Shown: piece by piece, positions 1 to 64,000 of the stretch | Numbering within the stretch: position 1 is the stretch's first letter | How the letters are laid out: every line of letters begins with the position of its first letter | IMG/VR virus record: IMGVR_UViG_3300042557_001040 | Coordinates: 1-64,000 of that record | Reading direction: 5' to 3' (one strand) | Source: a virus | DNA length: 64,000 nucleotides | Translations under genes and position numbers: made by a program | Notes under the pieces: generated by a model | The model's database searches: none | What the model was told of the DNA's origin: nothing | Seen by the model: only the letters and a program-made list of their open reading frames with translations

Positions 1-2
1 TT

Positions 3-209
3 GGAGAGCATTTTTATTGTAGATATTGGGAAGAACCAAAAGCAATTGTAAAGTTTAATGGGGGTAAAGGAGCCTTGTTATGTTCTAAATGCAGTGCAAT
101 TGTAAAGGTAGGGAGTGAGTTTAATGAGGAAGAATCAAAATATATAAAAGGAGAAATAGATTATTTACCACCGCAGTATTGCAATAAATGTCGTCAAGTT
201 ATAAGCTGA
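3..209 (+). CDS. Partial (5' truncated) small Zn-finger phage protein
   Basis: Manual translation of frame 3: ...AIVKFNGGKGALLCSKC...PPQYCNKCRQVIS*; two CxxC pairs; not in the ORF track. Confidence 0.6.
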   Translation, partial: GEHFYCRYWEEPKAIVKFNGGKGALLCSKCSAIVKVGSEFNEEESKYIKGEIDYLPPQYCNKCRQVIS

Positions 210-312
210 CAAAAGACAATAAAAAGTAAAGCTATAAACTGACGATAATGTGTCATAAAAGACACAAATTGCACCCTTTTGGGTATTATATAACACATTA
301 AAAACCAAAAAA

Positions 313-690
313 ATGGAACAAATCCTTAGAGAAATTCAAAATTCAGAAAAAACTTATTACACAAAGGCTGAAATTGTTCATCTTATTAAGAGTTACATTC
401 CTAAAGTGTCAGCAAAAGTAGAATCTAAAGGTGTAACTGTTGATCTTGACACTTATGTTGTAACTTACAATGGTAAACAAAAAAGACTACCCCGCAAGGT
501 TGTACAGCTGGCTCATTATTTTATTGCAAATGAAGGTAAAACCCTTAAAAGAGATAAAATTTTAGATGCTATATGGGGGGATGATGTTATTGTAACAGAC
601 CGCACTGTTGACGTTCATGTCAGACTTATTAGAAAAAATCTTTTTAATGACTGCATAGAAACTGTCAAAGGACTAGGTTATAAATGGTAA
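313..690 (+). CDS. OmpR/PhoB-type winged-helix DNA-binding protein (Trans_reg_C) lacking a receiver domain
   Basis: KRDKILDAIWGDDVIVTDRTVDVHVRLIRK...IETVKGLGYKW matches the PhoB/OmpR effector-domain consensus; only about 35 aa precede it. Confidence 0.85.
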   Translation: MEQILREIQNSEKTYYTKAEIVHLIKSYIPKVSAKVESKGVTVDLDTYVVTYNGKQKRLPRKVVQLAHYFIANEGKTLKRDKILDAIWGDDVIVTDRTVDVHVRLIRKNLFNDCIETVKGLGYKW

Positions 691-694
691 ACAT

Positions 695-1279
695 ATGAAA
701 AAGTATGAAAAATTAGTTGTTCCTAAAGATTCTGCCTGGACTAGAAAAACCTGGAGAAAGTATGCTCCTATATGGGTGTTAGACATTGTAGATGGTATTA
801 CAAACATCTTTAAATGGTTGCCCACTATTTACAAAGACAGAAATTGGGATGATTATTATGTTTTAGAAATTTTACAGAAAAAAATAGAATTTCAGCGTGC
901 TTATTTGATACGTGCCAATAGACATGCTGGTATAGAAAATTGTAATTTTTGGATGACCACTGTTCTTAATCTTTTAGAAAGAGAAAACATGGAATACTAT
1001 TACATAGAATATCTTAATTCTTTTGAAAGTGAATTAACTTTTAATAAAACTGAAGAAGACACCTATAAAGTAGATGTGCATATTCTTAATGAAAGATACA
1101 GTGAGTATATTAATAAATATTCCAGAGTCGCTAAAAAATTGCTAAAAGAAAATCCTAAATTGCAGGGTGAAGTTAAAAGAAACAAACTATGCTTTGAAAT
1201 ATCTCTTTATAACCAAAAAAGATGTCGCCATTTATTATTTAAAATATTAGAAGAAAAAGGCGAAGCATGGTGGGATTAA
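695..1279 (+). CDS. Hypothetical phage protein
   Basis: 194-aa ORF, co-oriented and tightly packed; IYKDRNWD and terminal WWD motifs. Confidence 0.75.
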   Translation: MKKYEKLVVPKDSAWTRKTWRKYAPIWVLDIVDGITNIFKWLPTIYKDRNWDDYYVLEILQKKIEFQRAYLIRANRHAGIENCNFWMTTVLNLLERENMEYYYIEYLNSFESELTFNKTEEDTYKVDVHILNERYSEYINKYSRVAKKLLKENPKLQGEVKRNKLCFEISLYNQKRCRHLLFKILEEKGEAWWD

Positions 1280-1298
1280 TCATTTAAAAACATAAAAC

Positions 1299-1418
1299 AT
1301 GAGTTTTTTAGCTGTTTGTGCAATTATTTCTGTAATTATTGGTGTAGTTACACTTTATTATTTAGCAGTGGTTAAACCTGTAGATGATGAAATAAATGAA
1401 AAAACCCGTCGAAATTGA
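1299..1418 (+). CDS. Small single-pass membrane protein (39 aa)
   Basis: Manual translation MSFLAVCAIISVIIGVVTLYYLAVVKPVDDEINEKTRRN*; A-rich leader. Confidence 0.55.
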   Translation: MSFLAVCAIISVIIGVVTLYYLAVVKPVDDEINEKTRRN

Positions 1419-1427
1419 CGGGTTTTT
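1400..1427. terminator. Bidirectional intrinsic terminator
   Basis: AAAAACCCGTC-GAAATT-GACGGGTTTTT hairpin between convergent genes. Confidence 0.8.
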
Positions 1428-1444
1428 ACTTTTGTGTGTGTAAT

Positions 1445-1678
1445 TTAAACTGTACCTGAGATATCAGACTTGATAGCCTCAAGACCATCAATTACTGCTT
1501 GAAGTTGCTCAGGAGTGGGAGCTGCATCTACCATAGCTTGAAGTTCAGTAATTTGTGCTTCAAGACCTTCAATGGTGGTCTTTTGACCTTCCAAAAGAGC
1601 TGCAATTTGCTCTTGTTCTGCATCCACTGTAGACTGAAGATCTACCAGTTTAGCCTCTAATTCTGCAATTGTTGCCAT
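1445..1678 (-). CDS. Small acidic coiled-coil protein (77 aa; likely start MATIAELE)
   Basis: Heptad-rich sequence; ATG at 1678 preceded by A-rich leader; own promoter-like motif at 1766-1780. Confidence 0.75.
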   Translation of the reverse strand: MATIAELEAKLVDLQSTVDAEQEQIAALLEGQKTTIEGLEAQITELQAMVDAAPTPEQLQAVIDGLEAIKSDISGTV

Positions 1679-1764
1679 AATTTTGTTTAATTTAATGGTT
1701 AAAGAATGAAAAAACTTTTTAGGGAATTGGTATATTTTAAAGTGGAACATAATGGTGGGGTTTA

Positions 1765-1783
1765 TATAAATAATATACGAAAA
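1765..1783 (-). promoter_or_regulatory. Putative phage late promoter motif (GTATATTAT)
   Basis: Similar motif upstream of - strand units at about 20300, 57065 and 62910. Confidence 0.45.
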
Positions 1784-1800
1784 CTAAACTAAATTACCAA

Positions 1801-2181
1801 ATGAGTCACCCCTATCATCACGCACTTTCTAGTCAAAAAAAACATAGCGGAAAGTGGGAAGATTATATAGACATTCACAACTGGTTTGATGAAACCAAGG
1901 CACATTATCCTGACATGAGACACAGAGCCCTCAGACATCATGCAGAAGGCATATTTTGGTGTGAAGAGAAATTTGGGGTGGTAATTACTAATTCTGATGG
2001 TAAACAAGTTCCTGTAAGAATCATTGCAGAACAGCATTTACTGGAGGATATAGGATGGATACCCACTATCAAAGACTATCTTGACAACATGTCTCAAGAA
2101 GGATGGATGTATAAACCTGGAGAAGGTAGAAAAATCTTAAAAGAAATTAAAGAACAAAAATTAGATTTTATTAAAAACTAA
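1801..2181 (+). CDS. DUF6915-like His-rich protein
   Basis: HPYHHALSS...IHNWFDETK...HRALRHHAEGIF...AEQHLLEDIG matches my recollection of DUF6915. Confidence 0.75.
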   Translation: MSHPYHHALSSQKKHSGKWEDYIDIHNWFDETKAHYPDMRHRALRHHAEGIFWCEEKFGVVITNSDGKQVPVRIIAEQHLLEDIGWIPTIKDYLDNMSQEGWMYKPGEGRKILKEIKEQKLDFIKN

Positions 2182-2185
2182 AACA

Positions 2186-2914
2186 ATGGAAAAACAAATG
2201 TCAACATTGGACTGGCTCATGGAGCAGTCTGAACAAGGTAGAACATTAGAAATTGTATGGGAAGGTGGTGGAGATTCAGGATGGGTGCATTTTGAAATAG
2301 ATGGTGAAAATTATGAAAATGTATATACAGAACATCTTGTAGACTACATGCATGACACGCTTAATTATGGTGGTTGGGCTGGTGAGTTTCAAGCATCTGG
2401 TAGAGCAGAGTTCAATCCCAAAACTAAATGTTTTGAGGGTACAGATTATTATACAGAAGATGAAACTATTACTATTGACACTAAAATAGATGTTTTGATT
2501 CCCGATGATCTGTGGTTTGATTCTGTCTCACTTAATCTTGATGGAAATTATGATGAAGATGTTATTTGTGAGGCAAGGTTTACTATAAAGAATGGATTTA
2601 TGACATCTAAACATGAAGATTGTCTATCACAATTGGAAAAAGTTATTTCAGAAAAAGCAAATAAAGAAATCTTAAACTATTTAAACACAACTAGTAGTGA
2701 TATTAGGGGATGTTGGGATAATTTTCGCATTCCTTTTTCTGAATTTAACAAAGATGACAATCCTGGTTTTCTTACACACACTATTCTTGAACTTTCTGTA
2801 GGTGTTCTTAATGAAAACGACAAACCTGTTTGTTTAGATTTGAATGAAGAAGGTTGCTCATGGGTAAATAATCTTGTAAATGAAAAAGGAGAAATTGAAG
2901 ATGAAACAGTATAA
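2186..2914 (+). CDS. DUF6878-like acidic protein
   Basis: N-terminal WEGGGDSG motif; directly follows DUF6915, the pairing I recall for these families; very Asp/Glu rich. Confidence 0.6.
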   Translation: MEKQMSTLDWLMEQSEQGRTLEIVWEGGGDSGWVHFEIDGENYENVYTEHLVDYMHDTLNYGGWAGEFQASGRAEFNPKTKCFEGTDYYTEDETITIDTKIDVLIPDDLWFDSVSLNLDGNYDEDVICEARFTIKNGFMTSKHEDCLSQLEKVISEKANKEILNYLNTTSSDIRGCWDNFRIPFSEFNKDDNPGFLTHTILELSVGVLNENDKPVCLDLNEEGCSWVNNLVNEKGEIEDETV

Positions 2915-3644
2915 AAATTATAGATACACAGTGAATAGTCAAGAAGACTTTTCACTTACAGAAGCTTTAAAGCTTTGGAAAACAAAGTTTTCTGATTATA
3001 AAGATTTTGAAAAAGAGGTTATCACCAACCCCAGTCTTAATGATTTTAATGATTTTGTAAAATCTGTGTGGGATGAAATTATTCCTGTCACTGTTGAAGA
3101 TGCATTAAAACAAGAGAACGTAGAAACCAGGCGTACATACTTTGATGCTATTGGTGTAGAGACATTGTTCAAATCTTTAGAACCAAAACTCTTGGATAAA
3201 CAAGTTATTAGAAAAACAAGAGTGAGGTGGGATGATGAATATACAGAAAAAGATCATGTCTTTGAAGATGTTTATGAACTTTATGAAATAGAAGGAAGTA
3301 AACTGTTTGAAAAAGATAGTTGGGGTAATAGTCCTGACTCTGCATATGCTGTAAGATGTTGGTGTACAACAACCAATCGTGAATATTGGTTATATGTACC
3401 CAAAGAAGCAGCATTAGGAAGTCAGTGGTGGCGTATATCTGAACAATCAAAACCAGATGCTATTAGAGCAATTGCTTGGACAGTTAGGGTGGATGTACCA
3501 GAAGAAGATATAGAAAGAATATATAGACAAGGTGATATTATTGTAGTGAAGCTAAAAGATGAAGCTAAATCTACAACATCTACTTGGAGACCATATCATC
3601 TTTCTAAAGAAAATTATCTAACTTTGATGTATTCAGAAACTTAA
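2901..3644 (+). CDS. DUF6745-like protein
   Basis: NVETRR, AVRCWCTTTNREYWLYVP, AIAWT and terminal ET motifs. Confidence 0.65.
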   Translation: MKQYKNYRYTVNSQEDFSLTEALKLWKTKFSDYKDFEKEVITNPSLNDFNDFVKSVWDEIIPVTVEDALKQENVETRRTYFDAIGVETLFKSLEPKLLDKQVIRKTRVRWDDEYTEKDHVFEDVYELYEIEGSKLFEKDSWGNSPDSAYAVRCWCTTTNREYWLYVPKEAALGSQWWRISEQSKPDAIRAIAWTVRVDVPEEDIERIYRQGDIIVVKLKDEAKSTTSTWRPYHLSKENYLTLMYSET

Positions 3645-3646
3645 TT

Positions 3647-4168
3647 ATGAGTAGTAAACTAATTGGTCATGTAGGAGTTGATTCAGGTCAGCTCCTACTT
3701 TGTGACCCATGTTATATAGACAGTGAATGGACTGTAGAAGATTTTGATGATCTTAGAAAATACCAACATAAAGACACTAAACGTGTTTTACAATATCTTA
3801 AAGATTTTGTAAACTATCAAGAACCAATGGAAGAATTTGGTGATAAAAATATGAATCAGTTGTTAGCTACAGGAGAATGGGAAGAGCTTCCATATGGTCC
3901 ACCAAAACATCAATTCAGTTATAATGCTTGTGCTAAAGCAACATTATCAGAAGATGGACATGGACAGCTTAACTATAATCTTGGTCATCCAGGAGTAGGT
4001 GTAGCATTTAGCACAGCTTTTGGTGATGGATACTATCCTGTATATGCACACTATGATGCTGAAGGTATATTAAAAAGTGTAGAAGTGTTATTTCAAGAAG
4101 AAAAAAATGAAGAAGAAGATGATAATGATTTTGTAACTTTTAATGAAGCCTCATATGGCCAAGATTGA
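3647..4168 (+). CDS. DUF4241-like protein
   Basis: VGVDSGQLLLCDP and STAFGDGYYPVY motifs. Confidence 0.7.
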   Translation: MSSKLIGHVGVDSGQLLLCDPCYIDSEWTVEDFDDLRKYQHKDTKRVLQYLKDFVNYQEPMEEFGDKNMNQLLATGEWEELPYGPPKHQFSYNACAKATLSEDGHGQLNYNLGHPGVGVAFSTAFGDGYYPVYAHYDAEGILKSVEVLFQEEKNEEEDDNDFVTFNEASYGQD

Positions 4169-4331
4169 TGAACCTATTAGAGAAATTCTAATAGACAATA
4201 TTATAGAAATGGCAGGAGATGAGTTTGAATCACGAAACTCTTGGATAGCTTTAGCTAAAAAATCAGATGAGGAGTTGGTTCTAGAAATGATTAACATAGC
4301 ACAATATTTTAGAAACCAAAACAATTGTTAA
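4143..4331 (+). CDS. Hypothetical protein
   Basis: Short ORF filling the gap in the operon (start may be MAKID at 4155). Confidence 0.6.
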   Translation: MKPHMAKIDEPIREILIDNIIEMAGDEFESRNSWIALAKKSDEELVLEMINIAQYFRNQNNC

Positions 4332-4334
4332 AAT

Positions 4335-4619
4335 ATGGGAAAGAAAAAAAAAGAGACACTTAATATGATTGTAGAAACAATCACTAGAAAACAAAAAGAA
4401 AATCTTTATAAAGACTTAGCTGTTATTAGACACTTGATAGATAAATCCATTTCTCATATTGGAAATATTGATACTGCTGATAATTTAGCTGAAGCTTCTT
4501 TTAAAGCAGGTAGAGCATATGATCCATTAGATGAAGCTATGGATAAATTAGTTGACATATTAGACAAAATGAGAGAAGATAATGATTTTGATCATTTTGA
4601 AGATCTTATTGAAGAATAA
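4335..4619 (+). CDS. Hypothetical protein
   Basis: 94-aa helical acidic ORF, tightly packed. Confidence 0.7.
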   Translation: MGKKKKETLNMIVETITRKQKENLYKDLAVIRHLIDKSISHIGNIDTADNLAEASFKAGRAYDPLDEAMDKLVDILDKMREDNDFDHFEDLIEE

Positions 4620-4639
4620 ACAATTTAAATTTAAAAACA

Positions 4640-4885
4640 ATGAGTAAAGCTAAAAGAATTGTTCTGGGAGAAGGAGAAATCATAGGACACAAACACATTC
4701 TAGAGTCTAAGACAGACATAGAATATTCTCAAAATGCAGATAGCATTACATTTATGCTTAATTCTATGGGTATTCTCACCCATGATGAGCATGATAAAAT
4801 GGTATTTAACAAGGGTAATTACAAATCGTACAATCAGGTGGAATACAACCCATTTGATAAAACAGTACAAAGAGTGTTTGACTAA
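4640..4885 (+). CDS. His-motif beta-strand protein, usual partner of DUF6745
   Basis: LGEGEIIGHKH...LTHDEH...GNYKSYNQVEYNPF matches the LAEGEVTGHxH...HEEH...G.Y...QREY family. Confidence 0.7.
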   Translation: MSKAKRIVLGEGEIIGHKHILESKTDIEYSQNADSITFMLNSMGILTHDEHDKMVFNKGNYKSYNQVEYNPFDKTVQRVFD

Positions 4886-5982
4886 TGAACAAAAGAGACC
4901 AAATCCAACAAGAAGCTTTAGACATTGCTCTAAAGCATAAAAGATGTGGTTTGGGAATAAGTATGGGAGTGGGTAAAACTCTCATAGGATTGAAATACAT
5001 CAACCATTTGCAAGAAAAAAATATGGGGAAGCTTAGGGTGCTCGTTGTAGCACCCAAGCTTTCTATATTTGATTCTTGGTCTTCTGACGCTGAAAAGTTT
5101 GGCATAAACCTAGGAGATGCTGAATTTACTACCTACTTGTCACTTAACAAGAAAAACCCACATAATTACGATTTACTTGTATTAGATGAATGTCATTCTC
5201 TTTTAGAATCACATCAAACATTCTTATGCGTATTTAACGGTAGAGTGTTGGGCTTGACAGGCACTCCTCCTAGGTATGGTAATTCAGAGAAGGGTAAAAT
5301 GGTGTACACTTATTGTCCCATCCTTTATAAATACATTACAGATGATGCTGTAGATGATGACATTCTTAATGATTACAGGATAGTTGTTCATAAACTAGAA
5401 CTTTCTGATGCAAATAACATCCCTGTTAATTTTAAAGACAAGAGCTTTTATACATCAGAAACTAAAAACTACAGGTATTGGACACAAAGAATCATGGATG
5501 CCTCAAGTAAAAAGCAAGAACAAATAGCAGCCATAATGAGGATGAAAGCATTAATGGATTATAAAACTAAAGAAGTTTATGCGAAGACTCTTTTAGCTGA
5601 CATACATGAAAAATGTATTGTTTTTGCAAATACACAAGATCAGGCTGATAGAATGTGTAGGCATTCTTATCATTCAAACAATTCTGATAGTGAGGACAAC
5701 TTGGAAATGTTTAAGAAAGGTAAAATCTTTGAGCTAAGCTGTGTTTTACAACTAAATGAAGGTGTAAACATTCCTAATTTAGGTGCTGGTATTATTATGC
5801 ATGCGTATGGTAATGAACGTAAGTCGTCCCAAAGAATTGGACGACTGCTTAGGCTCAATCCTACAGAAGTTGCTACAGTGCACATTTTATGCTATAAAGA
5901 TACAGCAGATGAAAGATGGGTGGCAGAAGCCTTAAAAGATTTTGATCAAACCAAGGTTAAATATTTTGACGTAAACACATGA
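4885..5982 (+). CDS. Superfamily 2 DEAD/DEAH-box helicase
   Basis: MGVGKT (Walker A), LDECH (motif II), LTGT (III), LNEGVNIP (V), QRIGRLLR (VI). Confidence 0.93.
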   Translation: MNKRDQIQQEALDIALKHKRCGLGISMGVGKTLIGLKYINHLQEKNMGKLRVLVVAPKLSIFDSWSSDAEKFGINLGDAEFTTYLSLNKKNPHNYDLLVLDECHSLLESHQTFLCVFNGRVLGLTGTPPRYGNSEKGKMVYTYCPILYKYITDDAVDDDILNDYRIVVHKLELSDANNIPVNFKDKSFYTSETKNYRYWTQRIMDASSKKQEQIAAIMRMKALMDYKTKEVYAKTLLADIHEKCIVFANTQDQADRMCRHSYHSNNSDSEDNLEMFKKGKIFELSCVLQLNEGVNIPNLGAGIIMHAYGNERKSSQRIGRLLRLNPTEVATVHILCYKDTADERWVAEALKDFDQTKVKYFDVNT

Positions 5983-6371
5983 GTTATCTAGCAGGTAAAT
6001 ATAAAAAACAAGATGGGTTGCTCAAGCCCCTTACATTAGCAGGAGTGAAGCAATATGAGCTCTATGTTTCTCATATCCCTGATGGAGCTATTGTTGATTT
6101 TTTCTATGAGGTGACGCATGATGATGGTACATTGCCACAGCTTGCCAAGCTTCATGTCATGATTAAACAATTGGCTACACACATAGGAGAAACTCCTGAG
6201 AACATGAAACTCCTTATAAAAGACAAAGCAGGATTGTGCATTGCCAGAGAGGTTTCTGGTAGAGAATACTTTTTAGCAAAAAGCTTTGGAGAATGTTCTA
6301 GAGAAGAATTATCTTTAGCTATACAGGCCGCTATACAAATAGGAGAAGATGTTAATTGTTTTCTAAATTAA
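5979..6371 (+). CDS. NinB/Orf-like recombination mediator
   Basis: TLPQLAKLH...IGETPENMK...KSFGECSREELSLAI resembles NinB-family pattern. Confidence 0.5.
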   Translation: MSYLAGKYKKQDGLLKPLTLAGVKQYELYVSHIPDGAIVDFFYEVTHDDGTLPQLAKLHVMIKQLATHIGETPENMKLLIKDKAGLCIAREVSGREYFLAKSFGECSREELSLAIQAAIQIGEDVNCFLN

Positions 6372-6654
6372 CAATATCATCTCCAATTTCTTCTTCATAA
6401 GTGTGACCCTCTTTTATGAGAGCTGATTCTATCTCTTTTATAAGAACAGTGAGGGTGTGTATGCTTTCCATCCATTGTTCAGAAAACTCCACTTTATTTT
6501 TTTCAAAGTCTTCAATTGCAAGTTTAAGTTGGTCTAAATCTTCAACAGATTTATCAGATATAAGATCTATCATAACTTTTTGAAGATTTTGTAGAAAACC
6601 TGTTCCAATTTTTATACTTACAATAGCGTCTGCCTTAATTTTAGTTATTTTCAT
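6352..6654 (-). CDS. Hypothetical protein (antisense to its neighbours)
   Basis: 100-aa ORF from ATG at 6654; TAAATTTG box just upstream on the - strand. Confidence 0.75.
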   Translation of the reverse strand: MKITKIKADAIVSIKIGTGFLQNLQKVMIDLISDKSVEDLDQLKLAIEDFEKNKVEFSEQWMESIHTLTVLIKEIESALIKEGHTYEEEIGDDIVNLENN

Positions 6655-6669
6655 TTTTAATTTTTGTAA

Positions 6670-6677
6670 CAAATTTA
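6670..6677 (-). promoter_or_regulatory. Bacteroidota sigmaA -7 box TAAATTTG
   Basis: Exact TAnnTTTG match ending about 15 nt upstream of ATG 6654. Confidence 0.55.
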
Positions 6678-6687
6678 ATCTAAAATT

Positions 6688-7389
6688 GTGACAAAACAAG
6701 TAGATCTAGAAGAAATAAAAAGCAAGATTATAGAAAAACTAGAGCCATCTGGATGGGCAAGCAAATTGAGAGGCTTTATCAAGAGCTCTGACTTTGATAA
6801 AATATTAAATATTTTATACAATTTAAGAAAAGAAGGTAAAAGATTTACTCCTCCACTTAAACATGTTTTTACAGCATTTGAAAAATGTCCTGTAAAAGGA
6901 CTAAGAGTGGTGGTAATAGGCCAAGACCCTTACCCATATATAAATGTGGCAGATGGTATGGCTTTTAGTTGCAGTATTACAAAGAAGGCTCAACCTAGTT
7001 TGAGATTTATCTTTGAAACTATAGATAAGACAAAAGATCATGATCCAGATCTCACCAGATGGGCTGATCAAGGAGTGCTTCTTTTAAATTCGGCACTCAC
7101 ATGTGAAATAGATAAAGTGGGCAGTCATGCAGCTATATGGAAAGACTTTATAGCTTATGTCATAGACATGCTTAATTTCACAGATAGTGGACTAGTATTT
7201 ATATTACTAGGTTCTAAAGCACAAGAACTAGAACCTCTTATAGGGCCAAACCATTACATTCTAAAAGCTTCACATCCAGCATCTGCTGCACACAATGGCA
7301 CTTATGTTTGGGACTGTAAAGACATATGGAATGAAACAAACAGGCTTCTAGAAGGAAACTATGGTAAACAACTTAGAATTGATTGGTAA
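6688..7389 (+). CDS. ung: Uracil-DNA glycosylase, family 1
   Basis: VIGQDPYP, ADGMAFS, WADQGVLLLN and ASHPAS motifs. Confidence 0.95.
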   Translation: MTKQVDLEEIKSKIIEKLEPSGWASKLRGFIKSSDFDKILNILYNLRKEGKRFTPPLKHVFTAFEKCPVKGLRVVVIGQDPYPYINVADGMAFSCSITKKAQPSLRFIFETIDKTKDHDPDLTRWADQGVLLLNSALTCEIDKVGSHAAIWKDFIAYVIDMLNFTDSGLVFILLGSKAQELEPLIGPNHYILKASHPASAAHNGTYVWDCKDIWNETNRLLEGNYGKQLRIDW

Positions 7390-7406
7390 AATTAAAAGAT
7401 TTTAAA

Positions 7407-7760
7407 ATGGCAGTTAACAAAGTAGATTTAACAATTAGTCAATTAATCAATGACCTTAATGAAGGATTTACATGGCTTAAGAAAGATGATCTTGGCTATG
7501 GAAGTATAGAAGTAAAATATGGTGCTAATGAAAAGCAAATAGCTGCTATCAGAAAACATCCAGCACTTAAAGATGCAGAGACTAGTATTACAATCTTTAA
7601 CATTATAGACGACACTAAAAATGACAATACCACCAGTATTACCAAAGGATCGTCATCTAACGGGTCAAGTAATGCAGTGGAACAACCAAAGTTGGGTGTG
7701 GTTACCCCACTTACAGAAGTGGTATCCACTGACGCAGCAAACATCTTTGCAAATCTCTAA
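7407..7760 (+). CDS. Hypothetical protein
   Basis: 117-aa ORF from ATG at 7407, low-complexity C-terminal tail. Confidence 0.7.
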   Translation: MAVNKVDLTISQLINDLNEGFTWLKKDDLGYGSIEVKYGANEKQIAAIRKHPALKDAETSITIFNIIDDTKNDNTTSITKGSSSNGSSNAVEQPKLGVVTPLTEVVSTDAANIFANL

Positions 7761-7764
7761 TAAT

Positions 7765-9087
7765 ATGAGACCAAGTCCAACAGAAAGTGCTACATGGTAT
7801 ATGCCACATACATATAAACAAGGTAATGATGGAAACATGTATACTATACAAATAAATAGTAATGGTGTGCATAAATGGGTACGAGCAGCAAGTAACAACT
7901 ATATATTAATAGAACATAAAAGTAGTAAACATCCATCTTATCACACTGTACCACCAACACAACAACTAACAACAAAACCCCTTAAAATGGCAAAAGCCGT
8001 AAAGACCATTACAAAAAAGACCACTCAAGAAGTGCGTCAAATTGAGACATCTTTGATTAACAAAGAAGAAGTATTTAAAATGCTGGCATTGGCAGAAGCC
8101 ACTGGATTGCCATTATTGCTAGTGGGTGAGCCAGGTGTGGCAAAAACCAAAACTATTATAGATTATGCCAAGGCTTGGCTTAACAGGGATGGTAAAATGG
8201 CAAATGAAGATTTCATGAATAAAATTTATGTTCTAGAGACTGATGAGGGCACAAAGTCTTCTGAAGTGAAGGGTATGCCTGACCTTGAGAAACTGTTTAC
8301 ACAAAACAAGTATGATCTTAACACTCCTATTGCTGACGCAGAGATTGTTGTCATCAATGAGGTGGATAAGGCCAGTTCTGGTATTCGTAATGCCATGCTG
8401 GGTGTTATGAATGAGAAATTCTTGTTTAATGGTAAACACAAGATTCCTTGTAAATGGAAGCTCTTTGTTGCTACATGTAATGAGATTCCTAAGGATGAGG
8501 TTAATAACCCTTTCTGGGACAGGTTTATGCTGAAAATGCATGTAAACAGGGTGAGCGCAGGTGAAATGTCCAAGTATTACAGCAAGGGTGCTAGAAACTA
8601 CCGTGAAAGCTTTAAAATTGGAATTCCTAACAGAGATGAAATTGAGTCTGTAGAAGTTTCAAATCGTAAACTTGAGAAGTATTTGGAAGTGGGCTACACC
8701 TCTAGTTCAGACCGAACTCTCACATTTGTTCCCACATTAACAAAAGCAATTAGTTATATATGGGATATTTCTGTAGATAAGGCTTTGGTGAAAACTGCCC
8801 AAATTATGATTGGTTCAAACGCGGGTAGTGATCTTCAAAACAAGTTGATGTCTGCAGAAGTGAAGGCAGTTATGTCTAAAGTTGAAATGCTTAATTCTCA
8901 TGACACAAATGAGTCTTTAGAGCTTGCAATAGGTGAAATTGAAGGAATTATTAATACATATGCTACAAGAGGTCTTCTTGAGAAAGATCAAGTGGAAGAG
9001 ATTGAAGCATCTATGCAATATATTCTTCAAAATCATCCTGCTCGTAAGGACTATGATTTGTCAGAGGATTTTGAGAATGCAATGTAA
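7765..9087 (+). CDS. MoxR/RavA-like AAA+ ATPase with N-terminal GNDG-motif extension (alternative start 7987)
   Basis: LVGEPGVAKT (Walker A), INEVDK (Walker B with D to N), ATCNEIP, FWDRF; adjacent VWA gene. Confidence 0.85.
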   Translation: MRPSPTESATWYMPHTYKQGNDGNMYTIQINSNGVHKWVRAASNNYILIEHKSSKHPSYHTVPPTQQLTTKPLKMAKAVKTITKKTTQEVRQIETSLINKEEVFKMLALAEATGLPLLLVGEPGVAKTKTIIDYAKAWLNRDGKMANEDFMNKIYVLETDEGTKSSEVKGMPDLEKLFTQNKYDLNTPIADAEIVVINEVDKASSGIRNAMLGVMNEKFLFNGKHKIPCKWKLFVATCNEIPKDEVNNPFWDRFMLKMHVNRVSAGEMSKYYSKGARNYRESFKIGIPNRDEIESVEVSNRKLEKYLEVGYTSSSDRTLTFVPTLTKAISYIWDISVDKALVKTAQIMIGSNAGSDLQNKLMSAEVKAVMSKVEMLNSHDTNESLELAIGEIEGIINTYATRGLLEKDQVEEIEASMQYILQNHPARKDYDLSEDFENAM

Positions 9088-9106
9088 TTTTTTTGTTTTA
9101 ATGTTT

Positions 9107-9138
9107 CCCCCAGTGTGTCAAAAGCACTGGGGGTTTTT
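9107..9138 (+). terminator. Intrinsic terminator/attenuator between AAA and VWA genes
   Basis: CCCCCAGTG-N9-CACTGGGGG-TTTTT. Confidence 0.7.
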
Positions 9139-9150
9139 AAAAAATAACAG

Positions 9151-10650
9151 ATGTCTAGAAAATACACCAATGTATACACCATCTTAGAGAAGGTGAAGAA
9201 AGGAGACTTTCAGTCATATTATAAAGAAGATGATGGTTTATTTGGAAAAATAGAGTTTTATAAAAAACCAGATCTTGTAAAACCTTACATGCACTATCTT
9301 GATGAAAAGAGTCTTGAATCAATAATGGATCATTTTGTTTCAGATAGAAAGTCACTTTTAAAACTGTTAAATCATTTTACAAATGATTCAGCATCCACTA
9401 AAATATTAAAAGATAAAAAAGTATCTGAAGAACAGTTTTTTGCAGATGTTAAGGAAAAGAGAAAAACATTTCCAAAGCATTTATTGAAGGATATATTCAA
9501 GATGTATTATCACAACATAAAAGATTTGGAATTTGAACAAAGAAAGAGTGAGAACAAAGGAAAATATAAGTTTTTAGAACATGCAAACAATCCTGTTTCT
9601 AAAATCATGACAGAGTCTTCAAGCTTGAAGTCTTCTATTTTTGCAAGAAATATTGTTGGTTATTACTTAGCCAAACTTGCAGTGCTACAATATGTAGATC
9701 CTCAACTTGAAAAAGATATATCAGATGAGCTACAAAGAACAGCATCAAATGATTTTGATAATGATGTTCTAAATGATCTTTTTAAAAAGGCTTTTGATAA
9801 TGACAAAGACAAGAATATTTTAGAAAAAATTGTTGAAGAATCTAAAGACTTATGCAGAGGAATTGATCAAATAATGGATAAGGATATGCAAGAAGACATG
9901 TTTGAAGCAGCTTCTTATGATGATTCAGCATCAAAAATTTCTTTAAACTATGTTGATGACATTAAACAAAAACTTCAAAAGATAAATATCTCTACAGGTG
10001 CTATGAAGGAGAAGATTAAAAAGCTTTTGGATAAGTCTATTAATTATTTTAGCGCAAAGAAGAAAACAATATATAATGACATCTTTAATTCTGATAATAT
10101 TCAGGATATTGTAGATTATGAGTTTTTTCATCCAAAGCTAAAGAAGAGTCTTATAGAAGACATTATGGTGAGGGAAACCAAAAGCATTGGAAAGATAGAT
10201 GTCTATGTAGATTGTTCTGGTAGTATGTCTTCAAGCTGTGGCTCAAAGAATAAAAATGGAGAATCTGTTAGCAAAATTGATTTTGTAAAAGCCTTTATTT
10301 GTAAGTTAAAAGACTTGGATTTGCTCAATGATCTTTATCAATTTGATAGTAAAGTGAAAAAGAACAAATCTGATGTTATTAGCATTTCTTTAATAAATGC
10401 AGGAGGAGGTACTGATATTAACAAAGTGGTTAAAAACATAATTGCAAATAAAAGAAATGCAATAGTTCTTACAGATGCGGAAGACCATTGTGCAAATTAT
10501 TCAGAGCTGGCCTATTTTATAGGTGTAAAGGGAGCACAATTTCACTATTTTGAGTCTACTGTTTTAGAACAATATGTCAACTCTAGTCAAATAATTGTTT
10601 TTGACGGGGAGAAAATTAATCAAGTTGATAAAAAAGGACATATTCTCTAA
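9151..10650 (+). CDS. VWA-domain protein (ViaA/CoxE-like MoxR partner)
   Basis: C-terminal MIDAS motif VYVDCSGSMS...GGTDI...LTDAED. Confidence 0.88.
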   Translation: MSRKYTNVYTILEKVKKGDFQSYYKEDDGLFGKIEFYKKPDLVKPYMHYLDEKSLESIMDHFVSDRKSLLKLLNHFTNDSASTKILKDKKVSEEQFFADVKEKRKTFPKHLLKDIFKMYYHNIKDLEFEQRKSENKGKYKFLEHANNPVSKIMTESSSLKSSIFARNIVGYYLAKLAVLQYVDPQLEKDISDELQRTASNDFDNDVLNDLFKKAFDNDKDKNILEKIVEESKDLCRGIDQIMDKDMQEDMFEAASYDDSASKISLNYVDDIKQKLQKINISTGAMKEKIKKLLDKSINYFSAKKKTIYNDIFNSDNIQDIVDYEFFHPKLKKSLIEDIMVRETKSIGKIDVYVDCSGSMSSSCGSKNKNGESVSKIDFVKAFICKLKDLDLLNDLYQFDSKVKKNKSDVISISLINAGGGTDINKVVKNIIANKRNAIVLTDAEDHCANYSELAYFIGVKGAQFHYFESTVLEQYVNSSQIIVFDGEKINQVDKKGHIL

Positions 10651-10682
10651 ATGTATTGTTCCAGGGGTTAGAAAAGGAAGAA

Positions 10683-10706
10683 GAGGGTGCACATAAGTGC
10701 ACTCTC
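10683..10706. terminator. Hairpin terminator between convergent blocks
   Basis: GAGGGTGCAC-ATAA-GTGCACTCTC with a pyrimidine-rich tail on the - strand. Confidence 0.65.
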
Positions 10707-10829
10707 TCACCTTCCTTGTCCTCTATATTTAGATACTTTCTTACATTTAGGACCTCTAGATTTAGCAGCTTTACCACCTTTTCTAGATCCAAATGTAACT
10801 TTTCTAAGATCGTTTGTTGATTTTGGCAT
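10707..10829 (-). CDS. Small basic protein ending in KYRGQGR (40 aa)
   Basis: Manual translation MPKSTNDLRKVTFGSRKGGKAAKSRGPKCKKVSKYRGQGR*; missed by the ORF track. Confidence 0.7.
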   Translation of the reverse strand: MPKSTNDLRKVTFGSRKGGKAAKSRGPKCKKVSKYRGQGR

Positions 10830-10841
10830 TTTATGTGGTTT

Positions 10842-11168
10842 TTAGAATTCTTCACCTTCCACTCCTGATTCAAATTCTTCAGGAACTTCAAGAACATCAA
10901 TTTCAGTGGTTTCCTCTCCTTCAGTTTCAATGGTGGTTTTTGCTACAGCTGTAGCTACAAGACCAGCAACAAGAAGATTTTTAAACAATACACTCACCCA
11001 AGGAAGGAGTGTAAAAGAAAATTCAGGAAGGACAGTTTGTCCCAATTTTTCAGCTGTAAGTACAGCTGCAGAGCCTACAGTGATCATAAGGCTCCATTTA
11101 ATCATCACTTTAAAAAATTCAGGTTCAGGAGAACTAAGTCTTGTAAGAATGTTCATTTCTCTTGCCAT
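10842..11168 (-). CDS. Two-TM membrane protein, holin-like
   Basis: RLSSPEPEFFK N-terminus, two hydrophobic helices, acidic tail. Confidence 0.55.
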   Translation of the reverse strand: MAREMNILTRLSSPEPEFFKVMIKWSLMITVGSAAVLTAEKLGQTVLPEFSFTLLPWVSVLFKNLLVAGLVATAVAKTTIETEGEETTEIDVLEVPEEFESGVEGEEF

Positions 11169-11188
11169 TTTGATATAGTTTTTAAGGG

Positions 11189-14100
11189 TTAAAATTCGTT
11201 AGGTACAACAATAGGATCGTTTATAGTTATATTAGCTATTTGCTGACAACCTCTGTTATCTGTCACAGTGTATGTGTAAAAACCAGAAGGTTGACTAAAA
11301 GAACCTGTTCCTGTGTATGGAGGTGTACCACCAGATCCATTAATAGTAATGGTAGATGTTCCACCTACGCATGTAAGTGTAGTAGCAGAAGGAACTACAA
11401 CTAATTGAGGAGGTTCTGCTAGGTTAATAGATGTGTTAAATTTAGCACCATTAGCATCTGTTATAGTGAATACACTCAGTCCAGCACTTCTTGTAAATGT
11501 GCCAGTTCCAATATAAGGACTCTGTCCACCTGATGCACTGACAGTAACTACAGTTGTACCTCCTTTACAAGGAATACCTGCAGTCACAGAACAACTAGCT
11601 GTTAAAGGTGTAGGTTGTGTAACTGTAAAGCTATTGCTTACAGTGCACGCTTTAGCATCTCTAGTAGTGATTGTATGTGCTCCAGCTGCCACTTTAGAAA
11701 ATACATTACTAGACTGATATGTACCCCCATCTAATGAATAAACATAAGGAGATGTACCACCAGTAGCAAAAGGCTGGGTTACAGATGTAGAATCTCCATT
11801 AATAAGTATATTATTAAATACAGGAGCAGATGCAGCTAATACTGCAGGTTGTGTAATTACAATCTCTATAGTGTCTTTTACATTGACATTATCAGTTACA
11901 ATAAACTGATGTGTACCAGCAGCTCTTGTAAACACTCCAGTGCCTGAATAAGGACTAATTCCTCCTGTAGCACCTATATTCACTGTAGTTGTGCCTCCAT
12001 TACAAGATATTGTACCTGCAGTGCCAGATGCATTAAGAACACTAGGCTCACTAACTACAAAGTTTTTAGTGGTAATACAACCATTAACATCTTTTGTATT
12101 TACTAAATAAGTTCCTGCAGTGACACCTGTAAACACATTAGAAGCTTGATAAGGGGATGTGTTAAGTGAATACTGATAAGGACTAACACCACCAGACGCT
12201 CCAGGTTGAGTGACTGTAGTGGTTCCACCATTGATTAAAATAGGAGGTGCTGTAGGAGTTCCTGATACAAGAAGTGTAGGCTGTGTAAGTGAAACAGTTC
12301 TTGTTGCAGAACATCCATTAGCATCTTTCACTGAATATACCACTGTACCAACAGCTTGTGTGAAGTTACCAATACCAGAATAAGGGGTGATTCCTCCTGA
12401 TGCTGTGATTGCAACAACTGCTGTACCACCATTACAAAGAATACTTGCAGGAGTTTCAACAGAATTAACAACAATAGCAGAAGGTTCTGTAATAGCAATG
12501 CTTCTTGTAATAGCACAAGCATTAGCATCTGTAATTGTTACATTGTAAACACCTGCAGAAAGACCTGTTCTATTCTGTGTAGTTTGTCCTGTGTTCCAAA
12601 GATATGTGTATGCTCCTGTGCCTCCAGAAGGAGAAATAGTAATATTACCAGTGGATTGACCACCGCATAATACATTAGTTTGATTTGCAGTGGCAGTAAG
12701 AGCAACAGGTTGTGCTACTACAATACTAGTGGTAGCAGTTGCCCCTGCAGCATCTGTAACAGTGAATGTATAAGTGCCAGCATTACGGGTGAATGTACCA
12801 GTTCCTGTATAAGGAGGAAGACCACCATTACCACTAACATTTACGCTAGTAGTTCCACCGTTACAAAGAATAGGGGCAGCACTTGCTGAAGCAGAAAGAG
12901 TACCTGGTTCTGTAAGACTAATAGATTTACCAATAGTACACTGATTGGCATCTTTAATAGTGATGCTATACAATCCTGCACTTACATTGGGAAATACATT
13001 GCTAGATTGATAAGCACCTGTACCAAGTCTGTATTCATACCCAGATGTAGTTATAGAACTTCTAATAAACTCAATTTCAGATAGTTGTATGCAACATGAA
13101 ATAGAGGGCGTAAGAACAGATGTAAGATTAAGACGATAAGTTGTATATGCTGTAGTGTTTGAAATTGTATATGTCTTCTTTAAGAATCTACTAGCAAATG
13201 TTTCACCAGTTCTTGTATCTAATGTCACCCATGTAACACCACCATTGTTAGAACCCATAAGATTCCAACTTGTAGGGTCTCTTTCAGGAAGATCACCACC
13301 AGATGTAAGTGTATATGATGTCACTATTTGTCCAGCACCTGAAAGAGTGTATTGAATCCATGAAGCTCTTGTTGTAGGGTTGGCATTAGCAAAGTCTACC
13401 CACTTTGTATTTGGATTATTATCAATCAGTAAAGCTTTAGGTTCAGCGGGAACTTCTCCTTGCACTGTTAATGTACCCGGTAATTCTGTAATATCTGTAG
13501 AATTAGAAACAGAAGTATTAGTTACACCCCCTGTAGCAATAGGTTGTGTAATTGTTGTTGTCCCTTTGTTCACTGTTATAGGCGGAGCTGTAGGATTACC
13601 TGCAGCGAGAGGAGTAGGTTGGGTGATGGTCTGAGTGGTAGTAGTGGTACAACCCCTAGAGTCAGTGATAGTGCAGGTGTAGGTTCCAACTGGAATTCCA
13701 GTTCTGTTTTGTGTAGTGACACCTCCACCCCAATTGTACGTATAAGGTGAAGTTCCTCCTGTAGGAGTGACATTGATGCTTCCTGTTGACGCTCCATGAC
13801 AAAGAACATCTGTTTTTGCAGATGTTGCTGCAAGCGTTGCTGGTTGAGATAGGACAATAGTGGTTGTTGTTGTATTAGGTGTGGGCGTTGTAGCATCTGT
13901 AACTGTAAAGGTATATGTACCAGCTGTCCTTGAAAACGTACCTGTCCCCGTGTAAGGAGGCGTACCCCCAGTAGCAGCTACAGTAACAGTGGTAGACCCC
14001 CCATTACAAGCAATAGAAGTTTGTATAGAAGAACTAGCTATTAATCCCCCTACAGTTGCAGTACCATTAGGAAAGAATATATTACCATAATAAGGAAGAA

Positions 14101-16150
14101 TAACAGCACTATTATTATAAACCACTCCTTTATAATCTATTTTACTTAAACCAGGAAATGAGTAAGTAAAAGGAGTGGATGTAGCATTGTATCGAAAGTC
14201 AGGAGTGGTTGATGGAAAAGTTGTATCTTTTGCAGATTTACCTGACCATGTGCTCCAATTAGATGTTTTAAAAGGTGCTAACCCAGCAGCAACACCATTA
14301 GTTGCATAACTATTAACCATGTATGGAGATGGAGCAAAATTTGAAACATAGTTACTATCAATGACACCCATGTTTTGCAATTGGGATTGAATTTGAGATA
14401 TACTAGAATTATCATAAGTGTAATATGCAAATGAATAATTCCAATTACACAATCCATTTCCACCGCCATTGCTGTACAATGCATTTTTTTTAATATTCAT
14501 TGAAACAGGAGTAAGTTGTACTGGCGGATATCTCCAAACTCTCATTGCACTAGGCCAACCAATAGTAATATTTTCTCTTACGTTGAGATTTCTAGCACCA
14601 TTAAAGTAATATCCAGCATCGTCATAAGTATTAGTAACACCTCCGCAAGATCCAGTAAGTGTACTTTGAGCACTATAAAGAGAAGGACCTACTACATTAC
14701 TATCAATAATAGCATTGGATGCTCCTCCGTCCATATAAATACCATATCCCTGTGTGTTTAATCCAGGTGTTGATGTGCCGTACAAAAATTTACCAGAGTT
14801 AAGAATAATATTATTCTTAAGTCTTCTATTTGTAAAATTGATATTACCATCTTGATCCCATGCATAAATACCTCCTCCATCTGATTTTGCAATACAAGGA
14901 AAAGAAATAACATTTTTTTCTAAGGTGATATTGCTTCCATAGAATCTAATACCAGCATATCCAATAGAATCTATAATGTTTTGACTACAGGTTACAACAG
15001 AACTATTGCCTGTTTCTATTTCAATACCTGTATGCTGATTATCTTGATTACCTTGTGTTCCTGCTCCACCATTAGTTAAACCAGCAAGTCCTTCAATATT
15101 ACCGCAGGTCTCAACTGTATTACCTCTAATAGTTGCACTACTTGTCACCCAAATACCGTTAGAACCAATATCTCTAACTAAGTTGTTTTCTATAAGTGCA
15201 TTAGAACCTCTTAAATCAATACCCCATCCTTGAGCAAATCTTACATAACAGTTTCTAATTGTAACATTTGAACCACTTCCAGTGATGGCTTTTTCAGTGC
15301 AACCTTGTACATCAAGACCATCGATAGTAATATTAGTATTGCCTCCTAATGTAATAAGCGTGGTAAGAGTGGGAAATCTAATAGTTCCAAGAGTGGAAGG
15401 ATTGCTTGTAGAAAACATTGTAAGCAACTTTGTAGAGTTGCTAAAGTGCCATTCATTTTGTTGGTCAAGTGTAGCTAAATTATTTTGTACAAAATAACCC
15501 CAATTACCATTAGAAAAACCATTAGCAGTAATTCCATACATTCCTGCTGGATTGTTACAATTAATTGTTGTACCTGAAATAGAATTAATAGGCATTACAT
15601 CAAGATTCCAGTTGTTCTTAAAGAGAACCAGCTCACCACCAACATAAGAAGGCGAAATTGCTGTAACTGATGTAACATTAATTGGTGTTACTGCAGTTAA
15701 ATTACCACTATATCTAATCCATGCTGCAAACCCGTCTACATAGTTAGGAAATCTACCATTTCTAACTATTTGACCATTAAGCGTAAGAAGCCTAATATTG
15801 TTAAGAGTTGTAGAAATAGTAGTGGCCCATCTGTTTGTACCAGTATTGCTCCAAGATGATGGTGTGACAAATCCTGTAATAACAGGTAAATTGCCTGTAC
15901 CATAAGCACCAAGAGTGATTCCAGATTTACCAACAGCAATTGTACCAAAAAATGTACCTCCTCTTTGGAAATAAATTCTGTCTCCAGAATTAATACTTCC
16001 CCAAGAAGAGTTTAGTTTGGCAATAGTTGCCCATGGTGCAGATGTACTCTGACCATTATTGGCATCACTACCGCTATTACTAATGTAATAGTCAATAGCA
16101 TAAGATTTAAAAGAAAACAATACAAGAAAGATAGCTAATAGCTTTTTCAT
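11189..16150 (-). CDS. Secreted-type protein: signal peptide, right-handed parallel beta-helix, many SprB repeats, inserted discoidin (F5/8 type C)-like domain
   Basis: MKKLLAIFLVLFSFKSYA signal; YYISNSGSDANNG...DGGGIY/GIYMD beta-helix; repeated CNGG...GGTxPY...AGTYTxTVTDAxGC...ITQP units; YTLTSGGDLPERDPTSWNLMGSN...QLSEIEF discoidin. Confidence 0.88.
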   Translation of the reverse strand: MKKLLAIFLVLFSFKSYAIDYYISNSGSDANNGQSTSAPWATIAKLNSSWGSINSGDRIYFQRGGTFFGTIAVGKSGITLGAYGTGNLPVITGFVTPSSWSNTGTNRWATTISTTLNNIRLLTLNGQIVRNGRFPNYVDGFAAWIRYSGNLTAVTPINVTSVTAISPSYVGGELVLFKNNWNLDVMPINSISGTTINCNNPAGMYGITANGFSNGNWGYFVQNNLATLDQQNEWHFSNSTKLLTMFSTSNPSTLGTIRFPTLTTLITLGGNTNITIDGLDVQGCTEKAITGSGSNVTIRNCYVRFAQGWGIDLRGSNALIENNLVRDIGSNGIWVTSSATIRGNTVETCGNIEGLAGLTNGGAGTQGNQDNQHTGIEIETGNSSVVTCSQNIIDSIGYAGIRFYGSNITLEKNVISFPCIAKSDGGGIYAWDQDGNINFTNRRLKNNIILNSGKFLYGTSTPGLNTQGYGIYMDGGASNAIIDSNVVGPSLYSAQSTLTGSCGGVTNTYDDAGYYFNGARNLNVRENITIGWPSAMRVWRYPPVQLTPVSMNIKKNALYSNGGGNGLCNWNYSFAYYTYDNSSISQIQSQLQNMGVIDSNYVSNFAPSPYMVNSYATNGVAAGLAPFKTSNWSTWSGKSAKDTTFPSTTPDFRYNATSTPFTYSFPGLSKIDYKGVVYNNSAVILPYYGNIFFPNGTATVGGLIASSSIQTSIACNGGSTTVTVAATGGTPPYTGTGTFSRTAGTYTFTVTDATTPTPNTTTTTIVLSQPATLAATSAKTDVLCHGASTGSINVTPTGGTSPYTYNWGGGVTTQNRTGIPVGTYTCTITDSRGCTTTTTQTITQPTPLAAGNPTAPPITVNKGTTTITQPIATGGVTNTSVSNSTDITELPGTLTVQGEVPAEPKALLIDNNPNTKWVDFANANPTTRASWIQYTLSGAGQIVTSYTLTSGGDLPERDPTSWNLMGSNNGGVTWVTLDTRTGETFASRFLKKTYTISNTTAYTTYRLNLTSVLTPSISCCIQLSEIEFIRSSITTSGYEYRLGTGAYQSSNVFPNVSAGLYSITIKDANQCTIGKSISLTEPGTLSASASAAPILCNGGTTSVNVSGNGGLPPYTGTGTFTRNAGTYTFTVTDAAGATATTSIVVAQPVALTATANQTNVLCGGQSTGNITISPSGGTGAYTYLWNTGQTTQNRTGLSAGVYNVTITDANACAITRSIAITEPSAIVVNSVETPASILCNGGTAVVAITASGGITPYSGIGNFTQAVGTVVYSVKDANGCSATRTVSLTQPTLLVSGTPTAPPILINGGTTTVTQPGASGGVSPYQYSLNTSPYQASNVFTGVTAGTYLVNTKDVNGCITTKNFVVSEPSVLNASGTAGTISCNGGTTTVNIGATGGISPYSGTGVFTRAAGTHQFIVTDNVNVKDTIEIVITQPAVLAASAPVFNNILINGDSTSVTQPFATGGTSPYVYSLDGGTYQSSNVFSKVAAGAHTITTRDAKACTVSNSFTVTQPTPLTASCSVTAGIPCKGGTTVVTVSASGGQSPYIGTGTFTRSAGLSVFTITDANGAKFNTSINLAEPPQLVVVPSATTLTCVGGTSTITINGSGGTPPYTGTGSFSQPSGFYTYTVTDNRGCQQIANITINDPIVVPNEF

Positions 16151-16185
16151 AAAATGGTTGTTTGTTTATAATTTTGACACAATAT

Positions 16186-16335
16186 TTAATTTTGAGTATT
16201 AGATTGAGCTTTTGCGGCTTGTACCAAAGCTCTAGCTTCTTCAACAGTCTTACCTTCTTTGATATAATCAGACACTCTTTTATCTTGAGCATCTCTAATT
16301 GCTTGTTCTTCTGGGGTTACTTTTCTTATTGGCAT
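16186..16335 (-). CDS. Small hypothetical protein (49 aa)
   Basis: Manual translation MPIRKVTPEEQAIRDAQDKRVSDYIKEGKTVEEARALVQAAKAQSNTQN*; fills the gap between co-oriented genes. Confidence 0.6.
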   Translation of the reverse strand: MPIRKVTPEEQAIRDAQDKRVSDYIKEGKTVEEARALVQAAKAQSNTQN

Positions 16336-16347
16336 AATGTTTAAATT

Positions 16348-17118
16348 TTAAGGGTTATAAAATACAGCCCAACCTTTTATTACAAGACTAGCTTGAGCTG
16401 CTAAACCTAGACCAGATGGTGTAGAATTAGTGCCTCCACTAAGATCAACATAACCATTGCTAAGACCATTGTCATCAAGTGTAATTAGAACATGATTTAC
16501 AGAAGCTTCTGTTAAATTATTACTATTCAGATCAACATAATCCAAGCCCACACAACCTGTAATGTTTATATGTTGCAATCCTGTATCATCATTATATAAC
16601 TGTGTCATTGTGGTGATTCCTGTAAAATCTAAAGATGTGAATCCCATATTATCACCATCCCATTCATTAATACCTTCTAATTTTTGAAGATTGCTTATTG
16701 CTACAGCTGTACCAGGACCAAACCCAATTTCAAAATCGTCAATTTGAGAAGGATTGTTTATACATAAATAAACAGTGTGAGGGATTAAACCTTCCAAGTC
16801 ATATTCAAAGTCATAATTACTTCCATCAGCAGGAAGAGAAAAACTTTCACTTTCTGTAGATGTCCAATGAACAGATCCTGTTAAATTAGGTCCTCCATTT
16901 ACAGTTTGTAATGTAAAACCATAAAGTCCACTTACTTCATCTGCAATAGCTTGTATAGCTATGCAACATGAATACTCTTTAATAGTGTTACAACATAAGT
17001 CTGCTGGAACCTCTTTCCATGTAGATGGTCCACTAGGGAATGATCCACTAGTAAGAATCATACTACCAGGTACAATCTTGCCTTGCTTGCTGTACCTTAC
17101 AAATGCTCTTTTTTTCAT
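16348..17118 (-). CDS. Putative virion accessory protein, shared N-terminal module plus LRR-like C-terminus
   Basis: N-terminus paralogous to 17178-17627; LxxLxxxxNxL repeats in the C-terminal half. Confidence 0.7.
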   Translation of the reverse strand: MKKRAFVRYSKQGKIVPGSMILTSGSFPSGPSTWKEVPADLCCNTIKEYSCCIAIQAIADEVSGLYGFTLQTVNGGPNLTGSVHWTSTESESFSLPADGSNYDFEYDLEGLIPHTVYLCINNPSQIDDFEIGFGPGTAVAISNLQKLEGINEWDGDNMGFTSLDFTGITTMTQLYNDDTGLQHINITGCVGLDYVDLNSNNLTEASVNHVLITLDDNGLSNGYVDLSGGTNSTPSGLGLAAQASLVIKGWAVFYNP

Positions 17119-17177
17119 TTTATTTATATTTTAAAGGTCAAAATCTAAATGCTCTATTTTTTCCCATTATTTTTTAT

Positions 17178-17627
17178 TTACATATCTCCAACCGAAAAGA
17201 TAAAATCATTTATATCTTCACAAAGAAGATTTCTAATTTGAGGATTTAAATAAAGTGTTAAAATAGAACCAGAAACTTCAAAATAACCCCAAAAAGAAAA
17301 ATTAGTATTGAAGTAATCGGCAACTTCTTGATAACTATTTAATGAAGGACCTGTAAAAAAACTCGTAAACTCTTTGCTACCATCTCCTACACATTGTATT
17401 TGAATAAACAAGTTAGTACTTGATGGTAAAACAGACATTGTAAGAGCTAAATTATAACTAAGAGGGAATTCTCTACTAGTGTTAGGATTTATTTCACAAC
17501 AATAGTTTGTAGATACTTCTTTCCATAATGCAGTTTTATCAGGATAGCCACCGTTAGTAGTTACTACTAAACTTCCAGGAACAAGTTGTCCTTTTTTAGT
17601 ATATCTTACAAATCCTCTTTTTTTCAT
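17178..17627 (-). CDS. Putative virion accessory protein, paralogous N-terminal module
   Basis: MKKRGFVRYTKKGQLVPGSLVVT...WKEV...CC. Confidence 0.7.
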   Translation of the reverse strand: MKKRGFVRYTKKGQLVPGSLVVTTNGGYPDKTALWKEVSTNYCCEINPNTSREFPLSYNLALTMSVLPSSTNLFIQIQCVGDGSKEFTSFFTGPSLNSYQEVADYFNTNFSFWGYFEVSGSILTLYLNPQIRNLLCEDINDFIFSVGDM

Positions 17628-17629
17628 TT

Positions 17630-17692
17630 CTAATCTTTTATTAAATGTATTGAAAATCCAAAATGATTTACAAAAGCCTTTTGTTTTGACAT
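17630..17692 (-). pseudogene. Possible truncated remnant of a third AFVRY-family paralog
   Basis: MSKQKAFVNHFGFSIHLIKD*; the first 8 aa resemble MKKRAFV. Confidence 0.3.
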
Positions 17693-17693
17693 C

Positions 17694-17765
17694 TCATTTT
17701 TTAGGTTTTGAAGGCTTGGATGGTTTACCACATCCACAACCATAAACAGCTGTACTCTTTATCAT
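17694..17765 (-). CDS. 23-aa Cys/Lys micro-protein
   Basis: MIKSTAVYGCGCGKPSKPSKPKK*; packed between co-oriented genes. Confidence 0.45.
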   Translation of the reverse strand: MIKSTAVYGCGCGKPSKPSKPKK

Positions 17766-17778
17766 ATATTTAGATTTT

Positions 17779-18408
17779 TTAATTGTACACTCTTATTTCT
17801 AAAGATGCATTTAATAAAGAACTATCTACTAAGTTGTCTTGTCTTGTTGCATATAACGGTTTACTAAACTGGTTATTATTATTAAAATAAGTCACTAATA
17901 CATCTTCTCTACCACTTGTTCCACTTACTATAACAATAAATGTTTTATCTGTAGTGAACAATTCAGAAGAATTAACTGAATACTGTCCAACATTATCATA
18001 AGTAAACCAAATATTTCCAATAGTATTTTCTAACACTGTTGCTACTGGGGCTCCTCCATTAAATTCTAGAATTCCAGTGTCCCAATTATTAGGAGTTGTT
18101 CCTGTAGCAACAAAATATGTTCCCACATTATTATTTGGTGCTCCTACATTTGTAAAATCAGCTATAGCACTATTGTTATTATAAATAAAATAAGTAACTC
18201 CTATTGTTAAATCTCCACCAGAAATACTACCTAGACTATTTCCACCATTCTGTGTTAATAAAGCTGTATATACTTTATATGTAGATGACGAATTATTATT
18301 AATCTGGTCTACCAGCTGATTTACATGTGCTATACGAGCTAATGCGTTATCTCCCACTGTTTTACTTAAGTAGGGATCAGGACTTTTGGGTTTAATTTTT
18401 TTTATCAT
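17779..18408 (-). CDS. Putative structural/tail-associated protein
   Basis: YKVYTALLTQ...PVATVLENTIG...LEIRVYN, a pattern I associate with Bacteroidota phage structural regions. Confidence 0.6.
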   Translation of the reverse strand: MIKKIKPKSPDPYLSKTVGDNALARIAHVNQLVDQINNNSSSTYKVYTALLTQNGGNSLGSISGGDLTIGVTYFIYNNNSAIADFTNVGAPNNNVGTYFVATGTTPNNWDTGILEFNGGAPVATVLENTIGNIWFTYDNVGQYSVNSSELFTTDKTFIVIVSGTSGREDVLVTYFNNNNQFSKPLYATRQDNLVDSSLLNASLEIRVYN

Positions 18409-18827
18409 ATTTTTGCAAGTTGAAAGTGCATACCATCTCTACGTCTCCATGTACCACCCCATTCAAATCCTGCGTCTGTAAAACACTTTACAAACCCAGG
18501 GGAAAGTCTTGGTCTACAACCAAAGCAGTTCCATGCTGCATTTACATCAACAGCTATACCCCAGCTGTGGAGACTCATTGTAAGACCAAATCTCTTCCTG
18601 CGAATGTTAAAACAACCATCCCATGTCTTCAGCTCTTTTACAAAACCTCTTGTAATAAGATTTTGTAATGCTGCACTGAGAGGTTTAATTAAGTCTTTAT
18701 TACAGAATATTCTTTTAGGAATGACTCCCACTTCTAAATTAGCAGGGACATCCCATGTAGTCATCCACCTATTCTTAAGTGAAGGAGCACCGTATTTCTT
18801 ATATGCTTGCTTACTGGTTACCATCAT
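18405..18827 (-). CDS. Endolysin, M15-family Zn peptidase
   Basis: SLHSWGIAVD and WGG.W...DGMHFQL motifs. Confidence 0.9.
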   Translation of the reverse strand: MMVTSKQAYKKYGAPSLKNRWMTTWDVPANLEVGVIPKRIFCNKDLIKPLSAALQNLITRGFVKELKTWDGCFNIRRKRFGLTMSLHSWGIAVDVNAAWNCFGCRPRLSPGFVKCFTDAGFEWGGTWRRRDGMHFQLAKI

Positions 18828-19246
18828 TTCGTTATTATAATCGTAACCAGTGCTATCAAACCCCCGGTTAAGAGAATATCTGTAAATTTTTTCTTTGTCT
18901 TATATTTCTTAAAGTCTTTAGAAAGGGTGGTGTAGTCTTTATTACATTCTGCTAAAAGAGAACTAAGAGCCTCTTTAGCAACCTTATCATTACCAATCTG
19001 TTCTAAATAATAAGATTCTTTTAACTGTTGTTTAGAAATGATGCTGTCTTTTACAGTGATCATCTTCATGTTTTCATTCACCTCAGATATTGCTAAACTG
19101 AGCATAGCATATGCAGAGTCTCCAGCAATGAGGTCTTCTGTAATTTGTTTTGCCACCTCTCCAGGTATGCATACAGACGGAGAAGGCTTTTGAGAAAAGC
19201 CTACTAATGAAAAACAGGTGAATATGGTGATTAAAATAAGTTTCAT
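18824..19246 (-). CDS. Spanin-like protein (signal, coiled coil, C-terminal TM)
   Basis: Hydrophobic N- and C-termini, coiled coil, adjacent to endolysin. Confidence 0.5.
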   Translation of the reverse strand: MKLILITIFTCFSLVGFSQKPSPSVCIPGEVAKQITEDLIAGDSAYAMLSLAISEVNENMKMITVKDSIISKQQLKESYYLEQIGNDKVAKEALSSLLAECNKDYTTLSKDFKKYKTKKKFTDILLTGGLIALVTIIITK

Positions 19247-19248
19247 AA

Positions 19249-19629
19249 TTAGTAATTGTATCTATTTTTTAAGAAGCTATCTGCTTGATCTACAGAAAAT
19301 CTTTTAGAAGCATCAATTTTATCATTGTAATATTCTCTTACAATAACCTTTGTCTTCTTTATATCTTTAATCTTCAGATCAATATCATTAATCCTGTTAT
19401 TATACTCTTGTGTAACACTATCTAATGTATTCTGTTTCTTTACAAGCTCTTGATTCACCAGATTAAGACTATCAATTCTTTGCTTAATCACTTCATTATC
19501 AACACGTTTCTCTCTTTTAGTGAAAATAAACAGAAGTAGATATATAACAAGCAACACCCCAGCAACCACGCCTAATATGGTGAGCAGATTGCTTTTAGGT
19601 TTAGGAAAGTAAATATTTGGTGTTTCCAT
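19249..19629 (-). CDS. Inner-membrane spanin-like protein
   Basis: One N-terminal TM followed by coiled coil; lysis cassette context. Confidence 0.5.
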   Translation of the reverse strand: METPNIYFPKPKSNLLTILGVVAGVLLVIYLLLFIFTKREKRVDNEVIKQRIDSLNLVNQELVKKQNTLDSVTQEYNNRINDIDLKIKDIKKTKVIVREYYNDKIDASKRFSVDQADSFLKNRYNY

Positions 19630-19632
19630 AAA

Positions 19633-19815
19633 TTATGAATGAACTGCTTTTACAACATCTCCTGTTCTATAGACATCTCCATTTTTTAAACCACCTGCTT
19701 TTGCTGCTGCATTATTTGCATATTCAGGAAGATTATTAAATTTTCCAAGAAGTCTTTTTACTTTATTTGTAAGCCAGTCAAGCCTACCAAATATATCTGA
19801 AGAAATAGGGTTCAT
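19633..19815 (-). CDS. Small fibre-tip-like motif protein
   Basis: LPEYANNAAAKAGGLKNGDVYRTG motif, typical of phage fibre C-termini. Confidence 0.6.
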   Translation of the reverse strand: MNPISSDIFGRLDWLTNKVKRLLGKFNNLPEYANNAAAKAGGLKNGDVYRTGDVVKAVHS

Positions 19816-19816
19816 A

Positions 19817-20119
19817 TTAACTTATTTTAGGGACATATTTCTTTACATCATATATATCCTCATGTTTAAAGTATAGTTTATCCATATCTGGATTAACATA
19901 AGTGATTTTTCTAGGAGCAGAAGGCCCATAAAGCATCCTTTCTAGGTTTTCTATCTTGGTTTTGTCTATACTAGACTGAGATAATAGTGCCTTTACATCT
20001 GACCTAAGCTCAGATACATCTCGCCATATCATCATGGCAAGTATGGTTACAAGGGTTGGAAACAAATACGCCTTAATAGACGTAAGAATGGCAGAGTTTT
20101 TTTCGAATTCTCTTGTCAT
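19817..20119 (-). CDS. Single-TM protein, holin/antiholin candidate
   Basis: TM helix YLFPTLVTILAMMIW plus short coiled coil; first gene of the lysis unit. Confidence 0.55.
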   Translation of the reverse strand: MTREFEKNSAILTSIKAYLFPTLVTILAMMIWRDVSELRSDVKALLSQSSIDKTKIENLERMLYGPSAPRKITYVNPDMDKLYFKHEDIYDVKKYVPKIS

Positions 20120-20166
20120 TTCAAAACCAATTTTATACCTTTACAAACATTTTTTTCAACAAAAGA

Positions 20167-20284
20167 CTGCTTAACCGAGCTAAAGTCCTGATTTACAATG
20201 AGTTATATTGCAGCATCAAGAATAAATGCAGGTTAATTAGAACTTCTTAACCCAGGACTTGTAAGAGTATAGCTCGGTTAGCAG
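20167..20284 (-). ncRNA. Candidate structured RNA (extended stem plus four-way junction)
   Basis: Nested inverted repeats of 15 bp and 8 bp enclosing three hairpins; two G-U wobbles form only on the - strand. Confidence 0.6.
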
Positions 20285-20294
20285 GTTCTATTCT

Positions 20295-20310
20295 ACAATA
20301 TAATATACTA
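20295..20310 (-). promoter_or_regulatory. Putative late promoter (GTATATTATATT)
   Basis: Shared motif immediately upstream of the structured RNA and lysis/structural unit. Confidence 0.5.
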
Positions 20311-20355
20311 AATTTTTGACAAACCTCCATCTATAATCCTTAAATTTTATCAATT

Positions 20356-20760
20356 ATGACCCTCAATCAAGAAGAAGTGTTGGCAGTTGAAGACTTTAAA
20401 CGGGACTTCAGTGCAAAATTTGGGTATGTCCCACTAATAACTATAGAAAAAACACCAGAAAAAGTAATGCCTTTAAGTGAGCTTGAAGAATTTTTTAAGC
20501 CTTTTATTGCCAGAAAGTATGATAAAAAGATCACACTAAGCTCCAATCTTAGAGATAGAGAGCTTGTTGAGTATAAGATTATTTATTCCATGATGGCAAA
20601 AGAACTAGGATACACCCTCACAGCAATAGCAAAACATCTTAAAAAAGATCACACAACAATCGTTCATTATAATAAGACTTTTAGAAATCTTATGGCAACA
20701 TCAGACTTATTTAATGAAAAGTATAACGAAGTGGTTGTTTATATAAAATCATCTAAATGA
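20356..20760 (+). CDS. DnaA C-terminal (domain IV)-like HTH protein
   Basis: LGYTLTAIAKHLKKDHTTIVH matches the Bac_DnaA_C signature. Confidence 0.75.
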   Translation: MTLNQEEVLAVEDFKRDFSAKFGYVPLITIEKTPEKVMPLSELEEFFKPFIARKYDKKITLSSNLRDRELVEYKIIYSMMAKELGYTLTAIAKHLKKDHTTIVHYNKTFRNLMATSDLFNEKYNEVVVYIKSSK

Positions 20761-21338
20761 TGGAAAGCTTAAAAGTATGGAACGTTGCAGTGAAATATAA
20801 TATGAGTCCAAATCAGTTATATTTTCTTGATTGCTGCAGATATAAAATTAAACCCTCCAAATTAATTAATGAGGAGGCTGAAAAGATGATATGTATACAA
20901 AAAGGCTTTATTGACCTTGATTGCCATCTTTCTATTACAGCAACTCAAATGTTGGCTGAATATGACACCTTCCTTGATAAAACAAAGAAGAAGGTGGCTA
21001 AAGAAGTGCTTGGAGAAAACTTTATGGAAAAGGTAAACACCTATAGACAACTCTTTCCAAAAATAAGATTTCCTTCTGGTTCACTAGCCAGACAATCAAC
21101 CAATGAACTAAAGGACAAGTTTATATGGTTCTTTAAAACATTCCCAGAATATGATTGGGAATTAGTGTTTGACGCAACAGACTATTATTTATATTTAAAA
21201 AAACAAGTTGATTACCAATATGCCGTAACAAGTAGCTATTTTATAAAAAAGACAGAAACATTAACTAAAGAAACAAAATCCATTCTTGCTGATTATTGTC
21301 AGCAACTATTGGATGATCCCAATTTATTATCTTCTTAA
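20757..21338 (+). CDS. Hypothetical protein, possible replication initiator/helicase loader
   Basis: YRQLFP...YFIKK pattern; located upstream of DnaB. Confidence 0.55.
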   Translation: MMESLKVWNVAVKYNMSPNQLYFLDCCRYKIKPSKLINEEAEKMICIQKGFIDLDCHLSITATQMLAEYDTFLDKTKKKVAKEVLGENFMEKVNTYRQLFPKIRFPSGSLARQSTNELKDKFIWFFKTFPEYDWELVFDATDYYLYLKKQVDYQYAVTSSYFIKKTETLTKETKSILADYCQQLLDDPNLLSS

Positions 21339-21345
21339 AAAGTTT

Positions 21346-21534
21346 ATGGAAAAAAAGATTCACATGTTACTGATTTCCATATTGTTATCAGTTACAGCTT
21401 GGCTATTCATTGATTCATTTATAGTGAGTGTTGGTTTTTTTAGATATTTAATTATTGAACTCTTCTTACTAGGAATGAACAAACTAAGTATTTACATTTT
21501 TAAAAAATATCAACTTTATGACAAAGATGAATGA
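21346..21534 (+). CDS. Small two-TM membrane protein
   Basis: Hydrophobic 62-aa ORF from ATG 21346. Confidence 0.6.
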   Translation: MEKKIHMLLISILLSVTAWLFIDSFIVSVGFFRYLIIELFLLGMNKLSIYIFKKYQLYDKDE

Positions 21535-21724
21535 AGAACACATCAAAATACTATACGATGTGTTTACAGTGTCTAGCACTTCAACACAAGATTTCCGTTG
21601 TTTAAATTATGAAATGTTTGAACTGCTGGCTAACAAAATTTATGAAATTGGATATTTACAAGGAAATTTAGAAGGACTGGGTAGATCTAAAGAAATTCTT
21701 GAAGAGCTTATTGATAAAAAATAA
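21518..21724 (+). CDS. Hypothetical protein
   Basis: Short ORF in the operon. Confidence 0.6.
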   Translation: MTKMNEEHIKILYDVFTVSSTSTQDFRCLNYEMFELLANKIYEIGYLQGNLEGLGRSKEILEELIDKK

Positions 21725-21727
21725 TAA

Positions 21728-22777
21728 ATGTCTATAGGAATTAAACATCTTTTTGGAGGTAAATTGTATTCTGAAATACTTTCAGAAGGCTTAGTGTATA
21801 TAGAAGACAGGATGAGAGGTAGAGTTAAGTCTTTTAAAACTCCTTGGGTGGGGTTGAACAAGGCTGGCGTAGGAGGATTGGAATGGGGTTCAATGATAAC
21901 CATAGGTGCAAGACCTGGGTCAGGTAAGACATTGATTGTCAGCCAAATACTCAGGGAATGCAGAACACTCAATCCTTTACAACACTTTAACATCCTTGAA
22001 TTTCAGTTTGAGATGGGTGCAAAGCAGGTTTCAGCTAGAGATTTTGTAGCTAAAACTGCACTTGATTATAACACTGTTTTAAGTACGGATGGACAGCTTG
22101 ATGATTATCATTTTCAAATGATGAAGCAATATCAAGAAGACTGTAAAAATCTTGAACAAAGAGGTGTTCTAAGAGTGCAAGTAAATAATGCTCTCACCCA
22201 TCAAGAGATAAGAGAAACAATTATTCATTATTACAAGGAGCTTGGTGGTAAGCCTCTGGTTGTCACTGTGGACCATAGCTGGCTCATCAAGAAGGGAAAA
22301 GATGAAAAAGAAAAAATAAGCACTCTATACAATGCTGTAGAAATGTTTATGCAGCTTAAAAATCAGCTCCCCATCATTGTGATTATGATTACACAGCTTA
22401 ACAGAACTATTGAAGAACCTTCTAGAAGAGTGCAAGGCTCTATAGCAAACTATCCCACCAGCTCAGATATATTTGGTGGTGATGCTTTGATGCAAGGTTC
22501 TGACATGGTTGTGGTTTTAAGCAGACCTTCTATATTAAATATAGGAGTGTATGGTCCAAGTGGCTATCTTGTAAAGTCAGATGATATCTTTATGCACCTG
22601 ATCAAGGTGAGAAATGGTGCAGACGATGTAAACATTCTTTACATGAAAGCTGAGTTTAAAAACCAAAGAATGATAGAAGTTTCTGAACCCACTGCCTCTA
22701 ATCCTGGAGGTATGGGATTCACCAGAAGATCACAACGAACCACTACATCTACAGACATAGATGTTAGTGATATTTAA
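21728..22777 (+). CDS. dnaB: Replicative DnaB-like (SF4) helicase
   Basis: GARPGSGKT, FEM, VDH, TQLNR, SDMVV, KVRNG motifs. Confidence 0.92.
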   Translation: MSIGIKHLFGGKLYSEILSEGLVYIEDRMRGRVKSFKTPWVGLNKAGVGGLEWGSMITIGARPGSGKTLIVSQILRECRTLNPLQHFNILEFQFEMGAKQVSARDFVAKTALDYNTVLSTDGQLDDYHFQMMKQYQEDCKNLEQRGVLRVQVNNALTHQEIRETIIHYYKELGGKPLVVTVDHSWLIKKGKDEKEKISTLYNAVEMFMQLKNQLPIIVIMITQLNRTIEEPSRRVQGSIANYPTSSDIFGGDALMQGSDMVVVLSRPSILNIGVYGPSGYLVKSDDIFMHLIKVRNGADDVNILYMKAEFKNQRMIEVSEPTASNPGGMGFTRRSQRTTTSTDIDVSDI

Positions 22778-22794
22778 AAACTAAAAATTGTGTT

Positions 22795-23385
22795 ATGAGT
22801 AGTCAAACCGCTGAACAAAAAAGAAAAGAAGAAAAACTAGAAGCTATTAGAAGCTACCATGCGCCTTTAATTAAAGATTTGGGAATTGATAAGAAAAACT
22901 TTCAAATGAAGTCTCCCAAAGTTGTTAATGGTGTAAGGTGTGTACAGCTTTACGATAGTGAATTTCTTAAAAAAGATGGATTTTACTTTGAATTAATACA
23001 CGGAGGTTTGGAGCCAATAGATCCAAATAGAACTGTATACAGAATTCAATATAACCCCAACTTTAGAGAGGAATATGATGAGTTTAAGATTGTAAAATAT
23101 GATGAGGTTAAAAAAGAGGAAAAGATTTTAATTGTATACAACGTACCTTTAGAAGAAGCAATTATTGTAGATCCTTATTCTGCAGCAATAAGCAAGGGGT
23201 CCTCTATTGTTATAGATGACAAAGAAAAAAGTTTGAAAGAGTATGGGAATTTTAAAAATAATCCTGTATCTTTGGAAGACCAGCCCTTCAGTGAAATGAC
23301 CATCAGAGATTACATGGCTATCCACACAGGCAAGCCCGTGAGTTTAAAAGGTTGGCTCAACGCCTTAATAAAAAACACACTATAA
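22795..23385 (+). CDS. Hypothetical protein
   Basis: 196-aa ORF; C-terminal MTIRDYMAIH motif. Confidence 0.75.
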   Translation: MSSQTAEQKRKEEKLEAIRSYHAPLIKDLGIDKKNFQMKSPKVVNGVRCVQLYDSEFLKKDGFYFELIHGGLEPIDPNRTVYRIQYNPNFREEYDEFKIVKYDEVKKEEKILIVYNVPLEEAIIVDPYSAAISKGSSIVIDDKEKSLKEYGNFKNNPVSLEDQPFSEMTIRDYMAIHTGKPVSLKGWLNALIKNTL

Positions 23386-24069
23386 ATGGCTCACAGCATT
23401 CTTGTAATTGCAGAATCAGGTTGTGGAAAATCAACCTCTATAGAAAATTTGGACCCAAAAGAAACATTCATCATCAATGTAGCCAACAAACCCTTGCCTT
23501 TCAAAGGATGGAAGAAGAAGTATTCCATTTGGAGCAAGGATAATGTTGGAGGCAATATGTATGATAAGTCTAGCGTTTCCAACATTGAAGCTTGTATTAA
23601 GTATGTAAATGACAAGCGTCCTGAAATTAAAAATCTCATTGTTGATGACTTTCAATACATGAGTTCATTTGAGTTCTTTGACAGGTCAGATGAGAAAGGC
23701 TATGAAAAATTCACTCAGATTGGTGCAGGACTTGCAAGGATAGCAAGAATGCCCAAAGACATGAGAGAAGACCTCATGGTATTTTTTCTTACGCATGCTG
23801 AAGAAGGCTCAGATATGGAAGGAAAGAAGAGATATAAGGCCAAGACAATTGGTAGAATGGTAGATGAAAAACTTACATTGGAAGGTTTGTTTTCTATTGT
23901 GCTGTTTGGAAAAGTGAAGAAAGACAAAGATGGCAACATCCGTTATGTGTTTGAAACACAAAACAATGGTGAGAATACTTGTAAGTCTCCTAAAGGGATG
24001 TTTCCAACATTTGAAATTGTAAATGACCTTGCTTATGTAAGAGAGTCTATTTTGAATTACGAATCATAA
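23386..24069 (+). CDS. AAA_24 / Sak4-like ATPase
   Basis: AESGCGKST, KPLPF, IVDDFQY, KTIG, EGLF, KSPKGMF. Confidence 0.88.
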   Translation: MAHSILVIAESGCGKSTSIENLDPKETFIINVANKPLPFKGWKKKYSIWSKDNVGGNMYDKSSVSNIEACIKYVNDKRPEIKNLIVDDFQYMSSFEFFDRSDEKGYEKFTQIGAGLARIARMPKDMREDLMVFFLTHAEEGSDMEGKKRYKAKTIGRMVDEKLTLEGLFSIVLFGKVKKDKDGNIRYVFETQNNGENTCKSPKGMFPTFEIVNDLAYVRESILNYES

Positions 24070-24095
24070 TCTATTAAAATTTAAATCTTAACAAC

Positions 24096-24704
24096 ATGTT
24101 TAACACAAAAGGACAAGAAATTAAAACTGGTGGAGGAACACAAAAAAGTTTACAACCAGGTGTAGTGTATGCACACATTTATGATGCACAAGTTAGAACT
24201 GCTAAGAGTGGCAAAAAAGCTCTTGAGCTTACATTGGAAGGCCCTGCAATGGAAAACTTTGAAGGCTGGGCTGTAGATAGAAACAACATTGAGGGTGAGA
24301 AGTTTAAAGGTCAGTCTGCCAAAGTTATGGCAACTATTTATACAGATGACTTTAACTCCCAAAGTCCTGCTAAAAATGACATTCTTTATAAACTTTTGTT
24401 TATTGCCTCTGAGCTTGGTCTTAGAGATGATCTAGATGGTATCACAAGCAACACCATTGAAGAGTGGGTTAAAGAAGCAATTAACATTCTTAAGAATAAG
24501 AATCTTTATTTCTTCTTGAAAGGCACTGAGGAAGAATATAATGGCAAAACCATTATTAAACTGTCCCTGCCTAAGTTTAAGTTTGCCTCTTCTGAAAAGG
24601 ATGGCTTGGATGCATTTGATAAGAACAATCAATATCATTATAAAGCTCTTCAAAATAAACCCATCTCTGGTTTTGAACCAGCAGCAGATGACTTTGAAAT
24701 GTAA
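24096..24704 (+). CDS. Putative single-stranded DNA-binding protein
   Basis: Follows the AAA_24 gene; beta-rich with acidic-aromatic tail ADDFEM. Confidence 0.55.
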   Translation: MFNTKGQEIKTGGGTQKSLQPGVVYAHIYDAQVRTAKSGKKALELTLEGPAMENFEGWAVDRNNIEGEKFKGQSAKVMATIYTDDFNSQSPAKNDILYKLLFIASELGLRDDLDGITSNTIEEWVKEAINILKNKNLYFFLKGTEEEYNGKTIIKLSLPKFKFASSEKDGLDAFDKNNQYHYKALQNKPISGFEPAADDFEM

Positions 24705-24729
24705 GGGTTAGTGTTTTATCATTTTTTAT

Positions 24730-24757
24730 GGGGAGTGTTTCTACACTCCCCTTTTTT
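24730..24757 (+). terminator. Intrinsic terminator
   Basis: GGGGAGTGT-TTCT-ACACTCCCC-TTTTTT; followed by a TAAATTTG box at 24762. Confidence 0.85.
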
Positions 24758-24768
24758 ATTCTAAATTT

Positions 24769-25749
24769 GTGTCCATGTTTAAAACAAAGAACTTGGTACA
24801 TAATGTAAAGGATGTACCAATAAAATGGATATTTGAACATTTCTGCAAGTTGAATGAGAAACTCAGCGGGCAAGATGTAAAAATTAAGTCTTTATTTAAT
24901 CCTGCAGAACGTACCCCTAGCATGTGCATTTTCTTTAATGATACACATGGTGGGTATAGATATAAAGATTTCTCTACAGGGAAGGGTGGTTCTGCTATGG
25001 ATTTGGTAAAAGAACTTTATTCTTTATCTTTTCATAAGGCTTGTGAGTTTATTGTAGAAAGTTATAATGACTTTGTACTACATAACAATGGAGGCTATGA
25101 TGTCCAAGAATTTGTAAAGCAAAGTAAATATAAGGTTACTAGTTATAAGGTGAGAAGCTGGTCTACACAAGATCAGTATTTTTGGACTCAGTTTAACATT
25201 GGTTCTAAGATTCTTGAAAAGCATCATGTCAAGCCTCTGGAAAACTACTTTATGACCAAAGATGAAAAAGAACTTTGTATAAAAGGACTCTACATCTATG
25301 GTTATTTTAAGGAGGACGGTTCTCTCTATAAGATATATCAGCCTAAAACCCTTGATAAAAAATTCATCAAGGTGGCTAGCTATGTCCAAGGATGGGAACA
25401 GCTAGAGAAACATGATCACCTGCTTATTACATCCAGTCTTAAAGATGTAATGGCCATTAAATCTCTTAAGCTTAAGATAGATGTTATAGCTCCTGATAGT
25501 GAAAATACAATATTAAAGGAAGACATAATACAATCTATTAAAAAGAGATTTAAGAAAGTGATTGTGATGTTTGACAATGATGAAGCAGGAATAAAAGCCA
25601 TGCAGAGTTATAAAGAAAAACATCCATTTATAGAAATAACACTTCTTCCAATGAGTAAAGATGTTTCAGATAGCATTAAAGATTTTGGAGCTAAGGAGGT
25701 TTTAAACAAATTAGTGCCTATCTTAGATAAAAAAATCAATAATGGCTAA
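24769..25749 (+). CDS. dnaG: DNA primase (degenerate Zn-binding domain plus Toprim)
   Basis: ERTPSM...YKDFSTGKGG; ITSSLKDVM, APDSEN, FDNDEAG, KDVSD. Confidence 0.9.
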   Translation: MSMFKTKNLVHNVKDVPIKWIFEHFCKLNEKLSGQDVKIKSLFNPAERTPSMCIFFNDTHGGYRYKDFSTGKGGSAMDLVKELYSLSFHKACEFIVESYNDFVLHNNGGYDVQEFVKQSKYKVTSYKVRSWSTQDQYFWTQFNIGSKILEKHHVKPLENYFMTKDEKELCIKGLYIYGYFKEDGSLYKIYQPKTLDKKFIKVASYVQGWEQLEKHDHLLITSSLKDVMAIKSLKLKIDVIAPDSENTILKEDIIQSIKKRFKKVIVMFDNDEAGIKAMQSYKEKHPFIEITLLPMSKDVSDSIKDFGAKEVLNKLVPILDKKINNG

Positions 25750-26128
25750 GAAAAAACGCATTGTGACCCCCAAACCCAGAAATGCTGGCACCATGACGGA
25801 GTCAGCTTTCTGGTCTTTTATTAGGAGTGCTCTTAGGCAGAAGAGTAGATGGTGGAAGCCTATTACACAATGCAAGATGAAGTCACGCAGACCTTATAAA
25901 GGACCAAATAAAAGACAAAAGTTTGAATACCAATGCAAACAATGCTCTAACTGGTTTCCTGATAAGAAGGTAAATGTGGACCACATCATACCTGCTGGTA
26001 CATTAAGATGTGCTCAAGACCTTCCAGGGTTTGTAGAGAGGTTATTTTGTGAAGTGGGCAATCTACAGGTGCTCTGCACTACATGCCACGATAAAAAAAC
26101 AAAAGATGAAAAGTCCAAAAACGTATGA
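25742..26128 (+). CDS. HNH endonuclease
   Basis: YQCKQC...VDHIIP...NLQVLCTTCHDKKT. Confidence 0.88.
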   Translation: MAKKKRIVTPKPRNAGTMTESAFWSFIRSALRQKSRWWKPITQCKMKSRRPYKGPNKRQKFEYQCKQCSNWFPDKKVNVDHIIPAGTLRCAQDLPGFVERLFCEVGNLQVLCTTCHDKKTKDEKSKNV

Positions 26129-26294
26129 GGATCTTATAGAAACTGTATTAAAACAAATTGAATTAGATGTACACTGTGGAGATGTGGAAGCTATAGAAGA
26201 ACTGCTTGAGTTCTGCCCTATACAAAACCTTATAGCCTATTTACCAGAAGAAGATTGGAAAAAATTTAAACATTTAGACAATGAAACTAACTAA
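26106..26294 (+). CDS. Hypothetical protein
   Basis: MKSPKTYEDL...YLPEEDW. Confidence 0.6.
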   Translation: MKSPKTYEDLIETVLKQIELDVHCGDVEAIEELLEFCPIQNLIAYLPEEDWKKFKHLDNETN

Positions 26295-26439
26295 AGAAGA
26301 AGTGAAAGCTTTAAGGCTTTACTTGGATGAAACAACTATTAACATCACAAGTCTTATAAAGAAAATAGGGCTTGTTAATGTTAGACAATTTGAAAAAGTG
26401 ATTGATAAAATTTACAAGGAAGATGGCACAATTGCATGA
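26281..26439 (+). CDS. Hypothetical small protein (52 aa)
   Basis: Manual translation MKLTKEEVKALRLYL...; fills the gap with overlaps. Confidence 0.55.
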   Translation: MKLTKEEVKALRLYLDETTINITSLIKKIGLVNVRQFEKVIDKIYKEDGTIA

Positions 26440-26626
26440 GACCCTAATGGGTAGAAAACTTATAGAAAGTACACTGCCTAGAATTGCTGATGCTTTAGAA
26501 GAAATCGCACGTCAGCTTAAACTAGCAAATAGAGAAAAAGAAGAACAATGGAAACAAGAAGCCTACTGGGAAGAAATGGAAAGAAAACTCAGTGAGCAAA
26601 GAGATGATTTAGTTATTCCCTTTTAA
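26423..26626 (+). CDS. Hypothetical protein
   Basis: MAQLHETLMGRKLIESTLPRIADALE. Confidence 0.65.
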   Translation: MAQLHETLMGRKLIESTLPRIADALEEIARQLKLANREKEEQWKQEAYWEEMERKLSEQRDDLVIPF

Positions 26627-26636
26627 ATTATACACT

Positions 26637-26789
26637 ATGCCAGAAGAATTAGTTTTGTTAGACCCCATCAATGTTCAATCACTTATAGAGTTTTTAGAGT
26701 ATGAAGAAGGCTATACAAAAGACCCTGAGACAGCAAAAAGAATTAGAGAACTATTAATTAAATTAAACATATGGAACTTGAACAGTTAA
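26637..26789 (+). CDS. Hypothetical small protein (50 aa)
   Basis: Manual translation MPEELVLLDPINVQSLIEFL... Confidence 0.55.
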   Translation: MPEELVLLDPINVQSLIEFLEYEEGYTKDPETAKRIRELLIKLNIWNLNS

Positions 26790-27799
26790 TGGAAGACTCT
26801 GTGAAACTCATAGAGGAAGACTTTTATAAAAAGAAGTTTTATTTTTCTTACAGCAGCTTGAATAAACTGATGTGGAACCCCACTGTGTTTTACCAGATGT
26901 ATGTTCTGGGCCTCAAAGAAGAGAAGACAGACCAACATTTGGTGCATGGAAAGGTTATACATGCACTTCTTTTAGAAAAGGAGAAGTTTAATGAGAAATT
27001 TACCATTTCTCTCACTTCCCTTCCTACAGGAAACACAAAGACTGTTTTAGATATTGTCTATAAACATTCTCTGGAGCTTATAAAGAATGGAGACCAAAGA
27101 ACAGAACTCAATGAGTACCAAAATGCAATTATAGATGTCCTTAGAGATATGAATTTGCATCAGAGTTTAAAGACAGACCAACAAAGAGTTGATAAGATAA
27201 TCACACCTGAAGCTCTCACCTATTGGTCCTATCTTCAAACAAAGGGGGAAAAAACAGTTATAGACAAAGAAACATATGATTATTGTGAAAATGCTGTGGA
27301 AATGATTAAATTCAATAAAGACATCTGTGGTCTTATTGGATGTAATGTTTCTGAGTTTGACAATAAACAGGTGTTTAATGAGATTCCCTTACAGGTGGAT
27401 ATCCCCAACAATGTTTTTGGTCTTAAGGGAATTATAGACAATTTAGTATTTGACCATGATAAAAAAATTGTTTATATTAATGATATAAAGACAACCTCAA
27501 AAGATCTTAAGGATTTTTCTGAGACTGTTGAGTTTTATTCATATTGGATGCAAGCTGCAATCTACTGCACTCTAATAAGTTTAAAACATCCAAACTTACT
27601 GGCATCAGGTTATCAGCTGAAGTTTCACTTTGTTGTAATAGATAAGATGTTGCAAGCTTATGCCTTCCCTGTAAGAGAAGCCACTCTTGTGGATTGGTTG
27701 GATAGATTTAAAGCAGTGCTAGACAAGGCAATGTGGCATTATGAAAAGAGAAGATATGATCTGCCTTATGATTTTGCAGTGAATTCTGTCACTCTATAA
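26771..27799 (+). CDS. PD-(D/E)XK exonuclease (RecE/DUF3799-like)
   Basis: SYSSL, GKVIHALL, KGIIDNL...NDIKTT, YWMQAAIY. Confidence 0.88.
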   Translation: MELEQLMEDSVKLIEEDFYKKKFYFSYSSLNKLMWNPTVFYQMYVLGLKEEKTDQHLVHGKVIHALLLEKEKFNEKFTISLTSLPTGNTKTVLDIVYKHSLELIKNGDQRTELNEYQNAIIDVLRDMNLHQSLKTDQQRVDKIITPEALTYWSYLQTKGEKTVIDKETYDYCENAVEMIKFNKDICGLIGCNVSEFDNKQVFNEIPLQVDIPNNVFGLKGIIDNLVFDHDKKIVYINDIKTTSKDLKDFSETVEFYSYWMQAAIYCTLISLKHPNLLASGYQLKFHFVVIDKMLQAYAFPVREATLVDWLDRFKAVLDKAMWHYEKRRYDLPYDFAVNSVTL

Positions 27800-27809
27800 A
27801 AAATGTATA

Positions 27810-28373
27810 ATGATCAAGAGTTTGTATGGAAAATATTTTCAAAAATCCAGGTCTTTTCTTTACCCAGCTCTTGGTATAAGGAAGAATAGCAAGTTTTCAC
27901 CTTTAGGAACATACCTTTCTATAAAGAATGTTATAGGTCCTGAAGATGCAAAACTTATATGCACGTTTAAGAAAGAAGATGATAACAAAGAATTTGAACT
28001 TTTTGAAATGAATATGTTGTTAGAAAATCCCTTATTCTTGAAAAAGATAAGTTTAGATGAGTATAATATTTACATATTTGATTTTGAAGCATATCAAGCT
28101 GATTGGTTCAACTTCATATTGGGAAAATACTCCAGGCTCTCCAATGTGTTAAAGAGAGCAATAAAGAACTATTATGGTCAAAATAGCATGGAATATGAAT
28201 ACATGGACAGCTACTTACATCCAGTTGAATACTTTAATTTATATTCTAATCTGTTAGATATTGACACTGATAGTTTAAAAAAAATAGGAGAACTTTGTGA
28301 TGCGTGTGATATTAATAAAGAAACTTTAGAACTTTCAGAAAAAGATTTGGAAAGTTTAAAAGATCTCTTTTAA
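27810..28373 (+). CDS. Hypothetical protein in the replication module
   Basis: 187-aa ORF, KSRSFLYPALG and GKYS motifs. Confidence 0.75.
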   Translation: MIKSLYGKYFQKSRSFLYPALGIRKNSKFSPLGTYLSIKNVIGPEDAKLICTFKKEDDNKEFELFEMNMLLENPLFLKKISLDEYNIYIFDFEAYQADWFNFILGKYSRLSNVLKRAIKNYYGQNSMEYEYMDSYLHPVEYFNLYSNLLDIDTDSLKKIGELCDACDINKETLELSEKDLESLKDLF

Positions 28374-28394
28374 TTTGTGTAAAAATCAACTATT

Positions 28395-28811
28395 ATGAAC
28401 AATTCAATGTTATTAGTTACATCTGCTTGGGGTAACTTCAAAACCTTCAAGCTGATTCCAATTTCAAAAGACTGCCCTTACAATGAGTGCATTTTTGATG
28501 TCAAGGCAAAAGTGCTGGCTGTAATTTCTAAAGAAAGCAAACAGTCTTTGCACATGCTCCCTAAGTTGAACGATCAAGGTGACGTTCAATACCTTAAGAT
28601 AGGTAAGAAGAGCAATGGTAAAGACTATGCAGAAGAAAGAAAGCTTCTTGACACCTTTTATGAGTATTATATTGAAGAGACCCCTGAGGTGGAAAACTTT
28701 ATAAAGATGTTTGCCATCAATGCTGAGTCCTTTGATTATACCAAGTATATAGATTTTGAAATGCCAAAAGAAGAAATCAAAGAAAATGCTATTGTAACTT
28801 CTTTGGTATAA
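28395..28811 (+). CDS. Hypothetical protein
   Basis: 138-aa ORF. Confidence 0.75.
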   Translation: MNNSMLLVTSAWGNFKTFKLIPISKDCPYNECIFDVKAKVLAVISKESKQSLHMLPKLNDQGDVQYLKIGKKSNGKDYAEERKLLDTFYEYYIEETPEVENFIKMFAINAESFDYTKYIDFEMPKEEIKENAIVTSLV

Positions 28812-28827
28812 TGGTTAGTTGAAATGG

Positions 28828-28862
28828 AAAAAAGGAAGTGTGTAATTGCACTTCCTTTTTTT
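28828..28862 (+). terminator. Intrinsic terminator
   Basis: AAAAAAGGAAGTG-N9-CACTTCCTTTTTTT. Confidence 0.85.
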
Positions 28863-28895
28863 ATCACCATCTTAAAGGGGAAACAGCTTAACTGA

Positions 28896-30839
28896 ATGCA
28901 CACCACCATGAAGAAAACACACTGGGTGATGGATTATGAGACACTTGTAAACTGTTTCATAGGTGTATTTATAGATTATAAAGACAGTAATGTAAAACAT
29001 CTTTTTGTATTACATGAAACTAGAAACGACTTTCAAAAACTTGTAGAGTTCTTACAAAGGAATGTAGTTCAAAAAGAAAGACACATTTCTTTTAACGGAC
29101 TTGCATTTGATGCTCAGATTTCCCATTACATTCTTGAACACCATAAGAAGCTCGCTCTTCTTCCTGTAAATGACATCATCTCTTCAATTTATAAGTTTGC
29201 ACAAGAAACTATAAAGAAGAGTGATGAAAACAAGTTTCACACCTATTCTCCTAATCAAATGAAGATTAAGCAGATAGATGTGTTTAAGCTTAATCATTGG
29301 GATAATAAGGCAAAGATGAGTGGCTTGAAATGGATACAGTATTCCATGGACTGGGATAATGTAGAGGAAATGCCACACCCCCACTATCAACCCGTGACAG
29401 ATGATCACACTTTGAATTCTGTCATTAACTATTGCGTTAATGATGTTCTCTCAACCAAGGAAGTATTTAAGCATTCCAAGGAACAGATACAGCTAAGGAA
29501 AGATCTTACAGAAGAATATAGAATAGATCTCTTCTCTGCATCTGAGCCAAGGATATCTAAAGAATTGTTCCTGCACTTCTTGCATGAAAAACTTGGCTGG
29601 CAGAAATCAGAAATCAAACTCCTGCGTACACCTAGAACCCACATTGTTTTAGGTGATTGCATACTTCCTTATATTACATTTAAGACCCCTGAGTTCAACA
29701 AGATGTTGGACTACTTTCGTACAAAGGTAATCACCTCCACTAAAGATGGTTTTAAATATAGTATGCATTACAAAGGTGTAAAAACAGATTATGGCTTGGG
29801 TGGCATCCATGGTGCAGCAAATAGTGGTGTTTATAAAGCAAAAGCAGGGTGGACAATTATGACAAGTGATGTTGTAAGCTACTACCCCAACCTTGCTATT
29901 AAAAACAAATGGGCACCAGAGCATCTTCCTAAAGAAGAATTCTGCAGTCTTTATGAGTGGATATTTGAAGAAAGAAAGAAAATCCCCAAATCCAACCCTA
30001 AGAACTATGTTTACAAGATCATTTTAAATTCCACTTATGGTCTCACTGGCGATGAAAATAGCTTCCTGTATGACCCTAAGATGACTATGCAAATCACTGT
30101 AAACGGTCAGCTCCTATTGTCAAAACTTTATGAAATGGTGAGTTTGGCTATTCCAGAGAGTGTTCCTCTTATGCAAAATACAGATGGTCTTGAGATGATC
30201 ATTCCTGAAGATAAGAAAGATGTCTATATGCAGGTTTGTCAAGAATGGGAATATCTAACCAAGCTATCTCTTGAGCATGATGAGTATTCTAAAATGATTA
30301 TTGGAGACGTAAATAACTACATTGCGGTTTACAAAAATGGTAAAACAAAATGTAAGGGCAGGTTTGAATGGGAAGACCTTGAGAAAAAGAAAGTGGCCAT
30401 GTTTCACAAGAACAAGTCTTTCCTTATTATTCCCAAGGCTATCTATGCATATTTTGTAGAGAACAAAAATCCTGAAAAGTTTTTAGAAGAAAACCAAAAT
30501 ATATTTGATTATTGTGGTGCTGTAAAAGCTAAATCAGGATGGCACTTTGAAGAAAGAAGCATAGAAGATGGCTGTTTAGAAGTCAAAAAATTACAGAAAA
30601 TTGTAAGGTATTATGTATCCAACAATGGTGTCAAGCTTGTAAAATGCCACAATGATGGTAGAGAAATACAGGCGGAAGCAGGTCAATGGTTACAAACACC
30701 TATTAACAAAATTGAAAAAGTGTCTGAATTTGACACGTATGACATTAACAAAAAGTTTTATTTGGAGAATATTTACAAAGAAATAAACCAAATAGAACGT
30801 GTAAAAAGTAGGAAATCTGTTCAACTTTCATTATTTTAA
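28896..30839 (+). CDS. polB: Family B DNA polymerase
   Basis: Exo DYET and FNGLAFD; Pol SDVVSYYP, KIILNSTYG, QNTDG, VNNY. Confidence 0.95.
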   Translation: MHTTMKKTHWVMDYETLVNCFIGVFIDYKDSNVKHLFVLHETRNDFQKLVEFLQRNVVQKERHISFNGLAFDAQISHYILEHHKKLALLPVNDIISSIYKFAQETIKKSDENKFHTYSPNQMKIKQIDVFKLNHWDNKAKMSGLKWIQYSMDWDNVEEMPHPHYQPVTDDHTLNSVINYCVNDVLSTKEVFKHSKEQIQLRKDLTEEYRIDLFSASEPRISKELFLHFLHEKLGWQKSEIKLLRTPRTHIVLGDCILPYITFKTPEFNKMLDYFRTKVITSTKDGFKYSMHYKGVKTDYGLGGIHGAANSGVYKAKAGWTIMTSDVVSYYPNLAIKNKWAPEHLPKEEFCSLYEWIFEERKKIPKSNPKNYVYKIILNSTYGLTGDENSFLYDPKMTMQITVNGQLLLSKLYEMVSLAIPESVPLMQNTDGLEMIIPEDKKDVYMQVCQEWEYLTKLSLEHDEYSKMIIGDVNNYIAVYKNGKTKCKGRFEWEDLEKKKVAMFHKNKSFLIIPKAIYAYFVENKNPEKFLEENQNIFDYCGAVKAKSGWHFEERSIEDGCLEVKKLQKIVRYYVSNNGVKLVKCHNDGREIQAEAGQWLQTPINKIEKVSEFDTYDINKKFYLENIYKEINQIERVKSRKSVQLSLF

Positions 30840-30859
30840 CATTTCAAAAACCAACAAAA

Positions 30860-31687
30860 ATGCCAACTAAAGTTCCCTTCTGCACAGAAGTAAAACTAAA
30901 GAGTGTTCCCCTCCCTAATCATGGAGGACGTTATGCCGTTGTACCTCACGGCTACATTATAGATGAGGTGAAAAAAGAATTTGCAAGCTGTGGATTCAGT
31001 GTTCTCAAAGAAGAATATAGAAGCACAGAATCAGGAGATGTTGCACAAGGTGTATATCATTTGGATTATGGCTCTGACCAAGACATGGGTCTTATGTTTG
31101 CATGGAGCAACTCTTACAACAAGACAATGCGTTTCAAATGCGCAGCTGGTGGTAGAGTGTTCATCTGCATGAATGGTGTGGTTTCTGGAGACATGAACAA
31201 CTATTCCAGAAAGCATAGCGGCACAGCTCTTCAAGATGTAACAGCAAAGATTAAACTTCACATTGCAGAAGCTAAGAACCACTATAACAACCTTGTTGCA
31301 GACAAGCAAATGTTAAAAGGTGTAATGCTCACTACTAAAGATAAGGGTAGAATTCTTGGAGAATTGTTTGCCAAGGATGAAATCCTCACTCTTACACAGG
31401 TGGGTATTGTAAAGCGTGAGATGGATAAACCCACTTATAATTACAACTGTGATGTTAATTCTGCTTGGGCGATGTACAACCACATCACTCTTTCTCTGAA
31501 AGAATCACACCCACGTTCCTATCTGCATGATCATGAGAGAGTGCACCAGTATTTCATAAATGAGTTTGGTCAACTTATCACTCCTCAGAACACTCCTGTA
31601 AATACAGGATCTGATTATGATGTTGACACAAATACAACTGTTTATGAGCCAGTGGAAGAGTCCTTTTCTCATGTAAATTTTCTATAA
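30860..31687 (+). CDS. DUF932-like protein
   Basis: NSYNKT...AGGRVFICMNG...SAWAMYNHIT. Confidence 0.75.
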   Translation: MPTKVPFCTEVKLKSVPLPNHGGRYAVVPHGYIIDEVKKEFASCGFSVLKEEYRSTESGDVAQGVYHLDYGSDQDMGLMFAWSNSYNKTMRFKCAAGGRVFICMNGVVSGDMNNYSRKHSGTALQDVTAKIKLHIAEAKNHYNNLVADKQMLKGVMLTTKDKGRILGELFAKDEILTLTQVGIVKREMDKPTYNYNCDVNSAWAMYNHITLSLKESHPRSYLHDHERVHQYFINEFGQLITPQNTPVNTGSDYDVDTNTTVYEPVEESFSHVNFL

Positions 31688-31700
31688 TACTGCTTGCTGT

Positions 31701-31735
31701 AAAAAAAGGGGGGATGCTTAATGTGTCCCCCTTTT
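31701..31735 (+). terminator. Intrinsic terminator
   Basis: AAAAGGGGGA...TCCCCCTTTT hairpin. Confidence 0.8.
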
Positions 31736-31746
31736 AATTTTTTTCT

Positions 31747-31890
31747 ATGAGCAAATTTATAAGAAGTTATTACGAACAAACCTATAAAAATTATGTTCGT
31801 AAAAACACCTTGATGGGTTGGATTAAGCACATATGGCTTGTGATTTTATCTTTAACAATCAAACCAAATAAAAATGATAATCGGCGTTAA
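31747..31890 (+). CDS. Small hypothetical protein (47 aa)
   Basis: Manual translation MSKFIRSYYEQTYKNYVRK... Confidence 0.4.
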   Translation: MSKFIRSYYEQTYKNYVRKNTLMGWIKHIWLVILSLTIKPNKNDNRR

Positions 31891-32518
31891 TGGTTATGCG
31901 GGCTCAGGTAAGGACACCATAGGTTACATTATACAATACATCTTTGCTATTGATAAACAAGGTGTCAGTATAGAAGAACTATGTGCAAACTATAAAGACA
32001 ATGAGTGGTGGATAGAGGAACAATCAGGTTGGCAGGTGAGAAAGTTTGCAGGTAAGCTTAAAGATATAGCAGGGCATTTGTTAAATGTGGACGTGGAAAA
32101 ACTTGAGGATCAGGAGTTTAAGAAAACAGACCTTGGTCCTGAATGGGGAATGACGGTAAGAGATTTTCTACAAAAGCTTGGTACAGATGCTATGAGAAAT
32201 GGTTTACATTCTGATGTATGGGTGAATGCTCTTATGGCTGACTATGAATGTACACCTGCTGATAGAGCTCCTAATGGATGGGATTGTGATGACTGGATAA
32301 TCACTGACACTAGGTTTCCTAATGAAGCCAAAGCCATCAAAGATAAAGGAGGCATCATTATACGTGTAGACAGACCTGGTATAAAACCTGTAAACCCACA
32401 TCCTTCAGAGGTGGCCCTAGATGATTGGAACTTTGACTATAAAATAGTGAATATATCAGACATCTACTCTCTTAAGCAAACTGTAGAGCAAGTGTTAAAA
32501 CATGCTAAAATACTATGA
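31874..32518 (+). CDS. Deoxynucleoside monophosphate kinase
   Basis: GYAGSGKDT, FAGKLK, RDFLQKLGT, ITDTRFPNE, HPSE. Confidence 0.92.
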   Translation: MIIGVNGYAGSGKDTIGYIIQYIFAIDKQGVSIEELCANYKDNEWWIEEQSGWQVRKFAGKLKDIAGHLLNVDVEKLEDQEFKKTDLGPEWGMTVRDFLQKLGTDAMRNGLHSDVWVNALMADYECTPADRAPNGWDCDDWIITDTRFPNEAKAIKDKGGIIIRVDRPGIKPVNPHPSEVALDDWNFDYKIVNISDIYSLKQTVEQVLKHAKIL

Positions 32519-33366
32519 AAATAATAAAACAGAAAACCAAGACACTGGTTACAAGAGATAATGGGAGAAGTGCTGATGCAATTTCTCCCAATTTTATCTA
32601 TGGATGTCTTGGTGGTTGTATGAAGTCCTATTGTTATGTAGGAAGATACAACCATGATAAGGTATATATAAATGAGAATATAGATGAGATAACTAATTCT
32701 ATTAATGACTGGGTATTTAAACAAAAATGGCCTAAAACTCCTAATCAGTGTGATGCTACTTATTACACTATAGATATAGGATGCAGCACAGATGTAGCTT
32801 TAATGTCCAAACATTATGATTGGAATCAAGTTTTTCAGTTTTTTAATACTTGGCCTAAGATAAAAAGCACATTTGCCACTAAATATCCTACTATGTTTAA
32901 TCCAGGTGACTACAATTTGTTGCCAACTAAACATAGAATAAGAGTGAGCTTAATGCCTCAAAAGTATTCAGACATACTAGAACCAGGTACAGATAAAATA
33001 TCAGATAGAATAGACTGCATCCCCAAACTTCAAGAGAAGATGGAAGTGCACATTAATTTCTCTCCTATTATATATACAGACGGTTGGTTGGATGAATATA
33101 AAAAGTTGTTTGAAGAGTTAAAATCTAAGGGAATAGATGTAAAGTGTGAGTGTATTTTCCTAACTTACAACACTATTCAGCATGAGCGTAATGATCCTGC
33201 AGTAGACAGTTTGTTATGGAGACCTGAGATACAAGAAGCCAAGGACTCCCAGTATGCTCCAGATAACATAAGGTATCAGTGGAAACTAAAAAGTAAGATG
33301 GTTACACAATTCACCGACCTTTACAGAGAGTATTTTAATCCTTTAAACATTAGATATATTTTTTAA
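32515..33366 (+). CDS. Spore photoproduct lyase-family radical SAM protein
   Basis: NGRSADAISP..GCLGGCMKSYCYV, DIGCSTD, TFATKY, RIRVSLMP, EVHINFSPII, NIRY. Confidence 0.85.
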   Translation: MKIIKQKTKTLVTRDNGRSADAISPNFIYGCLGGCMKSYCYVGRYNHDKVYINENIDEITNSINDWVFKQKWPKTPNQCDATYYTIDIGCSTDVALMSKHYDWNQVFQFFNTWPKIKSTFATKYPTMFNPGDYNLLPTKHRIRVSLMPQKYSDILEPGTDKISDRIDCIPKLQEKMEVHINFSPIIYTDGWLDEYKKLFEELKSKGIDVKCECIFLTYNTIQHERNDPAVDSLLWRPEIQEAKDSQYAPDNIRYQWKLKSKMVTQFTDLYREYFNPLNIRYIF

Positions 33367-33368
33367 TC

Positions 33369-33770
33369 ATGAAACCATTAAGCAAAGAGTTCTTATTGAA
33401 GAGAGGATTTTGTTGCCACAATGGTTGTAAAAACTGTCCTTATATGACATTTAGAGACTATCAAGAAAAAGCTGTAGAGACAGCTGTTTATGGAAATGGA
33501 GACAAGATTATTTACCCAGCACTGGGACTGGCCAATGAGGCAGGAGAAGTGTTAGGGAAAATTAAAAAGGTTCTCAGAGACAATGAAGGAAGATTCACCA
33601 CAGACAGGTGTGTTGCTATTGGTGATGAGATAGGAGATGTGCTTTGGTATATTGCAGCATTGGCTAAAGATTTAGACCTATCTTTAGAAGACATTGCAAA
33701 AAACAATATTGAAAAACTATTAGACAGAAGAGCTAGGAATGTTATTCAAGGCTCAGGAGATAACCGTTAA
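33369..33770 (+). CDS. mazG: MazG-like NTP pyrophosphohydrolase with N-terminal Cys-rich DUF5522-like motif
   Basis: LGLANEAGEV...DEIGDVLWY...NIEKL; N-terminal RGFCCHNGCKNCPY. Confidence 0.85.
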   Translation: MKPLSKEFLLKRGFCCHNGCKNCPYMTFRDYQEKAVETAVYGNGDKIIYPALGLANEAGEVLGKIKKVLRDNEGRFTTDRCVAIGDEIGDVLWYIAALAKDLDLSLEDIAKNNIEKLLDRRARNVIQGSGDNR

Positions 33771-33780
33771 AAACAATTAT

Positions 33781-33978
33781 ATGATATGCATGCATTTTAA
33801 AAACTACATGTTAGGTATACAGTTTGAATTTTTAAGCCAATGGAGGTGTTTATTAGGAATTTTTTTTCAAAAAGGTTCAGAATTTATAAATAATGAAGAA
33901 AAACAATTTGCAGAAGTTTCAATAGGTATTATATTCTTTTATCTTCGAATTGCTAAATATGAAAAAGGGGGAAACTAA
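33781..33978 (+). CDS. Hypothetical protein
   Basis: Short beta-rich ORF ending in the terminator. Confidence 0.5.
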   Translation: MICMHFKNYMLGIQFEFLSQWRCLLGIFFQKGSEFINNEEKQFAEVSIGIIFFYLRIAKYEKGGN

Positions 33979-33990
33979 TCCCCCTTTTTT
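33962..33990. terminator. Bidirectional intrinsic terminator
   Basis: AAAAAGGGGGA-AACTAA-TCCCCCTTTTT between convergent blocks. Confidence 0.85.
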
Positions 33991-36900
33991 TATTTAATAT
34001 AGAATGATTTTACTTGATCATAACTATCCCATTTATTTAAAACATTTAAAGCTGGGATCACATCTTTCCATTCTTTCCAAACTTTAAGATCACCTTTGTG
34101 TGTTCCTCTTTCATAATAATTTTTTTCATAAGGAGGTATTGGTAAACTTAAACTTTTTTCTACGGCTTGGCCAAAATCTTTTAAAGTTGTTAAAATAGCA
34201 AATGGAGATTTTGCAATCTGATATTGTTCTTCAATACCCACAAGCGGCATCATTGTAGAAATTTCTTTAACTTGTCTACTTTGTTGATAAGCTAAGAAAT
34301 TAAGCCATCTTTTTATAAATTTATCTTCTGGTGGAATACCATCTGCAATTCCACGAACAATCCCATACAATGCAAAGCTTGCTGCAAGAAATGCAAGTTC
34401 AGCTAAGTTTTTATACATATTTTTTATTTGAACAGAATCCATGTCTTTCCATCCTGTTCTTAATTTTTCTATAAATGTGCCTTCTGCTTCTTTAACATAC
34501 TTTAAAAAACTTAATACGGTTACGTACCTACCTTCAACTGTTCCTAAATTTTCATCTATATATCTTTCTTTAAATCTTGATTTGTAAGCAGGATAAATCC
34601 ATTTATGAAATTGTGCAGCAAGTTGCCCTATCCAATGATCTTGTATAACCATTCGATCTTGAAAAGCATAGTTACCGTGGATTTGTTTATTTACTTCTAA
34701 AATATAATTAATTAAATCATATCTTTCTTTATCTGACATTTCAAAACCATCTTTTAATTTTAACTCACCGGTATTTGGATTAAAATCAAAAGCATCATAG
34801 ACACTTAAAGTTTCACCAGTTTTGGAATTTTTAAGTGTTCTTGTCATTGTTATAGCTACACCAGTCTTACTTTGAACATTAAATTCACCACCTTCCTGTA
34901 AAAGATAAGCCCAACTCATAAAATCTACCTTACCCTGATCTTTTTGATAATGCCTCACCATTCTAAAATATTCAACTATAGCTTCATATTTACTTTTTGC
35001 TTTTTTTCCAATTTGATACCCATCACTGTGCTCACCCAATCCTCTAAATATATTTGGCAAATAATCTTTATTATATTCCCCAACAGCTCTATTTGCAGCA
35101 GGTCTATCATAATATAAAGAACCCGCTGTTTCAATAGAATTGTTTATTCTACCCATTACATAGTTGTTTATATTACCAAATATATTAAAACCTACACCTT
35201 TTAAAGATGTTAGATTTTGAATACGTTTAGAAATAAGAGCCATTGTTGTTCTGTTAAATTCCTCATTATTATAATAAACCATTTTAAACCATTTATTAAG
35301 CCTTTTGATCGCAAATACATTTTCTTTTCTTTTTACAACAGCCTTTCCTTCACTTTCTTTATTTAATTTAGAACCTTTGCGTATAAGTTTATTACCTAAT
35401 GAATCAATTTCATAATAGTCCCTGTCTTCCATTATTTTAGCAATAGCTTGTAAATCTGATTCTATATTGCTCATTATTTCAAAATTTTCAGCCATTGCTG
35501 CAAATTGAATAAGATTTTCTACCAAATCACCTTCAATTTCTTCCACCTTAATTTTACTTTCCTCTATCTTAATATACTCTTTAAGTTTATTTCTTTTTTC
35601 TAAAAATTCTTTTTGGGATATTTTACCTTCAAGTTTTTTTTGTTTAAAAGCTTCTAGCTCTTTTTTGAGATATTCTACTCTTTTTTCATTTTGCAATTTA
35701 CCAACATAAAGTATGGGAAGACCATTTTCAACTTGACCAAGTTCATCAACTATTCTTTGATTCGTGTATATTTCTGTACTAAAAAAATCTTTTAAAGATT
35801 TGGCTACAGCTTTAGTAAAACTACCTCCATTTTTTTTAAGTGTTTCCATAAACTTTCCTCTCACTCTTCCCACCTTTCCTCTTTGAGCAGAAGCTACATC
35901 CTGAGGAAGCTTTTCTAACTGATTCTGATACTCTTCCACCCAACCCTTATAAAAATTAGATTGAGCTTTTTCCTGTTCTGTAACAGGATTCATAAGTTTA
36001 ACATATTTTGGATCTCTAAGATCAGTGCCATCTTCAGCAATATCTCTAATTTCAACAAATTCACTTTTTACAAACCAATTTGTTTTAAGAGTAACTCTTC
36101 CTTGAAATGTTCCGTCAGATTCAAATTGAGGAGACCAATACGTTGCTTCATTAAAATACTTAAGTCTGAATTGCTCATATTGTTCATCAGTTACGTCTTC
36201 TTTCTTTTCCCATTTATAAAACAGCTCACCATCTGGTTTACTATATGCAACTAAGTCTTGATACCTATCTCTTATTGTTTTAAAAAAGTCTGTATATTTA
36301 TGATATTTTCCATCTTTAGCTCCTTGTGGACCTATTGTTTCAGCATTCATAAATTCTCTATATGCTGTTTTATCTCTAAAAAGAAGGATGTTAAATTGTA
36401 AATCTTCATCACTGGCTTTGGTGATATCTGTTATAGGAATGTATTGTTTTTTATCACCGTTTTTTTCTCGTAATGTATTTTTAATTTCATAATATTTATC
36501 ATAATATTGACTACCCACTCTACTAACATACCTTCCCGTAAACTTGCCATTTTTAAAAACTTTCATAAAATCATAAAAATCTTTAGTAGTTTTTTTAATA
36601 CCAAAAGCCTTTAATAAATTATTACCAAGTTGAGCTATTTTAGAAGCCGTACTTTCTGAGTTATCTTTAGCTTTATTAACAGCTGCTTTATATATTTTAT
36701 CTGCTATTGCAAGAAGAGTGTCTTTGCTTGTTGCAAGATCTCCAAGATAATAATCTTCAGCAGGAATATCATAAACTTCCTTCATTATTTTATTAAGCTC
36801 GTCTTGTGTAAGATCTCTAGATGTATTGCTTTTTATAACATTTTTAACATAACTTTCTAAATTGTTATCAATGCTTTCTTTAACATCATCTAAAGTATCA

Positions 36901-38558
36901 ATAAGTTTAACGAGCATAAGTTGTTGTTCTTTACTACCAACACCTTTAGCATTAATTATACCTCTATATGATTCTATATACTTATCCACTTCAATAAGTA
37001 ATGAGGCATAATTTGGTTTTTCCATATTTTTTGGATCAGATATTTCTTTATGATAATCAGTGATTTCTTGCATTGCATAATTTAAAAAAGCACCATAGGC
37101 AAGTGATGGTCTATCATTTCTAAGATCTGAACCCATCATTGCCATGAGTTCATTTATCTTATCAATCATAACATCTTTTTCTATAAATGTTTTTCCTTTA
37201 CGTATTTTTTCTAAATACTTTTTACGAGCTTCAAATGTGTTAATTACCTTTTTACTCTCATCATACATTTGAGTAAACTTATCATCCCCATATATTTCAA
37301 TTTCTGGTTTACTATCTTCTTCACTTAAGAAATCAGGATCATTTACAGGATTATCGATTCCTAATTCTTTTTTGAGCTCATCAAGTCTATTTCTAGGTTC
37401 TAAATCTGTTGGTATAAGTTTATTTACATAAGTTTGATTCATACTAATAGAATGCTGTTCCTCACCCTCCCACTCAATATCTTTTATTTTTTTATCAACA
37501 TCCAAATCTAACTTTAGATGTAAAGTGTGAAGTTCAACAACATCAAAACCTTTAAGCTCAATAAGTTTTTTATATGCCGCTAATTGAATACCATGTTGCT
37601 GTCTTGTAGATAAACTTTGCCCTTTAAAAACAGAACCTTCTGCATCATCTTTTATTAAATATTTTTTATCATAATTTTCTGATTTAACACTATTTTTAGA
37701 AGCTTTTAAATCTACAATTTTTATTTTACCATCAGGTGTTATTACCAAAAGATCAAGTGAGCCAGCTATTTTAGAATATTTATCACCAATTGCGGCCTGT
37801 GTTACTATAATAGAACCATCTTTAGTAAGCATATTTATATACACTTGAAATAGCCCATAAGCTGTTTTTAATTTATCATGAGGAATATTGTCAATGTCTT
37901 TTACAGCATCTTCAAATTTTTGACCAAGAATAACACCCTGTAAAAGTTTATCAAATGAAGTTCCATATTCTCTATTAATAGCAAACTCATCATTCATAAG
38001 CTTACCTTTGATACCGGTAGTAACAGAAGTGTAGGTTTCACCATCTTCATCTACATAAACATGTTCACTAGGTTCAAGAACTACAGGATTATCAGAATTT
38101 TCTATAAGATCGTTTACAATACGTTTTTGTAATGCGTTTCCTTTTTTACCAGCTTTATTAAGAAATTCTTTTCTTTCAGGGTCCAGTACAAATGCCACAC
38201 TGGTACTAACAAACTTTTTTGTAGGATCATCTAACAAATCATTATTAAATATATTAGATTTGGGTTCACCATTAGCATCAGCAAAACTGCCAAACATGCT
38301 ATTTTTTTTAGTAAAGTATTCTTGATACTCTGAGCTATATGCAATACTCCATAAACCAACCGCTATTTCTTCTGGAGATTCATTAAGCAGTGTCCCATCA
38401 TCAAGACGATTTTTTAAATAAGGAATTTGATCAAGGTATTTTTTTACACCTTTTTCTTTTACTTTATTAAGAAGTTCTTTATAAAGTATTGAATCTTCAC
38501 CATTAGGGGCTAAAACCCTATCCACCTTACCATCTTTTCTATATAATTGACAGGCCAT
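33990..38558 (-). CDS. Large virion cargo/ejected protein with PD-(D/E)XK nuclease domain
   Basis: YTSVT, AGSLDLL...IVDLKAS, QLAAY; adjacent to the virion RNAP as in crAss-like phages. Confidence 0.8.
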   Translation of the reverse strand: MACQLYRKDGKVDRVLAPNGEDSILYKELLNKVKEKGVKKYLDQIPYLKNRLDDGTLLNESPEEIAVGLWSIAYSSEYQEYFTKKNSMFGSFADANGEPKSNIFNNDLLDDPTKKFVSTSVAFVLDPERKEFLNKAGKKGNALQKRIVNDLIENSDNPVVLEPSEHVYVDEDGETYTSVTTGIKGKLMNDEFAINREYGTSFDKLLQGVILGQKFEDAVKDIDNIPHDKLKTAYGLFQVYINMLTKDGSIIVTQAAIGDKYSKIAGSLDLLVITPDGKIKIVDLKASKNSVKSENYDKKYLIKDDAEGSVFKGQSLSTRQQHGIQLAAYKKLIELKGFDVVELHTLHLKLDLDVDKKIKDIEWEGEEQHSISMNQTYVNKLIPTDLEPRNRLDELKKELGIDNPVNDPDFLSEEDSKPEIEIYGDDKFTQMYDESKKVINTFEARKKYLEKIRKGKTFIEKDVMIDKINELMAMMGSDLRNDRPSLAYGAFLNYAMQEITDYHKEISDPKNMEKPNYASLLIEVDKYIESYRGIINAKGVGSKEQQLMLVKLIDTLDDVKESIDNNLESYVKNVIKSNTSRDLTQDELNKIMKEVYDIPAEDYYLGDLATSKDTLLAIADKIYKAAVNKAKDNSESTASKIAQLGNNLLKAFGIKKTTKDFYDFMKVFKNGKFTGRYVSRVGSQYYDKYYEIKNTLREKNGDKKQYIPITDITKASDEDLQFNILLFRDKTAYREFMNAETIGPQGAKDGKYHKYTDFFKTIRDRYQDLVAYSKPDGELFYKWEKKEDVTDEQYEQFRLKYFNEATYWSPQFESDGTFQGRVTLKTNWFVKSEFVEIRDIAEDGTDLRDPKYVKLMNPVTEQEKAQSNFYKGWVEEYQNQLEKLPQDVASAQRGKVGRVRGKFMETLKKNGGSFTKAVAKSLKDFFSTEIYTNQRIVDELGQVENGLPILYVGKLQNEKRVEYLKKELEAFKQKKLEGKISQKEFLEKRNKLKEYIKIEESKIKVEEIEGDLVENLIQFAAMAENFEIMSNIESDLQAIAKIMEDRDYYEIDSLGNKLIRKGSKLNKESEGKAVVKRKENVFAIKRLNKWFKMVYYNNEEFNRTTMALISKRIQNLTSLKGVGFNIFGNINNYVMGRINNSIETAGSLYYDRPAANRAVGEYNKDYLPNIFRGLGEHSDGYQIGKKAKSKYEAIVEYFRMVRHYQKDQGKVDFMSWAYLLQEGGEFNVQSKTGVAITMTRTLKNSKTGETLSVYDAFDFNPNTGELKLKDGFEMSDKERYDLINYILEVNKQIHGNYAFQDRMVIQDHWIGQLAAQFHKWIYPAYKSRFKERYIDENLGTVEGRYVTVLSFLKYVKEAEGTFIEKLRTGWKDMDSVQIKNMYKNLAELAFLAASFALYGIVRGIADGIPPEDKFIKRWLNFLAYQQSRQVKEISTMMPLVGIEEQYQIAKSPFAILTTLKDFGQAVEKSLSLPIPPYEKNYYERGTHKGDLKVWKEWKDVIPALNVLNKWDSYDQVKSFYIK

Positions 38559-38580
38559 TATTTATATTGATTTAAAATTT

Positions 38581-41500
38581 TTAGGGTTGTGCGCATCTAT
38601 CATTTAAAGGATTATCATCATCTAATTTTGTATCATCTGATTTGATACTACCAAATCCCATCAATCTTTCAAACTCTTTTCTTTTTTCCATATCCGTTAT
38701 GCCAAGTTTTTCTTCTTTTGACCCAACTGCTGGTACATTTTTACTAGCTTGAGATGGTTTTTCATTATCACCCATTCCTAATGCTGCAAGAAATCTATTT
38801 CTTAAAGCGGTATCCGTAACACCTAATTCTTTAGCTTTTTCTTCAGTAAGGTTTTCATCAACAATAGGCGTTTCTCCTAATGTTTCATTTCCTTTTATTT
38901 GAGGAGCTGATGATGTAATGTCATATCCTAACATATAAACTAATTGTCCTGGGGTTTTTACAGTTTTTTTCGCATCATCTGGTATAGCATCCCAGACATC
39001 ACCTACAAATTTAAAGGATTTACTAGCGGTATCAAAAGTAAAAGTAATGCCTTCTCTAGCGAGTATTTCTTTTGGCGTACCAGTCACATTTTTAGTAGCA
39101 GCGGTTGCTATTTCTTTTTTTTGTGTAACAGATGTTTCTCCTGGTTTAACAAATCCTCTGTTAATCATCCACATCTCCTCTTTTTCAGGATCGCTAAAAG
39201 CTCTTTCATAATAAGGATTATAAGAAGAAGGATTGGTTGTAAGCTTTCTATATCTAGGAAGTTTAGCAGTATCAGGAATTGGGTCAAAAACCTCTCCTGC
39301 CTTAAAAGTTTTTGAAGAACCCTTTCTTTCTATTTTTTGGTATACAGCTTTTACACCAGAAGCAACAGTTTCCCCAGGTTGAATCATTCTTTTAGGGGAA
39401 CCTTTAGGTTGTTTTTGTGCTTTAGTAACCGATTTAAGAACAAAGAAAGTGTTTTCAAAATATTTTTTTCCTTCTGGTTTTATACTTTGTTTTATAATAT
39501 ATGGAAAAACAACCTCACCTTTTTTATTAGTATAAAAACCTTTAGCCCTTAAAGAATCCATATTTTTAGCAAATCTTTTCTTTTCATCAGGTGAATACTT
39601 AAAACTATCTGCCTTGGCTTTAGCTGCCTCTTCTTCTTTTTTAATCCATTCTTTTTTTCCTTCTTCATCTAATTGAGAAAACTTTTCAGTTTCTTCAGCC
39701 AACATGGTATAATAATCAGCATCATCCATCCATGTTATTTCAGATTCTTCTTCTTCAGTGAAAGCCTTTTGTTTTTCTTTTATACGAGCACCATTGAAAA
39801 TATCAATTTTTATTTTATCACCGTCTATTACAACAGATTTGGGTTCAAAGCCATCTACATTTTTATTTCCTACATCTTTGAACTTAGGTTCAGCAAATAG
39901 AGTCATACTTCTAACATAATATCCATTTCCAACATGCCTTGTATATATATGCATAAATTCATTAAACAAATCATTAGCTGTTAACCCAAATACTTTTTTA
40001 TACTCTTCATCTATATTTTTTGTTGTGACCATGTTTAATTTCAAAACATCATTAGCTATTCCTGTACTTTGCATCAAATCTGTAAACATAAAGTTAGGAA
40101 TAAACTTAATAAAACTATTACTTCTAAACTGACCACCATCTTTTACCAACAGATAATTAAAAAGAGCATTAGCCATGTCTCTACCGTTTCTACCATTGCC
40201 ATCAAAATCAATATCAGATTGATAGATTTCTATAAAACTATCTCTTAATTTTTCTATTTGATATTCATTAAGTTTAGCCCAAGTGTTAGATTCTAGTTTA
40301 TTAAATCCATCTTTATTTTTAGGATTGAGTCCAGCCTCTCCTTTAGCATTAACTATGGTGGTAGATATTACATTTAAAAATCTTTTGGCAATATAGTTAT
40401 TTGGAAGTTTTTGTCTAATCGTTCTAATAACATCCACTATATCAGAAAACTTGTCTCCTTTTGCTATAGCACCTTCATCATATATAAGGGCATTGGTCAT
40501 TGTAGATAAAGTTCCTGCTCGCCCTCTATCAGCAAGAAATTTTCTATATGCTTTTATAGAAAGATAAGAAATCAAATCTCTTTTCAAATCTACATTAAAT
40601 TTATCTTTAAGAGATGCTCTTACACTCAAGTTATCTTTTACAATATTTTCAATACGCTTAAACACACTTGTTCTTTCCAAGAACATGCTTTTGCTGAGAT
40701 CATTAATTTGATCAGCTATTTTAATCCATTTAGAAATATAGTGAGATTGTTTAGATTCATCATAACCCATGAATACTTGACGTAAATCAAATGGTGGAGG
40801 AGTTTTTCTACCTTCAGGTATAAATTTCTCAAAAGCATCATCATTTTGATTTCTTAAACCCAGTTTTTCTATTTTGTTATTAATACCATCATAGTCTTCC
40901 CAAGATGTACCAAGTCCTTTAACAAGCTTAAGTACTTGAGCAACATCAGAAAAGTATTTAGTTTGATTTGATATCCCTATAAAATCTTCTAATACAGAAG
41001 CCTGATATATAGCACTACTCCCATTATTTTTAATATTGGATACCATTATATCATCTGTAAGATCTTCTTTTACATAGTCATCTCCAGCTAATTTCTTATA
41101 TTTTTCAAAAAGTTTTTTAGCCACTTGAGACTTGTATATTTTACTTTCCTCATTTGTTTTAATATTATTTGAAGCTATTTTGGTTAGTTCAAAATACTCT
41201 CTTACAGCAGGTTGTAACATTAAAAGAATAGAAGATTTTAAAGGAACACCTTGAGCTACCATATTAGAAACATAACCAAGAGCCTCCATGTTAAGACCAA
41301 GTCTAGCAGCCAAACGTTCTTTAGCATTATCTGTCATAGCTGATACTAAAGTAGATATAATGTTTGTTATACGATCTTCACCATCATATTTACCAGTGGC
41401 TGCATTATAACTATTAGAATGTGAATAACTATCAAATGTGTGACCATTTATTTTAATCTTATACATTTTAACCTTCTTGCCCTTAGCATCTTTAAAAGTG

Positions 41501-44500
41501 TCTCTAAGGTTAATCTTAAAGTTATTCAGTATGGCATAAGTAAGCATTGAGTTAACAGCCGCACCAATGTTTCTAGAACCTTCTTTATTATTTTTAAAAG
41601 CTTTGTATTTACCTATAATAGAATCAACATCAACTCCTCCTTCTGTAAGAATATTTTCTATTTCTGTTGGTAATACTTTTTGTCCATTTTCATTTTCTGT
41701 AGATAATAAATCAATAAGATTACCAGCTACATTTGGATCTAATAAATTGGTAAGAGCAGTTAAGGACGCAACTTCAAATGCTATAGATCTGCTTCCACCT
41801 GAAATAACATGTTCATTAGTAAGCATCAATAACTTCTGCTCTAAAATTCTATTATTAAGAACACCATTATTAAGTTCTTTTTTACTTTTGGCATAATCTA
41901 AAACATTAGATGGAAGTTTTAAAGACCCAAGGGCCTGAGCTATAAGTTTTTGTTCTACACCGTCTAACTTTTTTACTAAATCTTTAAATTCATTTACCCA
42001 TTTTTTACCCATATCAATAATAGCTTGACGTTCGTCCGCTGTTATTTTTCCACCAAGTTCTTCACTAAAATAAACACTTTCAAATATTCTAAACTCATCT
42101 AAATCTTTTGTAAGTTTTTTATACTCTTTATATTTTTTAGATAGTTCTTGATATATAGGATTTGTTTCTTTTAATTCTTGAAGAACATCTCTAAATGCCT
42201 TGTTATTATTTGCATTCCAGCGTACATATTCTTCAAATTTTCCTTCTTTAGAAGTTTCTGTTCCATAAGGAAAACGTTGACCATCTTTTACATATGTATC
42301 ATATATGTGCATATACAGTTTATCAATATCAAAGTCAGCACCAGATATTTCTATGAGTTCATGGGGAAAGATAGCAGTGGAACCATAATATGCTGGCATA
42401 AATCCAACAAGTCTAAGGGCTACAAAGCTATGTTTTGCCTGTGATGGGATACGTACACCAAACATTTTAGCTATGTGATCAGGAATAGGTTCACCTGGCT
42501 TTAAGTTAAAGTACTCAGCATAGTGAGCTGGCATAATAAACTCTGTATATCTACCTATAATTTTACCATTCTTATCATATTCTGGTACGTTATGTCTAAG
42601 ATCATCTACATAGATGTCTCCTTTTTTCATTTGCTCAAACTTGCGATCAATACTATTATTCCATCTTTTAGCATTCTTTATATATCTATTTGGATTTTGT
42701 TTAATAACTCTTTCATCTACCACTGTTCCAATAGGATTACCCTCTTCATCATAACGTCCAGTAAATATTTTAACTACTTGTTTACCGTAATTGGACATCA
42801 AGGCAACAGAGTGACCTGGAGTTTTTTCACTCATAACTCCTTTAGAAAAATAAGCTAAAAATAATTGAGTGTATTTGTCAAGAGTGATATTGTTGTTAAG
42901 ATTATATTTAGGTTTTCCATCTTCTCCTAAAGAAAAGAAATCAATAAGTTGACTATCTGCTCCTGTAGAACGTAATGTTTCTACAGCTCTTTTTTGAAAC
43001 TTTTGAAGCTGTGGACTTATTTTACCTTGGTCCATAGACTTTCCTAGCTCTGAATAAGCACTGTCTATATTAAAGATTTCATCTCTACTTCTTGTATAGT
43101 TATTTGTAACACGTTGGTCAACATCACTAAGATACATTTTTTTAATATCTCCAATTGTTAACTGACTACCATCTTCTTTAGTGCTTCTACCCATAAAAGT
43201 AACAGGAGTAGAATCTTCTTGTTCAGAAAGTATAATCTGTTTGGCCTGACTGGGATCTGTAATTTGTATTTTATTAGAAGGGTTAACCAACTGAAGTCTC
43301 CAATAATTTGTATCTTGCTTTACAAAATTTTCATCTTTAGCATTTTGAAATCCTAAACTATGATCAAATATATTTCTCTTAATACCCTTACTAGATTCTC
43401 TATCTCCAGCAAATACTACAGTATTATTATCTTTTTCAAACTTTTCCATTCTTTCCCTAAGTTCATGTAACTCTTCAGAACCAGGAATAGCTACCCACTT
43501 ACCATTTACTTTCATAGAAGTAAACTCTTTAGTAAGCATTACAGTGGATGTTTTAATATATTGAAGACCATCAAAATAAACAAGCTTTTTAGAGTTAAAC
43601 ATTGCTTCCATATCTTTTAACCCACCTGAACCAAAAATTTCTTTTTCAGTGAGTTCTTGACCAGCTTCTAACTTATCAAGAATTTTAGCAATTGCCGGTG
43701 TAAGTTGACCTAAACCATGAAGAGTATATCTCATACTCTTTACAGTTTGATAAGATTGGGCATCTGCTTTATTTTTTAAACCACCAGCATAGTTAGCTTT
43801 AAATTTAGGACTTGTAAAAGTAAGCATGTAACTTTTAGTAAATGCTTCTGTAATACCAAGTTCAGGAGATGTTACAACAGAATATAAACTGGGCCCACTA
43901 CCATTAGCACCTCTAGCACGTTTAATAATATCAATTTCATCTTTAAATGCTTTAGCCTCATCACCATACAGTATTTGATTAATAGATAATGTATTAATAT
44001 AATCATTTATTAATATCTGACCAAGATTATGTCTGAGATTTCCTGGTTTAATGTTTAACAAATCATTTCTTCTTTCATCTATAACATCCTTACCATTTTC
44101 TTTTTTAGTAAAGCCTATCCTTAAAAAATCATCAACAAGATTATTTTGAATTTCTTCTTCATTACCTTCTTCAGATTTACTTACTGTAACAACACCAAGG
44201 TCATTGGCAAGTTTAACAAAATCTTCAATTTGTTTTTCCCAATATTCTTTAATTCTACTATTTATCTTAGTATTTTTAGAAGCAATATCAAAAGCATCAT
44301 CTAAACTATCTTGTTCTAATTCATCAGCTAATTCTGTTCCTAGCATATTAGCCATCTTATAGAACTTTAAACCTCTTGGTTTTTTCTTATCTGTTCTTCT
44401 ACCATCACCATCTACAGCATAATGATAACCTTGTATTTCACCATCTGGATATATGCCTGATTTTATTTCAGCTCTTACTTTCTTAATACGATTAAACTCT

Positions 44501-47500
44501 CTAACTACTTCTTTATTAATAATATTAATAGCCTCTTGACTTAAACTAACCTTCCCACTTGTTGTAGAAGTAACCACCTTATTGACCGGTAAAGCAATTG
44601 TATCACCTGTATTAGAAGCTTCTATCACTCTAATAAGATGATTGCTAGTCATAAATCTATTTCCATTTTCACCCCTATGTTCCTTATTATATTGATACAA
44701 TTCTAATAAAGATATTAAAAACTCACGATCAGAAAAACTACCATAGGTGATACCTTCATTTTGATTAGCTTGAATTGTTTTATCTTCTATTAGTTCACCA
44801 GTCTCATTTTCTTTAAGAATTGAACTCTTCATTCCTTCAATTCTTTGCACTCTAAGATTTCCAAGAAGAGATTTAAAATCTTCTGAACTTAATAAATGAT
44901 TTTGCTCAAGAAAATCATCAAGCTTAATTTTATTTAATTCATCTATATCATTAAGAGAATTAATCTTGACTAAATGGAATGTAGGAAGCTGATGCGCATA
45001 CACTAATTCACCTTCAGCATTTCTATAGGATGTACCACTAACCGTTTCATCAAAAACAGCATTACCTTTAGCTAACTCATTAAGACGAGATATATTACCA
45101 CCCTCTCCTAAACTGTCTGCTTCTTCTTCACCATCTTCTTCTCCCGTAATGGGCATGTTTTCATCATTAAGGCTGTCTATATTTTTAGCAAAAGGATTTT
45201 CCAAAGCTTGTATAGACTTAACAATAGCTTTTAAACCATTTAAATCCATTGGTCCAACTTCACTATATGATTCAGCAAGTCTTCTTTGATTTTCAGTTCT
45301 GAGATCAGGTTGCTTAGATGCAGCTATAGAGAATTTAATATAAAGTGGAGATAAGGAAATACCCAAGTCTTCTTTAAGCCTATTGCTTAAATCTTGAGAA
45401 AGATCATCTAATCTTTCATCAGAAAAATATACACCAGGATCATGTGCGCTCAATAGTTCTTGAAATGATAAACTTTTTTCCTTAGCAAACTCTCTTCTTT
45501 CTTCTTCAGATTTAAGTGCTAAAACAGGAGTTTCAAACTGATGTATATAAGCATTCTGCCATTGTGTAAACTGAGTTTTAGCAGCACCCATTCTATTAGC
45601 CAACATTAATCTTGTAACCCTACCTTTATTACGAATATCTTTATTCATAAAAATATAATCCACGGTGTATTGTTGAAATCCTTTAACCACCATTTGAAAA
45701 AGAGTAGCTTGTTTAGGATTTGTAATATCAAAATCACCGGTATTTGGATCTATGACAAGACCAACTTCATCAAAGAATTTATTTAAAAACTTACCAGTTT
45801 CTGTATTATTGTCTCTTAAATAAAGCAGCCTATTTATAAATTTCTTTTGATCTGTAATATTAGCAACAGCCTTGAGAATACCACCATAAACCAAATTAGC
45901 ATTTACAGATTGTATTAGTGGTTCCCCATTTACCATTTCTGTATTTCCAAACTCATCCCTATCTATTACATAAGATGTAGATGCTATGTACTGACGTAAG
46001 AATTTAGAAAGACTACCAAATCCTCCAATAGAATGAGTTTCTTTCCAATTATCTGTAGTAACTCTAGTACCAAATTCTTCTTCTGTAGTAGTAAACTCAT
46101 CATCTTCAAGCTCCTGTTGATATCCCATTATATTTAAATGAACATCTACAGCCTCCATCAAAGTTTCCCTATTCTCTTTACGATAGAATATATTAAACTT
46201 TTGATCTAATTTATTCATATAGGCTTTAGCTTGGGCAGGATCTATATCCATCAGCTTTGTCTGTTCATCATAATAAAACTCTTTTCTAGAACCTCTAGGG
46301 TTATATAATTCTAAAAAGTCATCTATAATACCATTAAGAATTTCTTTTTTATTATACTTTCCAGTTTCAGTATTAAGTGCTCTAACATGAAACATTGAAG
46401 CTATCGTACTAGCTATCTGATCTCCTTCTTGCTGAGGAAGGTATTTGTCTATTGGTATAATATCTCCATTTTCATCATCTACATAATCTTCACCTATTTT
46501 AATAGCTTTTAATGCAGGTTCATTAATACTAAGAGCATCTGGCTTGGTAAACCTATTATCTTTGATATTAGAATTTTTATACTTACCTCTGTCTATCTCA
46601 CGGAATAAACCAGTAAGTTCATTACTTGTAAATTTTCCAAACAGTCCCTTTATGAAATCCCAAATCTTTTGAAATAAACCACGAATACCTGGAAGAATTT
46701 TTTTAGAGTCTTGATTCATTTTCCATTCATCAAACTTATCAGCCATATATTCCTCATAGTATCTATTTTCTAGCTCAGCATCTGTCATGTCCGCATAAAT
46801 AGTATGAAGCTCTCGCATTGCTTTAATTTCTGAAGCAAGTGTTTTACCTTCTTTGGCAAGTTCTTTTTTCACTTCAAGTTTTGCATATGCCAAAAACTTA
46901 TTTATTTCTTTATCAGTGAGCATTAAACGAAAAACAGCATGAAAAGCCTCATGGTATTTAAATGGACTATTCTCACCAACTTCAATACGTCCTCTCACTT
47001 GAGTTTTACCATTCTGAAGTTTTTGTAAGTAAGTTAAGAATCTACCTACAGTGATATTACCATTTTTAAGATTAGTAGCAAGTAAGTCCATATCTTCTAC
47101 AGATACAATATCACCAAGGATACGACCTACATACTTTTTAAACTGATCAATATTAACCACACTAGTGGCATCAAAGGTTGGCTTATTTACCACCTTGGGA
47201 GCCATGTTTCTATTTGAATTTCTAAGTTCATTTAGTTTAGCTTTTTCAGCGTTAATTCTATCTTTAAATAAATCAACAGCTTCATCATTAGATAATCTTA
47301 AAGCTTCACCGGATCTCATTCCAGCCTTTACTTTTTCTTCCAGTATTTTTTGAGCCTCTATTTCTCTTTCAGCCTCAAGCTTTTTTATATTATCTCTTAT
47401 TTGTTGAGCAGGGGATAATCCTGTTTCTTCAAGTTTAGTTTTTTCAACAGGAGTTTCTTCTTTTTCTTGTACAGAGGGGCTTGCCCCAATTCCCATTTCT

Positions 47501-50500
47501 TTTAAAAACCTAGCTCTTAAATTTTCATCTATTGGTACCCCAGCATTATTTTGCATAGACTGAGCAGGTGCTGGCGCCACACCTTTCGTTTGTACACCTG
47601 TTTTAATATCAGGTGCAGGAAGACTAAAACTTGCTTTAACAGAAAGAGGTATATTCTTAACCATCTTTTCTGATAAATTAGTTTTTAATTTTTTAATATC
47701 ATCATATCCACTAACATCTGGAGTACCTTGTCTAAAGTTTTCTCTAGTTAATTTAAACCCTATAGCGTCTCTTTGATCAATAACAGCTTTATCATGCTCT
47801 TCTATACGTGAATTTATTTTAGATATCAAATCATCAATATCTTTTATGTTTACAGGATCAGTGAGTTTACTGCCATATAAACGTATTTTTCTACGTTTAA
47901 TTTCTTTACCCTCAAACATATTGTAAAAAGTCAATTCCAAATTGCCAGTATCACTTACACTAAAATCAATATACATACCTTTCTTTTCGATTGGTACAGA
48001 TATAAATAAATTAGCAGCTAATTCAGAGTTAAGCTTTTCATTAAAATCTACCTTTTTACGCTGATAAACTATTTCTTTTTTATCAGTGAGAGTTTCTTGT
48101 AAGTTCTTTTCTTTTGTCTCTTTGGCACGCTCATTAATTTGTTTAATAAAATCATTAAATTTTTCTTCTTCTAAAACATCTGTATTAAGTTCTACAAATC
48201 TAATTCTACCATTATCCATTTTAATAACGGCTACATATCTACCAAGTTGCTGAGTGGCATCTCTTTCATTTTTAACTTGTTTTACTTCTTCTTCTATTTT
48301 TCTTCTATCAGCACCAAAGGCGTTTGTTATAACATTTTCAGTGTTACTAAATGTATATCCAGACCCATAGCGTTTAGCGCGATCTAAAATATAATAAAAA
48401 CCATTAATTGTTTTATTGGGAAGATCTTCAAAAGAAACACCTGTTCCTTTAGGTACAAAATCAAATTCACCTGCACCAATTTCAAATGAAAGTATTTTAT
48501 CCAGTTGTTCTTTAGAAATTTCAATCTCTTGGCCTGGTTTTGCTAAAGAACTTAAAGCAACATATACTTTTTTAGAATTTTCAAATGAATTTTTAAAATC
48601 AAGCATTTGTTTTTCAATACCTCTACCTTTCAAATCAAATATACTTCTAAATTGATTTTTTGTAAGATCACTCATTGGTACGTTTACACCACCATTAGTG
48701 ATATATCTAAGAGTATCATAATTTCTTAAATATCCAATAGGTTCTCCTTTGTATACTATTTGAATTTGATATTTTTCAGAGTACTGTATAAGATTTGGAT
48801 TGGTTTTTTTATCTTTTCCTCCTGCTTCCTTTGAAGAAGCTATAGTTGTATTTTGTTTTATTCTAATAGTAGTGTTTGCTTTAATATCATTAGCATTAGT
48901 TTTCTTTAAGAAGTCGTCCATTCTTGCTTGAGCTTCTGCTTCTGTTTCCCCTTGTTTTCTATGAGGATAAATTCCACTGAGTTCATTGGTTCTATAAAGT
49001 CTAAACACATCTTTATCCACTGGTTCACCAGTGTCATATTTTTCTACTTTTTCTTTTATGGTGTAATTACTAAAATCTTTTTGACTTACAATTACAGCAT
49101 CACCATACTGTCTTACTCTATTTCTAAGAAGAAGTAATTTAATAAGAGGATTATTTTTTTCTTCATCAGCTTTGGCATAAAAAGGTCCACCTTTTGTATC
49201 AACTACAAATTGTTTTCCTGTTCTATTATCTACTAATATAAGACCGGCTCTTATTTCTGTACCTGCAAAAGGATAGTAAGAGCGATCTTTTTTAAAGTCA
49301 GCAGTATCTTTAGCAATAATGGCATCTCTAGCAGCCAAGGCTTGTTCTTTAGTAGAGTAGGTTAAAGCAACTGTTTCTTCATTTCTTTCAGACTTTGCTA
49401 CTTCATATTCTCCATTACTACTAATAATAAATAATCCATCTTTACCACTGTCTACTAACACTTCTCCTTTTTTCAATGTAGGAGGGGTAAGTTTTCTTTT
49501 TTTAGAAGGCAATTCTAATATGTCATGATTATCTTTTCCCGTAGGAGTTTTTTCTTTTTTTAAAGCAGCTAGTTCTGTTTCAATTTCTCTTGCAATTTTA
49601 TCCTGAGCATCTAATACTTCACCTGCAGGTAATTTAGAAGCATCTGTCCATTTATTTATTAAACTTAATAAATTTTTAGGAACATATTTATCAACTAAGT
49701 CCTGAACATCTTTTTCACTTGGATATTCTAATGTGGGTTTATATGTACCATCTGGTTGTTTTTCTCCCCATAATGTAGGTTTGTTTGAGTTTCTACTCCA
49801 AGTTAAAAGAAAGTCTTTTTTCTCTCCCCTCACCTCAATGTAAAATTGAGTTTCTTGTTCTGCAAACTTTGCCTCAATTATTCTATCAGTTTTAGCAGCA
49901 TCTGTAGGCTTAGCTCCTTCTAAAGCTGTTAGTTCTGCGTCAACATTTTTAGAATCAATTTCTCTTTGAATTTTATCAGAAAGTATTTGACTATAAGATT
50001 TGCTCTTACCATCTATAATTTCATCTTTACCATAAGATGATTCTAATATTTTATCACCATAAAAAAATTTAGCCACCTGTAAAGCAAGTTTAGCATCAGC
50101 TTCTGAATATCCATGCATTACAACTTGATCACTTAATGCAGGACCTTGAACTTCAAGATCTTGAAAAATTTTAACTCCTCCGTTATATCCTCTTTTTTGA
50201 AGCTCAATCATAAAATCTTTAAACATTTCTGGAGAAAAGTCATTAAGATTTTTTAAAGAGAAATAACTTTTATGTGTTACAGATTCTTTATCATTTGTTC
50301 CATTATTAATAGAAAAAAATAACCAAGAATTAGAATCTTTAGTTCCTGATAAAAGTCTAACATTCTTTGCAAGATATCTTTCTATTTGCGGCTTATTTAC
50401 AAGAGATAACATTGCATTATAAAAACTTTCAAATGCATCTTTTGCAGTTTGTGATAAAGACGCTCTATCAGCTTTAACCATATCTAGTACTTCTTGTACA

Positions 50501-53500
50501 GATGTTGCATTTCTATGTTTAGGATTTGCTCTTAATTGAGAATCATCTATTTTTAAATAGTTTTTAATAGCATAGTCAGCATACTCTTCTCTAGACATTT
50601 TAGATAAATCTACACCTTCTGCTTTGGCAATTTTAGCTAACTCATAAGATGCACTCCAACCGAATAGTTTTTTTCTTCTTTCTATATCAGCTTTAGCATC
50701 TGTAACAACAGGAGCTACATCAGGTTTTAATCTACCTTCTTTTATGTATTCATTAAACTGTTCTTTACTCCATACTCCTTTAGACTTATTTTTTGTATTT
50801 TCAAACTGGATATCTCCTTTCTCACTAAATCCTCTAATTACATAGTTTTGTCCAGAGTCAGAGGTAAATGTATCACCAACTTTTGGAGTTGTAGAAACAG
50901 GAGCTCCTTCTGTTGGGGTTACTGTAGGTTTTTCTGCAGTCTCATCTAATTTATCAGCAACAACTTTGGCCTCTTCTTCTGTAGCATACCCTTTGGCTAC
51001 AGTGGCCCCCGTAGGACTAACCACCGTAAATGTTTCATCTTCTTTTACTACAACATGCTTTTTTTCTTCCTTATCTACATCAGCAGCTTTATAAACTTCA
51101 TCAATATGATCTTTTTTAAATAATTCACTAACTTCTTTATGAGCAGAAATCATTGAATTAATTACCAAGTTCATATTATAAGGATCAGCAAGTAAATTTA
51201 CAGCATCTACATATGCTTTATTATCTTTATTAAGACGAATGTAATCTATGATGTTTATAAAGTTTGCATCTACATCTTCTTTAGATACAACAGCCTTATT
51301 CTTAGACCTTTCATTATAAAGATTTATAAGATCAGCATAGCTCTCATAAGCTCTTTTTTCAGCAGCAGGAGAATAAGACTCATCAGAATTATCAACTATA
51401 TCCTGGTAAGAGCTTTCCCATTTTTTTGCTAAGGCAAGTTCTTTTTTCTTTTGTTTTAATATTTCTTTTAAATCAGGAGTGAGCGTGTCCGTAGATTCAT
51501 AGTTTTTAATCTCTGCTTCAAGATTCTTTACATGATCATTAAGTGCTTCTTCACTGCCCATTTTAGTGAGCACTTCTAAACTTGAAGCACCAATATTTTT
51601 ATTTTTAGAAATCTCTGTTTGTAAAGAAGCAGCCCTTATAACAGCTTGTTTTGCTTTATGAACATTAGTAGCAAGTATCTCTATAGCATCTTCTAGTGCT
51701 TTCTTTGATATCTTTGCTTGCGCATATTCTTCAGGGGTATTATATTTATATAACTCAGGAAGCACCTTATCACCATACTTATCTTTTAAATTTTCATAAG
51801 TGGTGTAATATTCATCCATTTGATTTGCAATGTTTTCCATAAAGGATTTTACATTGCCTCTATTTTTTTCTGTAGCATCAATTCCATATGCATCTTTAAA
51901 TTCCTCATCTGTCATGTTAGAACCAGCTCTTTTAATAGTGTCTCTAACAGTTTCAAACATGTTTAATTTAATAGCACTACTTACAGTTTTTGCAAAAGCA
52001 GAATCCTTTGCATTATAAAAAACATATTTATTATGATTTTTAGCTGCCTCATCCATTGTCTCAGCAGCTTTATTATTTATCTTAACATTTGCAATCCACT
52101 CTTTTTTAAATTGTGTGGGATCTGCATATAGAGAATTAACAAGAGCAATGCTTTCCTTTGCTCTTTCTTTTCTTGTTAAATAATCAGGATCTTCTTTTTT
52201 CTTTCTACTCTCTTCTATAGACTGATTAACCTTACTAATAATTTTAGTGCCAGGAGATATTAATGCACCAGTTAACGCGCCCATTAAGAATGTTCGCATA
52301 CCTTCAGAGCTGGTAATAGGATTTTCTATACTGTCTATAATGCGTTGCATCTTTCCACTATGCCCCTGTTTACCATGATAAAGATCATAGTAATAGCCGC
52401 TTAAACCTTTATTTGAAGCATCCTGTATAAGTTCTTGAACACCTTCCAATCCTTCTATTCTGGTGAGCCCCTTTCCTAACATTTTAGTAGCTTCCCAACC
52501 TGCTTTTGTTTTTCCAAAATCTTGAGCAATACTTCTTACAGCACCTAATTCTCCAAAGAACCAGCTTTTTGAATATGCTTTAGTCAAATCTTTTCCTGCT
52601 ACCTTACCTGTCACTTGGAATGCTTCCTCTGCAAGGGGTGCCGCTGCTTCATTAAAAATGTTTCTAGTGCGACTAAAACTTTTGAACATGTTATTAAACT
52701 GTAATCTATTCATTACAGAAATAACACCTACGTTTGTCCAAAAATTGTCATGAGAGGCATCTTCTGCCTTTTTATTTATTTTTTCAAGGTCGTCTCCATC
52801 TGGATTTTTTCCATTGGCTTCTATATATTCATTTACAAGTTTATCTCTTAATTCTTTAAATGTACTAGCCGCTTCAAATATTGATTCAGAACGTGCCATG
52901 TTAAATTCACTAAGTGCACGTTTTACCCCACCTAGAGTAGTCATTGCTAATTGTCCATACCCTGCGCCAGCTTTACCAAGCTTATAAAGATCTTGAAATC
53001 CACTATATAAAGGAACAATAGTTCTAGCAGCATTATTGAATGCATTAGTGACTCTTGCAGAACTAGTTACAATTTCTGTAGCTTTGTTAACATCATTAAC
53101 AATTTCACCTAATGTTGTAGCAGTTTTTACACCTCTTGCAATATTTAATCCTTTTAAACCTGCACCAACTATATTTCCAAGACCTGCTGTAAGATATGTT
53201 TCTAAAGCAAATTGTGCCATGGCACCTACAGTAAATCCAGCTTGCTGAAACATATTACCAAAGAACTGACGATTAAAATATCCATCTTTAGACTCCGCTG
53301 TATCAAATATTGCATATTTATTAAAGATGTCTTCCTGTTCTTTAGCTATATCATATCTCTCTTCAGGGGTTCCCATTAGTTTGGTAGAATCCCATGTAGA
53401 CAAAGCTTGAGCCATTCTTGCCCATCCTTTCCATCCTTCAGCAAACGTGTTTACAGCAATTTCACCAAATCCACCAAGTGCTTTTCCAATAGTATCTCCC

Positions 53501-53970
53501 CAAGTCATAGCTCTGCCATATCTATATTCTTGTTCAGCACCTAAACTAGGAATATATCCAAATGTTTTAAAATCATCTGATTGAACATATCTTTCAAAAT
53601 CCTCTCCTTTACCAACACTTAATGGTTGGCTTATTGCAGAATAAGTTGGAGCACCATTGATTGCTTCAGAAAGCTTTTGTGTATTTTTCTGAGGATCAAA
53701 ATAAAAAGGAGAAACATTCCCCCCACTTCCTTCCAGTCCAGAAGGGTAGTTATTTAAAAGATTTTTTGTAGCATCTAAGTAAGCATTTGTTTCATTGATC
53801 AAATCAGTGATGCTTTTTCCACCTACTGTTTTATAGGGAAAACGTGACTCTATAGATGCTTCATCCATTAAGTCTTTATTTACAGTATCTGCCTTTCTCT
53901 CGTAGTAAGAAAAACCTAAAGGAATGTCAGGCAAACCTATCCCTAACTTTGCTGGTTCTGGAGGATTCAT
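38581..53970 (-). CDS. Giant virion-packaged DNA-dependent RNA polymerase (crAss-like), with zincin HExxH domain
   Basis: RIPSQ and GADFDIDK (DFDID at 42322-42336), MTDNAK; HEAFH at 46939-46953 with downstream EEYMAD. Confidence 0.92.
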   Translation of the reverse strand: MNPPEPAKLGIGLPDIPLGFSYYERKADTVNKDLMDEASIESRFPYKTVGGKSITDLINETNAYLDATKNLLNNYPSGLEGSGGNVSPFYFDPQKNTQKLSEAINGAPTYSAISQPLSVGKGEDFERYVQSDDFKTFGYIPSLGAEQEYRYGRAMTWGDTIGKALGGFGEIAVNTFAEGWKGWARMAQALSTWDSTKLMGTPEERYDIAKEQEDIFNKYAIFDTAESKDGYFNRQFFGNMFQQAGFTVGAMAQFALETYLTAGLGNIVGAGLKGLNIARGVKTATTLGEIVNDVNKATEIVTSSARVTNAFNNAARTIVPLYSGFQDLYKLGKAGAGYGQLAMTTLGGVKRALSEFNMARSESIFEAASTFKELRDKLVNEYIEANGKNPDGDDLEKINKKAEDASHDNFWTNVGVISVMNRLQFNNMFKSFSRTRNIFNEAAAPLAEEAFQVTGKVAGKDLTKAYSKSWFFGELGAVRSIAQDFGKTKAGWEATKMLGKGLTRIEGLEGVQELIQDASNKGLSGYYYDLYHGKQGHSGKMQRIIDSIENPITSSEGMRTFLMGALTGALISPGTKIISKVNQSIEESRKKKEDPDYLTRKERAKESIALVNSLYADPTQFKKEWIANVKINNKAAETMDEAAKNHNKYVFYNAKDSAFAKTVSSAIKLNMFETVRDTIKRAGSNMTDEEFKDAYGIDATEKNRGNVKSFMENIANQMDEYYTTYENLKDKYGDKVLPELYKYNTPEEYAQAKISKKALEDAIEILATNVHKAKQAVIRAASLQTEISKNKNIGASSLEVLTKMGSEEALNDHVKNLEAEIKNYESTDTLTPDLKEILKQKKKELALAKKWESSYQDIVDNSDESYSPAAEKRAYESYADLINLYNERSKNKAVVSKEDVDANFINIIDYIRLNKDNKAYVDAVNLLADPYNMNLVINSMISAHKEVSELFKKDHIDEVYKAADVDKEEKKHVVVKEDETFTVVSPTGATVAKGYATEEEAKVVADKLDETAEKPTVTPTEGAPVSTTPKVGDTFTSDSGQNYVIRGFSEKGDIQFENTKNKSKGVWSKEQFNEYIKEGRLKPDVAPVVTDAKADIERRKKLFGWSASYELAKIAKAEGVDLSKMSREEYADYAIKNYLKIDDSQLRANPKHRNATSVQEVLDMVKADRASLSQTAKDAFESFYNAMLSLVNKPQIERYLAKNVRLLSGTKDSNSWLFFSINNGTNDKESVTHKSYFSLKNLNDFSPEMFKDFMIELQKRGYNGGVKIFQDLEVQGPALSDQVVMHGYSEADAKLALQVAKFFYGDKILESSYGKDEIIDGKSKSYSQILSDKIQREIDSKNVDAELTALEGAKPTDAAKTDRIIEAKFAEQETQFYIEVRGEKKDFLLTWSRNSNKPTLWGEKQPDGTYKPTLEYPSEKDVQDLVDKYVPKNLLSLINKWTDASKLPAGEVLDAQDKIAREIETELAALKKEKTPTGKDNHDILELPSKKRKLTPPTLKKGEVLVDSGKDGLFIISSNGEYEVAKSERNEETVALTYSTKEQALAARDAIIAKDTADFKKDRSYYPFAGTEIRAGLILVDNRTGKQFVVDTKGGPFYAKADEEKNNPLIKLLLLRNRVRQYGDAVIVSQKDFSNYTIKEKVEKYDTGEPVDKDVFRLYRTNELSGIYPHRKQGETEAEAQARMDDFLKKTNANDIKANTTIRIKQNTTIASSKEAGGKDKKTNPNLIQYSEKYQIQIVYKGEPIGYLRNYDTLRYITNGGVNVPMSDLTKNQFRSIFDLKGRGIEKQMLDFKNSFENSKKVYVALSSLAKPGQEIEISKEQLDKILSFEIGAGEFDFVPKGTGVSFEDLPNKTINGFYYILDRAKRYGSGYTFSNTENVITNAFGADRRKIEEEVKQVKNERDATQQLGRYVAVIKMDNGRIRFVELNTDVLEEEKFNDFIKQINERAKETKEKNLQETLTDKKEIVYQRKKVDFNEKLNSELAANLFISVPIEKKGMYIDFSVSDTGNLELTFYNMFEGKEIKRRKIRLYGSKLTDPVNIKDIDDLISKINSRIEEHDKAVIDQRDAIGFKLTRENFRQGTPDVSGYDDIKKLKTNLSEKMVKNIPLSVKASFSLPAPDIKTGVQTKGVAPAPAQSMQNNAGVPIDENLRARFLKEMGIGASPSVQEKEETPVEKTKLEETGLSPAQQIRDNIKKLEAEREIEAQKILEEKVKAGMRSGEALRLSNDEAVDLFKDRINAEKAKLNELRNSNRNMAPKVVNKPTFDATSVVNIDQFKKYVGRILGDIVSVEDMDLLATNLKNGNITVGRFLTYLQKLQNGKTQVRGRIEVGENSPFKYHEAFHAVFRLMLTDKEINKFLAYAKLEVKKELAKEGKTLASEIKAMRELHTIYADMTDAELENRYYEEYMADKFDEWKMNQDSKKILPGIRGLFQKIWDFIKGLFGKFTSNELTGLFREIDRGKYKNSNIKDNRFTKPDALSINEPALKAIKIGEDYVDDENGDIIPIDKYLPQQEGDQIASTIASMFHVRALNTETGKYNKKEILNGIIDDFLELYNPRGSRKEFYYDEQTKLMDIDPAQAKAYMNKLDQKFNIFYRKENRETLMEAVDVHLNIMGYQQELEDDEFTTTEEEFGTRVTTDNWKETHSIGGFGSLSKFLRQYIASTSYVIDRDEFGNTEMVNGEPLIQSVNANLVYGGILKAVANITDQKKFINRLLYLRDNNTETGKFLNKFFDEVGLVIDPNTGDFDITNPKQATLFQMVVKGFQQYTVDYIFMNKDIRNKGRVTRLMLANRMGAAKTQFTQWQNAYIHQFETPVLALKSEEERREFAKEKSLSFQELLSAHDPGVYFSDERLDDLSQDLSNRLKEDLGISLSPLYIKFSIAASKQPDLRTENQRRLAESYSEVGPMDLNGLKAIVKSIQALENPFAKNIDSLNDENMPITGEEDGEEEADSLGEGGNISRLNELAKGNAVFDETVSGTSYRNAEGELVYAHQLPTFHLVKINSLNDIDELNKIKLDDFLEQNHLLSSEDFKSLLGNLRVQRIEGMKSSILKENETGELIEDKTIQANQNEGITYGSFSDREFLISLLELYQYNKEHRGENGNRFMTSNHLIRVIEASNTGDTIALPVNKVVTSTTSGKVSLSQEAINIINKEVVREFNRIKKVRAEIKSGIYPDGEIQGYHYAVDGDGRRTDKKKPRGLKFYKMANMLGTELADELEQDSLDDAFDIASKNTKINSRIKEYWEKQIEDFVKLANDLGVVTVSKSEEGNEEEIQNNLVDDFLRIGFTKKENGKDVIDERRNDLLNIKPGNLRHNLGQILINDYINTLSINQILYGDEAKAFKDEIDIIKRARGANGSGPSLYSVVTSPELGITEAFTKSYMLTFTSPKFKANYAGGLKNKADAQSYQTVKSMRYTLHGLGQLTPAIAKILDKLEAGQELTEKEIFGSGGLKDMEAMFNSKKLVYFDGLQYIKTSTVMLTKEFTSMKVNGKWVAIPGSEELHELRERMEKFEKDNNTVVFAGDRESSKGIKRNIFDHSLGFQNAKDENFVKQDTNYWRLQLVNPSNKIQITDPSQAKQIILSEQEDSTPVTFMGRSTKEDGSQLTIGDIKKMYLSDVDQRVTNNYTRSRDEIFNIDSAYSELGKSMDQGKISPQLQKFQKRAVETLRSTGADSQLIDFFSLGEDGKPKYNLNNNITLDKYTQLFLAYFSKGVMSEKTPGHSVALMSNYGKQVVKIFTGRYDEEGNPIGTVVDERVIKQNPNRYIKNAKRWNNSIDRKFEQMKKGDIYVDDLRHNVPEYDKNGKIIGRYTEFIMPAHYAEYFNLKPGEPIPDHIAKMFGVRIPSQAKHSFVALRLVGFMPAYYGSTAIFPHELIEISGADFDIDKLYMHIYDTYVKDGQRFPYGTETSKEGKFEEYVRWNANNNKAFRDVLQELKETNPIYQELSKKYKEYKKLTKDLDEFRIFESVYFSEELGGKITADERQAIIDMGKKWVNEFKDLVKKLDGVEQKLIAQALGSLKLPSNVLDYAKSKKELNNGVLNNRILEQKLLMLTNEHVISGGSRSIAFEVASLTALTNLLDPNVAGNLIDLLSTENENGQKVLPTEIENILTEGGVDVDSIIGKYKAFKNNKEGSRNIGAAVNSMLTYAILNNFKINLRDTFKDAKGKKVKMYKIKINGHTFDSYSHSNSYNAATGKYDGEDRITNIISTLVSAMTDNAKERLAARLGLNMEALGYVSNMVAQGVPLKSSILLMLQPAVREYFELTKIASNNIKTNEESKIYKSQVAKKLFEKYKKLAGDDYVKEDLTDDIMVSNIKNNGSSAIYQASVLEDFIGISNQTKYFSDVAQVLKLVKGLGTSWEDYDGINNKIEKLGLRNQNDDAFEKFIPEGRKTPPPFDLRQVFMGYDESKQSHYISKWIKIADQINDLSKSMFLERTSVFKRIENIVKDNLSVRASLKDKFNVDLKRDLISYLSIKAYRKFLADRGRAGTLSTMTNALIYDEGAIAKGDKFSDIVDVIRTIRQKLPNNYIAKRFLNVISTTIVNAKGEAGLNPKNKDGFNKLESNTWAKLNEYQIEKLRDSFIEIYQSDIDFDGNGRNGRDMANALFNYLLVKDGGQFRSNSFIKFIPNFMFTDLMQSTGIANDVLKLNMVTTKNIDEEYKKVFGLTANDLFNEFMHIYTRHVGNGYYVRSMTLFAEPKFKDVGNKNVDGFEPKSVVIDGDKIKIDIFNGARIKEKQKAFTEEEESEITWMDDADYYTMLAEETEKFSQLDEEGKKEWIKKEEEAAKAKADSFKYSPDEKKRFAKNMDSLRAKGFYTNKKGEVVFPYIIKQSIKPEGKKYFENTFFVLKSVTKAQKQPKGSPKRMIQPGETVASGVKAVYQKIERKGSSKTFKAGEVFDPIPDTAKLPRYRKLTTNPSSYNPYYERAFSDPEKEEMWMINRGFVKPGETSVTQKKEIATAATKNVTGTPKEILAREGITFTFDTASKSFKFVGDVWDAIPDDAKKTVKTPGQLVYMLGYDITSSAPQIKGNETLGETPIVDENLTEEKAKELGVTDTALRNRFLAALGMGDNEKPSQASKNVPAVGSKEEKLGITDMEKRKEFERLMGFGSIKSDDTKLDDDNPLNDRCAQP

Positions 53971-53975
53971 TATAG

Positions 53976-56900
53976 TTATTGTATTTTAATTGAACTCAAA
54001 ATATTATTAAGTTGACCCATATCAGTTGTAGATAGCCCAGCTGGACTTCTTTGTTTTTGCTGGTTATAATTCATTCTTGAGCTAAGATACGGAACTAAGT
54101 AGTTCATACGTATAACATTTTTTAATTCTGGATAAGTCATTGTGGACATATTGTAAGGCAACTCAGTAGTAATATTGTCATTTAAATAGGCTCCTGTAGT
54201 AGGATCTTGTTTCTGTGCTGTAATATAAATCTTTCCGTCATCACTTTGAGTGCTGTTTGGCAGTATTTCCACTTTGATTCCAAGATTTGTAAAATCATAC
54301 ATTGTATGAACAGCCCCCGCATTTCTTATTTTAAGATATTCATTTTGATCATTGATCACTGCAAAGTTTTGAAGTATCTCTGGAATACCCCTTCCTGCTC
54401 CCAAATTAATTGGAAAAGTGTATGTTCCTCCCCAATGAGTTTCTTCTGCTTTAGTTTCATCCTTCTTAGCATCTCGTAAAGTTACTTCAAGAGCAAGTCC
54501 CTGATTATTAAGAGAAGAACTTGAATGCACCTTTAATGATGTGACATTTTTAGGATCTTTTAAAGCAGTTCTAATCCTGTCTATTTCTTCAGGTTTATCT
54601 AACACTGTTGCTGTCGTTCCTGATCCAGAAAATACAATTCCCGTATGTTGATAGGGACCATCAATTGTTTTTACCAAGTTATCTTTTACATCACCTGTAA
54701 CATCCCAAATAGGATTTGCTTTAAAATCACTATCTGCAGATACGTTTTGATCAATGGGTATTTGTGTGTAAAGTTTTGTCAATTTTGCTTGAAAATCAGA
54801 ACTGTTCATTGGGAAAGCAGCTTTTTCATAATCTGTATTAAGCGTATAATAGTAGCTATTATTTCCCATTTTCATTGTAACCTTTCCAGGAAGCCATGTT
54901 CCTGTTTTACCCTGATATGTACCAGGCTGAATTGTAACAACAGTTTTTCCATTTAAATAACCTTCAGCAATTAAATTTTTTAATTCAGGAGTAAGGGCTA
55001 CAACATCATCACTAAAAAATCTAGAACCTGTAACTTTAACCTGAGGAATCCTATCTAAACTTTTTAAAATATTTTCTTTTGTTATAACCTGCCCATTTTC
55101 TATCAATCCCCTATATTCAGGATTATTAGCAGCTATTTTCATCACCACATCTTTGGCTTTTTTTAACATACCAGCTTGTTGCTGCATACTTTGCAAGTCA
55201 TTTTTATGATCTTGCCATTGCATCAGTTGTTGTAAATTTTCTGGCTTTTGTAAAGCATTCCAACCAACTCCTGAAAGTGATAAGTCTAAAAGTTCATGAA
55301 AATCTATTTTACCAGGATCAACACCATGTAGCTGACGAAGCTTATTTAGTGCAGCTTCATTTCCAGTTTGTTTAGAGAATGCAAATAGTGAAGAATAAAC
55401 ATCTCTTAAAGCAGCTTTTTCTTTTTCTGTAGGAGTGTATTTTTGCTCGTTAGCAGTGGCTTGCTCATAATTTCTAAAATAATCTCTAATAACAGGCATA
55501 TAATTTCTGTCAACGCCCATATTTTCTAATATGCCAACAGCTCCTCCATTGGTACCAATAAGATTGTTTAAAGCATCTGCTCTTTTTAAAGCAAGTTTAG
55601 ATTGAAGCGTGCTAATATAATTTAAAGGACGAGATATGTCGCTAGCACTCATACCACTAAATGTTAGTGGACTCTTTTTTGCCCGTGTTGTAGTAGTACC
55701 ATCAGCATTAGTTACTGTTTCTGTTCCTTCTAATTTACCTGTAATAGGTTGGTCTGCTTTTTTCCAATCAAATATATCTTCTTTAAGATCCTGCCCTCTT
55801 TCTGATATATCTGTTTTTCTCATTGCATTTAATATTGATGCAAATGTTTTTTGTATTTCAATATCAGAATTTAGTGCTGAGAAATAAGCATCATTTTTCT
55901 TAATGGTTATTTTTTCAGAAGCAGACTTTATATTAGAAAAACTAGTTATATCCTGTTCTCTATACTGAGAAGAAAAGATTTCTTTTGGATTTTCTGTAAA
56001 AGATTTTATATATTTTAATCTTTTTTCCTCACTGCTCTTTTTATCTCCACCAAACTCATTATCATAATCTTGTTTAAGAGAGTTATACTGACCAAGATTT
56101 TGTTTTAAAGCCATTGCTCTACTAGTAAGTTCTGCATTTTTTTGTTGACCATCTGGTGTAGAAAGATCAATCACACTTTTTTCAGCTTGTATTTCTTTAA
56201 GTTCTTTTTCTAAATCACCTTGTATTTGTGAAATATATTCTTTCCTTCTATTTTTATATTTATCATAGCTGGTTGTAGCATATTCTAAAATTGTTTGTTT
56301 TTCATCTTTTTCCTGGGCTTTACCCTGATCTAAAAGTTGTTCATAAGTGGCTTCACCTAATATATTAGATTGTTGTGTATATAATGGATCACTAAGCAAT
56401 ACTTCTTGTGCAAATTGCCTATAGTTTTTCTTGAATTTAACACCGTCTTTTACACCTGTAATATATGTACCACCATCAATATCTTGGAATGTTTCAAACC
56501 CATAATCTTTTACAGCCTTAGTTAGTATTTCTTGAGGATTAATATACGCCCAAGATTTTCTACCCATCACTTTATAATTTGAAACATTTCCATTTCCTGT
56601 TTTTAAACTATCCAAATCTCTTTTAAGCCAGTCATATATTTGAGGATTAAATTTACGTCTTGTTTCTAAATCGTCAGAGTTTCTCCAAGATTCCATTTTT
56701 TCAAGCTCTTTTTTATTTTGAGCAGTATAATAAGCATCGTATATAAATGCTTTATCTGTAATCATTGGCTCAAACAAACTATTTGCAGCGTTAACGTTTT
56801 CTTGTAAAGAAAAATCAGAACCAGCTAATTTTTGTAGCTGCACATCTGCATTTTTAAAATACTGATTTCTGCGTTCTATATTAGTTGGATCTGTAAGTTG

Positions 56901-57056
56901 TTTCCTAAGAGCACTATAAGAACTTGAAACTGAGCTTAAACCTTTTTCGTATCTCTCAGTTTTTTTATCTATGACATATTTTAAAAAAGTAAAGTCTGGT
57001 GTAAATAACACCGGACTAAAACTTTGATCTATGGATGTTTGAAATTGAAGAGGCAT
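53976..57056 (-). CDS. Virion cargo/ejected protein
   Basis: 1026-aa helical ORF immediately upstream of the RNAP gene. Confidence 0.7.
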   Translation of the reverse strand: MPLQFQTSIDQSFSPVLFTPDFTFLKYVIDKKTERYEKGLSSVSSSYSALRKQLTDPTNIERRNQYFKNADVQLQKLAGSDFSLQENVNAANSLFEPMITDKAFIYDAYYTAQNKKELEKMESWRNSDDLETRRKFNPQIYDWLKRDLDSLKTGNGNVSNYKVMGRKSWAYINPQEILTKAVKDYGFETFQDIDGGTYITGVKDGVKFKKNYRQFAQEVLLSDPLYTQQSNILGEATYEQLLDQGKAQEKDEKQTILEYATTSYDKYKNRRKEYISQIQGDLEKELKEIQAEKSVIDLSTPDGQQKNAELTSRAMALKQNLGQYNSLKQDYDNEFGGDKKSSEEKRLKYIKSFTENPKEIFSSQYREQDITSFSNIKSASEKITIKKNDAYFSALNSDIEIQKTFASILNAMRKTDISERGQDLKEDIFDWKKADQPITGKLEGTETVTNADGTTTTRAKKSPLTFSGMSASDISRPLNYISTLQSKLALKRADALNNLIGTNGGAVGILENMGVDRNYMPVIRDYFRNYEQATANEQKYTPTEKEKAALRDVYSSLFAFSKQTGNEAALNKLRQLHGVDPGKIDFHELLDLSLSGVGWNALQKPENLQQLMQWQDHKNDLQSMQQQAGMLKKAKDVVMKIAANNPEYRGLIENGQVITKENILKSLDRIPQVKVTGSRFFSDDVVALTPELKNLIAEGYLNGKTVVTIQPGTYQGKTGTWLPGKVTMKMGNNSYYYTLNTDYEKAAFPMNSSDFQAKLTKLYTQIPIDQNVSADSDFKANPIWDVTGDVKDNLVKTIDGPYQHTGIVFSGSGTTATVLDKPEEIDRIRTALKDPKNVTSLKVHSSSSLNNQGLALEVTLRDAKKDETKAEETHWGGTYTFPINLGAGRGIPEILQNFAVINDQNEYLKIRNAGAVHTMYDFTNLGIKVEILPNSTQSDDGKIYITAQKQDPTTGAYLNDNITTELPYNMSTMTYPELKNVIRMNYLVPYLSSRMNYNQQKQRSPAGLSTTDMGQLNNILSSIKIQ

Positions 57057-57111
57057 ATAATAGAATTTAAGAAAAAATCTAGAAAGTTTAAAATTAAACT
57101 TTAGAAGTTTA
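57057..57111 (-). promoter_or_regulatory. Putative late promoter with upstream TAAAC-N7-GTTTA palindrome
   Basis: TTAAATTCTATT core; TAAACTTTAGAAGTTTA at 57095-57111. Confidence 0.45.
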
Positions 57112-60100
57112 TCTTAGAAAAGGATTGTGATAAGCATAGCCCCCATATGCATATGATAGTTGTTGATCTGCATCTGCAACAGGGATTCTTGTGTTATTTT
57201 TTGAAGGATTGTAAGGATAAGTAGTGGCATAACCAGATCTTCTTCCTATCATATTATTCAGTATTGTTTGAGCGGCTCTATGCTTTTCTTCAGGAGTTCC
57301 TTCTATATTCTGAAGAATTTGATTATAGTTGTCTATATAAGCTTTTGCATTTTCAGGAGTGCTGCCACTAAGTTCTTGTCTTTTCATGGCTTCAAAAGCT
57401 GCTCTTCCACCATACGGATTAAACGTTAAAAGACCTGTTTTAGGATTAATAAAATAATAAGGACTTTCAGTGATGTTCATATTGTACAGTTTTGCAGCAT
57501 TTGTCATACCTGTACCAAGGGCTTGTGTAAGAGCAGTATCTGCCAATCTTTTTTCTCTTCTGTACTTGTCATTAATATTCCACCTATTTTCCCTATTTGT
57601 ATTAACTACATTTGCATTATAAGCTGCCGCATTATTCATAATGTTAGCTAAGTTTTCTTGATACCTGTTATATACACCAAGATTTCTTGTGTTAACTCCA
57701 TTAATAATATTAGCTACATTTTCTCCAGTTTGTCCTTGTAAATAAGAAAGATTTGCAGCTAAACTTTGACCAGGAAGAGATTCTTGCAATGCTCTTGCTG
57801 CAGTATTAACACCCTGATAGACATTTTGAACTGCTCCTTTCCAATCTTCCAAAGTAACATCTGGAACATATGGAGTGGCTTTTACATAGTCAAATGGTTC
57901 TTTTTTAATACCACTTCTATTAAGTAGTGCGTTTAAAGCTGATAGCTTATCTTCAGGAAGCCACCCATAGGGAGGATTCATAAAAGGAACATTTGTTTGT
58001 ACAGGAGATACTTTAGGGGCTTCTTCTTTTTTATCAGAAGGTTTTTCTTCGATTTTACCAGTTCCACCACCTGTAGGTGTAGTGCTAGGCTCATCTCCTG
58101 TATATACATATTCAGGTTCTGTTCCAGGGGTTGTTACAACTTTTCCTTTAGGATCATATAAATCCGTTGTATATGTTTTTCCATTCCAAACAAAAGTACC
58201 AAGACCTTGATTTCTAGCATTAGCAAAAGCTCTATTAAAACTTGAGCTCCCTCTGCTAGGCGCAGCACCTGCAGCAATTGTTTGAGATGTGCCAGCTACC
58301 CCTGGTTTTTCATAAAGATCTTTTATAGGAGTGGGATTGTAACCACCAGGGACACCAGATGCTCTAGGAAAAAACTTAGCTCTAATTTTTCTTTTATTGT
58401 AATCAAATTCTTTTTCAGGAGGAAACTGACTATTCTGAGTGCCTTGATATTTAGGAAGACCACCATATCTCATTTCTTCTTGTGGCATTTCTTCTTGAGA
58501 CTGTTGTTGAGGTTGAGGAGATTCTTGACTCATGCCTCCTCCCATAATATTTTCAGCAACTTTGGGAATACCCTGAGGAAATCCTTTCATAGATTCTTGT
58601 ACAACAGAAAGATAGGCAAGCTTTTCCTCATAGTTGTCTATCATTTTTTTAGCCGTGTTCTTACTTATATTGTCAGAATAAGGATCTTGAAGAACAGCTT
58701 TATATTTATTTACATCATACTTTTTAGCTATTTCAGCTGGAGTGTAACCTTTCTTAGAAGGAGACATTCCAAACATCTTGAGAACATTAGGATCTTTAAT
58801 TATCATCTTCTTTGTATCAGAATAAATAAAGGTTCCTTCTGGTACATTAAGTGGTGTGCCACCTTGAGTGTGACGTTTGCCTCCAATCTTCATGTGCTCA
58901 TTCATACCATCTCCATCCATATCTCCATAAGCAGTTTCTCCTTTCTCAGCTTCTATGTTAGCTTCTTCTCTAGGAACTTCTTGTATTGTATTTGAAGCAT
59001 TTTCATAAGTGTTGTCTGTCATCTTAGAGTAGGTGTTTCTTTGACCAAGGTCAAAACCATATCCAGATTGACCACCATATGCCATTTCTTGATTTGGAGT
59101 GCCAACAATTCTCACTCTACTCATAGACGGTGTTTCTTCAGAATCAGGTGTTTCAAGGATGCGTATTTTCATATCTTCATCTGTTTCTCCCCCCTCTTCA
59201 GAAGCAGGAAGGTTGTTTTTTATTCTAAAATATTTATCTTGAGCTTTCTTAAGATATCCTCCCCAAGTTATTTCATTTCCATAATCCTCTCTTGGAATCT
59301 TATTTAGAACTCCAGTTTTACCCTTTAAGAAGTTATTTGTAAAAGTGGGATCATACCAAGCTCCAAATATTAAAGAACCATATTTAGGAAGCAAGTCATT
59401 AACTAATGATTTAGCAACCTGTCTTTCAAAATTTGGGTCAGTATTATAAGCATTTTCAAACTCATTCCAACTCATGGATTGTTTAAAGTGCTTATTAAAT
59501 AAACCTTTACGAGTACCTTCTACAATACCCCATCTTCCCATAGCAGTGGCTCTTTGACCTTCAGGACCAACAAGTTGGGTTCTTCCACCAGTTTTTGATT
59601 TTTCTGTAGCAGCTAATGTATCTAATACAGCATCTGCATCCATTTGATTGGCATCTAATACAGTGATTTCAGAAGGATCAATTATAGTATTTCTATTATA
59701 CTTTCTTCCTTTAGGGGCAAACTTGTGAGAACTTGCTTCAGAAGATACTGGACCAGAAGAATAAGACTGAGGAACAGGTGCTTTTTGTTGAACAACAGGC
59801 ACATTAAAAAAATCAGCAGGAAGAGAAATAGGTGTACTTGGTAAATAAAGATCCCCTGTTTGACGAGGAACCTGAAGACCATCTTCTGCATAACTTATTC
59901 TAGGATGGAATTGGTTAGTCATCTGACCTTGATTCACTGTATACTGAAGATCAGGATTTTGCCAACCCTCATTTACAGTCCACATCCCCTTGTTTCTTTT
60001 TTCAACAAGTTGATTATCGGGAAGCATGTCTCTTCTATACTTTAAATCAAATTGCCTATCAACGTCTTTATTATTAAAGAAATTAGAAGCAGTTTCTGCT

Positions 60101-61110
60101 AAATTAAGTCCTGCATTTAAAGCATAATTATATGCTCCTAACTTTTGAACAAATGTTTTATTTTTAAAAGGAGAAGTTGTGTCAAAATTTATATTTGAAA
60201 TCGGTTCAGGCATTCCATAAGTCCCTGTTATAGGATTTCTAATAAAACCTTCTCCTAAATCAGTTTTTACTTGAGGAGACGCAGGAATATTTGCTGAAGA
60301 AATCGGTTCACATTTTCCTGTAAAAGGATTTTTTTGTTGACCATCTGGACAAGTTTTTCCTAAAGATTGTGAAACACCTTGCTGAAAAGCAGAATTCATA
60401 CCTTTAAAAGTAGGAGACATTTCAGTATTAAATGTGGGTTTTCCTGCTATACCAACAATACTATTTTGATATTGTGCTTTTGGCAACCCCTTTCCTGTTA
60501 TGCGCACTCTAACAGCTTCAGGTTCACCACCATATGCTTTTTGTTCAGATTTTCCTGGAGACACCCAATCAAGAAAAGGAACAACATTATTGTATCCTGC
60601 TTCATATAATCTTTGACCTCTATTATATTGACCAAAAGGATTTAAAAAAAGTCCTGGGGTATGCAAACCAACTTTTTCTATACCTTTATTTAAAACTTTA
60701 GAAGGATAACGACCTGTTTTATCAACTGCCTGAAATACTTTTTTTCCAGCCAAATAAGGTACATCAATTAACTTAGCCCCCAAACCTTTAACACCTCCAA
60801 TAACTTTTGGAGATTTTCCAATTTTTGTAATTTTTCCATAAATAGGAATTGAACCAAGAACATTCCAAGCAAGACCTAAAGTGTTTAATGCCTTATTTTT
60901 CCAACCAGGTTCATTTATTAATTTTCTAGCAGAAGAAGTTACATAAGGAAGATTTGATAAACCGGTGGGATCAAAAAAAGAAATTAAATCATCTACATCA
61001 TCTGGTTCATGCATAGCAAATTTTGTTATAGGCAAACCTAGGATAGGACCTGTGCCATAAAGTCCTTTTTGAGCTTTGGGAAGATCTTTACCTGTAATGC
61101 GTATCTTCAT
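57109..61110 (-). CDS. Modular virion cargo protein (membrane hairpin, lysozyme-like domain, EAEKGE/HxxGG domain, FxWNGKxYTT module)
   Basis: Modules separated by xAYGG/MRYGG/LPKAQ motifs; LAATE...ATAMGRWGI...GAWY muramidase-like segment. Confidence 0.7.
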   Translation of the reverse strand: MKIRITGKDLPKAQKGLYGTGPILGLPITKFAMHEPDDVDDLISFFDPTGLSNLPYVTSSARKLINEPGWKNKALNTLGLAWNVLGSIPIYGKITKIGKSPKVIGGVKGLGAKLIDVPYLAGKKVFQAVDKTGRYPSKVLNKGIEKVGLHTPGLFLNPFGQYNRGQRLYEAGYNNVVPFLDWVSPGKSEQKAYGGEPEAVRVRITGKGLPKAQYQNSIVGIAGKPTFNTEMSPTFKGMNSAFQQGVSQSLGKTCPDGQQKNPFTGKCEPISSANIPASPQVKTDLGEGFIRNPITGTYGMPEPISNINFDTTSPFKNKTFVQKLGAYNYALNAGLNLAETASNFFNNKDVDRQFDLKYRRDMLPDNQLVEKRNKGMWTVNEGWQNPDLQYTVNQGQMTNQFHPRISYAEDGLQVPRQTGDLYLPSTPISLPADFFNVPVVQQKAPVPQSYSSGPVSSEASSHKFAPKGRKYNRNTIIDPSEITVLDANQMDADAVLDTLAATEKSKTGGRTQLVGPEGQRATAMGRWGIVEGTRKGLFNKHFKQSMSWNEFENAYNTDPNFERQVAKSLVNDLLPKYGSLIFGAWYDPTFTNNFLKGKTGVLNKIPREDYGNEITWGGYLKKAQDKYFRIKNNLPASEEGGETDEDMKIRILETPDSEETPSMSRVRIVGTPNQEMAYGGQSGYGFDLGQRNTYSKMTDNTYENASNTIQEVPREEANIEAEKGETAYGDMDGDGMNEHMKIGGKRHTQGGTPLNVPEGTFIYSDTKKMIIKDPNVLKMFGMSPSKKGYTPAEIAKKYDVNKYKAVLQDPYSDNISKNTAKKMIDNYEEKLAYLSVVQESMKGFPQGIPKVAENIMGGGMSQESPQPQQQSQEEMPQEEMRYGGLPKYQGTQNSQFPPEKEFDYNKRKIRAKFFPRASGVPGGYNPTPIKDLYEKPGVAGTSQTIAAGAAPSRGSSSFNRAFANARNQGLGTFVWNGKTYTTDLYDPKGKVVTTPGTEPEYVYTGDEPSTTPTGGGTGKIEEKPSDKKEEAPKVSPVQTNVPFMNPPYGWLPEDKLSALNALLNRSGIKKEPFDYVKATPYVPDVTLEDWKGAVQNVYQGVNTAARALQESLPGQSLAANLSYLQGQTGENVANIINGVNTRNLGVYNRYQENLANIMNNAAAYNANVVNTNRENRWNINDKYRREKRLADTALTQALGTGMTNAAKLYNMNITESPYYFINPKTGLLTFNPYGGRAAFEAMKRQELSGSTPENAKAYIDNYNQILQNIEGTPEEKHRAAQTILNNMIGRRSGYATTYPYNPSKNNTRIPVADADQQLSYAYGGYAYHNPFLR

Positions 61111-61117
61111 AAGTTTA

Positions 61118-62863
61118 TTAGATTACTTCAATTTTATAACCCATTTGCTTAAGTCTTTCCACTTCAGCTCTAGAAAGATCTCCTTCCCATCCCACTTCAT
61201 AATCTTCAACTCCACCTCCTTCAGCATATCCATACTGTGACATCATGTCTTCATTACCAGCAGCCTTAAACCTGCGCTCAGCTAACCACTGAGGCATTTG
61301 ACCACCTTGCGCCATACCCATACCATACATTGCTTTATTGGGTCTATCTACAGGTTGATTAAACAGTCTTGGTATTTCAGAATGATAACCACCATATGCA
61401 AATTGACCATATTCAGGAATATATGTTCCTCCCCATTGACCACCATCATCAAACCTTAGTTTACTAAAAAGTTTTGCTGCTTTTCCTAATCCTTTAAGTT
61501 TTCCCAATTGTTGAAGAAGCTCACTTCCTTTAAAAGCTTCTTTTATTCTAGAGCCAAGGCCCAAAGCCTCTGCAGCTTCTGCAGCTTGAACAGGAATAGT
61601 AGAAGGAGCAATGGGCAGTGGTTTTCCCCAACGGGCAGCTGCCGCTCTTTGAGCATTAATAGATCTCATAGCTGCTTTTTCTTCTTCTACAGCTTGCAAA
61701 GCTGCCCTCGCATCTCTATCAGCAGATAAAGATTGTGCAAGACGTTCTTCTCCTGCAGCTTCTTGGAGCATTCTATTTGTTCTTACAACATTTTCAGCAG
61801 TGCCTGGTTTTGTAAAAGCCAATGCATTTGGAATCTCAGCTTGATCTAAAGCTTTTAATATATCTTTCTGACGTTTTGGTAATTTTTTATACCACTCTGA
61901 AGTAGTTTTAAGATCTTCAAGACTTTTACCCTGCACTTCTTTCAGTAACTCTTTAAAACCTTTACTGTCTAAACCCATTTTTGTTGCCATTTCCAACATC
62001 CTATTATAGTTTAAACGAGAGCTGCCAGGCATCATCATACTTTTTAATCTTGCTAATTCTTGAGGACTTGTATTTTTTAAATATCTTTTTCCTAAAGCAT
62101 AAGCTGCCCCTAAACCCCCTATTCCTGTACCTGTTAACACTAAAGCAGAAGGATTTATTCCTCCTGAAGGACCTGTTTTTTTAGGGGTGGGTTTATTAGG
62201 AGAAGGTTTGGGAGTAGAAACAACATTACCACTACTGTCTATAGAAACTGTAGGAATTGAATCAGGAGAAGAAACAATAGGTGAAGGTGTCACAACAGGA
62301 GGAACAGAAACAGGGGCAACAGAAGATGAGTCTGAAGAAACAACTGTTGGGGGAATTATAGCTCCAGATGTAGTTGAAACACTACTTTTATATTCTGATA
62401 AAAGATTTGGATTATTAGCAATACTGTTTATTAATTTTTTATTTTGTTGTGCAGTGCCTCTATAGTTACTAATACCTGCCGCTTGTGCAAGTTTTTTTCT
62501 AAAACTATATCCTGATTGTTTTCCTTGAGCACCTAAAAAATCAACAACACTAACTCCTTCATATGGATTTATACTAAAATTAGGAGGAGGAGGTGGTGGC
62601 GCAACAGTATATGATGCTTGTGTGTAAGGAGCAGCTGCCATTTGTTGTGCGGCTGCTTGTTGATAAGGATTAGATTGAGTGACTGGTAACTGACTTAACC
62701 AATAATCCATTGCTTCTTGCCAACTTTCATAGTCGGGGTAGTCTTGTTCTTGGGGAGCACCATAACCACCACCATTTTGATACCAAAGTGGGCCTGAGTT
62801 TGTAGAACCTTGATAGTTGCCGCCATGTGCCATATAAGGCATGTAATCATAAAAACTGTACAT
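61118..62863 (-). CDS. Modular virion protein with DUF3597-like peptidoglycan-binding domain, Pro/Ser linker and TM segment
   Basis: SVVDFL...RKKLAQAAGISNYRGTAQQNKKL; six or more phi-x-x-GG motifs. Confidence 0.7.
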   Translation of the reverse strand: MYSFYDYMPYMAHGGNYQGSTNSGPLWYQNGGGYGAPQEQDYPDYESWQEAMDYWLSQLPVTQSNPYQQAAAQQMAAAPYTQASYTVAPPPPPPNFSINPYEGVSVVDFLGAQGKQSGYSFRKKLAQAAGISNYRGTAQQNKKLINSIANNPNLLSEYKSSVSTTSGAIIPPTVVSSDSSSVAPVSVPPVVTPSPIVSSPDSIPTVSIDSSGNVVSTPKPSPNKPTPKKTGPSGGINPSALVLTGTGIGGLGAAYALGKRYLKNTSPQELARLKSMMMPGSSRLNYNRMLEMATKMGLDSKGFKELLKEVQGKSLEDLKTTSEWYKKLPKRQKDILKALDQAEIPNALAFTKPGTAENVVRTNRMLQEAAGEERLAQSLSADRDARAALQAVEEEKAAMRSINAQRAAAARWGKPLPIAPSTIPVQAAEAAEALGLGSRIKEAFKGSELLQQLGKLKGLGKAAKLFSKLRFDDGGQWGGTYIPEYGQFAYGGYHSEIPRLFNQPVDRPNKAMYGMGMAQGGQMPQWLAERRFKAAGNEDMMSQYGYAEGGGVEDYEVGWEGDLSRAEVERLKQMGYKIEVI

Positions 62864-62901
62864 AAGAATTAGTTTTATGTGCTTTTAGAGAAGCACTATT
62901 T

Positions 62902-62968
62902 GTAATATAATTTAAGCTTTTTTGTTAACATTTTAAAATTTATTATTCATTTAAACTTTTAACGTTTA
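62902..62968 (-). promoter_or_regulatory. Putative late promoter with upstream TAAAC-N7-GTTTA palindrome
   Basis: TTAAATTATATT core at about 62904-62915; TAAACTTTTAACGTTTA at 62952-62968. Confidence 0.45.
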
Positions 62969-63999
62969 ACTCCTCCTTTCTTATAATAATATTGTAAGAG
63001 TGGTCCTCCTTTTTCAGGAAGTTGTGGTATGGATATATCTCCACCATTTCTTTTTTGTGGTTTAAATTTTGGGTTATTTGGATTAAAATCGTTAAAATCA
63101 TTTGTGTTCCATATTCTACCATACCAGGTATCATAATAATCACTATTAGGAACTCCGGGAGCAGGATTATTTATATTTTGATAATACCAATCTCTTCCTC
63201 TATTTAAAAATTGTCTACGAGTATTAGCAGGTAATTTATTTATTTCTGGAGAATATTGATTCCAAATTGCATCTAATTCTGGTTTTTTCTTTGCCCACTT
63301 TCCTGGCTCTTTATTCATATCTATATTAAAAGACCCTCTATTAGGAATACCCTCTTGCCCTTTAGACTTTAAATACTGATCTAACATGTAGATTCTAGGA
63401 TCACGTCCAGAATTGAATATAAAATCCATTGCTTCTGCTGATTCCATTGCACTAGCATTAGGCATAATTTTTTTAACTTCTGGATATATTTTATTCATTA
63501 ACATATTCATATACTTAGAATCAGCATACTCAGGAAGAGGTGCTCCACCTGGCCCTCCTCTTAGCTGTTCATAACTAAGTATTTTACCTGCTTGATGTCT
63601 TACACTATCTTGTGTAGTTAAATCCTTACCTGTTTGTGCTTTTGGTAATTTTAATGTAGATATATCTCCACCATTATTAAATGTAGGAACACCATATCCT
63701 TTGTTGTAATAGTATCTATTAGCTTGACCACCTTCAGCAAACTTAGATATACCACCACTGTATGAATTGCTATCTCTATCTCTTCTATTCTGTCTAATTA
63801 CAGCATCTAAGCTTAAAGGTTGTCTTGGGTTCACTGAACCACCATTTTTAAAATGATAGTTCAAACCTGCACTAAAAGAAGGTTGAAATTGATTTATCCC
63901 TGCAATAGGAACTCTAACATTTGTAATATTAGCTCCACCTGTAAAACCAAATCTATTGTTAAGTCTTAAATTTCCTTGTGCACCTGCTCCTAAAATGTT
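62959..63999 (-). CDS. Partial (5' end outside window) modular protein: beta-barrel-like terminal strands plus GH108-like lysozyme module
   Basis: The frame is open from 63864 to the window edge; MDFIFNSG...RDWYY...WYGRI resembles GH108/PG_binding_3; FSAGLNYHF beta-signal-like segment. Confidence 0.7.
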   Translation of the reverse strand, partial: NILGAGAQGNLRLNNRFGFTGGANITNVRVPIAGINQFQPSFSAGLNYHFKNGGSVNPRQPLSLDAVIRQNRRDRDSNSYSGGISKFAEGGQANRYYYNKGYGVPTFNNGGDISTLKLPKAQTGKDLTTQDSVRHQAGKILSYEQLRGGPGGAPLPEYADSKYMNMLMNKIYPEVKKIMPNASAMESAEAMDFIFNSGRDPRIYMLDQYLKSKGQEGIPNRGSFNIDMNKEPGKWAKKKPELDAIWNQYSPEINKLPANTRRQFLNRGRDWYYQNINNPAPGVPNSDYYDTWYGRIWNTNDFNDFNPNNPKFKPQKRNGGDISIPQLPEKGGPLLQYYYKKGGVKR

Positions 64000-64000
64000 T

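What the first reader, a model, noticed from the sequence alone, without database searches (positions are those of the whole stretch)
20167..20284. Cloverleaf-on-a-stalk structured RNA at the 5' end of the lysis/structural unit
Seen on the - strand: CTGC-TAACCGAGCTA pairs with TAGCTCGGTTA-A-GCAG (15 bp, one bulge); a 9-nt one-sided bulge TACTCTTAC follows; then AAGTCCTG/CAGGACTT (8 bp) closes a four-way junction. The three hairpins are GGTTAA/TTAACC (10-nt loop), GCATT/GATGC (7-nt loop) and TGCAAT/ATTGTA (7-nt loop). Two pairs are G-U on the - strand but A-C on the + strand, which points to a - strand RNA. It begins about 10 nt after the promoter-like motif and is followed by TCTTTTGTT, 47 nt before the first lysis gene. 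It has tRNA-like topology but lacks TTC/GG/CCA hallmarks. Inference: an unannotated phage ncRNA (tRNA mimic, anticodon-nuclease decoy, packaging-type RNA) or a lysis-timing attenuator.
Basis: partly seen in the sequence, partly recalled or inferred. Interest (0 to 1): 0.8.

Follow-up and report, generated by a model that had tools for sequence, protein, structure and literature searches.

The report
Phage lysis-operon structured leader RNA
The 118-base fold between a phage promoter and the phage's cell-bursting genes is real and is kept, with matching base changes, in five other uncultured phages, so it is probably a new leader RNA whose exact job is still unknown.

Summary
The - strand of 20167-20284 folds exactly as described: a 15-bp stalk, a one-sided 9-nt bulge, an 8-bp helix and three hairpins (-43.1 kcal/mol, z = -7.0).

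It is not chance. I found five further distinct copies in uncultured phage contigs (L010, L039, L261, L258, L304). All lie at the same place, between a conserved promoter box (core TATATTATA) and a homologue of the 100-aa membrane/coiled-coil gene that opens the lysis cassette.

On the six cores, 97.7% of pair cells are standard pairs and 11 of 22 pairs carry changes on both sides. No shuffle of 500 reached this. An independent MAFFT/RNAalifold run gives the same four helices. The stalks differ in sequence but always pair. The gene-sense strand is the more stable in 6 of 6 copies.

No Rfam family matches and ARAGORN calls no tRNA in any copy, so the tRNA-mimic reading is not supported.

Most relatives carry a simple hairpin at this position, and two carry a different stalk-plus-junction module. 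Best reading: a new, dispensable, cis-acting 5' leader RNA of the lysis-operon transcript. Its mechanism (stability, processing or attenuation) is inferred. Transcription is not shown.

The parts
20293..20308 (-). Promoter box GTATATTATATTGTAG (core TATATTATA). A TTTG/TTGTCA -35/-33-like element lies upstream, at about 20317-20323.
   Evidence: Exact in the window. The core is exact upstream of the homologous gene in 41 of 41 related loci. There are 3-8 copies of GTATATTATA per genome, mostly in gene-sense orientation, against 0-1 for the reversed control. It resembles the sequences upstream of phi14:2 g070/g075/g108/g110, which the phi14:2 preprint names as middle promoters used by host RNA polymerase.
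20270..20284 (-). Stalk, 5' arm (15 nt)
   Evidence: Pairs with 20167-20182. The stalk sequence differs in all six copies but always pairs.
20261..20269 (-). One-sided 9-nt internal loop (bulge) on the 5' side
   Evidence: A 7-14-nt 5'-side-only loop, A/C/U-rich, is present in 6 of 6 copies. Strain variant SNP 20269 falls here.
20183..20260 (-). Conserved four-way-junction core: junction helix (20253-20260 with 20183-20190); hairpin 1 (20231-20252); hairpin 2 (20213-20229); hairpin 3 (20194-20212); 3-nt linker AAT (20191-20193)
   Evidence: Covariance models R1 and R2 find it at 95.1 and 89.2 bits. Covariation is shown.
20167..20182 (-). Stalk, 3' arm (16 nt, one bulged A)
20120..20166 (-). 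A/U-rich 47-nt spacer to the start codon, beginning with TCTTTTGTT
   Evidence: A comparable A/U-rich stretch of 35-70 nt precedes the ATG in the relatives.
19817..20119 (-). First gene of the unit: a 100-aa protein with an N-terminal membrane helix and a coiled coil, no Pfam or PHROG match. It is followed by a 60-aa ORF, an Rz-like spanin candidate (19249-19629), a 140-aa ORF and an endolysin-like ORF (18405-18827).
   Evidence: The family has 942 members at E <= 1e-5.
20356..20760 (+). Divergent neighbour: a 134-aa protein with a weak DnaA C-terminal helix-turn-helix match. It is the first gene of the replication-gene block.
   Evidence: Pfam Bac_DnaA_C at E 2.3e-6, 27.9 bits, below the 31.5-bit cut-off. 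A homologue was found in all 48 related loci searched.

Best explanation
The element is the 5' domain of the leader of the transcript that starts at the TATATTATA-box promoter and runs into the lysis cassette (membrane/coiled-coil gene, spanin-like and endolysin-like genes, then tail-fibre-like genes). It belongs to a previously undescribed RNA family. The family has a long stalk whose sequence is free but whose pairing is kept, a one-sided pyrimidine/A-rich internal loop, and a conserved four-way-junction cap.

Shown: the fold, its conservation with compensatory changes in six phages, its fixed position and orientation between promoter box and gene, and the preference for the gene-sense strand.

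Inferred: that it is transcribed, from the promoter class to which the box belongs. Also inferred is that it acts in cis as a static, very stable promoter-proximal module, not a switch. It occupies the place where most relatives have a simple 10-13-bp hairpin and two relatives have a different stalk-plus-junction module.

The mechanism I think most likely: the stalk caps or marks the 5' end of the lysis-operon mRNA. This would control its lifetime or processing, either by protection from 5'-end-dependent decay or as a long irregular duplex of the kind RNase III cuts. The conserved cap and the single-stranded C/U-rich patches would give a binding surface for a host or phage factor that tunes how much lysis-gene message is made or used. 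That mechanistic step is a guess: about one chance in three within the cis-leader reading.
For: - Fold: window z = -7.0; L010 z = -6.3, L039 z = -5.7.
- Copies: six distinct copies (window, L010, L039, L261, L258, L304), found through. R1 scores five of them at 99.3-39.2 bits; R2 scores all six at 92.6-64.2 bits.
- Copy number: one strong match in each of G000, G001 and G002, and none in a complete 128-kb relative, G004.
- Covariation on the six cores: 129 of 132 cells (97.7%) are standard pairs; 11 of 22 pairs have changes on both sides; 0 of 500 shuffles reach this; slid controls give 1-3 such pairs.
- Independent check: MAFFT plus RNAalifold predicts the same four helices, with 12 of 23 pairs compensatory.
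- Stalks: unrelated in sequence yet paired in 6 of 6 copies. L304's stalk is a diverged version of the window's, with three pairs turned into G-U, which pair only on the sense strand.
- Strand: sense is more stable than antisense in 6 of 6 copies (for example -47.6 vs -36.1 and -35.3 vs -19.5), with 2-9 G-U pairs per copy.
- Strain variant: a contig about 98% identical carries two changes inside the element. One turns the hairpin-3 G-U into A-U; the other lies in the bulge.
- Promoter: the core is exact upstream of the gene in 41 of 41 loci. It is multi-copy and oriented with genes. The 19-nt form has 72 viral stretches, most lying a few to about 40 nt upstream of an ORF start. It resembles the phi14:2 middle-promoter sequences.
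- Link to the promoter end: where an extra small ORF is inserted before the gene (L179, L180, L183, L188), the hairpin stays next to the box, not next to the gene. This ties the structure to the 5' end of the transcript.
Against: - No transcript evidence of any kind, and the start site is not mapped.
- Only six members. The alignment used was fitted to the model, though one search was not.
- The element is dispensable. 36 of the 41 protein-anchored related loci have neither type A nor type B, and a complete relative has none.
- The main stalk begins 14-37 nt after the box core. In L010 and L258 it would therefore not sit at the very 5' end, which weakens a pure end-protection role.
- The complementarity between the loops of hairpins 1 and 3 (AGUU/AACU) is missing in L258 and L304.
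- A U-run directly after the stalk is clear only in the window, so attenuation is not general.
- The neighbouring DnaA-HTH-like gene keeps a DNA-level role in replication in play.
- The spacer between element and ATG has a loosely conserved TTTGTAAA-like stretch. This could be a second promoter, which would make the element a separate gene.
Confidence: 0.55

Rival explanations
1. A promoter-proximal transcription attenuator or antitermination leader. The stalk would act as a terminator or pause hairpin that limits read-through into the lysis genes, or the folded RNA would modify the polymerase. The comparisons are the lambda PR' leader with tR' and the HK022 put RNA (both recalled from knowledge, not tested here).
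For: The layout of promoter, then structured leader, then lysis genes, then structural genes is the same as in lambda's late operon (recalled). In the window the stalk is followed at once by TCTTTTGTT. In a large clade of relatives the simple hairpins have U-rich 3' arms followed by A/U-rich sequence. Other genes behind the same box have short leaders without such hairpins, so the structure is special to this operon.
Against: A U-tract directly after the stalk is not conserved: L010, L261 and L304 have mixed sequence there. The genomes are about 67% A+T, so U-richness is the background. No antiterminator protein was identified. The terminator scan did not call it, though that scan allows only loops of 3-8 nt.
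Confidence: 0.17
2. A stand-alone small RNA gene of about 120-130 nt, transcribed from the box promoter and acting in trans. Examples would be a decoy or sponge for a host factor or defence nuclease, or an anti-SD-like C/U-rich regulator. The lysis gene would then be transcribed from its own promoter in the spacer.
For: The core sequence is highly conserved (77-86% mean column identity between the first three copies) while the neighbouring proteins are only 27-60% identical. That fits recognition by a conserved partner. Per the passages I read, the phi14:2 preprint notes that box-like promoters often precede tRNA genes in crAss-like phages. A loosely conserved TTTGTAAA-like motif lies in the spacer.
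Against: No clear terminator follows the element in most copies. The same slot holds a 35-nt simple hairpin in most relatives, which is an unlikely trans-acting RNA. There is no tRNA call, no Rfam match and no host homologue in the 156 genomes searched.
Confidence: 0.13
3. A DNA-level element. It would be a structured single-stranded DNA signal or protein-binding region of the replication origin, lying in the divergent region next to a DnaA-HTH-like initiator candidate.
For: The neighbouring 134-aa gene has a weak DnaA C-terminal HTH match and opens the replication block, with a helicase at 21728-22777. The element lies where gene orientation and GC skew switch. The most conserved stretch of hairpin 3 equals half of a palindromic motif widespread in Bacteroidota DNA.
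Against: Most relatives, which also need an origin, lack it. G-U pairs and the sense-strand stability bias do not fit a double-strand cruciform; they would fit ssDNA of that one strand only. No iterons were found. The orientation is fixed relative to the promoter and gene in 6 of 6 copies. The GC-skew switch simply follows gene direction.
Confidence: 0.08
4. A selfish insertion (a MITE-like or other miniature mobile element) with no function for the phage.
For: Its distribution on the gene tree is patchy, needing at least 3 gains or losses. G000's replication genes are closer to G004, which has no element, than to G001 or G002, which do. It is bounded by inverted repeats.
Against: The terminal inverted repeats (the stalk) are not conserved in sequence while the interior is, which is the reverse of what a transposase-recognised element shows. 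I saw no target-site duplication at the window's borders. There is a single copy per genome, always at the same site and in the same orientation. Compensatory changes show selection on pairing. L204/L017 holds what looks like a decayed remnant of hairpin 3 at the same site, suggesting vertical loss.
Confidence: 0.05

Closest known systems
Leader of the lambda late operon (PR' - 6S RNA - tR', read through under Q) and HK022 put RNA. Both are recalled from general knowledge and were not retrieved here.
   Same: A structured RNA is encoded directly downstream of a phage promoter, at the head of an operon that begins with lysis genes and continues into virion genes. It acts, or would act, in cis on the transcript or the polymerase.
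   Different: No sequence or Rfam relation. No conserved terminator U-tract. No Q-like protein identified. The architecture here is a four-way junction on a long stalk, not one or two simple stem-loops. The host is a Bacteroidota-type system.
5'-terminal stabiliser stem-loops of bacterial and phage mRNAs, and the irregular RNase III processing hairpins of phage T7 early mRNAs (recalled from general knowledge)
   Same: A stable helix near the 5' end of an mRNA. A long duplex of about 23-28 bp, counting stalk plus junction helix, is interrupted by an asymmetric internal loop, as in T7 RNase III sites.
   Different: Those elements are simple hairpins without a conserved multi-helix cap. In two copies the stalk starts 30 nt or more after the box. 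Neither cleavage nor stabilisation has been tested.
tRNAs, viral tRNA-like structures and bacterial Y RNA-like (YrlA) RNAs, the last being a tRNA-like module on a long stem (recalled)
   Same: Four-helix cloverleaf topology closed by a long stem. Per the passages I read, the phi14:2 preprint says box-type promoters precede tRNA genes in related phages.
   Different: ARAGORN calls none in 6 of 6 copies. No Rfam hit, tRNA and Y-RNA families included, at E <= 10 in the window and E <= 1 in the others. Hairpin 1 has 6 bp where a D arm has 3-4. There is no variable region. There are 3-4 nt between hairpin 3 and the closing helix and none between the closing helix and hairpin 1. Loop sequences and sizes vary: the hairpin-3 loop is 3-10 nt.
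Candidate structured RNAs predicted from IMG/VR intergenic regions (PMC10690425; I read passages found by term search, not the supplements)
   Same: The same kind of object (a covarying intergenic structure in uncultured phage contigs, often upstream of genes) drawn from the same kind of data.
   Different: The text I read names no motif upstream of lysis genes ('lysis', 'holin' and 'crAss' each have 0 occurrences).
Middle promoters of the crAss-like Cellulophaga phage phi14:2 (bioRxiv 10.1101/2020.03.07.982082; passages read)
   Same: This comparison is for the box, not the RNA. It has an A/T-rich -10/-7-like block of the TATATTATATT(T)GTA type, with a TTG element upstream. It is found before several genes per genome, in gene orientation.
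   Different: The published logo is a figure that I could not see. The resemblance is my own reading of the sequences upstream of g070, g075, g108 and g110. The start site here is not mapped. This phage shares only one BLAST-level hit with the 50-100 kb half of phi14:2.

Membership tests
tRNA / tRNA-like structure | Recognised by a tRNA gene finder as a cloverleaf with canonical arm sizes | tested here: not met
   ARAGORN gives 0 genes in the window and 0 in L010, L039, L261, L258 and L304.
tRNA / tRNA-like structure | Conserved T-loop and D-loop nucleotides, 7-nt anticodon loop, canonical junction linkers (2, 1, 4-5, 0 nt) | tested here: not met
   By inspection of the six folds, the linkers are 0, 1-2, 0-1 and 3-4 nt. 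The hairpin-3 loop is 3-10 nt and the hairpin-2 loop 5-7 nt. The tRNA consensus features are recalled, not retrieved.
Any Rfam 15 family (tRNA, Y RNA, riboswitches, ribozymes and phage motifs included) | Covariance-model match | tested here: not met
   No hit overlaps the element at E <= 10 in window 19500-21000, or at E <= 1 in the five other copies plus one type B locus.
Conserved structured RNA (generic) | Homologues that keep the helices through compensatory changes, beyond controls | tested here: met
   Six sequences: 11 of 22 pairs have double changes, 97.7% of cells are paired, 0 of 500 shuffles reach this, and slid controls give 1-3. Independent RNAalifold gives the same helices, 12 of 23 pairs compensatory. 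A formal R-scape test was not available.
Conserved structured RNA (generic) | Evidence of transcription | not testable with these tools
   No RNA data could be laid; only DNA contigs were available. Transcription is inferred from the promoter box.
Intrinsic terminator / attenuator | Stable hairpin followed directly by a U-tract, conserved among homologues | tested here: inconclusive
   The U-run is clear in the window (TCTTTTGTT), partial in L039 and L258, and absent directly after the stalk in L010, L261 and L304. The consensus scan did not call it, but that scan cannot see multi-branch hairpins.
Riboswitch | Conserved aptamer plus an expression platform that can switch (a short, marginally stable closing helix with an alternative pairing) | tested here: inconclusive
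   A conserved junction core is present. However, the closing helices total 23-28 bp at -43 to -50 kcal/mol and I saw no alternative pairing. No known class matches. Ligand binding is not testable here.
Miniature inverted-repeat transposable element | Conserved terminal inverted repeats, target-site duplication, several copies at different sites | tested here: not met
   The stalk sequences differ in all six copies. There is no duplication at the borders. There is one copy per genome, at one site.
Promoter class of the TATATTATA box (for the upstream part) | Several copies per genome, in gene-sense orientation, just upstream of ORFs | tested here: met
   Forward/reverse counts of GTATATTATA are 0/3 in G000, 1/4 in G001, 2/0 in G002 and 2/6 in G004, against 0-1 for the reversed control. 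The contexts are; some copies lie inside coding sequence. There are 72 viral stretches with the 19-nt form, most 0-40 nt upstream of an ATG. Activity as a promoter is not tested.

The most novel reading that the evidence does not exclude
The head of the lysis operon in this large group of uncultured, mostly freshwater, crAss-like-featured phages would be a slot for interchangeable RNA 'caps' mounted on a common stalk: a simple hairpin, the type A four-way junction, or the type B three-way junction. The type A cap would be a new RNA class that binds a host or phage factor, or a small molecule reporting cell state, to set when or how strongly the lysis genes are expressed. That would make it an RNA-based lysis timer. 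Alternatively, it would serve as a decoy against a host RNA-targeting defence.
Probability: 0.2. Interest if true: 0.7.

Novelty: new variant of a known kind. Interest (0 to 1): 0.5.

Why it matters
How phages of Bacteroidota time lysis is essentially unknown. crAss-like phages and their relatives are abundant but mostly uncultured. This work gives three things:

- A defined, covariation-supported RNA family (a covariance model and six members), tied to one promoter class and one operon.
- Evidence that the same slot holds alternative structured modules in different phages.
- A testable handle: promoter plus leader variants fused to a reporter in a Flavobacterium or Bacteroides host.

If the cap binds a factor, it would be a new riboregulator of lysis. 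If it only stabilises the mRNA, it is an ordinary though unusually ornate leader. Thousands of candidate phage RNA structures have already been catalogued, so the existence of one more is not surprising. What is specific here is its context and its modularity.

Tried and rejected
- **Known RNA families.** Rfam at permissive thresholds gave nothing on the element. ARAGORN gave nothing.
- **GenBank phages.** No DNA match to the region (the single 24-nt hit is chance). There was no tblastn match to the 100-aa protein. The group is therefore known only from metagenomes.
- **Pattern scans for more copies.**
  - 20 stretches, 2 related.
  - 2 stretches, both real.
  - 5 stretches, 2 real and 3 chance (checked).
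  -, metagenomes: 13 stretches, 1 real, which is a duplicate of L010 (checked).
  -, genome contigs, strict pattern: 0.
  - 3 stretches, all real, 1 new.
- **Host homologues.** R1 found none in 5 and then 151 Bacteroidota genomes. This is a sample, not proof of absence.
- **Protein route to more contigs.** Upstream regions of those proteins, among them P0074, which is 95% identical to L010's protein, could not be fetched.
- **Expression.** No RNA holder was listed for the stretch. Only DNA contigs could be laid.
- **Kissing-loop idea.** Loop 1 AGUU with loop 3 AACU is present in 4 of 6 copies and absent in L258 and L304, so I dropped it as a family feature.
- **Pairing with the start region or the bulge.** I looked by eye for pairing between the hairpin-2 loop or the bulge and the start-codon region. 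Nothing was conserved.
- **A protein that co-occurs only with the element.** None was found. The non-element loci were short (about 3.3 kb), so this test is weak.
- **Iterons or an origin signature.** None in 19600-21800.
- **A second promoter in the spacer.** Undecided.
- **Gene tree.** My regular expression captured 31 of the 47 loci offered, giving 25 distinct rows. L010's row was among those missed. The protein is short and many forks are unsupported.
- **Supplements.** Those of PMC10690425 (candidate RNA alignments) and of the phi14:2 preprint (promoter list) are closed. Both could bear on novelty and on the promoter call.
Full report
**Setting.** The window is the first 64 kb of an 87,969-bp virus record, estimated 72% complete, with about 33% G+C. 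It encodes giant ORFs. One, of 5,129 aa, carries a DFDID motif at residue 3879. Per the passages I read, the phi14:2 preprint describes this as the catalytic motif of the virion RNA polymerase of crAss-like phages. BLAST-level similarity to the 50-100 kb half of phi14:2 is limited to one IHF-like ORF. I therefore call the phage 'crAss-like in features' and make no taxonomic claim. Near-identical contigs occur in lake and freshwater metagenome runs that I laid.

The finding lies in the 236-bp divergent intergenic region 20120-20355.
- To the left, on the - strand, run a 100-aa membrane/coiled-coil protein, a 60-aa ORF, an Rz-like spanin candidate, a 140-aa ORF, an endolysin-like ORF and tail-fibre-like genes.
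- To the right, on the + strand, runs the replication block. It opens with a 134-aa protein that has a weak DnaA C-terminal HTH match (E 2.3e-6, below Pfam's cut-off). A DnaB-like helicase and a family-B DNA polymerase follow.

It has a 15-bp stalk with one bulged A, a 9-nt loop on the 5' side only, an 8-bp helix, and three hairpins around a four-way junction. The energy is -43.1 kcal/mol, z = -7.03, with 0 of 200 dinucleotide shuffles as stable. The + strand is weaker (-38.0, z = -4.76). The stated distances are right: 8 nt from the box and 47 nt to the ATG.

**It is conserved, with covariation.** The 100-aa protein has relatives in 16 viral loci, and in 41 loci when a profile is used. All 41 have an exact TATATTATA upstream of the gene. 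Only some carry the element.

Pattern scans and the box itself brought the total to six distinct copies: window, L010, L039, L261, L258 and L304. Every copy lies between the box and a homologue of the gene, in the same orientation.

A covariance model built from the first three cores (R1) scores L261 at 61.9 bits and L258 at 39.2 bits. The second model (R2) scores all six at 64-93 bits.

On the six aligned cores, 97.7% of 132 cells are standard pairs, and 11 of 22 pairs show changes on both sides. No shuffle of 500 reaches these values, and sliding the partners by 1-3 columns leaves 1-3 such pairs. That alignment was fitted to the model, so I repeated the test with a plain MAFFT alignment and RNAalifold. 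It predicts the same four helices, with 12 of 23 pairs compensatory.

The stalks are not alignable between copies, yet each pairs over 12-20 bp. Each also keeps a 7-14-nt loop on the 5' side only. L304's stalk is visibly a diverged version of the window's, in which three pairs have become G-U.

A strain variant about 98% identical carries two substitutions in the element. One converts the hairpin-3 G-U to A-U, the state seen in L010 and L039. The other lies in the unpaired bulge.

**Which strand, and RNA or DNA.** In 6 of 6 copies the gene-sense strand folds better than its complement. The differences range from 1.5 to 15.8 kcal/mol, with 2-9 G-U pairs per copy. The same holds for the type B module described below. 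This fits an RNA, or single-stranded DNA of that one strand. It does not fit a cruciform.

**The box is a promoter class.** GTATATTATA occurs 3, 5, 2 and 8 times in four genomes of the group, mostly on the strand of the downstream genes. The reversed control occurs 0-1 times. Most copies sit in A/T-rich intergenic DNA shortly before an ORF, although some lie within coding sequence.

The 19-nt form has 72 stretches in the viral collection, most of them 0-40 nt upstream of an ATG. The sequences upstream of phi14:2 g070, g075, g108 and g110 carry the same kind of block. The preprint says these have mapped 5' ends and are transcribed by host RNA polymerase (passages read, logo not seen).

So the element very probably lies in the first 10-40 nt onward of a transcript. 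This is an inference: the start site is unmapped, and no RNA run could be laid (see Tried and rejected).

**What sits in the same slot elsewhere.** The 42 loci (41 plus the window) give 33 distinct leaders.
- Most begin, a few nt after the box, with a simple hairpin of 10-13 bp (-5 to -15 kcal/mol). A 35-70-nt A/U-rich spacer follows.
- Three have only a 35-nt leader after the 9-nt box core.
- Four have an extra small membrane-peptide ORF inserted before the gene, with the hairpin still next to the box.
- Two (L189, L192) carry a different 120-nt module, 'type B'. It has a stalk, a 23-nt 5'-side loop and a three-way junction, at -42 and -41 kcal/mol.

L039 and type B share the outermost stalk sequence. 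This suggests a common stalk with exchanged apical modules. L204/L017 keeps only a hairpin-3-like remnant at the site.

On a tree of the 100-aa protein, type A needs at least three gains or losses. It occurs on both sides of the best-supported deep split (a short protein, with rows missing as listed under Tried and rejected). G000's replication proteins are closer to the element-free G004 than to G001 or G002. The element is therefore old and often lost or replaced, or it moves by recombination between related phages. Either way it is dispensable.

**What it is not.**
- It matches no Rfam family.
- It is not a tRNA by ARAGORN in any copy. Its linkers and loops do not fit tRNA.
- It has no homologue in the 156 Bacteroidota genomes searched.
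- It is not a MITE-like insertion: the ends vary while the interior is conserved, there is one copy per genome, and there is no target duplication.
- A riboswitch is unlikely, because the closing helices total 23-28 bp and are far too stable to switch.

**How it most likely works.** The structure is tied to the promoter end of the transcript, not to the start codon (the extra-ORF cases). It is special to this operon, since other box-driven genes have short, unstructured leaders. It is thermodynamically static.

I therefore favour a cis-acting 5' leader module. The stalk would govern the fate of the lysis-operon mRNA, through end protection or RNase III-type processing. The conserved cap, with its C/U-rich single-stranded patches in the bulge and the hairpin-2 loop, would recruit a factor. 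I put 0.55 on the cis-leader reading, and about a third of that on this particular mechanism.

The rivals:
- Attenuation or antitermination (0.17). Its support is the lambda-like layout and the U-run in the window. It is weakened by the lack of a conserved U-tract.
- A stand-alone trans-acting RNA (0.13).
- A DNA-level origin element next to the DnaA-HTH-like gene (0.08).
- A selfish insertion (0.05).

**Novelty.** I found no described family that matches, in the Rfam searches or in the paper searches. The last of these returned a catalogue of more than ten thousand predicted viral RNA structures (PMC10690425). Its supplements, which I could not open, may already list this motif.

The kind of object, a structured phage leader RNA, is known. 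This family, its four-way-junction-on-a-stalk architecture, and the interchangeable modules at the head of a lysis operon appear to be new.

Noticed in passing
L189:1327-1447 (+) and L192:1324-1445 (+); also L291: A second, unrelated structured module ('type B') occupies the same slot between the box and the membrane/coiled-coil gene. It has a stalk, a 23-nt 5'-side internal loop and a three-way junction with two hairpins. Energies are -42.3 and -40.6 kcal/mol, and the sense strand is up to 10 kcal/mol better than the antisense. Its outer stalk resembles that of L039's type A copy.
   Followed up: partly
window 20191-20209 (- strand); loci L019-L038 and L061-L168: The most conserved stretch of hairpin 3 (TATAACTNATTGTAAATCA) coincides with half of a palindromic motif, often continued as ...ATNAGTTA. 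That motif occurs in 108 genome stretches, overwhelmingly Bacteroidota, often just after tRNA genes or terminators, and in unrelated viral contigs. I do not know what the motif is. The overlap may be chance.
   Followed up: partly
window 20356-20760 (+): The divergent neighbour has a weak DnaA C-terminal HTH match (E 2.3e-6, below cut-off). It is conserved beside the box in all 48 related loci searched. It could be the replication initiator, or a regulator that reads the box.
   Followed up: partly
window 20293-20308; G000 80099-80108 and 86311-86320; 72 viral stretches L234-L303: TTTAGTATATTATATTRTA defines a promoter-like box shared by a large set of uncultured phages. It usually lies 0-40 nt upstream of an ORF, so many of these genes would have very short leaders or none.
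   Followed up: partly
window 16348-18827 (- strand): Mosaicism. The 256-aa ORF and the endolysin-like 140-aa ORF are 80% and 71% identical to G002, whereas replication proteins are 28-78% identical to G002, mostly below 60% (helicase 36%, DNA polymerase 59%), and are closer to G004. The lysis and receptor-binding cassette seems to have been exchanged between lineages.
   Followed up: no
L179, L180, L183, L188 (about 200 nt upstream of the membrane/coiled-coil gene): An extra ORF of about 60 aa, encoding a hydrophobic peptide (holin-like by appearance), is inserted between the leader hairpin and the usual first gene.
   Followed up: no
window 38581-53970 (- strand): The 5,129-aa ORF carries DFDID at residue 3879. 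This is the catalytic motif described for the phi14:2 virion RNA polymerase, and it agrees with an earlier first-stage note.
   Followed up: partly
window 20524-20536 and 20642-20654 (+): An exact 13-nt direct repeat, AAAAAGATCACAC, occurs 118 nt apart inside the DnaA-HTH-like gene. It may be chance or a binding-site pair.
   Followed up: no

What the first reader, a model, noticed from the sequence alone, without database searches (positions are those of the whole stretch)
63838..63999. Outer-membrane beta-barrel C-terminus (BAM beta-signal) embedded mid-protein, ending on the FKNGG motif
Seen: the ORF called at 63864 is open to the window edge and reads ...NILGAGAQGNLRLNNRFGFTGGANITNVRVPIAGINQFQPSFSAGLNYHF-KNGG. 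These are amphipathic strands with alternating hydrophobic residues, ending GLNYHF. Established: outer-membrane barrels end in a G-phi-x-Y-x-F beta-signal whose terminal Phe is read by BamA. Here that Phe is also the first residue of the phi-x-x-GG motif. Inference: cleavage at or near the motif would release a barrel (or a BAM-binding decoy) with a near-native C-terminus, delivered from the virion together with a lysozyme module. It could act as an entry channel component, an exclusion factor or a BAM inhibitor.
Basis: partly seen in the sequence, partly recalled or inferred. Interest (0 to 1): 0.8.

Follow-up and report, generated by a model that had tools for sequence, protein, structure and literature searches.

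The report
Four-strand membrane-barrel-like module in phage protein
A large modular phage protein carries a small conserved four-strand module whose end looks like the signal bacteria use to insert barrel proteins into their outer membrane, which hints, without proof, that the phage plants part of this protein in the host's outer membrane.

Summary
The quoted sequence is real. It lies on the minus strand in a 1046-aa ORF (genome 62959-66099) that runs 2.1 kb past the window edge. The beta-rich stretch is a discrete 86-aa module (aa 669-754), not the end of a full barrel. AlphaFold2 gives four long antiparallel strands (pLDDT 87.7). A profile search found it in 45 representative proteins. In the 43 module-bearing proteins of the collected set it occurs once each, at any position. 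40 of 43 copies end F-x-x-G-G and 32 of 43 carry the strict G-x-x-aromatic-x-aromatic beta-signal consensus. That pattern occurs only 5 times at 2,073 other GG sites. A sister module in related proteins folds as a 10-strand meander. Its structural neighbours are all membrane barrels (KdgM, Z 14.0), and its last hairpin aligns with that of this module (hhalign 90%, E 1.5e-6). None of the 43 N-termini shows a signal peptide. Other relatives carry peptidoglycan hydrolase domains. Best reading (about 0.4): an outer-membrane-inserting unit of an ejected cargo protein, most like a trimeric-autotransporter anchor. Cleavage at GG, BAM involvement, virion packaging and the "lysozyme" label are untested or unconfirmed. 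This scan's earlier follow-ups reported 8-18-strand barrel-like cassettes in cargo proteins of other phage genomes. This would be a four-strand version.

The parts
62959..64000 (-). In-window part (aa 701-1046) of the 1046-aa modular ORF P0001. The ORF continues to genome position 66099, beyond the window.
   Evidence: 127 proteins at E<=1e-3, 120 listed, share its modules. Coverage by module is mapped.
63838..64000 (-). In-window part of the 86-aa beta module (aa 669-754; genome 63838-64095). Predicted strands: aa 686-697 (outside the window), 700-712, 717-730, 735-748.
   Evidence: AlphaFold2 on a 32-row alignment: pLDDT 87.7, four strands E19-30, E33-45, E50-63, E68-81 of the 87-aa model. 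Profile search: 45 hits. Column statistics.
63850..63867 (-). G-L-N-Y-H-F (aa 745-750), the beta-signal-like end of the last strand.
   Evidence: G 30 of 32, Y/F 29 of 30 and F 29 of 30 in alignment A2. Strict pattern in 32 of 43 module copies. Consensus GXX-Phi-X-Phi taken from PMC13067283.
63838..63849 (-). K-N-G-G (aa 751-754), the x-x-G-G seam that closes the module.
   Evidence: GG in 30 of 30 rows that reach these columns. 40 of 43 copies end F-x-x-G-G. The sequence downstream differs between proteins.
63010..63657 (-). Its identity is not established.
   Evidence: Shared by 92 of the 119 other listed homologues. No Pfam family. No PDB hit with a 5-row profile. The Atlas gave only a 0.79 lead to DUF7841.

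Best explanation
The stretch is the end of a self-contained 86-residue module (aa 669-754) of a 1046-residue, bead-on-a-string phage protein. The protein is probably packed in the virion and ejected into the host envelope. The module is an outer-membrane-type beta unit: four long amphipathic antiparallel strands, the last of which ends in the beta-signal consensus G-x-x-Y-x-F. I read it as a short version of the 8-18-strand barrel-like cassettes seen in related cargo proteins. Proposed mechanism (inferred): the protein has no signal peptide and is made in the cytoplasm. The module stays unfolded in the particle and during passage through the tail, as outer-membrane proteins do before they meet a membrane. 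Once in the periplasm or at the tail tip it folds into the host outer membrane. Four strands cannot close a barrel, so it would do this either by joining copies from several cargo molecules, as trimeric-autotransporter anchors do (3 x 4 strands), or by pairing its last strand with BamA. The result would anchor, or form the outer-membrane part of, the ejection conduit, next to cell-wall-active modules of the same protein family. Shown here: the module, its conservation, its predicted four-strand fold, the specificity of the motif, and the link to the barrel-type sister module. Inferred: virion packaging, membrane insertion, oligomer state, and any role of BAM.
For: (1) It is a discrete conserved module. 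There were 45 representative hits at E<=1e-3 and 34 at E<=1e-10. In the 43 module-bearing proteins of the collected set (177-2989 aa) it occurs once per protein, at relative positions 0.04-0.97. (2) AlphaFold2 gives pLDDT 87.7 and four strands of 12-14 residues. (3) G78, Y/F81 and F83 are present in 94-97% of rows. The last strand is strictly amphipathic, with aromatic residues at both ends, and four Gly columns are >=91% conserved. The ending fits GXX-Phi-X-Phi. (4) The full pattern is specific to beta modules: 32 of 43 copies against 5 of 2,073 other GG sites. (5) A sister module of about 170 aa in related proteins (P0068 and 7 homologues) has the same G-L-N-Y-R-F + x-Q-x-G-G ending. It folds as a 10-strand meander, pLDDT 79.8. 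All 50 listed structural neighbours are membrane barrels: KdgM Z 14.0, rmsd 3.2 A over 144 residues; VhGalP 13.0; AIDA-I 12.1; NanC 12.1; 56 chains at Z>=8. The Foldseek top hit is a designed 10-strand transmembrane barrel, E 3.1e-4. (6) hhalign of the two module alignments gives probability 90.2% and E 1.5e-6 over 37 columns, the last hairpin of each. (7) Close superpositions of the four-strand model include the Hia membrane anchor (rmsd 1.8 A over 57 residues, Z 6.2) and the AtaA anchor (1.9 A over 57, Z 5.9). (8) The printed N-termini of the 43 module proteins are hydrophilic with no signal-peptide-like stretch. P0001 has no 19-residue window with mean Kyte-Doolittle >=1.0. (9) Relatives that share P0001's modules carry SLT, Phage_lysozyme, Amidase_2 and LysM+YkuD domains, which suggests periplasmic action. 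(10) Gene order: a 1559-aa 'virion structural protein' (phrog_37948, 8.4e-65), then P0001, then 581-, 1333- and 1026-aa proteins, then a 5129-aa protein. Flavobacterium phage FPSV-S29 has the same order, and there both the large flanking protein and the giant protein are annotated structural. In crAss001 the cargo proteins gp45 and gp46 are expected to form the transmembrane channel and to pass partly unfolded (PMC10172136, passages read).
Against: Four strands cannot form a barrel alone, and nothing here shows an oligomer. The four-strand model's structural matches are all below the tool's noise mark of Z 8, and they include soluble proteins: methyltransferases, ssRNA-phage coat proteins and actin capping protein. 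There is no sequence match to any Pfam outer-membrane family, to any solved structure, or to any small stand-alone outer-membrane protein among the 45 hits. Strands 1-3 are less cleanly amphipathic than strand 4, and I could not inspect coordinates to check for a continuous hydrophobic face. The motif is internal, followed by 296 residues, whereas the canonical signal is C-terminal. The hhalign link covers only one hairpin and could be convergence. Virion packaging is inferred from gene order only. The FPSV-S29 proteins at the same position show no such modules, and P0001 has no match in 50,697 cultured-phage records. The identity of the 5129-aa protein was not confirmed (no PHROG hit).
Confidence: 0.4

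Rival explanations
1. The module is a soluble structural beta-sheet. It could be an oligomerisation, packing or docking element inside the capsid or tail, or a sheet that packs on a neighbouring module. On this reading, its resemblance to a beta-signal is a by-product of an amphipathic last strand that ends in the hydrophobic residue every GG seam prefers.
For: M, Y and F are enriched 2.6-3.1-fold at position -3 of the 2,073 other GG sites, so a hydrophobic residue there is partly a property of the linker. The four-strand model also matches soluble sheets at similar Z: DesVI methyltransferase Z 6.2, ssRNA-phage coat proteins Z 5-5.9. No outer-membrane family hit by sequence. In crAss001, short pieces of cargo protein gp45 bind the portal and the tail barrel, so docking modules exist in such proteins.
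Against: Only 25% of other GG sites have an aromatic residue at -3, against F in 40 of 43 module copies. The joint G-x-x-Ar-x-Ar pattern is nearly exclusive to beta modules. A lone four-strand sheet with one hydrophobic face is not a stable soluble domain. The sister module that shares the last hairpin is predicted to be a membrane-type barrel.
Confidence: 0.3
2. The module is a BAM-directed decoy or dock. Its last strand pairs with BamA strand 1 like a substrate, but the four-strand sheet cannot close. It therefore stays as a stalled hybrid barrel. This would either tether the cargo protein at BamA or block outer-membrane protein assembly, as host takeover or exclusion.
For: The consensus fits. 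Stalled EspP intermediates on BamA show exactly four resolved substrate strands, and a bulky fused domain jams BAM (PMC13067283, passages read). Exogenous proteins and peptides that mimic the beta-signal are known BAM inhibitors: darobactin (same passages), and Llp bacteriocins (bioRxiv 10.64898/2026.09.25.754295, only the start of the abstract seen in the listing).
Against: There is no evidence of any contact with BamA. The sister modules are predicted to be complete barrels, which fits insertion better than inhibition. The motif is internal. A phage gains little from blocking slow outer-membrane biogenesis at the moment of entry.
Confidence: 0.1
3. The GG seams are protease sites, and the module is cut out as a free peptide of about 86 aa. 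That peptide then acts on its own as a mini outer-membrane protein.
For: Modules are bounded by x-x-G-G or A-Q-x-G on both sides. GG density is 1.05-1.55 per 100 aa in the three neighbouring proteins against 0-0.5 in most other ORFs. Two homologues, P0016 and P0102, end naturally at ...NIF, where P0001 continues EIF-QVGG, so modules can terminate at the hydrophobic residue.
Against: No Peptidase_C39, S78 or C48 match in the record, which is 72% complete. There are no proteomic data. Cutting after GG would leave four extra residues after the Phe. An earlier follow-up on another genome also found no data on cutting (e1-6026511). Glycine pairs may simply be hinges between modules.
Confidence: 0.15

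Closest known systems
Membrane anchors of trimeric autotransporter adhesins (Hia, YadA, AtaA)
   Same: A unit of about 60-70 residues with four long antiparallel amphipathic strands that ends in an aromatic-x-aromatic motif. It cannot form a barrel alone, and three copies make a 12-strand barrel. The model superposes on Hia 1041-1098 at rmsd 1.8 A over 57 residues (Z 6.2) and on AtaA at 1.9 A over 57 (Z 5.9).
   Different: No Pfam YadA_anchor hit. No preceding helix in the model, whose N-terminal 18 residues are coil. It lies mid-protein rather than at the C-terminus, and there is no signal peptide. It is encoded by a phage in a cytoplasmically made protein. Z is below the tool's noise mark of 8. 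The terminal-motif and 3 x 4-strand facts about autotransporters are recalled, not from a call.
Small monomeric outer-membrane barrels (KdgM, NanC, VhGalP porins; autotransporter beta-domains AIDA-I, EspP, BrkA)
   Same: The sister module of related proteins matches these at Z 11-14 over 144-157 of 171 residues. It ends in the same G-L-N-Y-R-F as classical substrates of the barrel-assembly machine. Its last hairpin aligns with this module.
   Different: The window's module has 4 strands, not 10-12. There is no detectable sequence homology to these families. The module is embedded in large proteins that lack an export signal.
Ejection (cargo) proteins of short-tailed phages: T7 gp14, N4 gp52, crAss001 gp45/gp46
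   Same: Proteins encoded beside the tail genes and next to a giant virion protein. They are expected to leave the particle first, partly unfolded, and to build the outer-membrane end of the DNA conduit (PMC10172136; PMC13434306). Gene order is similar here.
   Different: The passages I read describe the N4 proteins (gp51, gp52) and the crAss001 cargo proteins as helical. That T7 gp14 is helical is recalled. P0001 shows no sequence match to any of the 50,697 cultured-phage records. A beta-barrel-type element in such a protein did not turn up in my three literature searches.
Beta-signal mimics that target BamA (darobactin; Llp bacteriocins)
   Same: Exogenous molecules that present a beta-signal-like strand to BamA strand 1 (listing only).
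   Different: Those are short peptides or C-terminal tails and act as inhibitors. Here the motif closes a four-strand sheet inside a 1046-aa protein, and no BamA contact is shown.

Membership tests
Bacterial outer-membrane beta-barrel protein (BAM substrate) | C-terminal strand with the beta-signal consensus G-x-x-aromatic-x-aromatic | tested here: met
   GLNYHF at aa 745-750. G 30/32, Y/F 29/30, F 29/30 in A2. Strict pattern in 32 of 43 copies. Consensus taken from PMC13067283.
Bacterial outer-membrane beta-barrel protein (BAM substrate) | The signal lies at the extreme C-terminus of the polypeptide | tested here: not met
   296 residues follow it. Across the 43 proteins the module sits at relative positions 0.04-0.97, and none of the printed ends stops at the Phe.
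Bacterial outer-membrane beta-barrel protein (BAM substrate) | A closed barrel of 8 or more strands in one chain | tested here: not met
   Four strands in the AlphaFold2 model. Upstream are unrelated modules. The sister module of other proteins has 10 strands.
Bacterial outer-membrane beta-barrel protein (BAM substrate) | N-terminal Sec signal peptide | tested here: not met
   The N-terminus MRKDSILQQYYYKK... is hydrophilic. No 19-residue window with mean Kyte-Doolittle >=1.0 anywhere in P0001. No dedicated signal-peptide predictor was available.
Bacterial outer-membrane beta-barrel protein (BAM substrate) | Match to a curated outer-membrane protein family model | tested here: not met
   Pfam scan of P0001 at E<=1: 0 families. 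Six relatives: none. The Atlas gave only chance-level leads (PagL, OMP_b-brl at 0.81-0.82).
Trimeric autotransporter membrane anchor (YadA_anchor) | Four-strand beta unit of about 60-70 residues | tested here: met
   Strands E19-30, E33-45, E50-63 and E68-81. Superposes on Hia and AtaA anchors at rmsd 1.8-1.9 A over 57 residues, but at Z 5.9-6.2, below the noise mark.
Trimeric autotransporter membrane anchor (YadA_anchor) | Match to the family's sequence model | tested here: not met
   No Pfam family at E<=1.
Trimeric autotransporter membrane anchor (YadA_anchor) | Preceding helix that fills the pore, and a C-terminal location | tested here: not met
   The N-terminal 18 residues of the model are coil. 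The module is internal.
Trimeric autotransporter membrane anchor (YadA_anchor) | Homotrimer forming a 12-strand barrel | not testable with these tools
   Needs an experimental oligomer state, or a multimer prediction with controls that gives an answer.
Crassvirus-type cargo (ejection) protein, like crAss001 gp45 | Gene placed between the large tail structural gene and the giant virion protein gene | tested here: met
   Order: 1559-aa structural protein (phrog_37948), P0001, 581 aa, 1333 aa, 1026 aa, 5129 aa. Same order in FPSV-S29, with both flanking giants annotated structural.
Crassvirus-type cargo (ejection) protein, like crAss001 gp45 | Sequence homology to a known cargo protein | tested here: not met
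   tblastn of P0001 against 50,697 phage records: no match at E<=1e-3. PHROGs: only one weak unnamed hit.
Crassvirus-type cargo (ejection) protein, like crAss001 gp45 | Detected in purified virions and lost on ejection | not testable with these tools
   Uncultured phage; no proteomic data.
Polyprotein processed at Gly-Gly sites | A cognate protease encoded by the virus | tested here: inconclusive
   Peptidase_C39, S78 and C48 models find nothing at E<=1. The record is only 72% complete, and other protease families were not tried.
Polyprotein processed at Gly-Gly sites | Mature termini at the seams | not testable with these tools
   Needs virion mass spectrometry.

The most novel reading that the evidence does not exclude
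Phages of this group inject cargo proteins that carry outer-membrane-protein modules. The host's own barrel-assembly machine, or spontaneous folding, then installs these modules in the host outer membrane from the periplasmic side. The four-strand module would be a split-barrel version. Either copies from several ejected molecules assemble into one composite barrel, as autotransporter anchors do, or the sheet stays zipped to BamA's open seam. Either way the phage would gain a beta-barrel gate or anchor for genome delivery. Outer-membrane protein biogenesis signals would then be used by a virus, at entry, on a protein that never saw the Sec pathway.
Probability: 0.2. Interest if true: 0.85.

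Novelty: new variant of a known kind. Interest (0 to 1): 0.62.

Why it matters
In the passages I read, the N4 and crAss001 ejection proteins are described as helical; that T7 gp14 is also helical is recalled. A beta-barrel-type element that stays unfolded in the particle and folds only on meeting the outer membrane would be a different and physically attractive solution for a protein that must thread a narrow tail. It would also be the first case I know of in which a virus borrows the bacterial beta-signal. The module is small (86 aa), conserved and easy to express, so the idea can be tested directly: membrane fractionation, heat modifiability, in vitro folding with or without BAM, and bilayer conductance. 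The module would also mark ejected cargo proteins in uncultured phages of Bacteroidota-like hosts. If the module proves soluble, the result is still useful, because it would show that the consensus G-x-x-aromatic-x-aromatic alone does not predict outer-membrane proteins.

Tried and rejected
Searches for close relatives that found nothing:
- tblastn of P0001 against cultured phages: no match.
- Pattern scans of IMG/VR with P0001 and with alignment A1: no confirmed locus.

Searches for a family or structure name that found nothing useful:
- Pfam on P0001 and on six relatives: no meaningful family.
- PHROGs on P0001: one weak unnamed hit.
- PDB sequence searches with P0001, with the module profile A2 (only 4 chance-level rows at E 0.26-1.2) and with the module-d profile A4: nothing.
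- ESM Atlas on the module: viral unnamed clusters at 0.91-0.92, and PagL/OMP_b-brl leads at a chance-level 0.81-0.82.
- ESM Atlas on module d: 0.79 to DUF7841 only.
- Foldseek on the four-strand model: no hit at E<=1e-3.

Multimer prediction: complex prediction with three copies of the module (alignment A2) returned 'no answer' (score 0.01 against a mark of 0.42, controls not run). This is no evidence either way about oligomerisation.

Other checks:
- Protease models C39, S78 and C48 on the own record: no match. Other protease families were not tried.
- PHROGs on the two halves of the 5129-aa protein: no family. I therefore could not confirm the first readers' 'giant RNA polymerase' label.
- PHROGs on ten further ORFs gave replication genes only (DNA polymerase, helicases, primase, exonucleases). 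No capsid, portal or terminase was found, so a crAss-like affiliation is not established here.
- The two FPSV-S29 proteins at the equivalent position show no GG-seam modules.
- No second copy of the module and no long barrel module exists elsewhere in this genome.

Rejected ideas:
- A type IX secretion C-terminal domain: recalled as a beta-sandwich, whereas the model is four long strands, and there was no Pfam hit.
- A full barrel continuing upstream: rejected.

Literature: three full-text searches listed no paper describing an outer-membrane-type barrel in a phage ejection or cargo protein. I read listings only, plus passages of PMC13434306, PMC10172136 and PMC13067283. Supplements were closed, so the crAss001 mass-spectrometry tables, which might show processed termini, were not seen.
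Full report
WHAT IS THERE. The window is bases 1-64000 of an 87,969-bp virus record that CheckV rates 72% complete. The 'ORF called at 63864' starts at an internal TTG, the Leu codon of GLNYHF. With the flanking DNA, the gene runs from genome 66099 down to 62959 and encodes 1046 residues, P0001. GLNYHF is aa 745-750 and KNGG is aa 751-754.

A MODULAR PROTEIN. A word-based search found 127 proteins at E<=1e-3, of which 120 were listed. Mapping their local alignments on P0001 shows separate blocks:
- aa ~20-190, shared by up to 27 proteins;
- aa ~575-655, shared by 68;
- aa ~660-760, shared by 5-6;
- aa ~820-1030, shared by 92.
The beta-rich stretch of the finding is therefore its own block. It begins just after F-Q-V-G-G and ends at F-K-N-G-G. 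The same block, with the same ending, appears in P0094 and P0048 in quite different neighbourhoods.

THE MODULE FAMILY. A three-sequence profile (A1) was scored against 1.84 billion representatives. It gave 45 proteins at E<=1e-3 and 34 at E<=1e-10. A local hmmsearch over the 163 proteins then collected finds one copy per protein. In the 43 proteins that carry the module (177-2989 aa), it sits anywhere from 4% to 97% of the length. Of these 43 copies:
- 40 end F-x-x-G-G and 41 end [FL]-x-x-G-G;
- 32 carry the strict G-x-x-aromatic-x-aromatic-x-x-G-G;
- 8 have variant spacing before the Phe (most a two-residue insertion), 1 has Leu for Phe, and 2 (P0146, P0148) diverge before the end.
The N-terminal edge, I-[ND]-L-[NH]-L-P-x-Y, is usually preceded by another x-x-G-G or A-Q-x-G seam. 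What follows the closing GG differs from protein to protein.

FOLD. AlphaFold2 on a 32-row alignment (A2) gives mean pLDDT 87.7 and four antiparallel strands of 12-14 residues, after 18 residues of coil. Column statistics show a strictly amphipathic last strand. F/W71, Y/F75, V/A/L77, M/L/V79, Y81 and F83 are hydrophobic, with P73 also conserved. K72, S74, N76, R/K80 and R/K82 are polar. Four glycine columns (37, 39, 54, 78) are conserved in at least 91% of rows. Strands 1-3 alternate less cleanly, and I could not inspect coordinates.

STRUCTURAL NEIGHBOURS OF THE FOUR-STRAND MODEL. Foldseek finds nothing at E<=1e-3. The exhaustive aligner gives Z 7.6-7.1 for four-strand subunits of gasdermin-type pores. 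It also gives tight superpositions on trimeric-autotransporter anchors: Hia at rmsd 1.8 A over 57 residues (Z 6.2) and AtaA at 1.9 A over 57 (Z 5.9). Similar Z values go to soluble sheets, and all lie under the tool's noise mark of 8. By itself the model says 'long four-strand meander' and no more.

IS THE ENDING A BETA-SIGNAL OR JUST THE LINKER? The published consensus is GXX-Phi-X-Phi at the C-terminus of outer-membrane proteins (PMC13067283, passages read), and GLNYHF fits it. I tabulated 2,073 GG sites outside beta modules in the 176 collected proteins. M, Y and F are enriched 2.6-3.1-fold at position -3, but only 25% of sites have an aromatic residue there. The full G-x-x-Ar-x-Ar-x-x-GG pattern occurs 5 times. 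In the phage's own genome the pattern occurs once.

A SISTER MODULE THAT LOOKS LIKE A REAL BARREL. P0068, a relative that shares blocks b and d with P0001, has a stretch of about 170 aa between A-Q-K-G and G-L-N-Y-R-F-M-Q-E-G. Seven homologues cover most or all of it, and five of them end in x-x-G-G or x-x-x-G-G. AlphaFold2 on these 7 rows gives pLDDT 79.8 and ten consecutive antiparallel strands. Foldseek's top hit is a designed 10-strand transmembrane barrel (E 3.1e-4), followed almost only by outer-membrane or organelle barrels (one WD40 row excepted). The exhaustive aligner gives:
- KdgM, Z 14.0 (rmsd 3.2 A over 144 of 171 residues);
- VhGalP, Z 13.0;
- AIDA-I, Z 12.1;
- NanC, Z 12.1;
- 56 chains at Z>=8, and all 50 listed rows are membrane barrels.
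A profile-profile comparison of the two module alignments aligns the last hairpin of each over 37 columns, with probability 90.2% and E 1.5e-6. No protein in the set carries both modules. The four-strand module therefore looks like a short relative, at least in its last hairpin, of a cassette predicted to have an outer-membrane-type barrel fold.

CONTEXT.
- The printed N-termini of the 43 module proteins are hydrophilic with no signal-peptide-like stretch, and many share a motif of the form S-I-L-Q-x-Y-Y-Y-x-K. A similar motif recurs at several C-termini, including that of P0001.
- P0001 has no 19-residue window with mean Kyte-Doolittle >=1.0.
- Relatives that share P0001's blocks carry SLT, Phage_lysozyme, Amidase_2 and LysM+YkuD domains, so the family acts on the cell wall.
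- P0001's own C-terminal block could not be named.
- The gene lies between a 1559-aa 'virion structural protein' (phrog_37948, E 8.4e-65) and proteins of 581, 1333, 1026 and 5129 aa. The 1559-aa protein is 25-28% identical to structural proteins of Cellulophaga phages phi17:2 and phi4:1, Flavobacterium FPSV phages, a gut phage and a Leptolyngbya phage.
- FPSV-S29 has the same gene order, with the flanking large protein and the giant protein annotated structural. Its two intervening proteins lack these modules.
- In crAss001, cargo proteins gp45 and gp46 are encoded in the same region as the RNA-polymerase-associated proteins. They are found in virions and are expected to pass partly unfolded and to form the transmembrane channel (PMC10172136, passages read).
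- In N4 the ejection proteins are predicted to be helical, and T7 gp14 is named the outer-membrane channel (PMC13434306, passages read).

READING. I commit, at about 0.4, to an outer-membrane-inserting beta unit of an ejected cargo protein. By analogy with autotransporter anchors it would assemble with other copies or on BamA. Its beta-signal-like end would act as the nucleating strand. Three rivals remain: a soluble packing or docking sheet (0.3), a free peptide released at the GG seams (0.15), and a BAM decoy or dock (0.1). Cleavage is not shown. Three protease families were absent from the incomplete record. Two homologues that end naturally at ...N-I-F, where P0001 continues E-I-F-Q-V-G-G, suggest only that a module can stop at the hydrophobic residue.

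RELATION TO EARLIER NOTES OF THIS SCAN. First-reader notes on this genome describe the GG / LPKAQxG punctuation (e1-6134788, e1-6134802). Follow-up agents on other genomes reported barrel-like cassettes of 8, 10, 12 and 18 strands in cargo proteins of crAss-like phages, ending just before GG seams (e1-6054000, e1-6028115, e1-6001822, e1-6114063, e1-5949405, e1-5938897, e1-5949416). One case had an unresolved fold (e1-6045639). I saw these notes only after my own folds. My 10-strand result on P0068 agrees with them independently. The new point here is the four-strand version and its distribution (45 representative clusters).

NOVELTY. My three full-text searches listed no paper on an outer-membrane-type barrel element in a phage ejection or cargo protein. 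I saw listings and the passages named above, and supplements were closed. I rate the finding a new variant of a known kind: a phage ejection protein, built here with a bacterial barrel-type element. Interest is 0.62, limited because membrane insertion, packaging and oligomer state are all inferred.

Noticed in passing
P0001 aa 575-655 (genome ~64135-64377, beyond the window) and 68 homologues: A block of about 75 aa beginning G-G-x-I-x-D-x-R-G-Q-W-A-H-P-G is 67-86% identical between otherwise unrelated large proteins. It lies within 140 aa upstream of the beta module in 6 of 43 proteins and directly before the 10-strand module in P0068. Its function is unknown.
   Followed up: partly
P0001 N-terminus (genome ~66040-66099) and C-terminus (window 62959-63030): The same short motif, L-Q-Q-Y-Y-Y-K-K, stands at both ends of P0001 (MRKDSILQQYYYKK... 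and ...GPLLQYYYKKGGVKR). It recurs at the termini of many homologues and may be a packaging or docking tag.
   Followed up: no
window 61118-62863 (-), 581-aa neighbour: It has a peptidoglycan-binding-like stretch at aa 101-157 (phrog_2307, E 4.8e-11). It also has a glycine-rich hydrophobic segment at about aa 240-258 with mean hydropathy 1.37, which may be a membrane helix.
   Followed up: partly
P0016 and P0102 (homologues), C-termini: Both proteins end exactly at ...G-K-M-T-G-P-N-I-F, the point where P0001 continues E-I-F-Q-V-G-G. The hydrophobic residue of a seam can therefore be a natural C-terminus.
   Followed up: no
window 57109-63999 and 11189-16150: GG dipeptides number 1.05-1.55 per 100 aa in the three neighbouring proteins, against 0-0.5 in most ORFs. 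The 1653-aa protein at 11189-16150 has 1.94 per 100, so GG density alone does not mark seams.
   Followed up: partly
window 38581-53970 (-), 5129-aa protein: Neither half matches any PHROG family at E<=1e-3. The 'giant RNA polymerase' label given by first readers is unconfirmed here. The positional counterpart in FPSV-S29 is annotated structural.
   Followed up: partly
P0152 and P0160 (hits): Two long proteins match only profile positions 42-71 of the module, in 21 and 8 repeated stretches. They may be repeat proteins built from a similar hairpin.
   Followed up: no
window 4885-30839 (+) and genome 73357-74556 (-): A replication module is present: helicases, primase, DNA polymerase (phrog_1252, E 2.4e-143) and exonucleases. 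No capsid, portal or terminase was found among the ten ORFs scanned. The head genes may lie in the missing 28% of the genome.
   Followed up: partly
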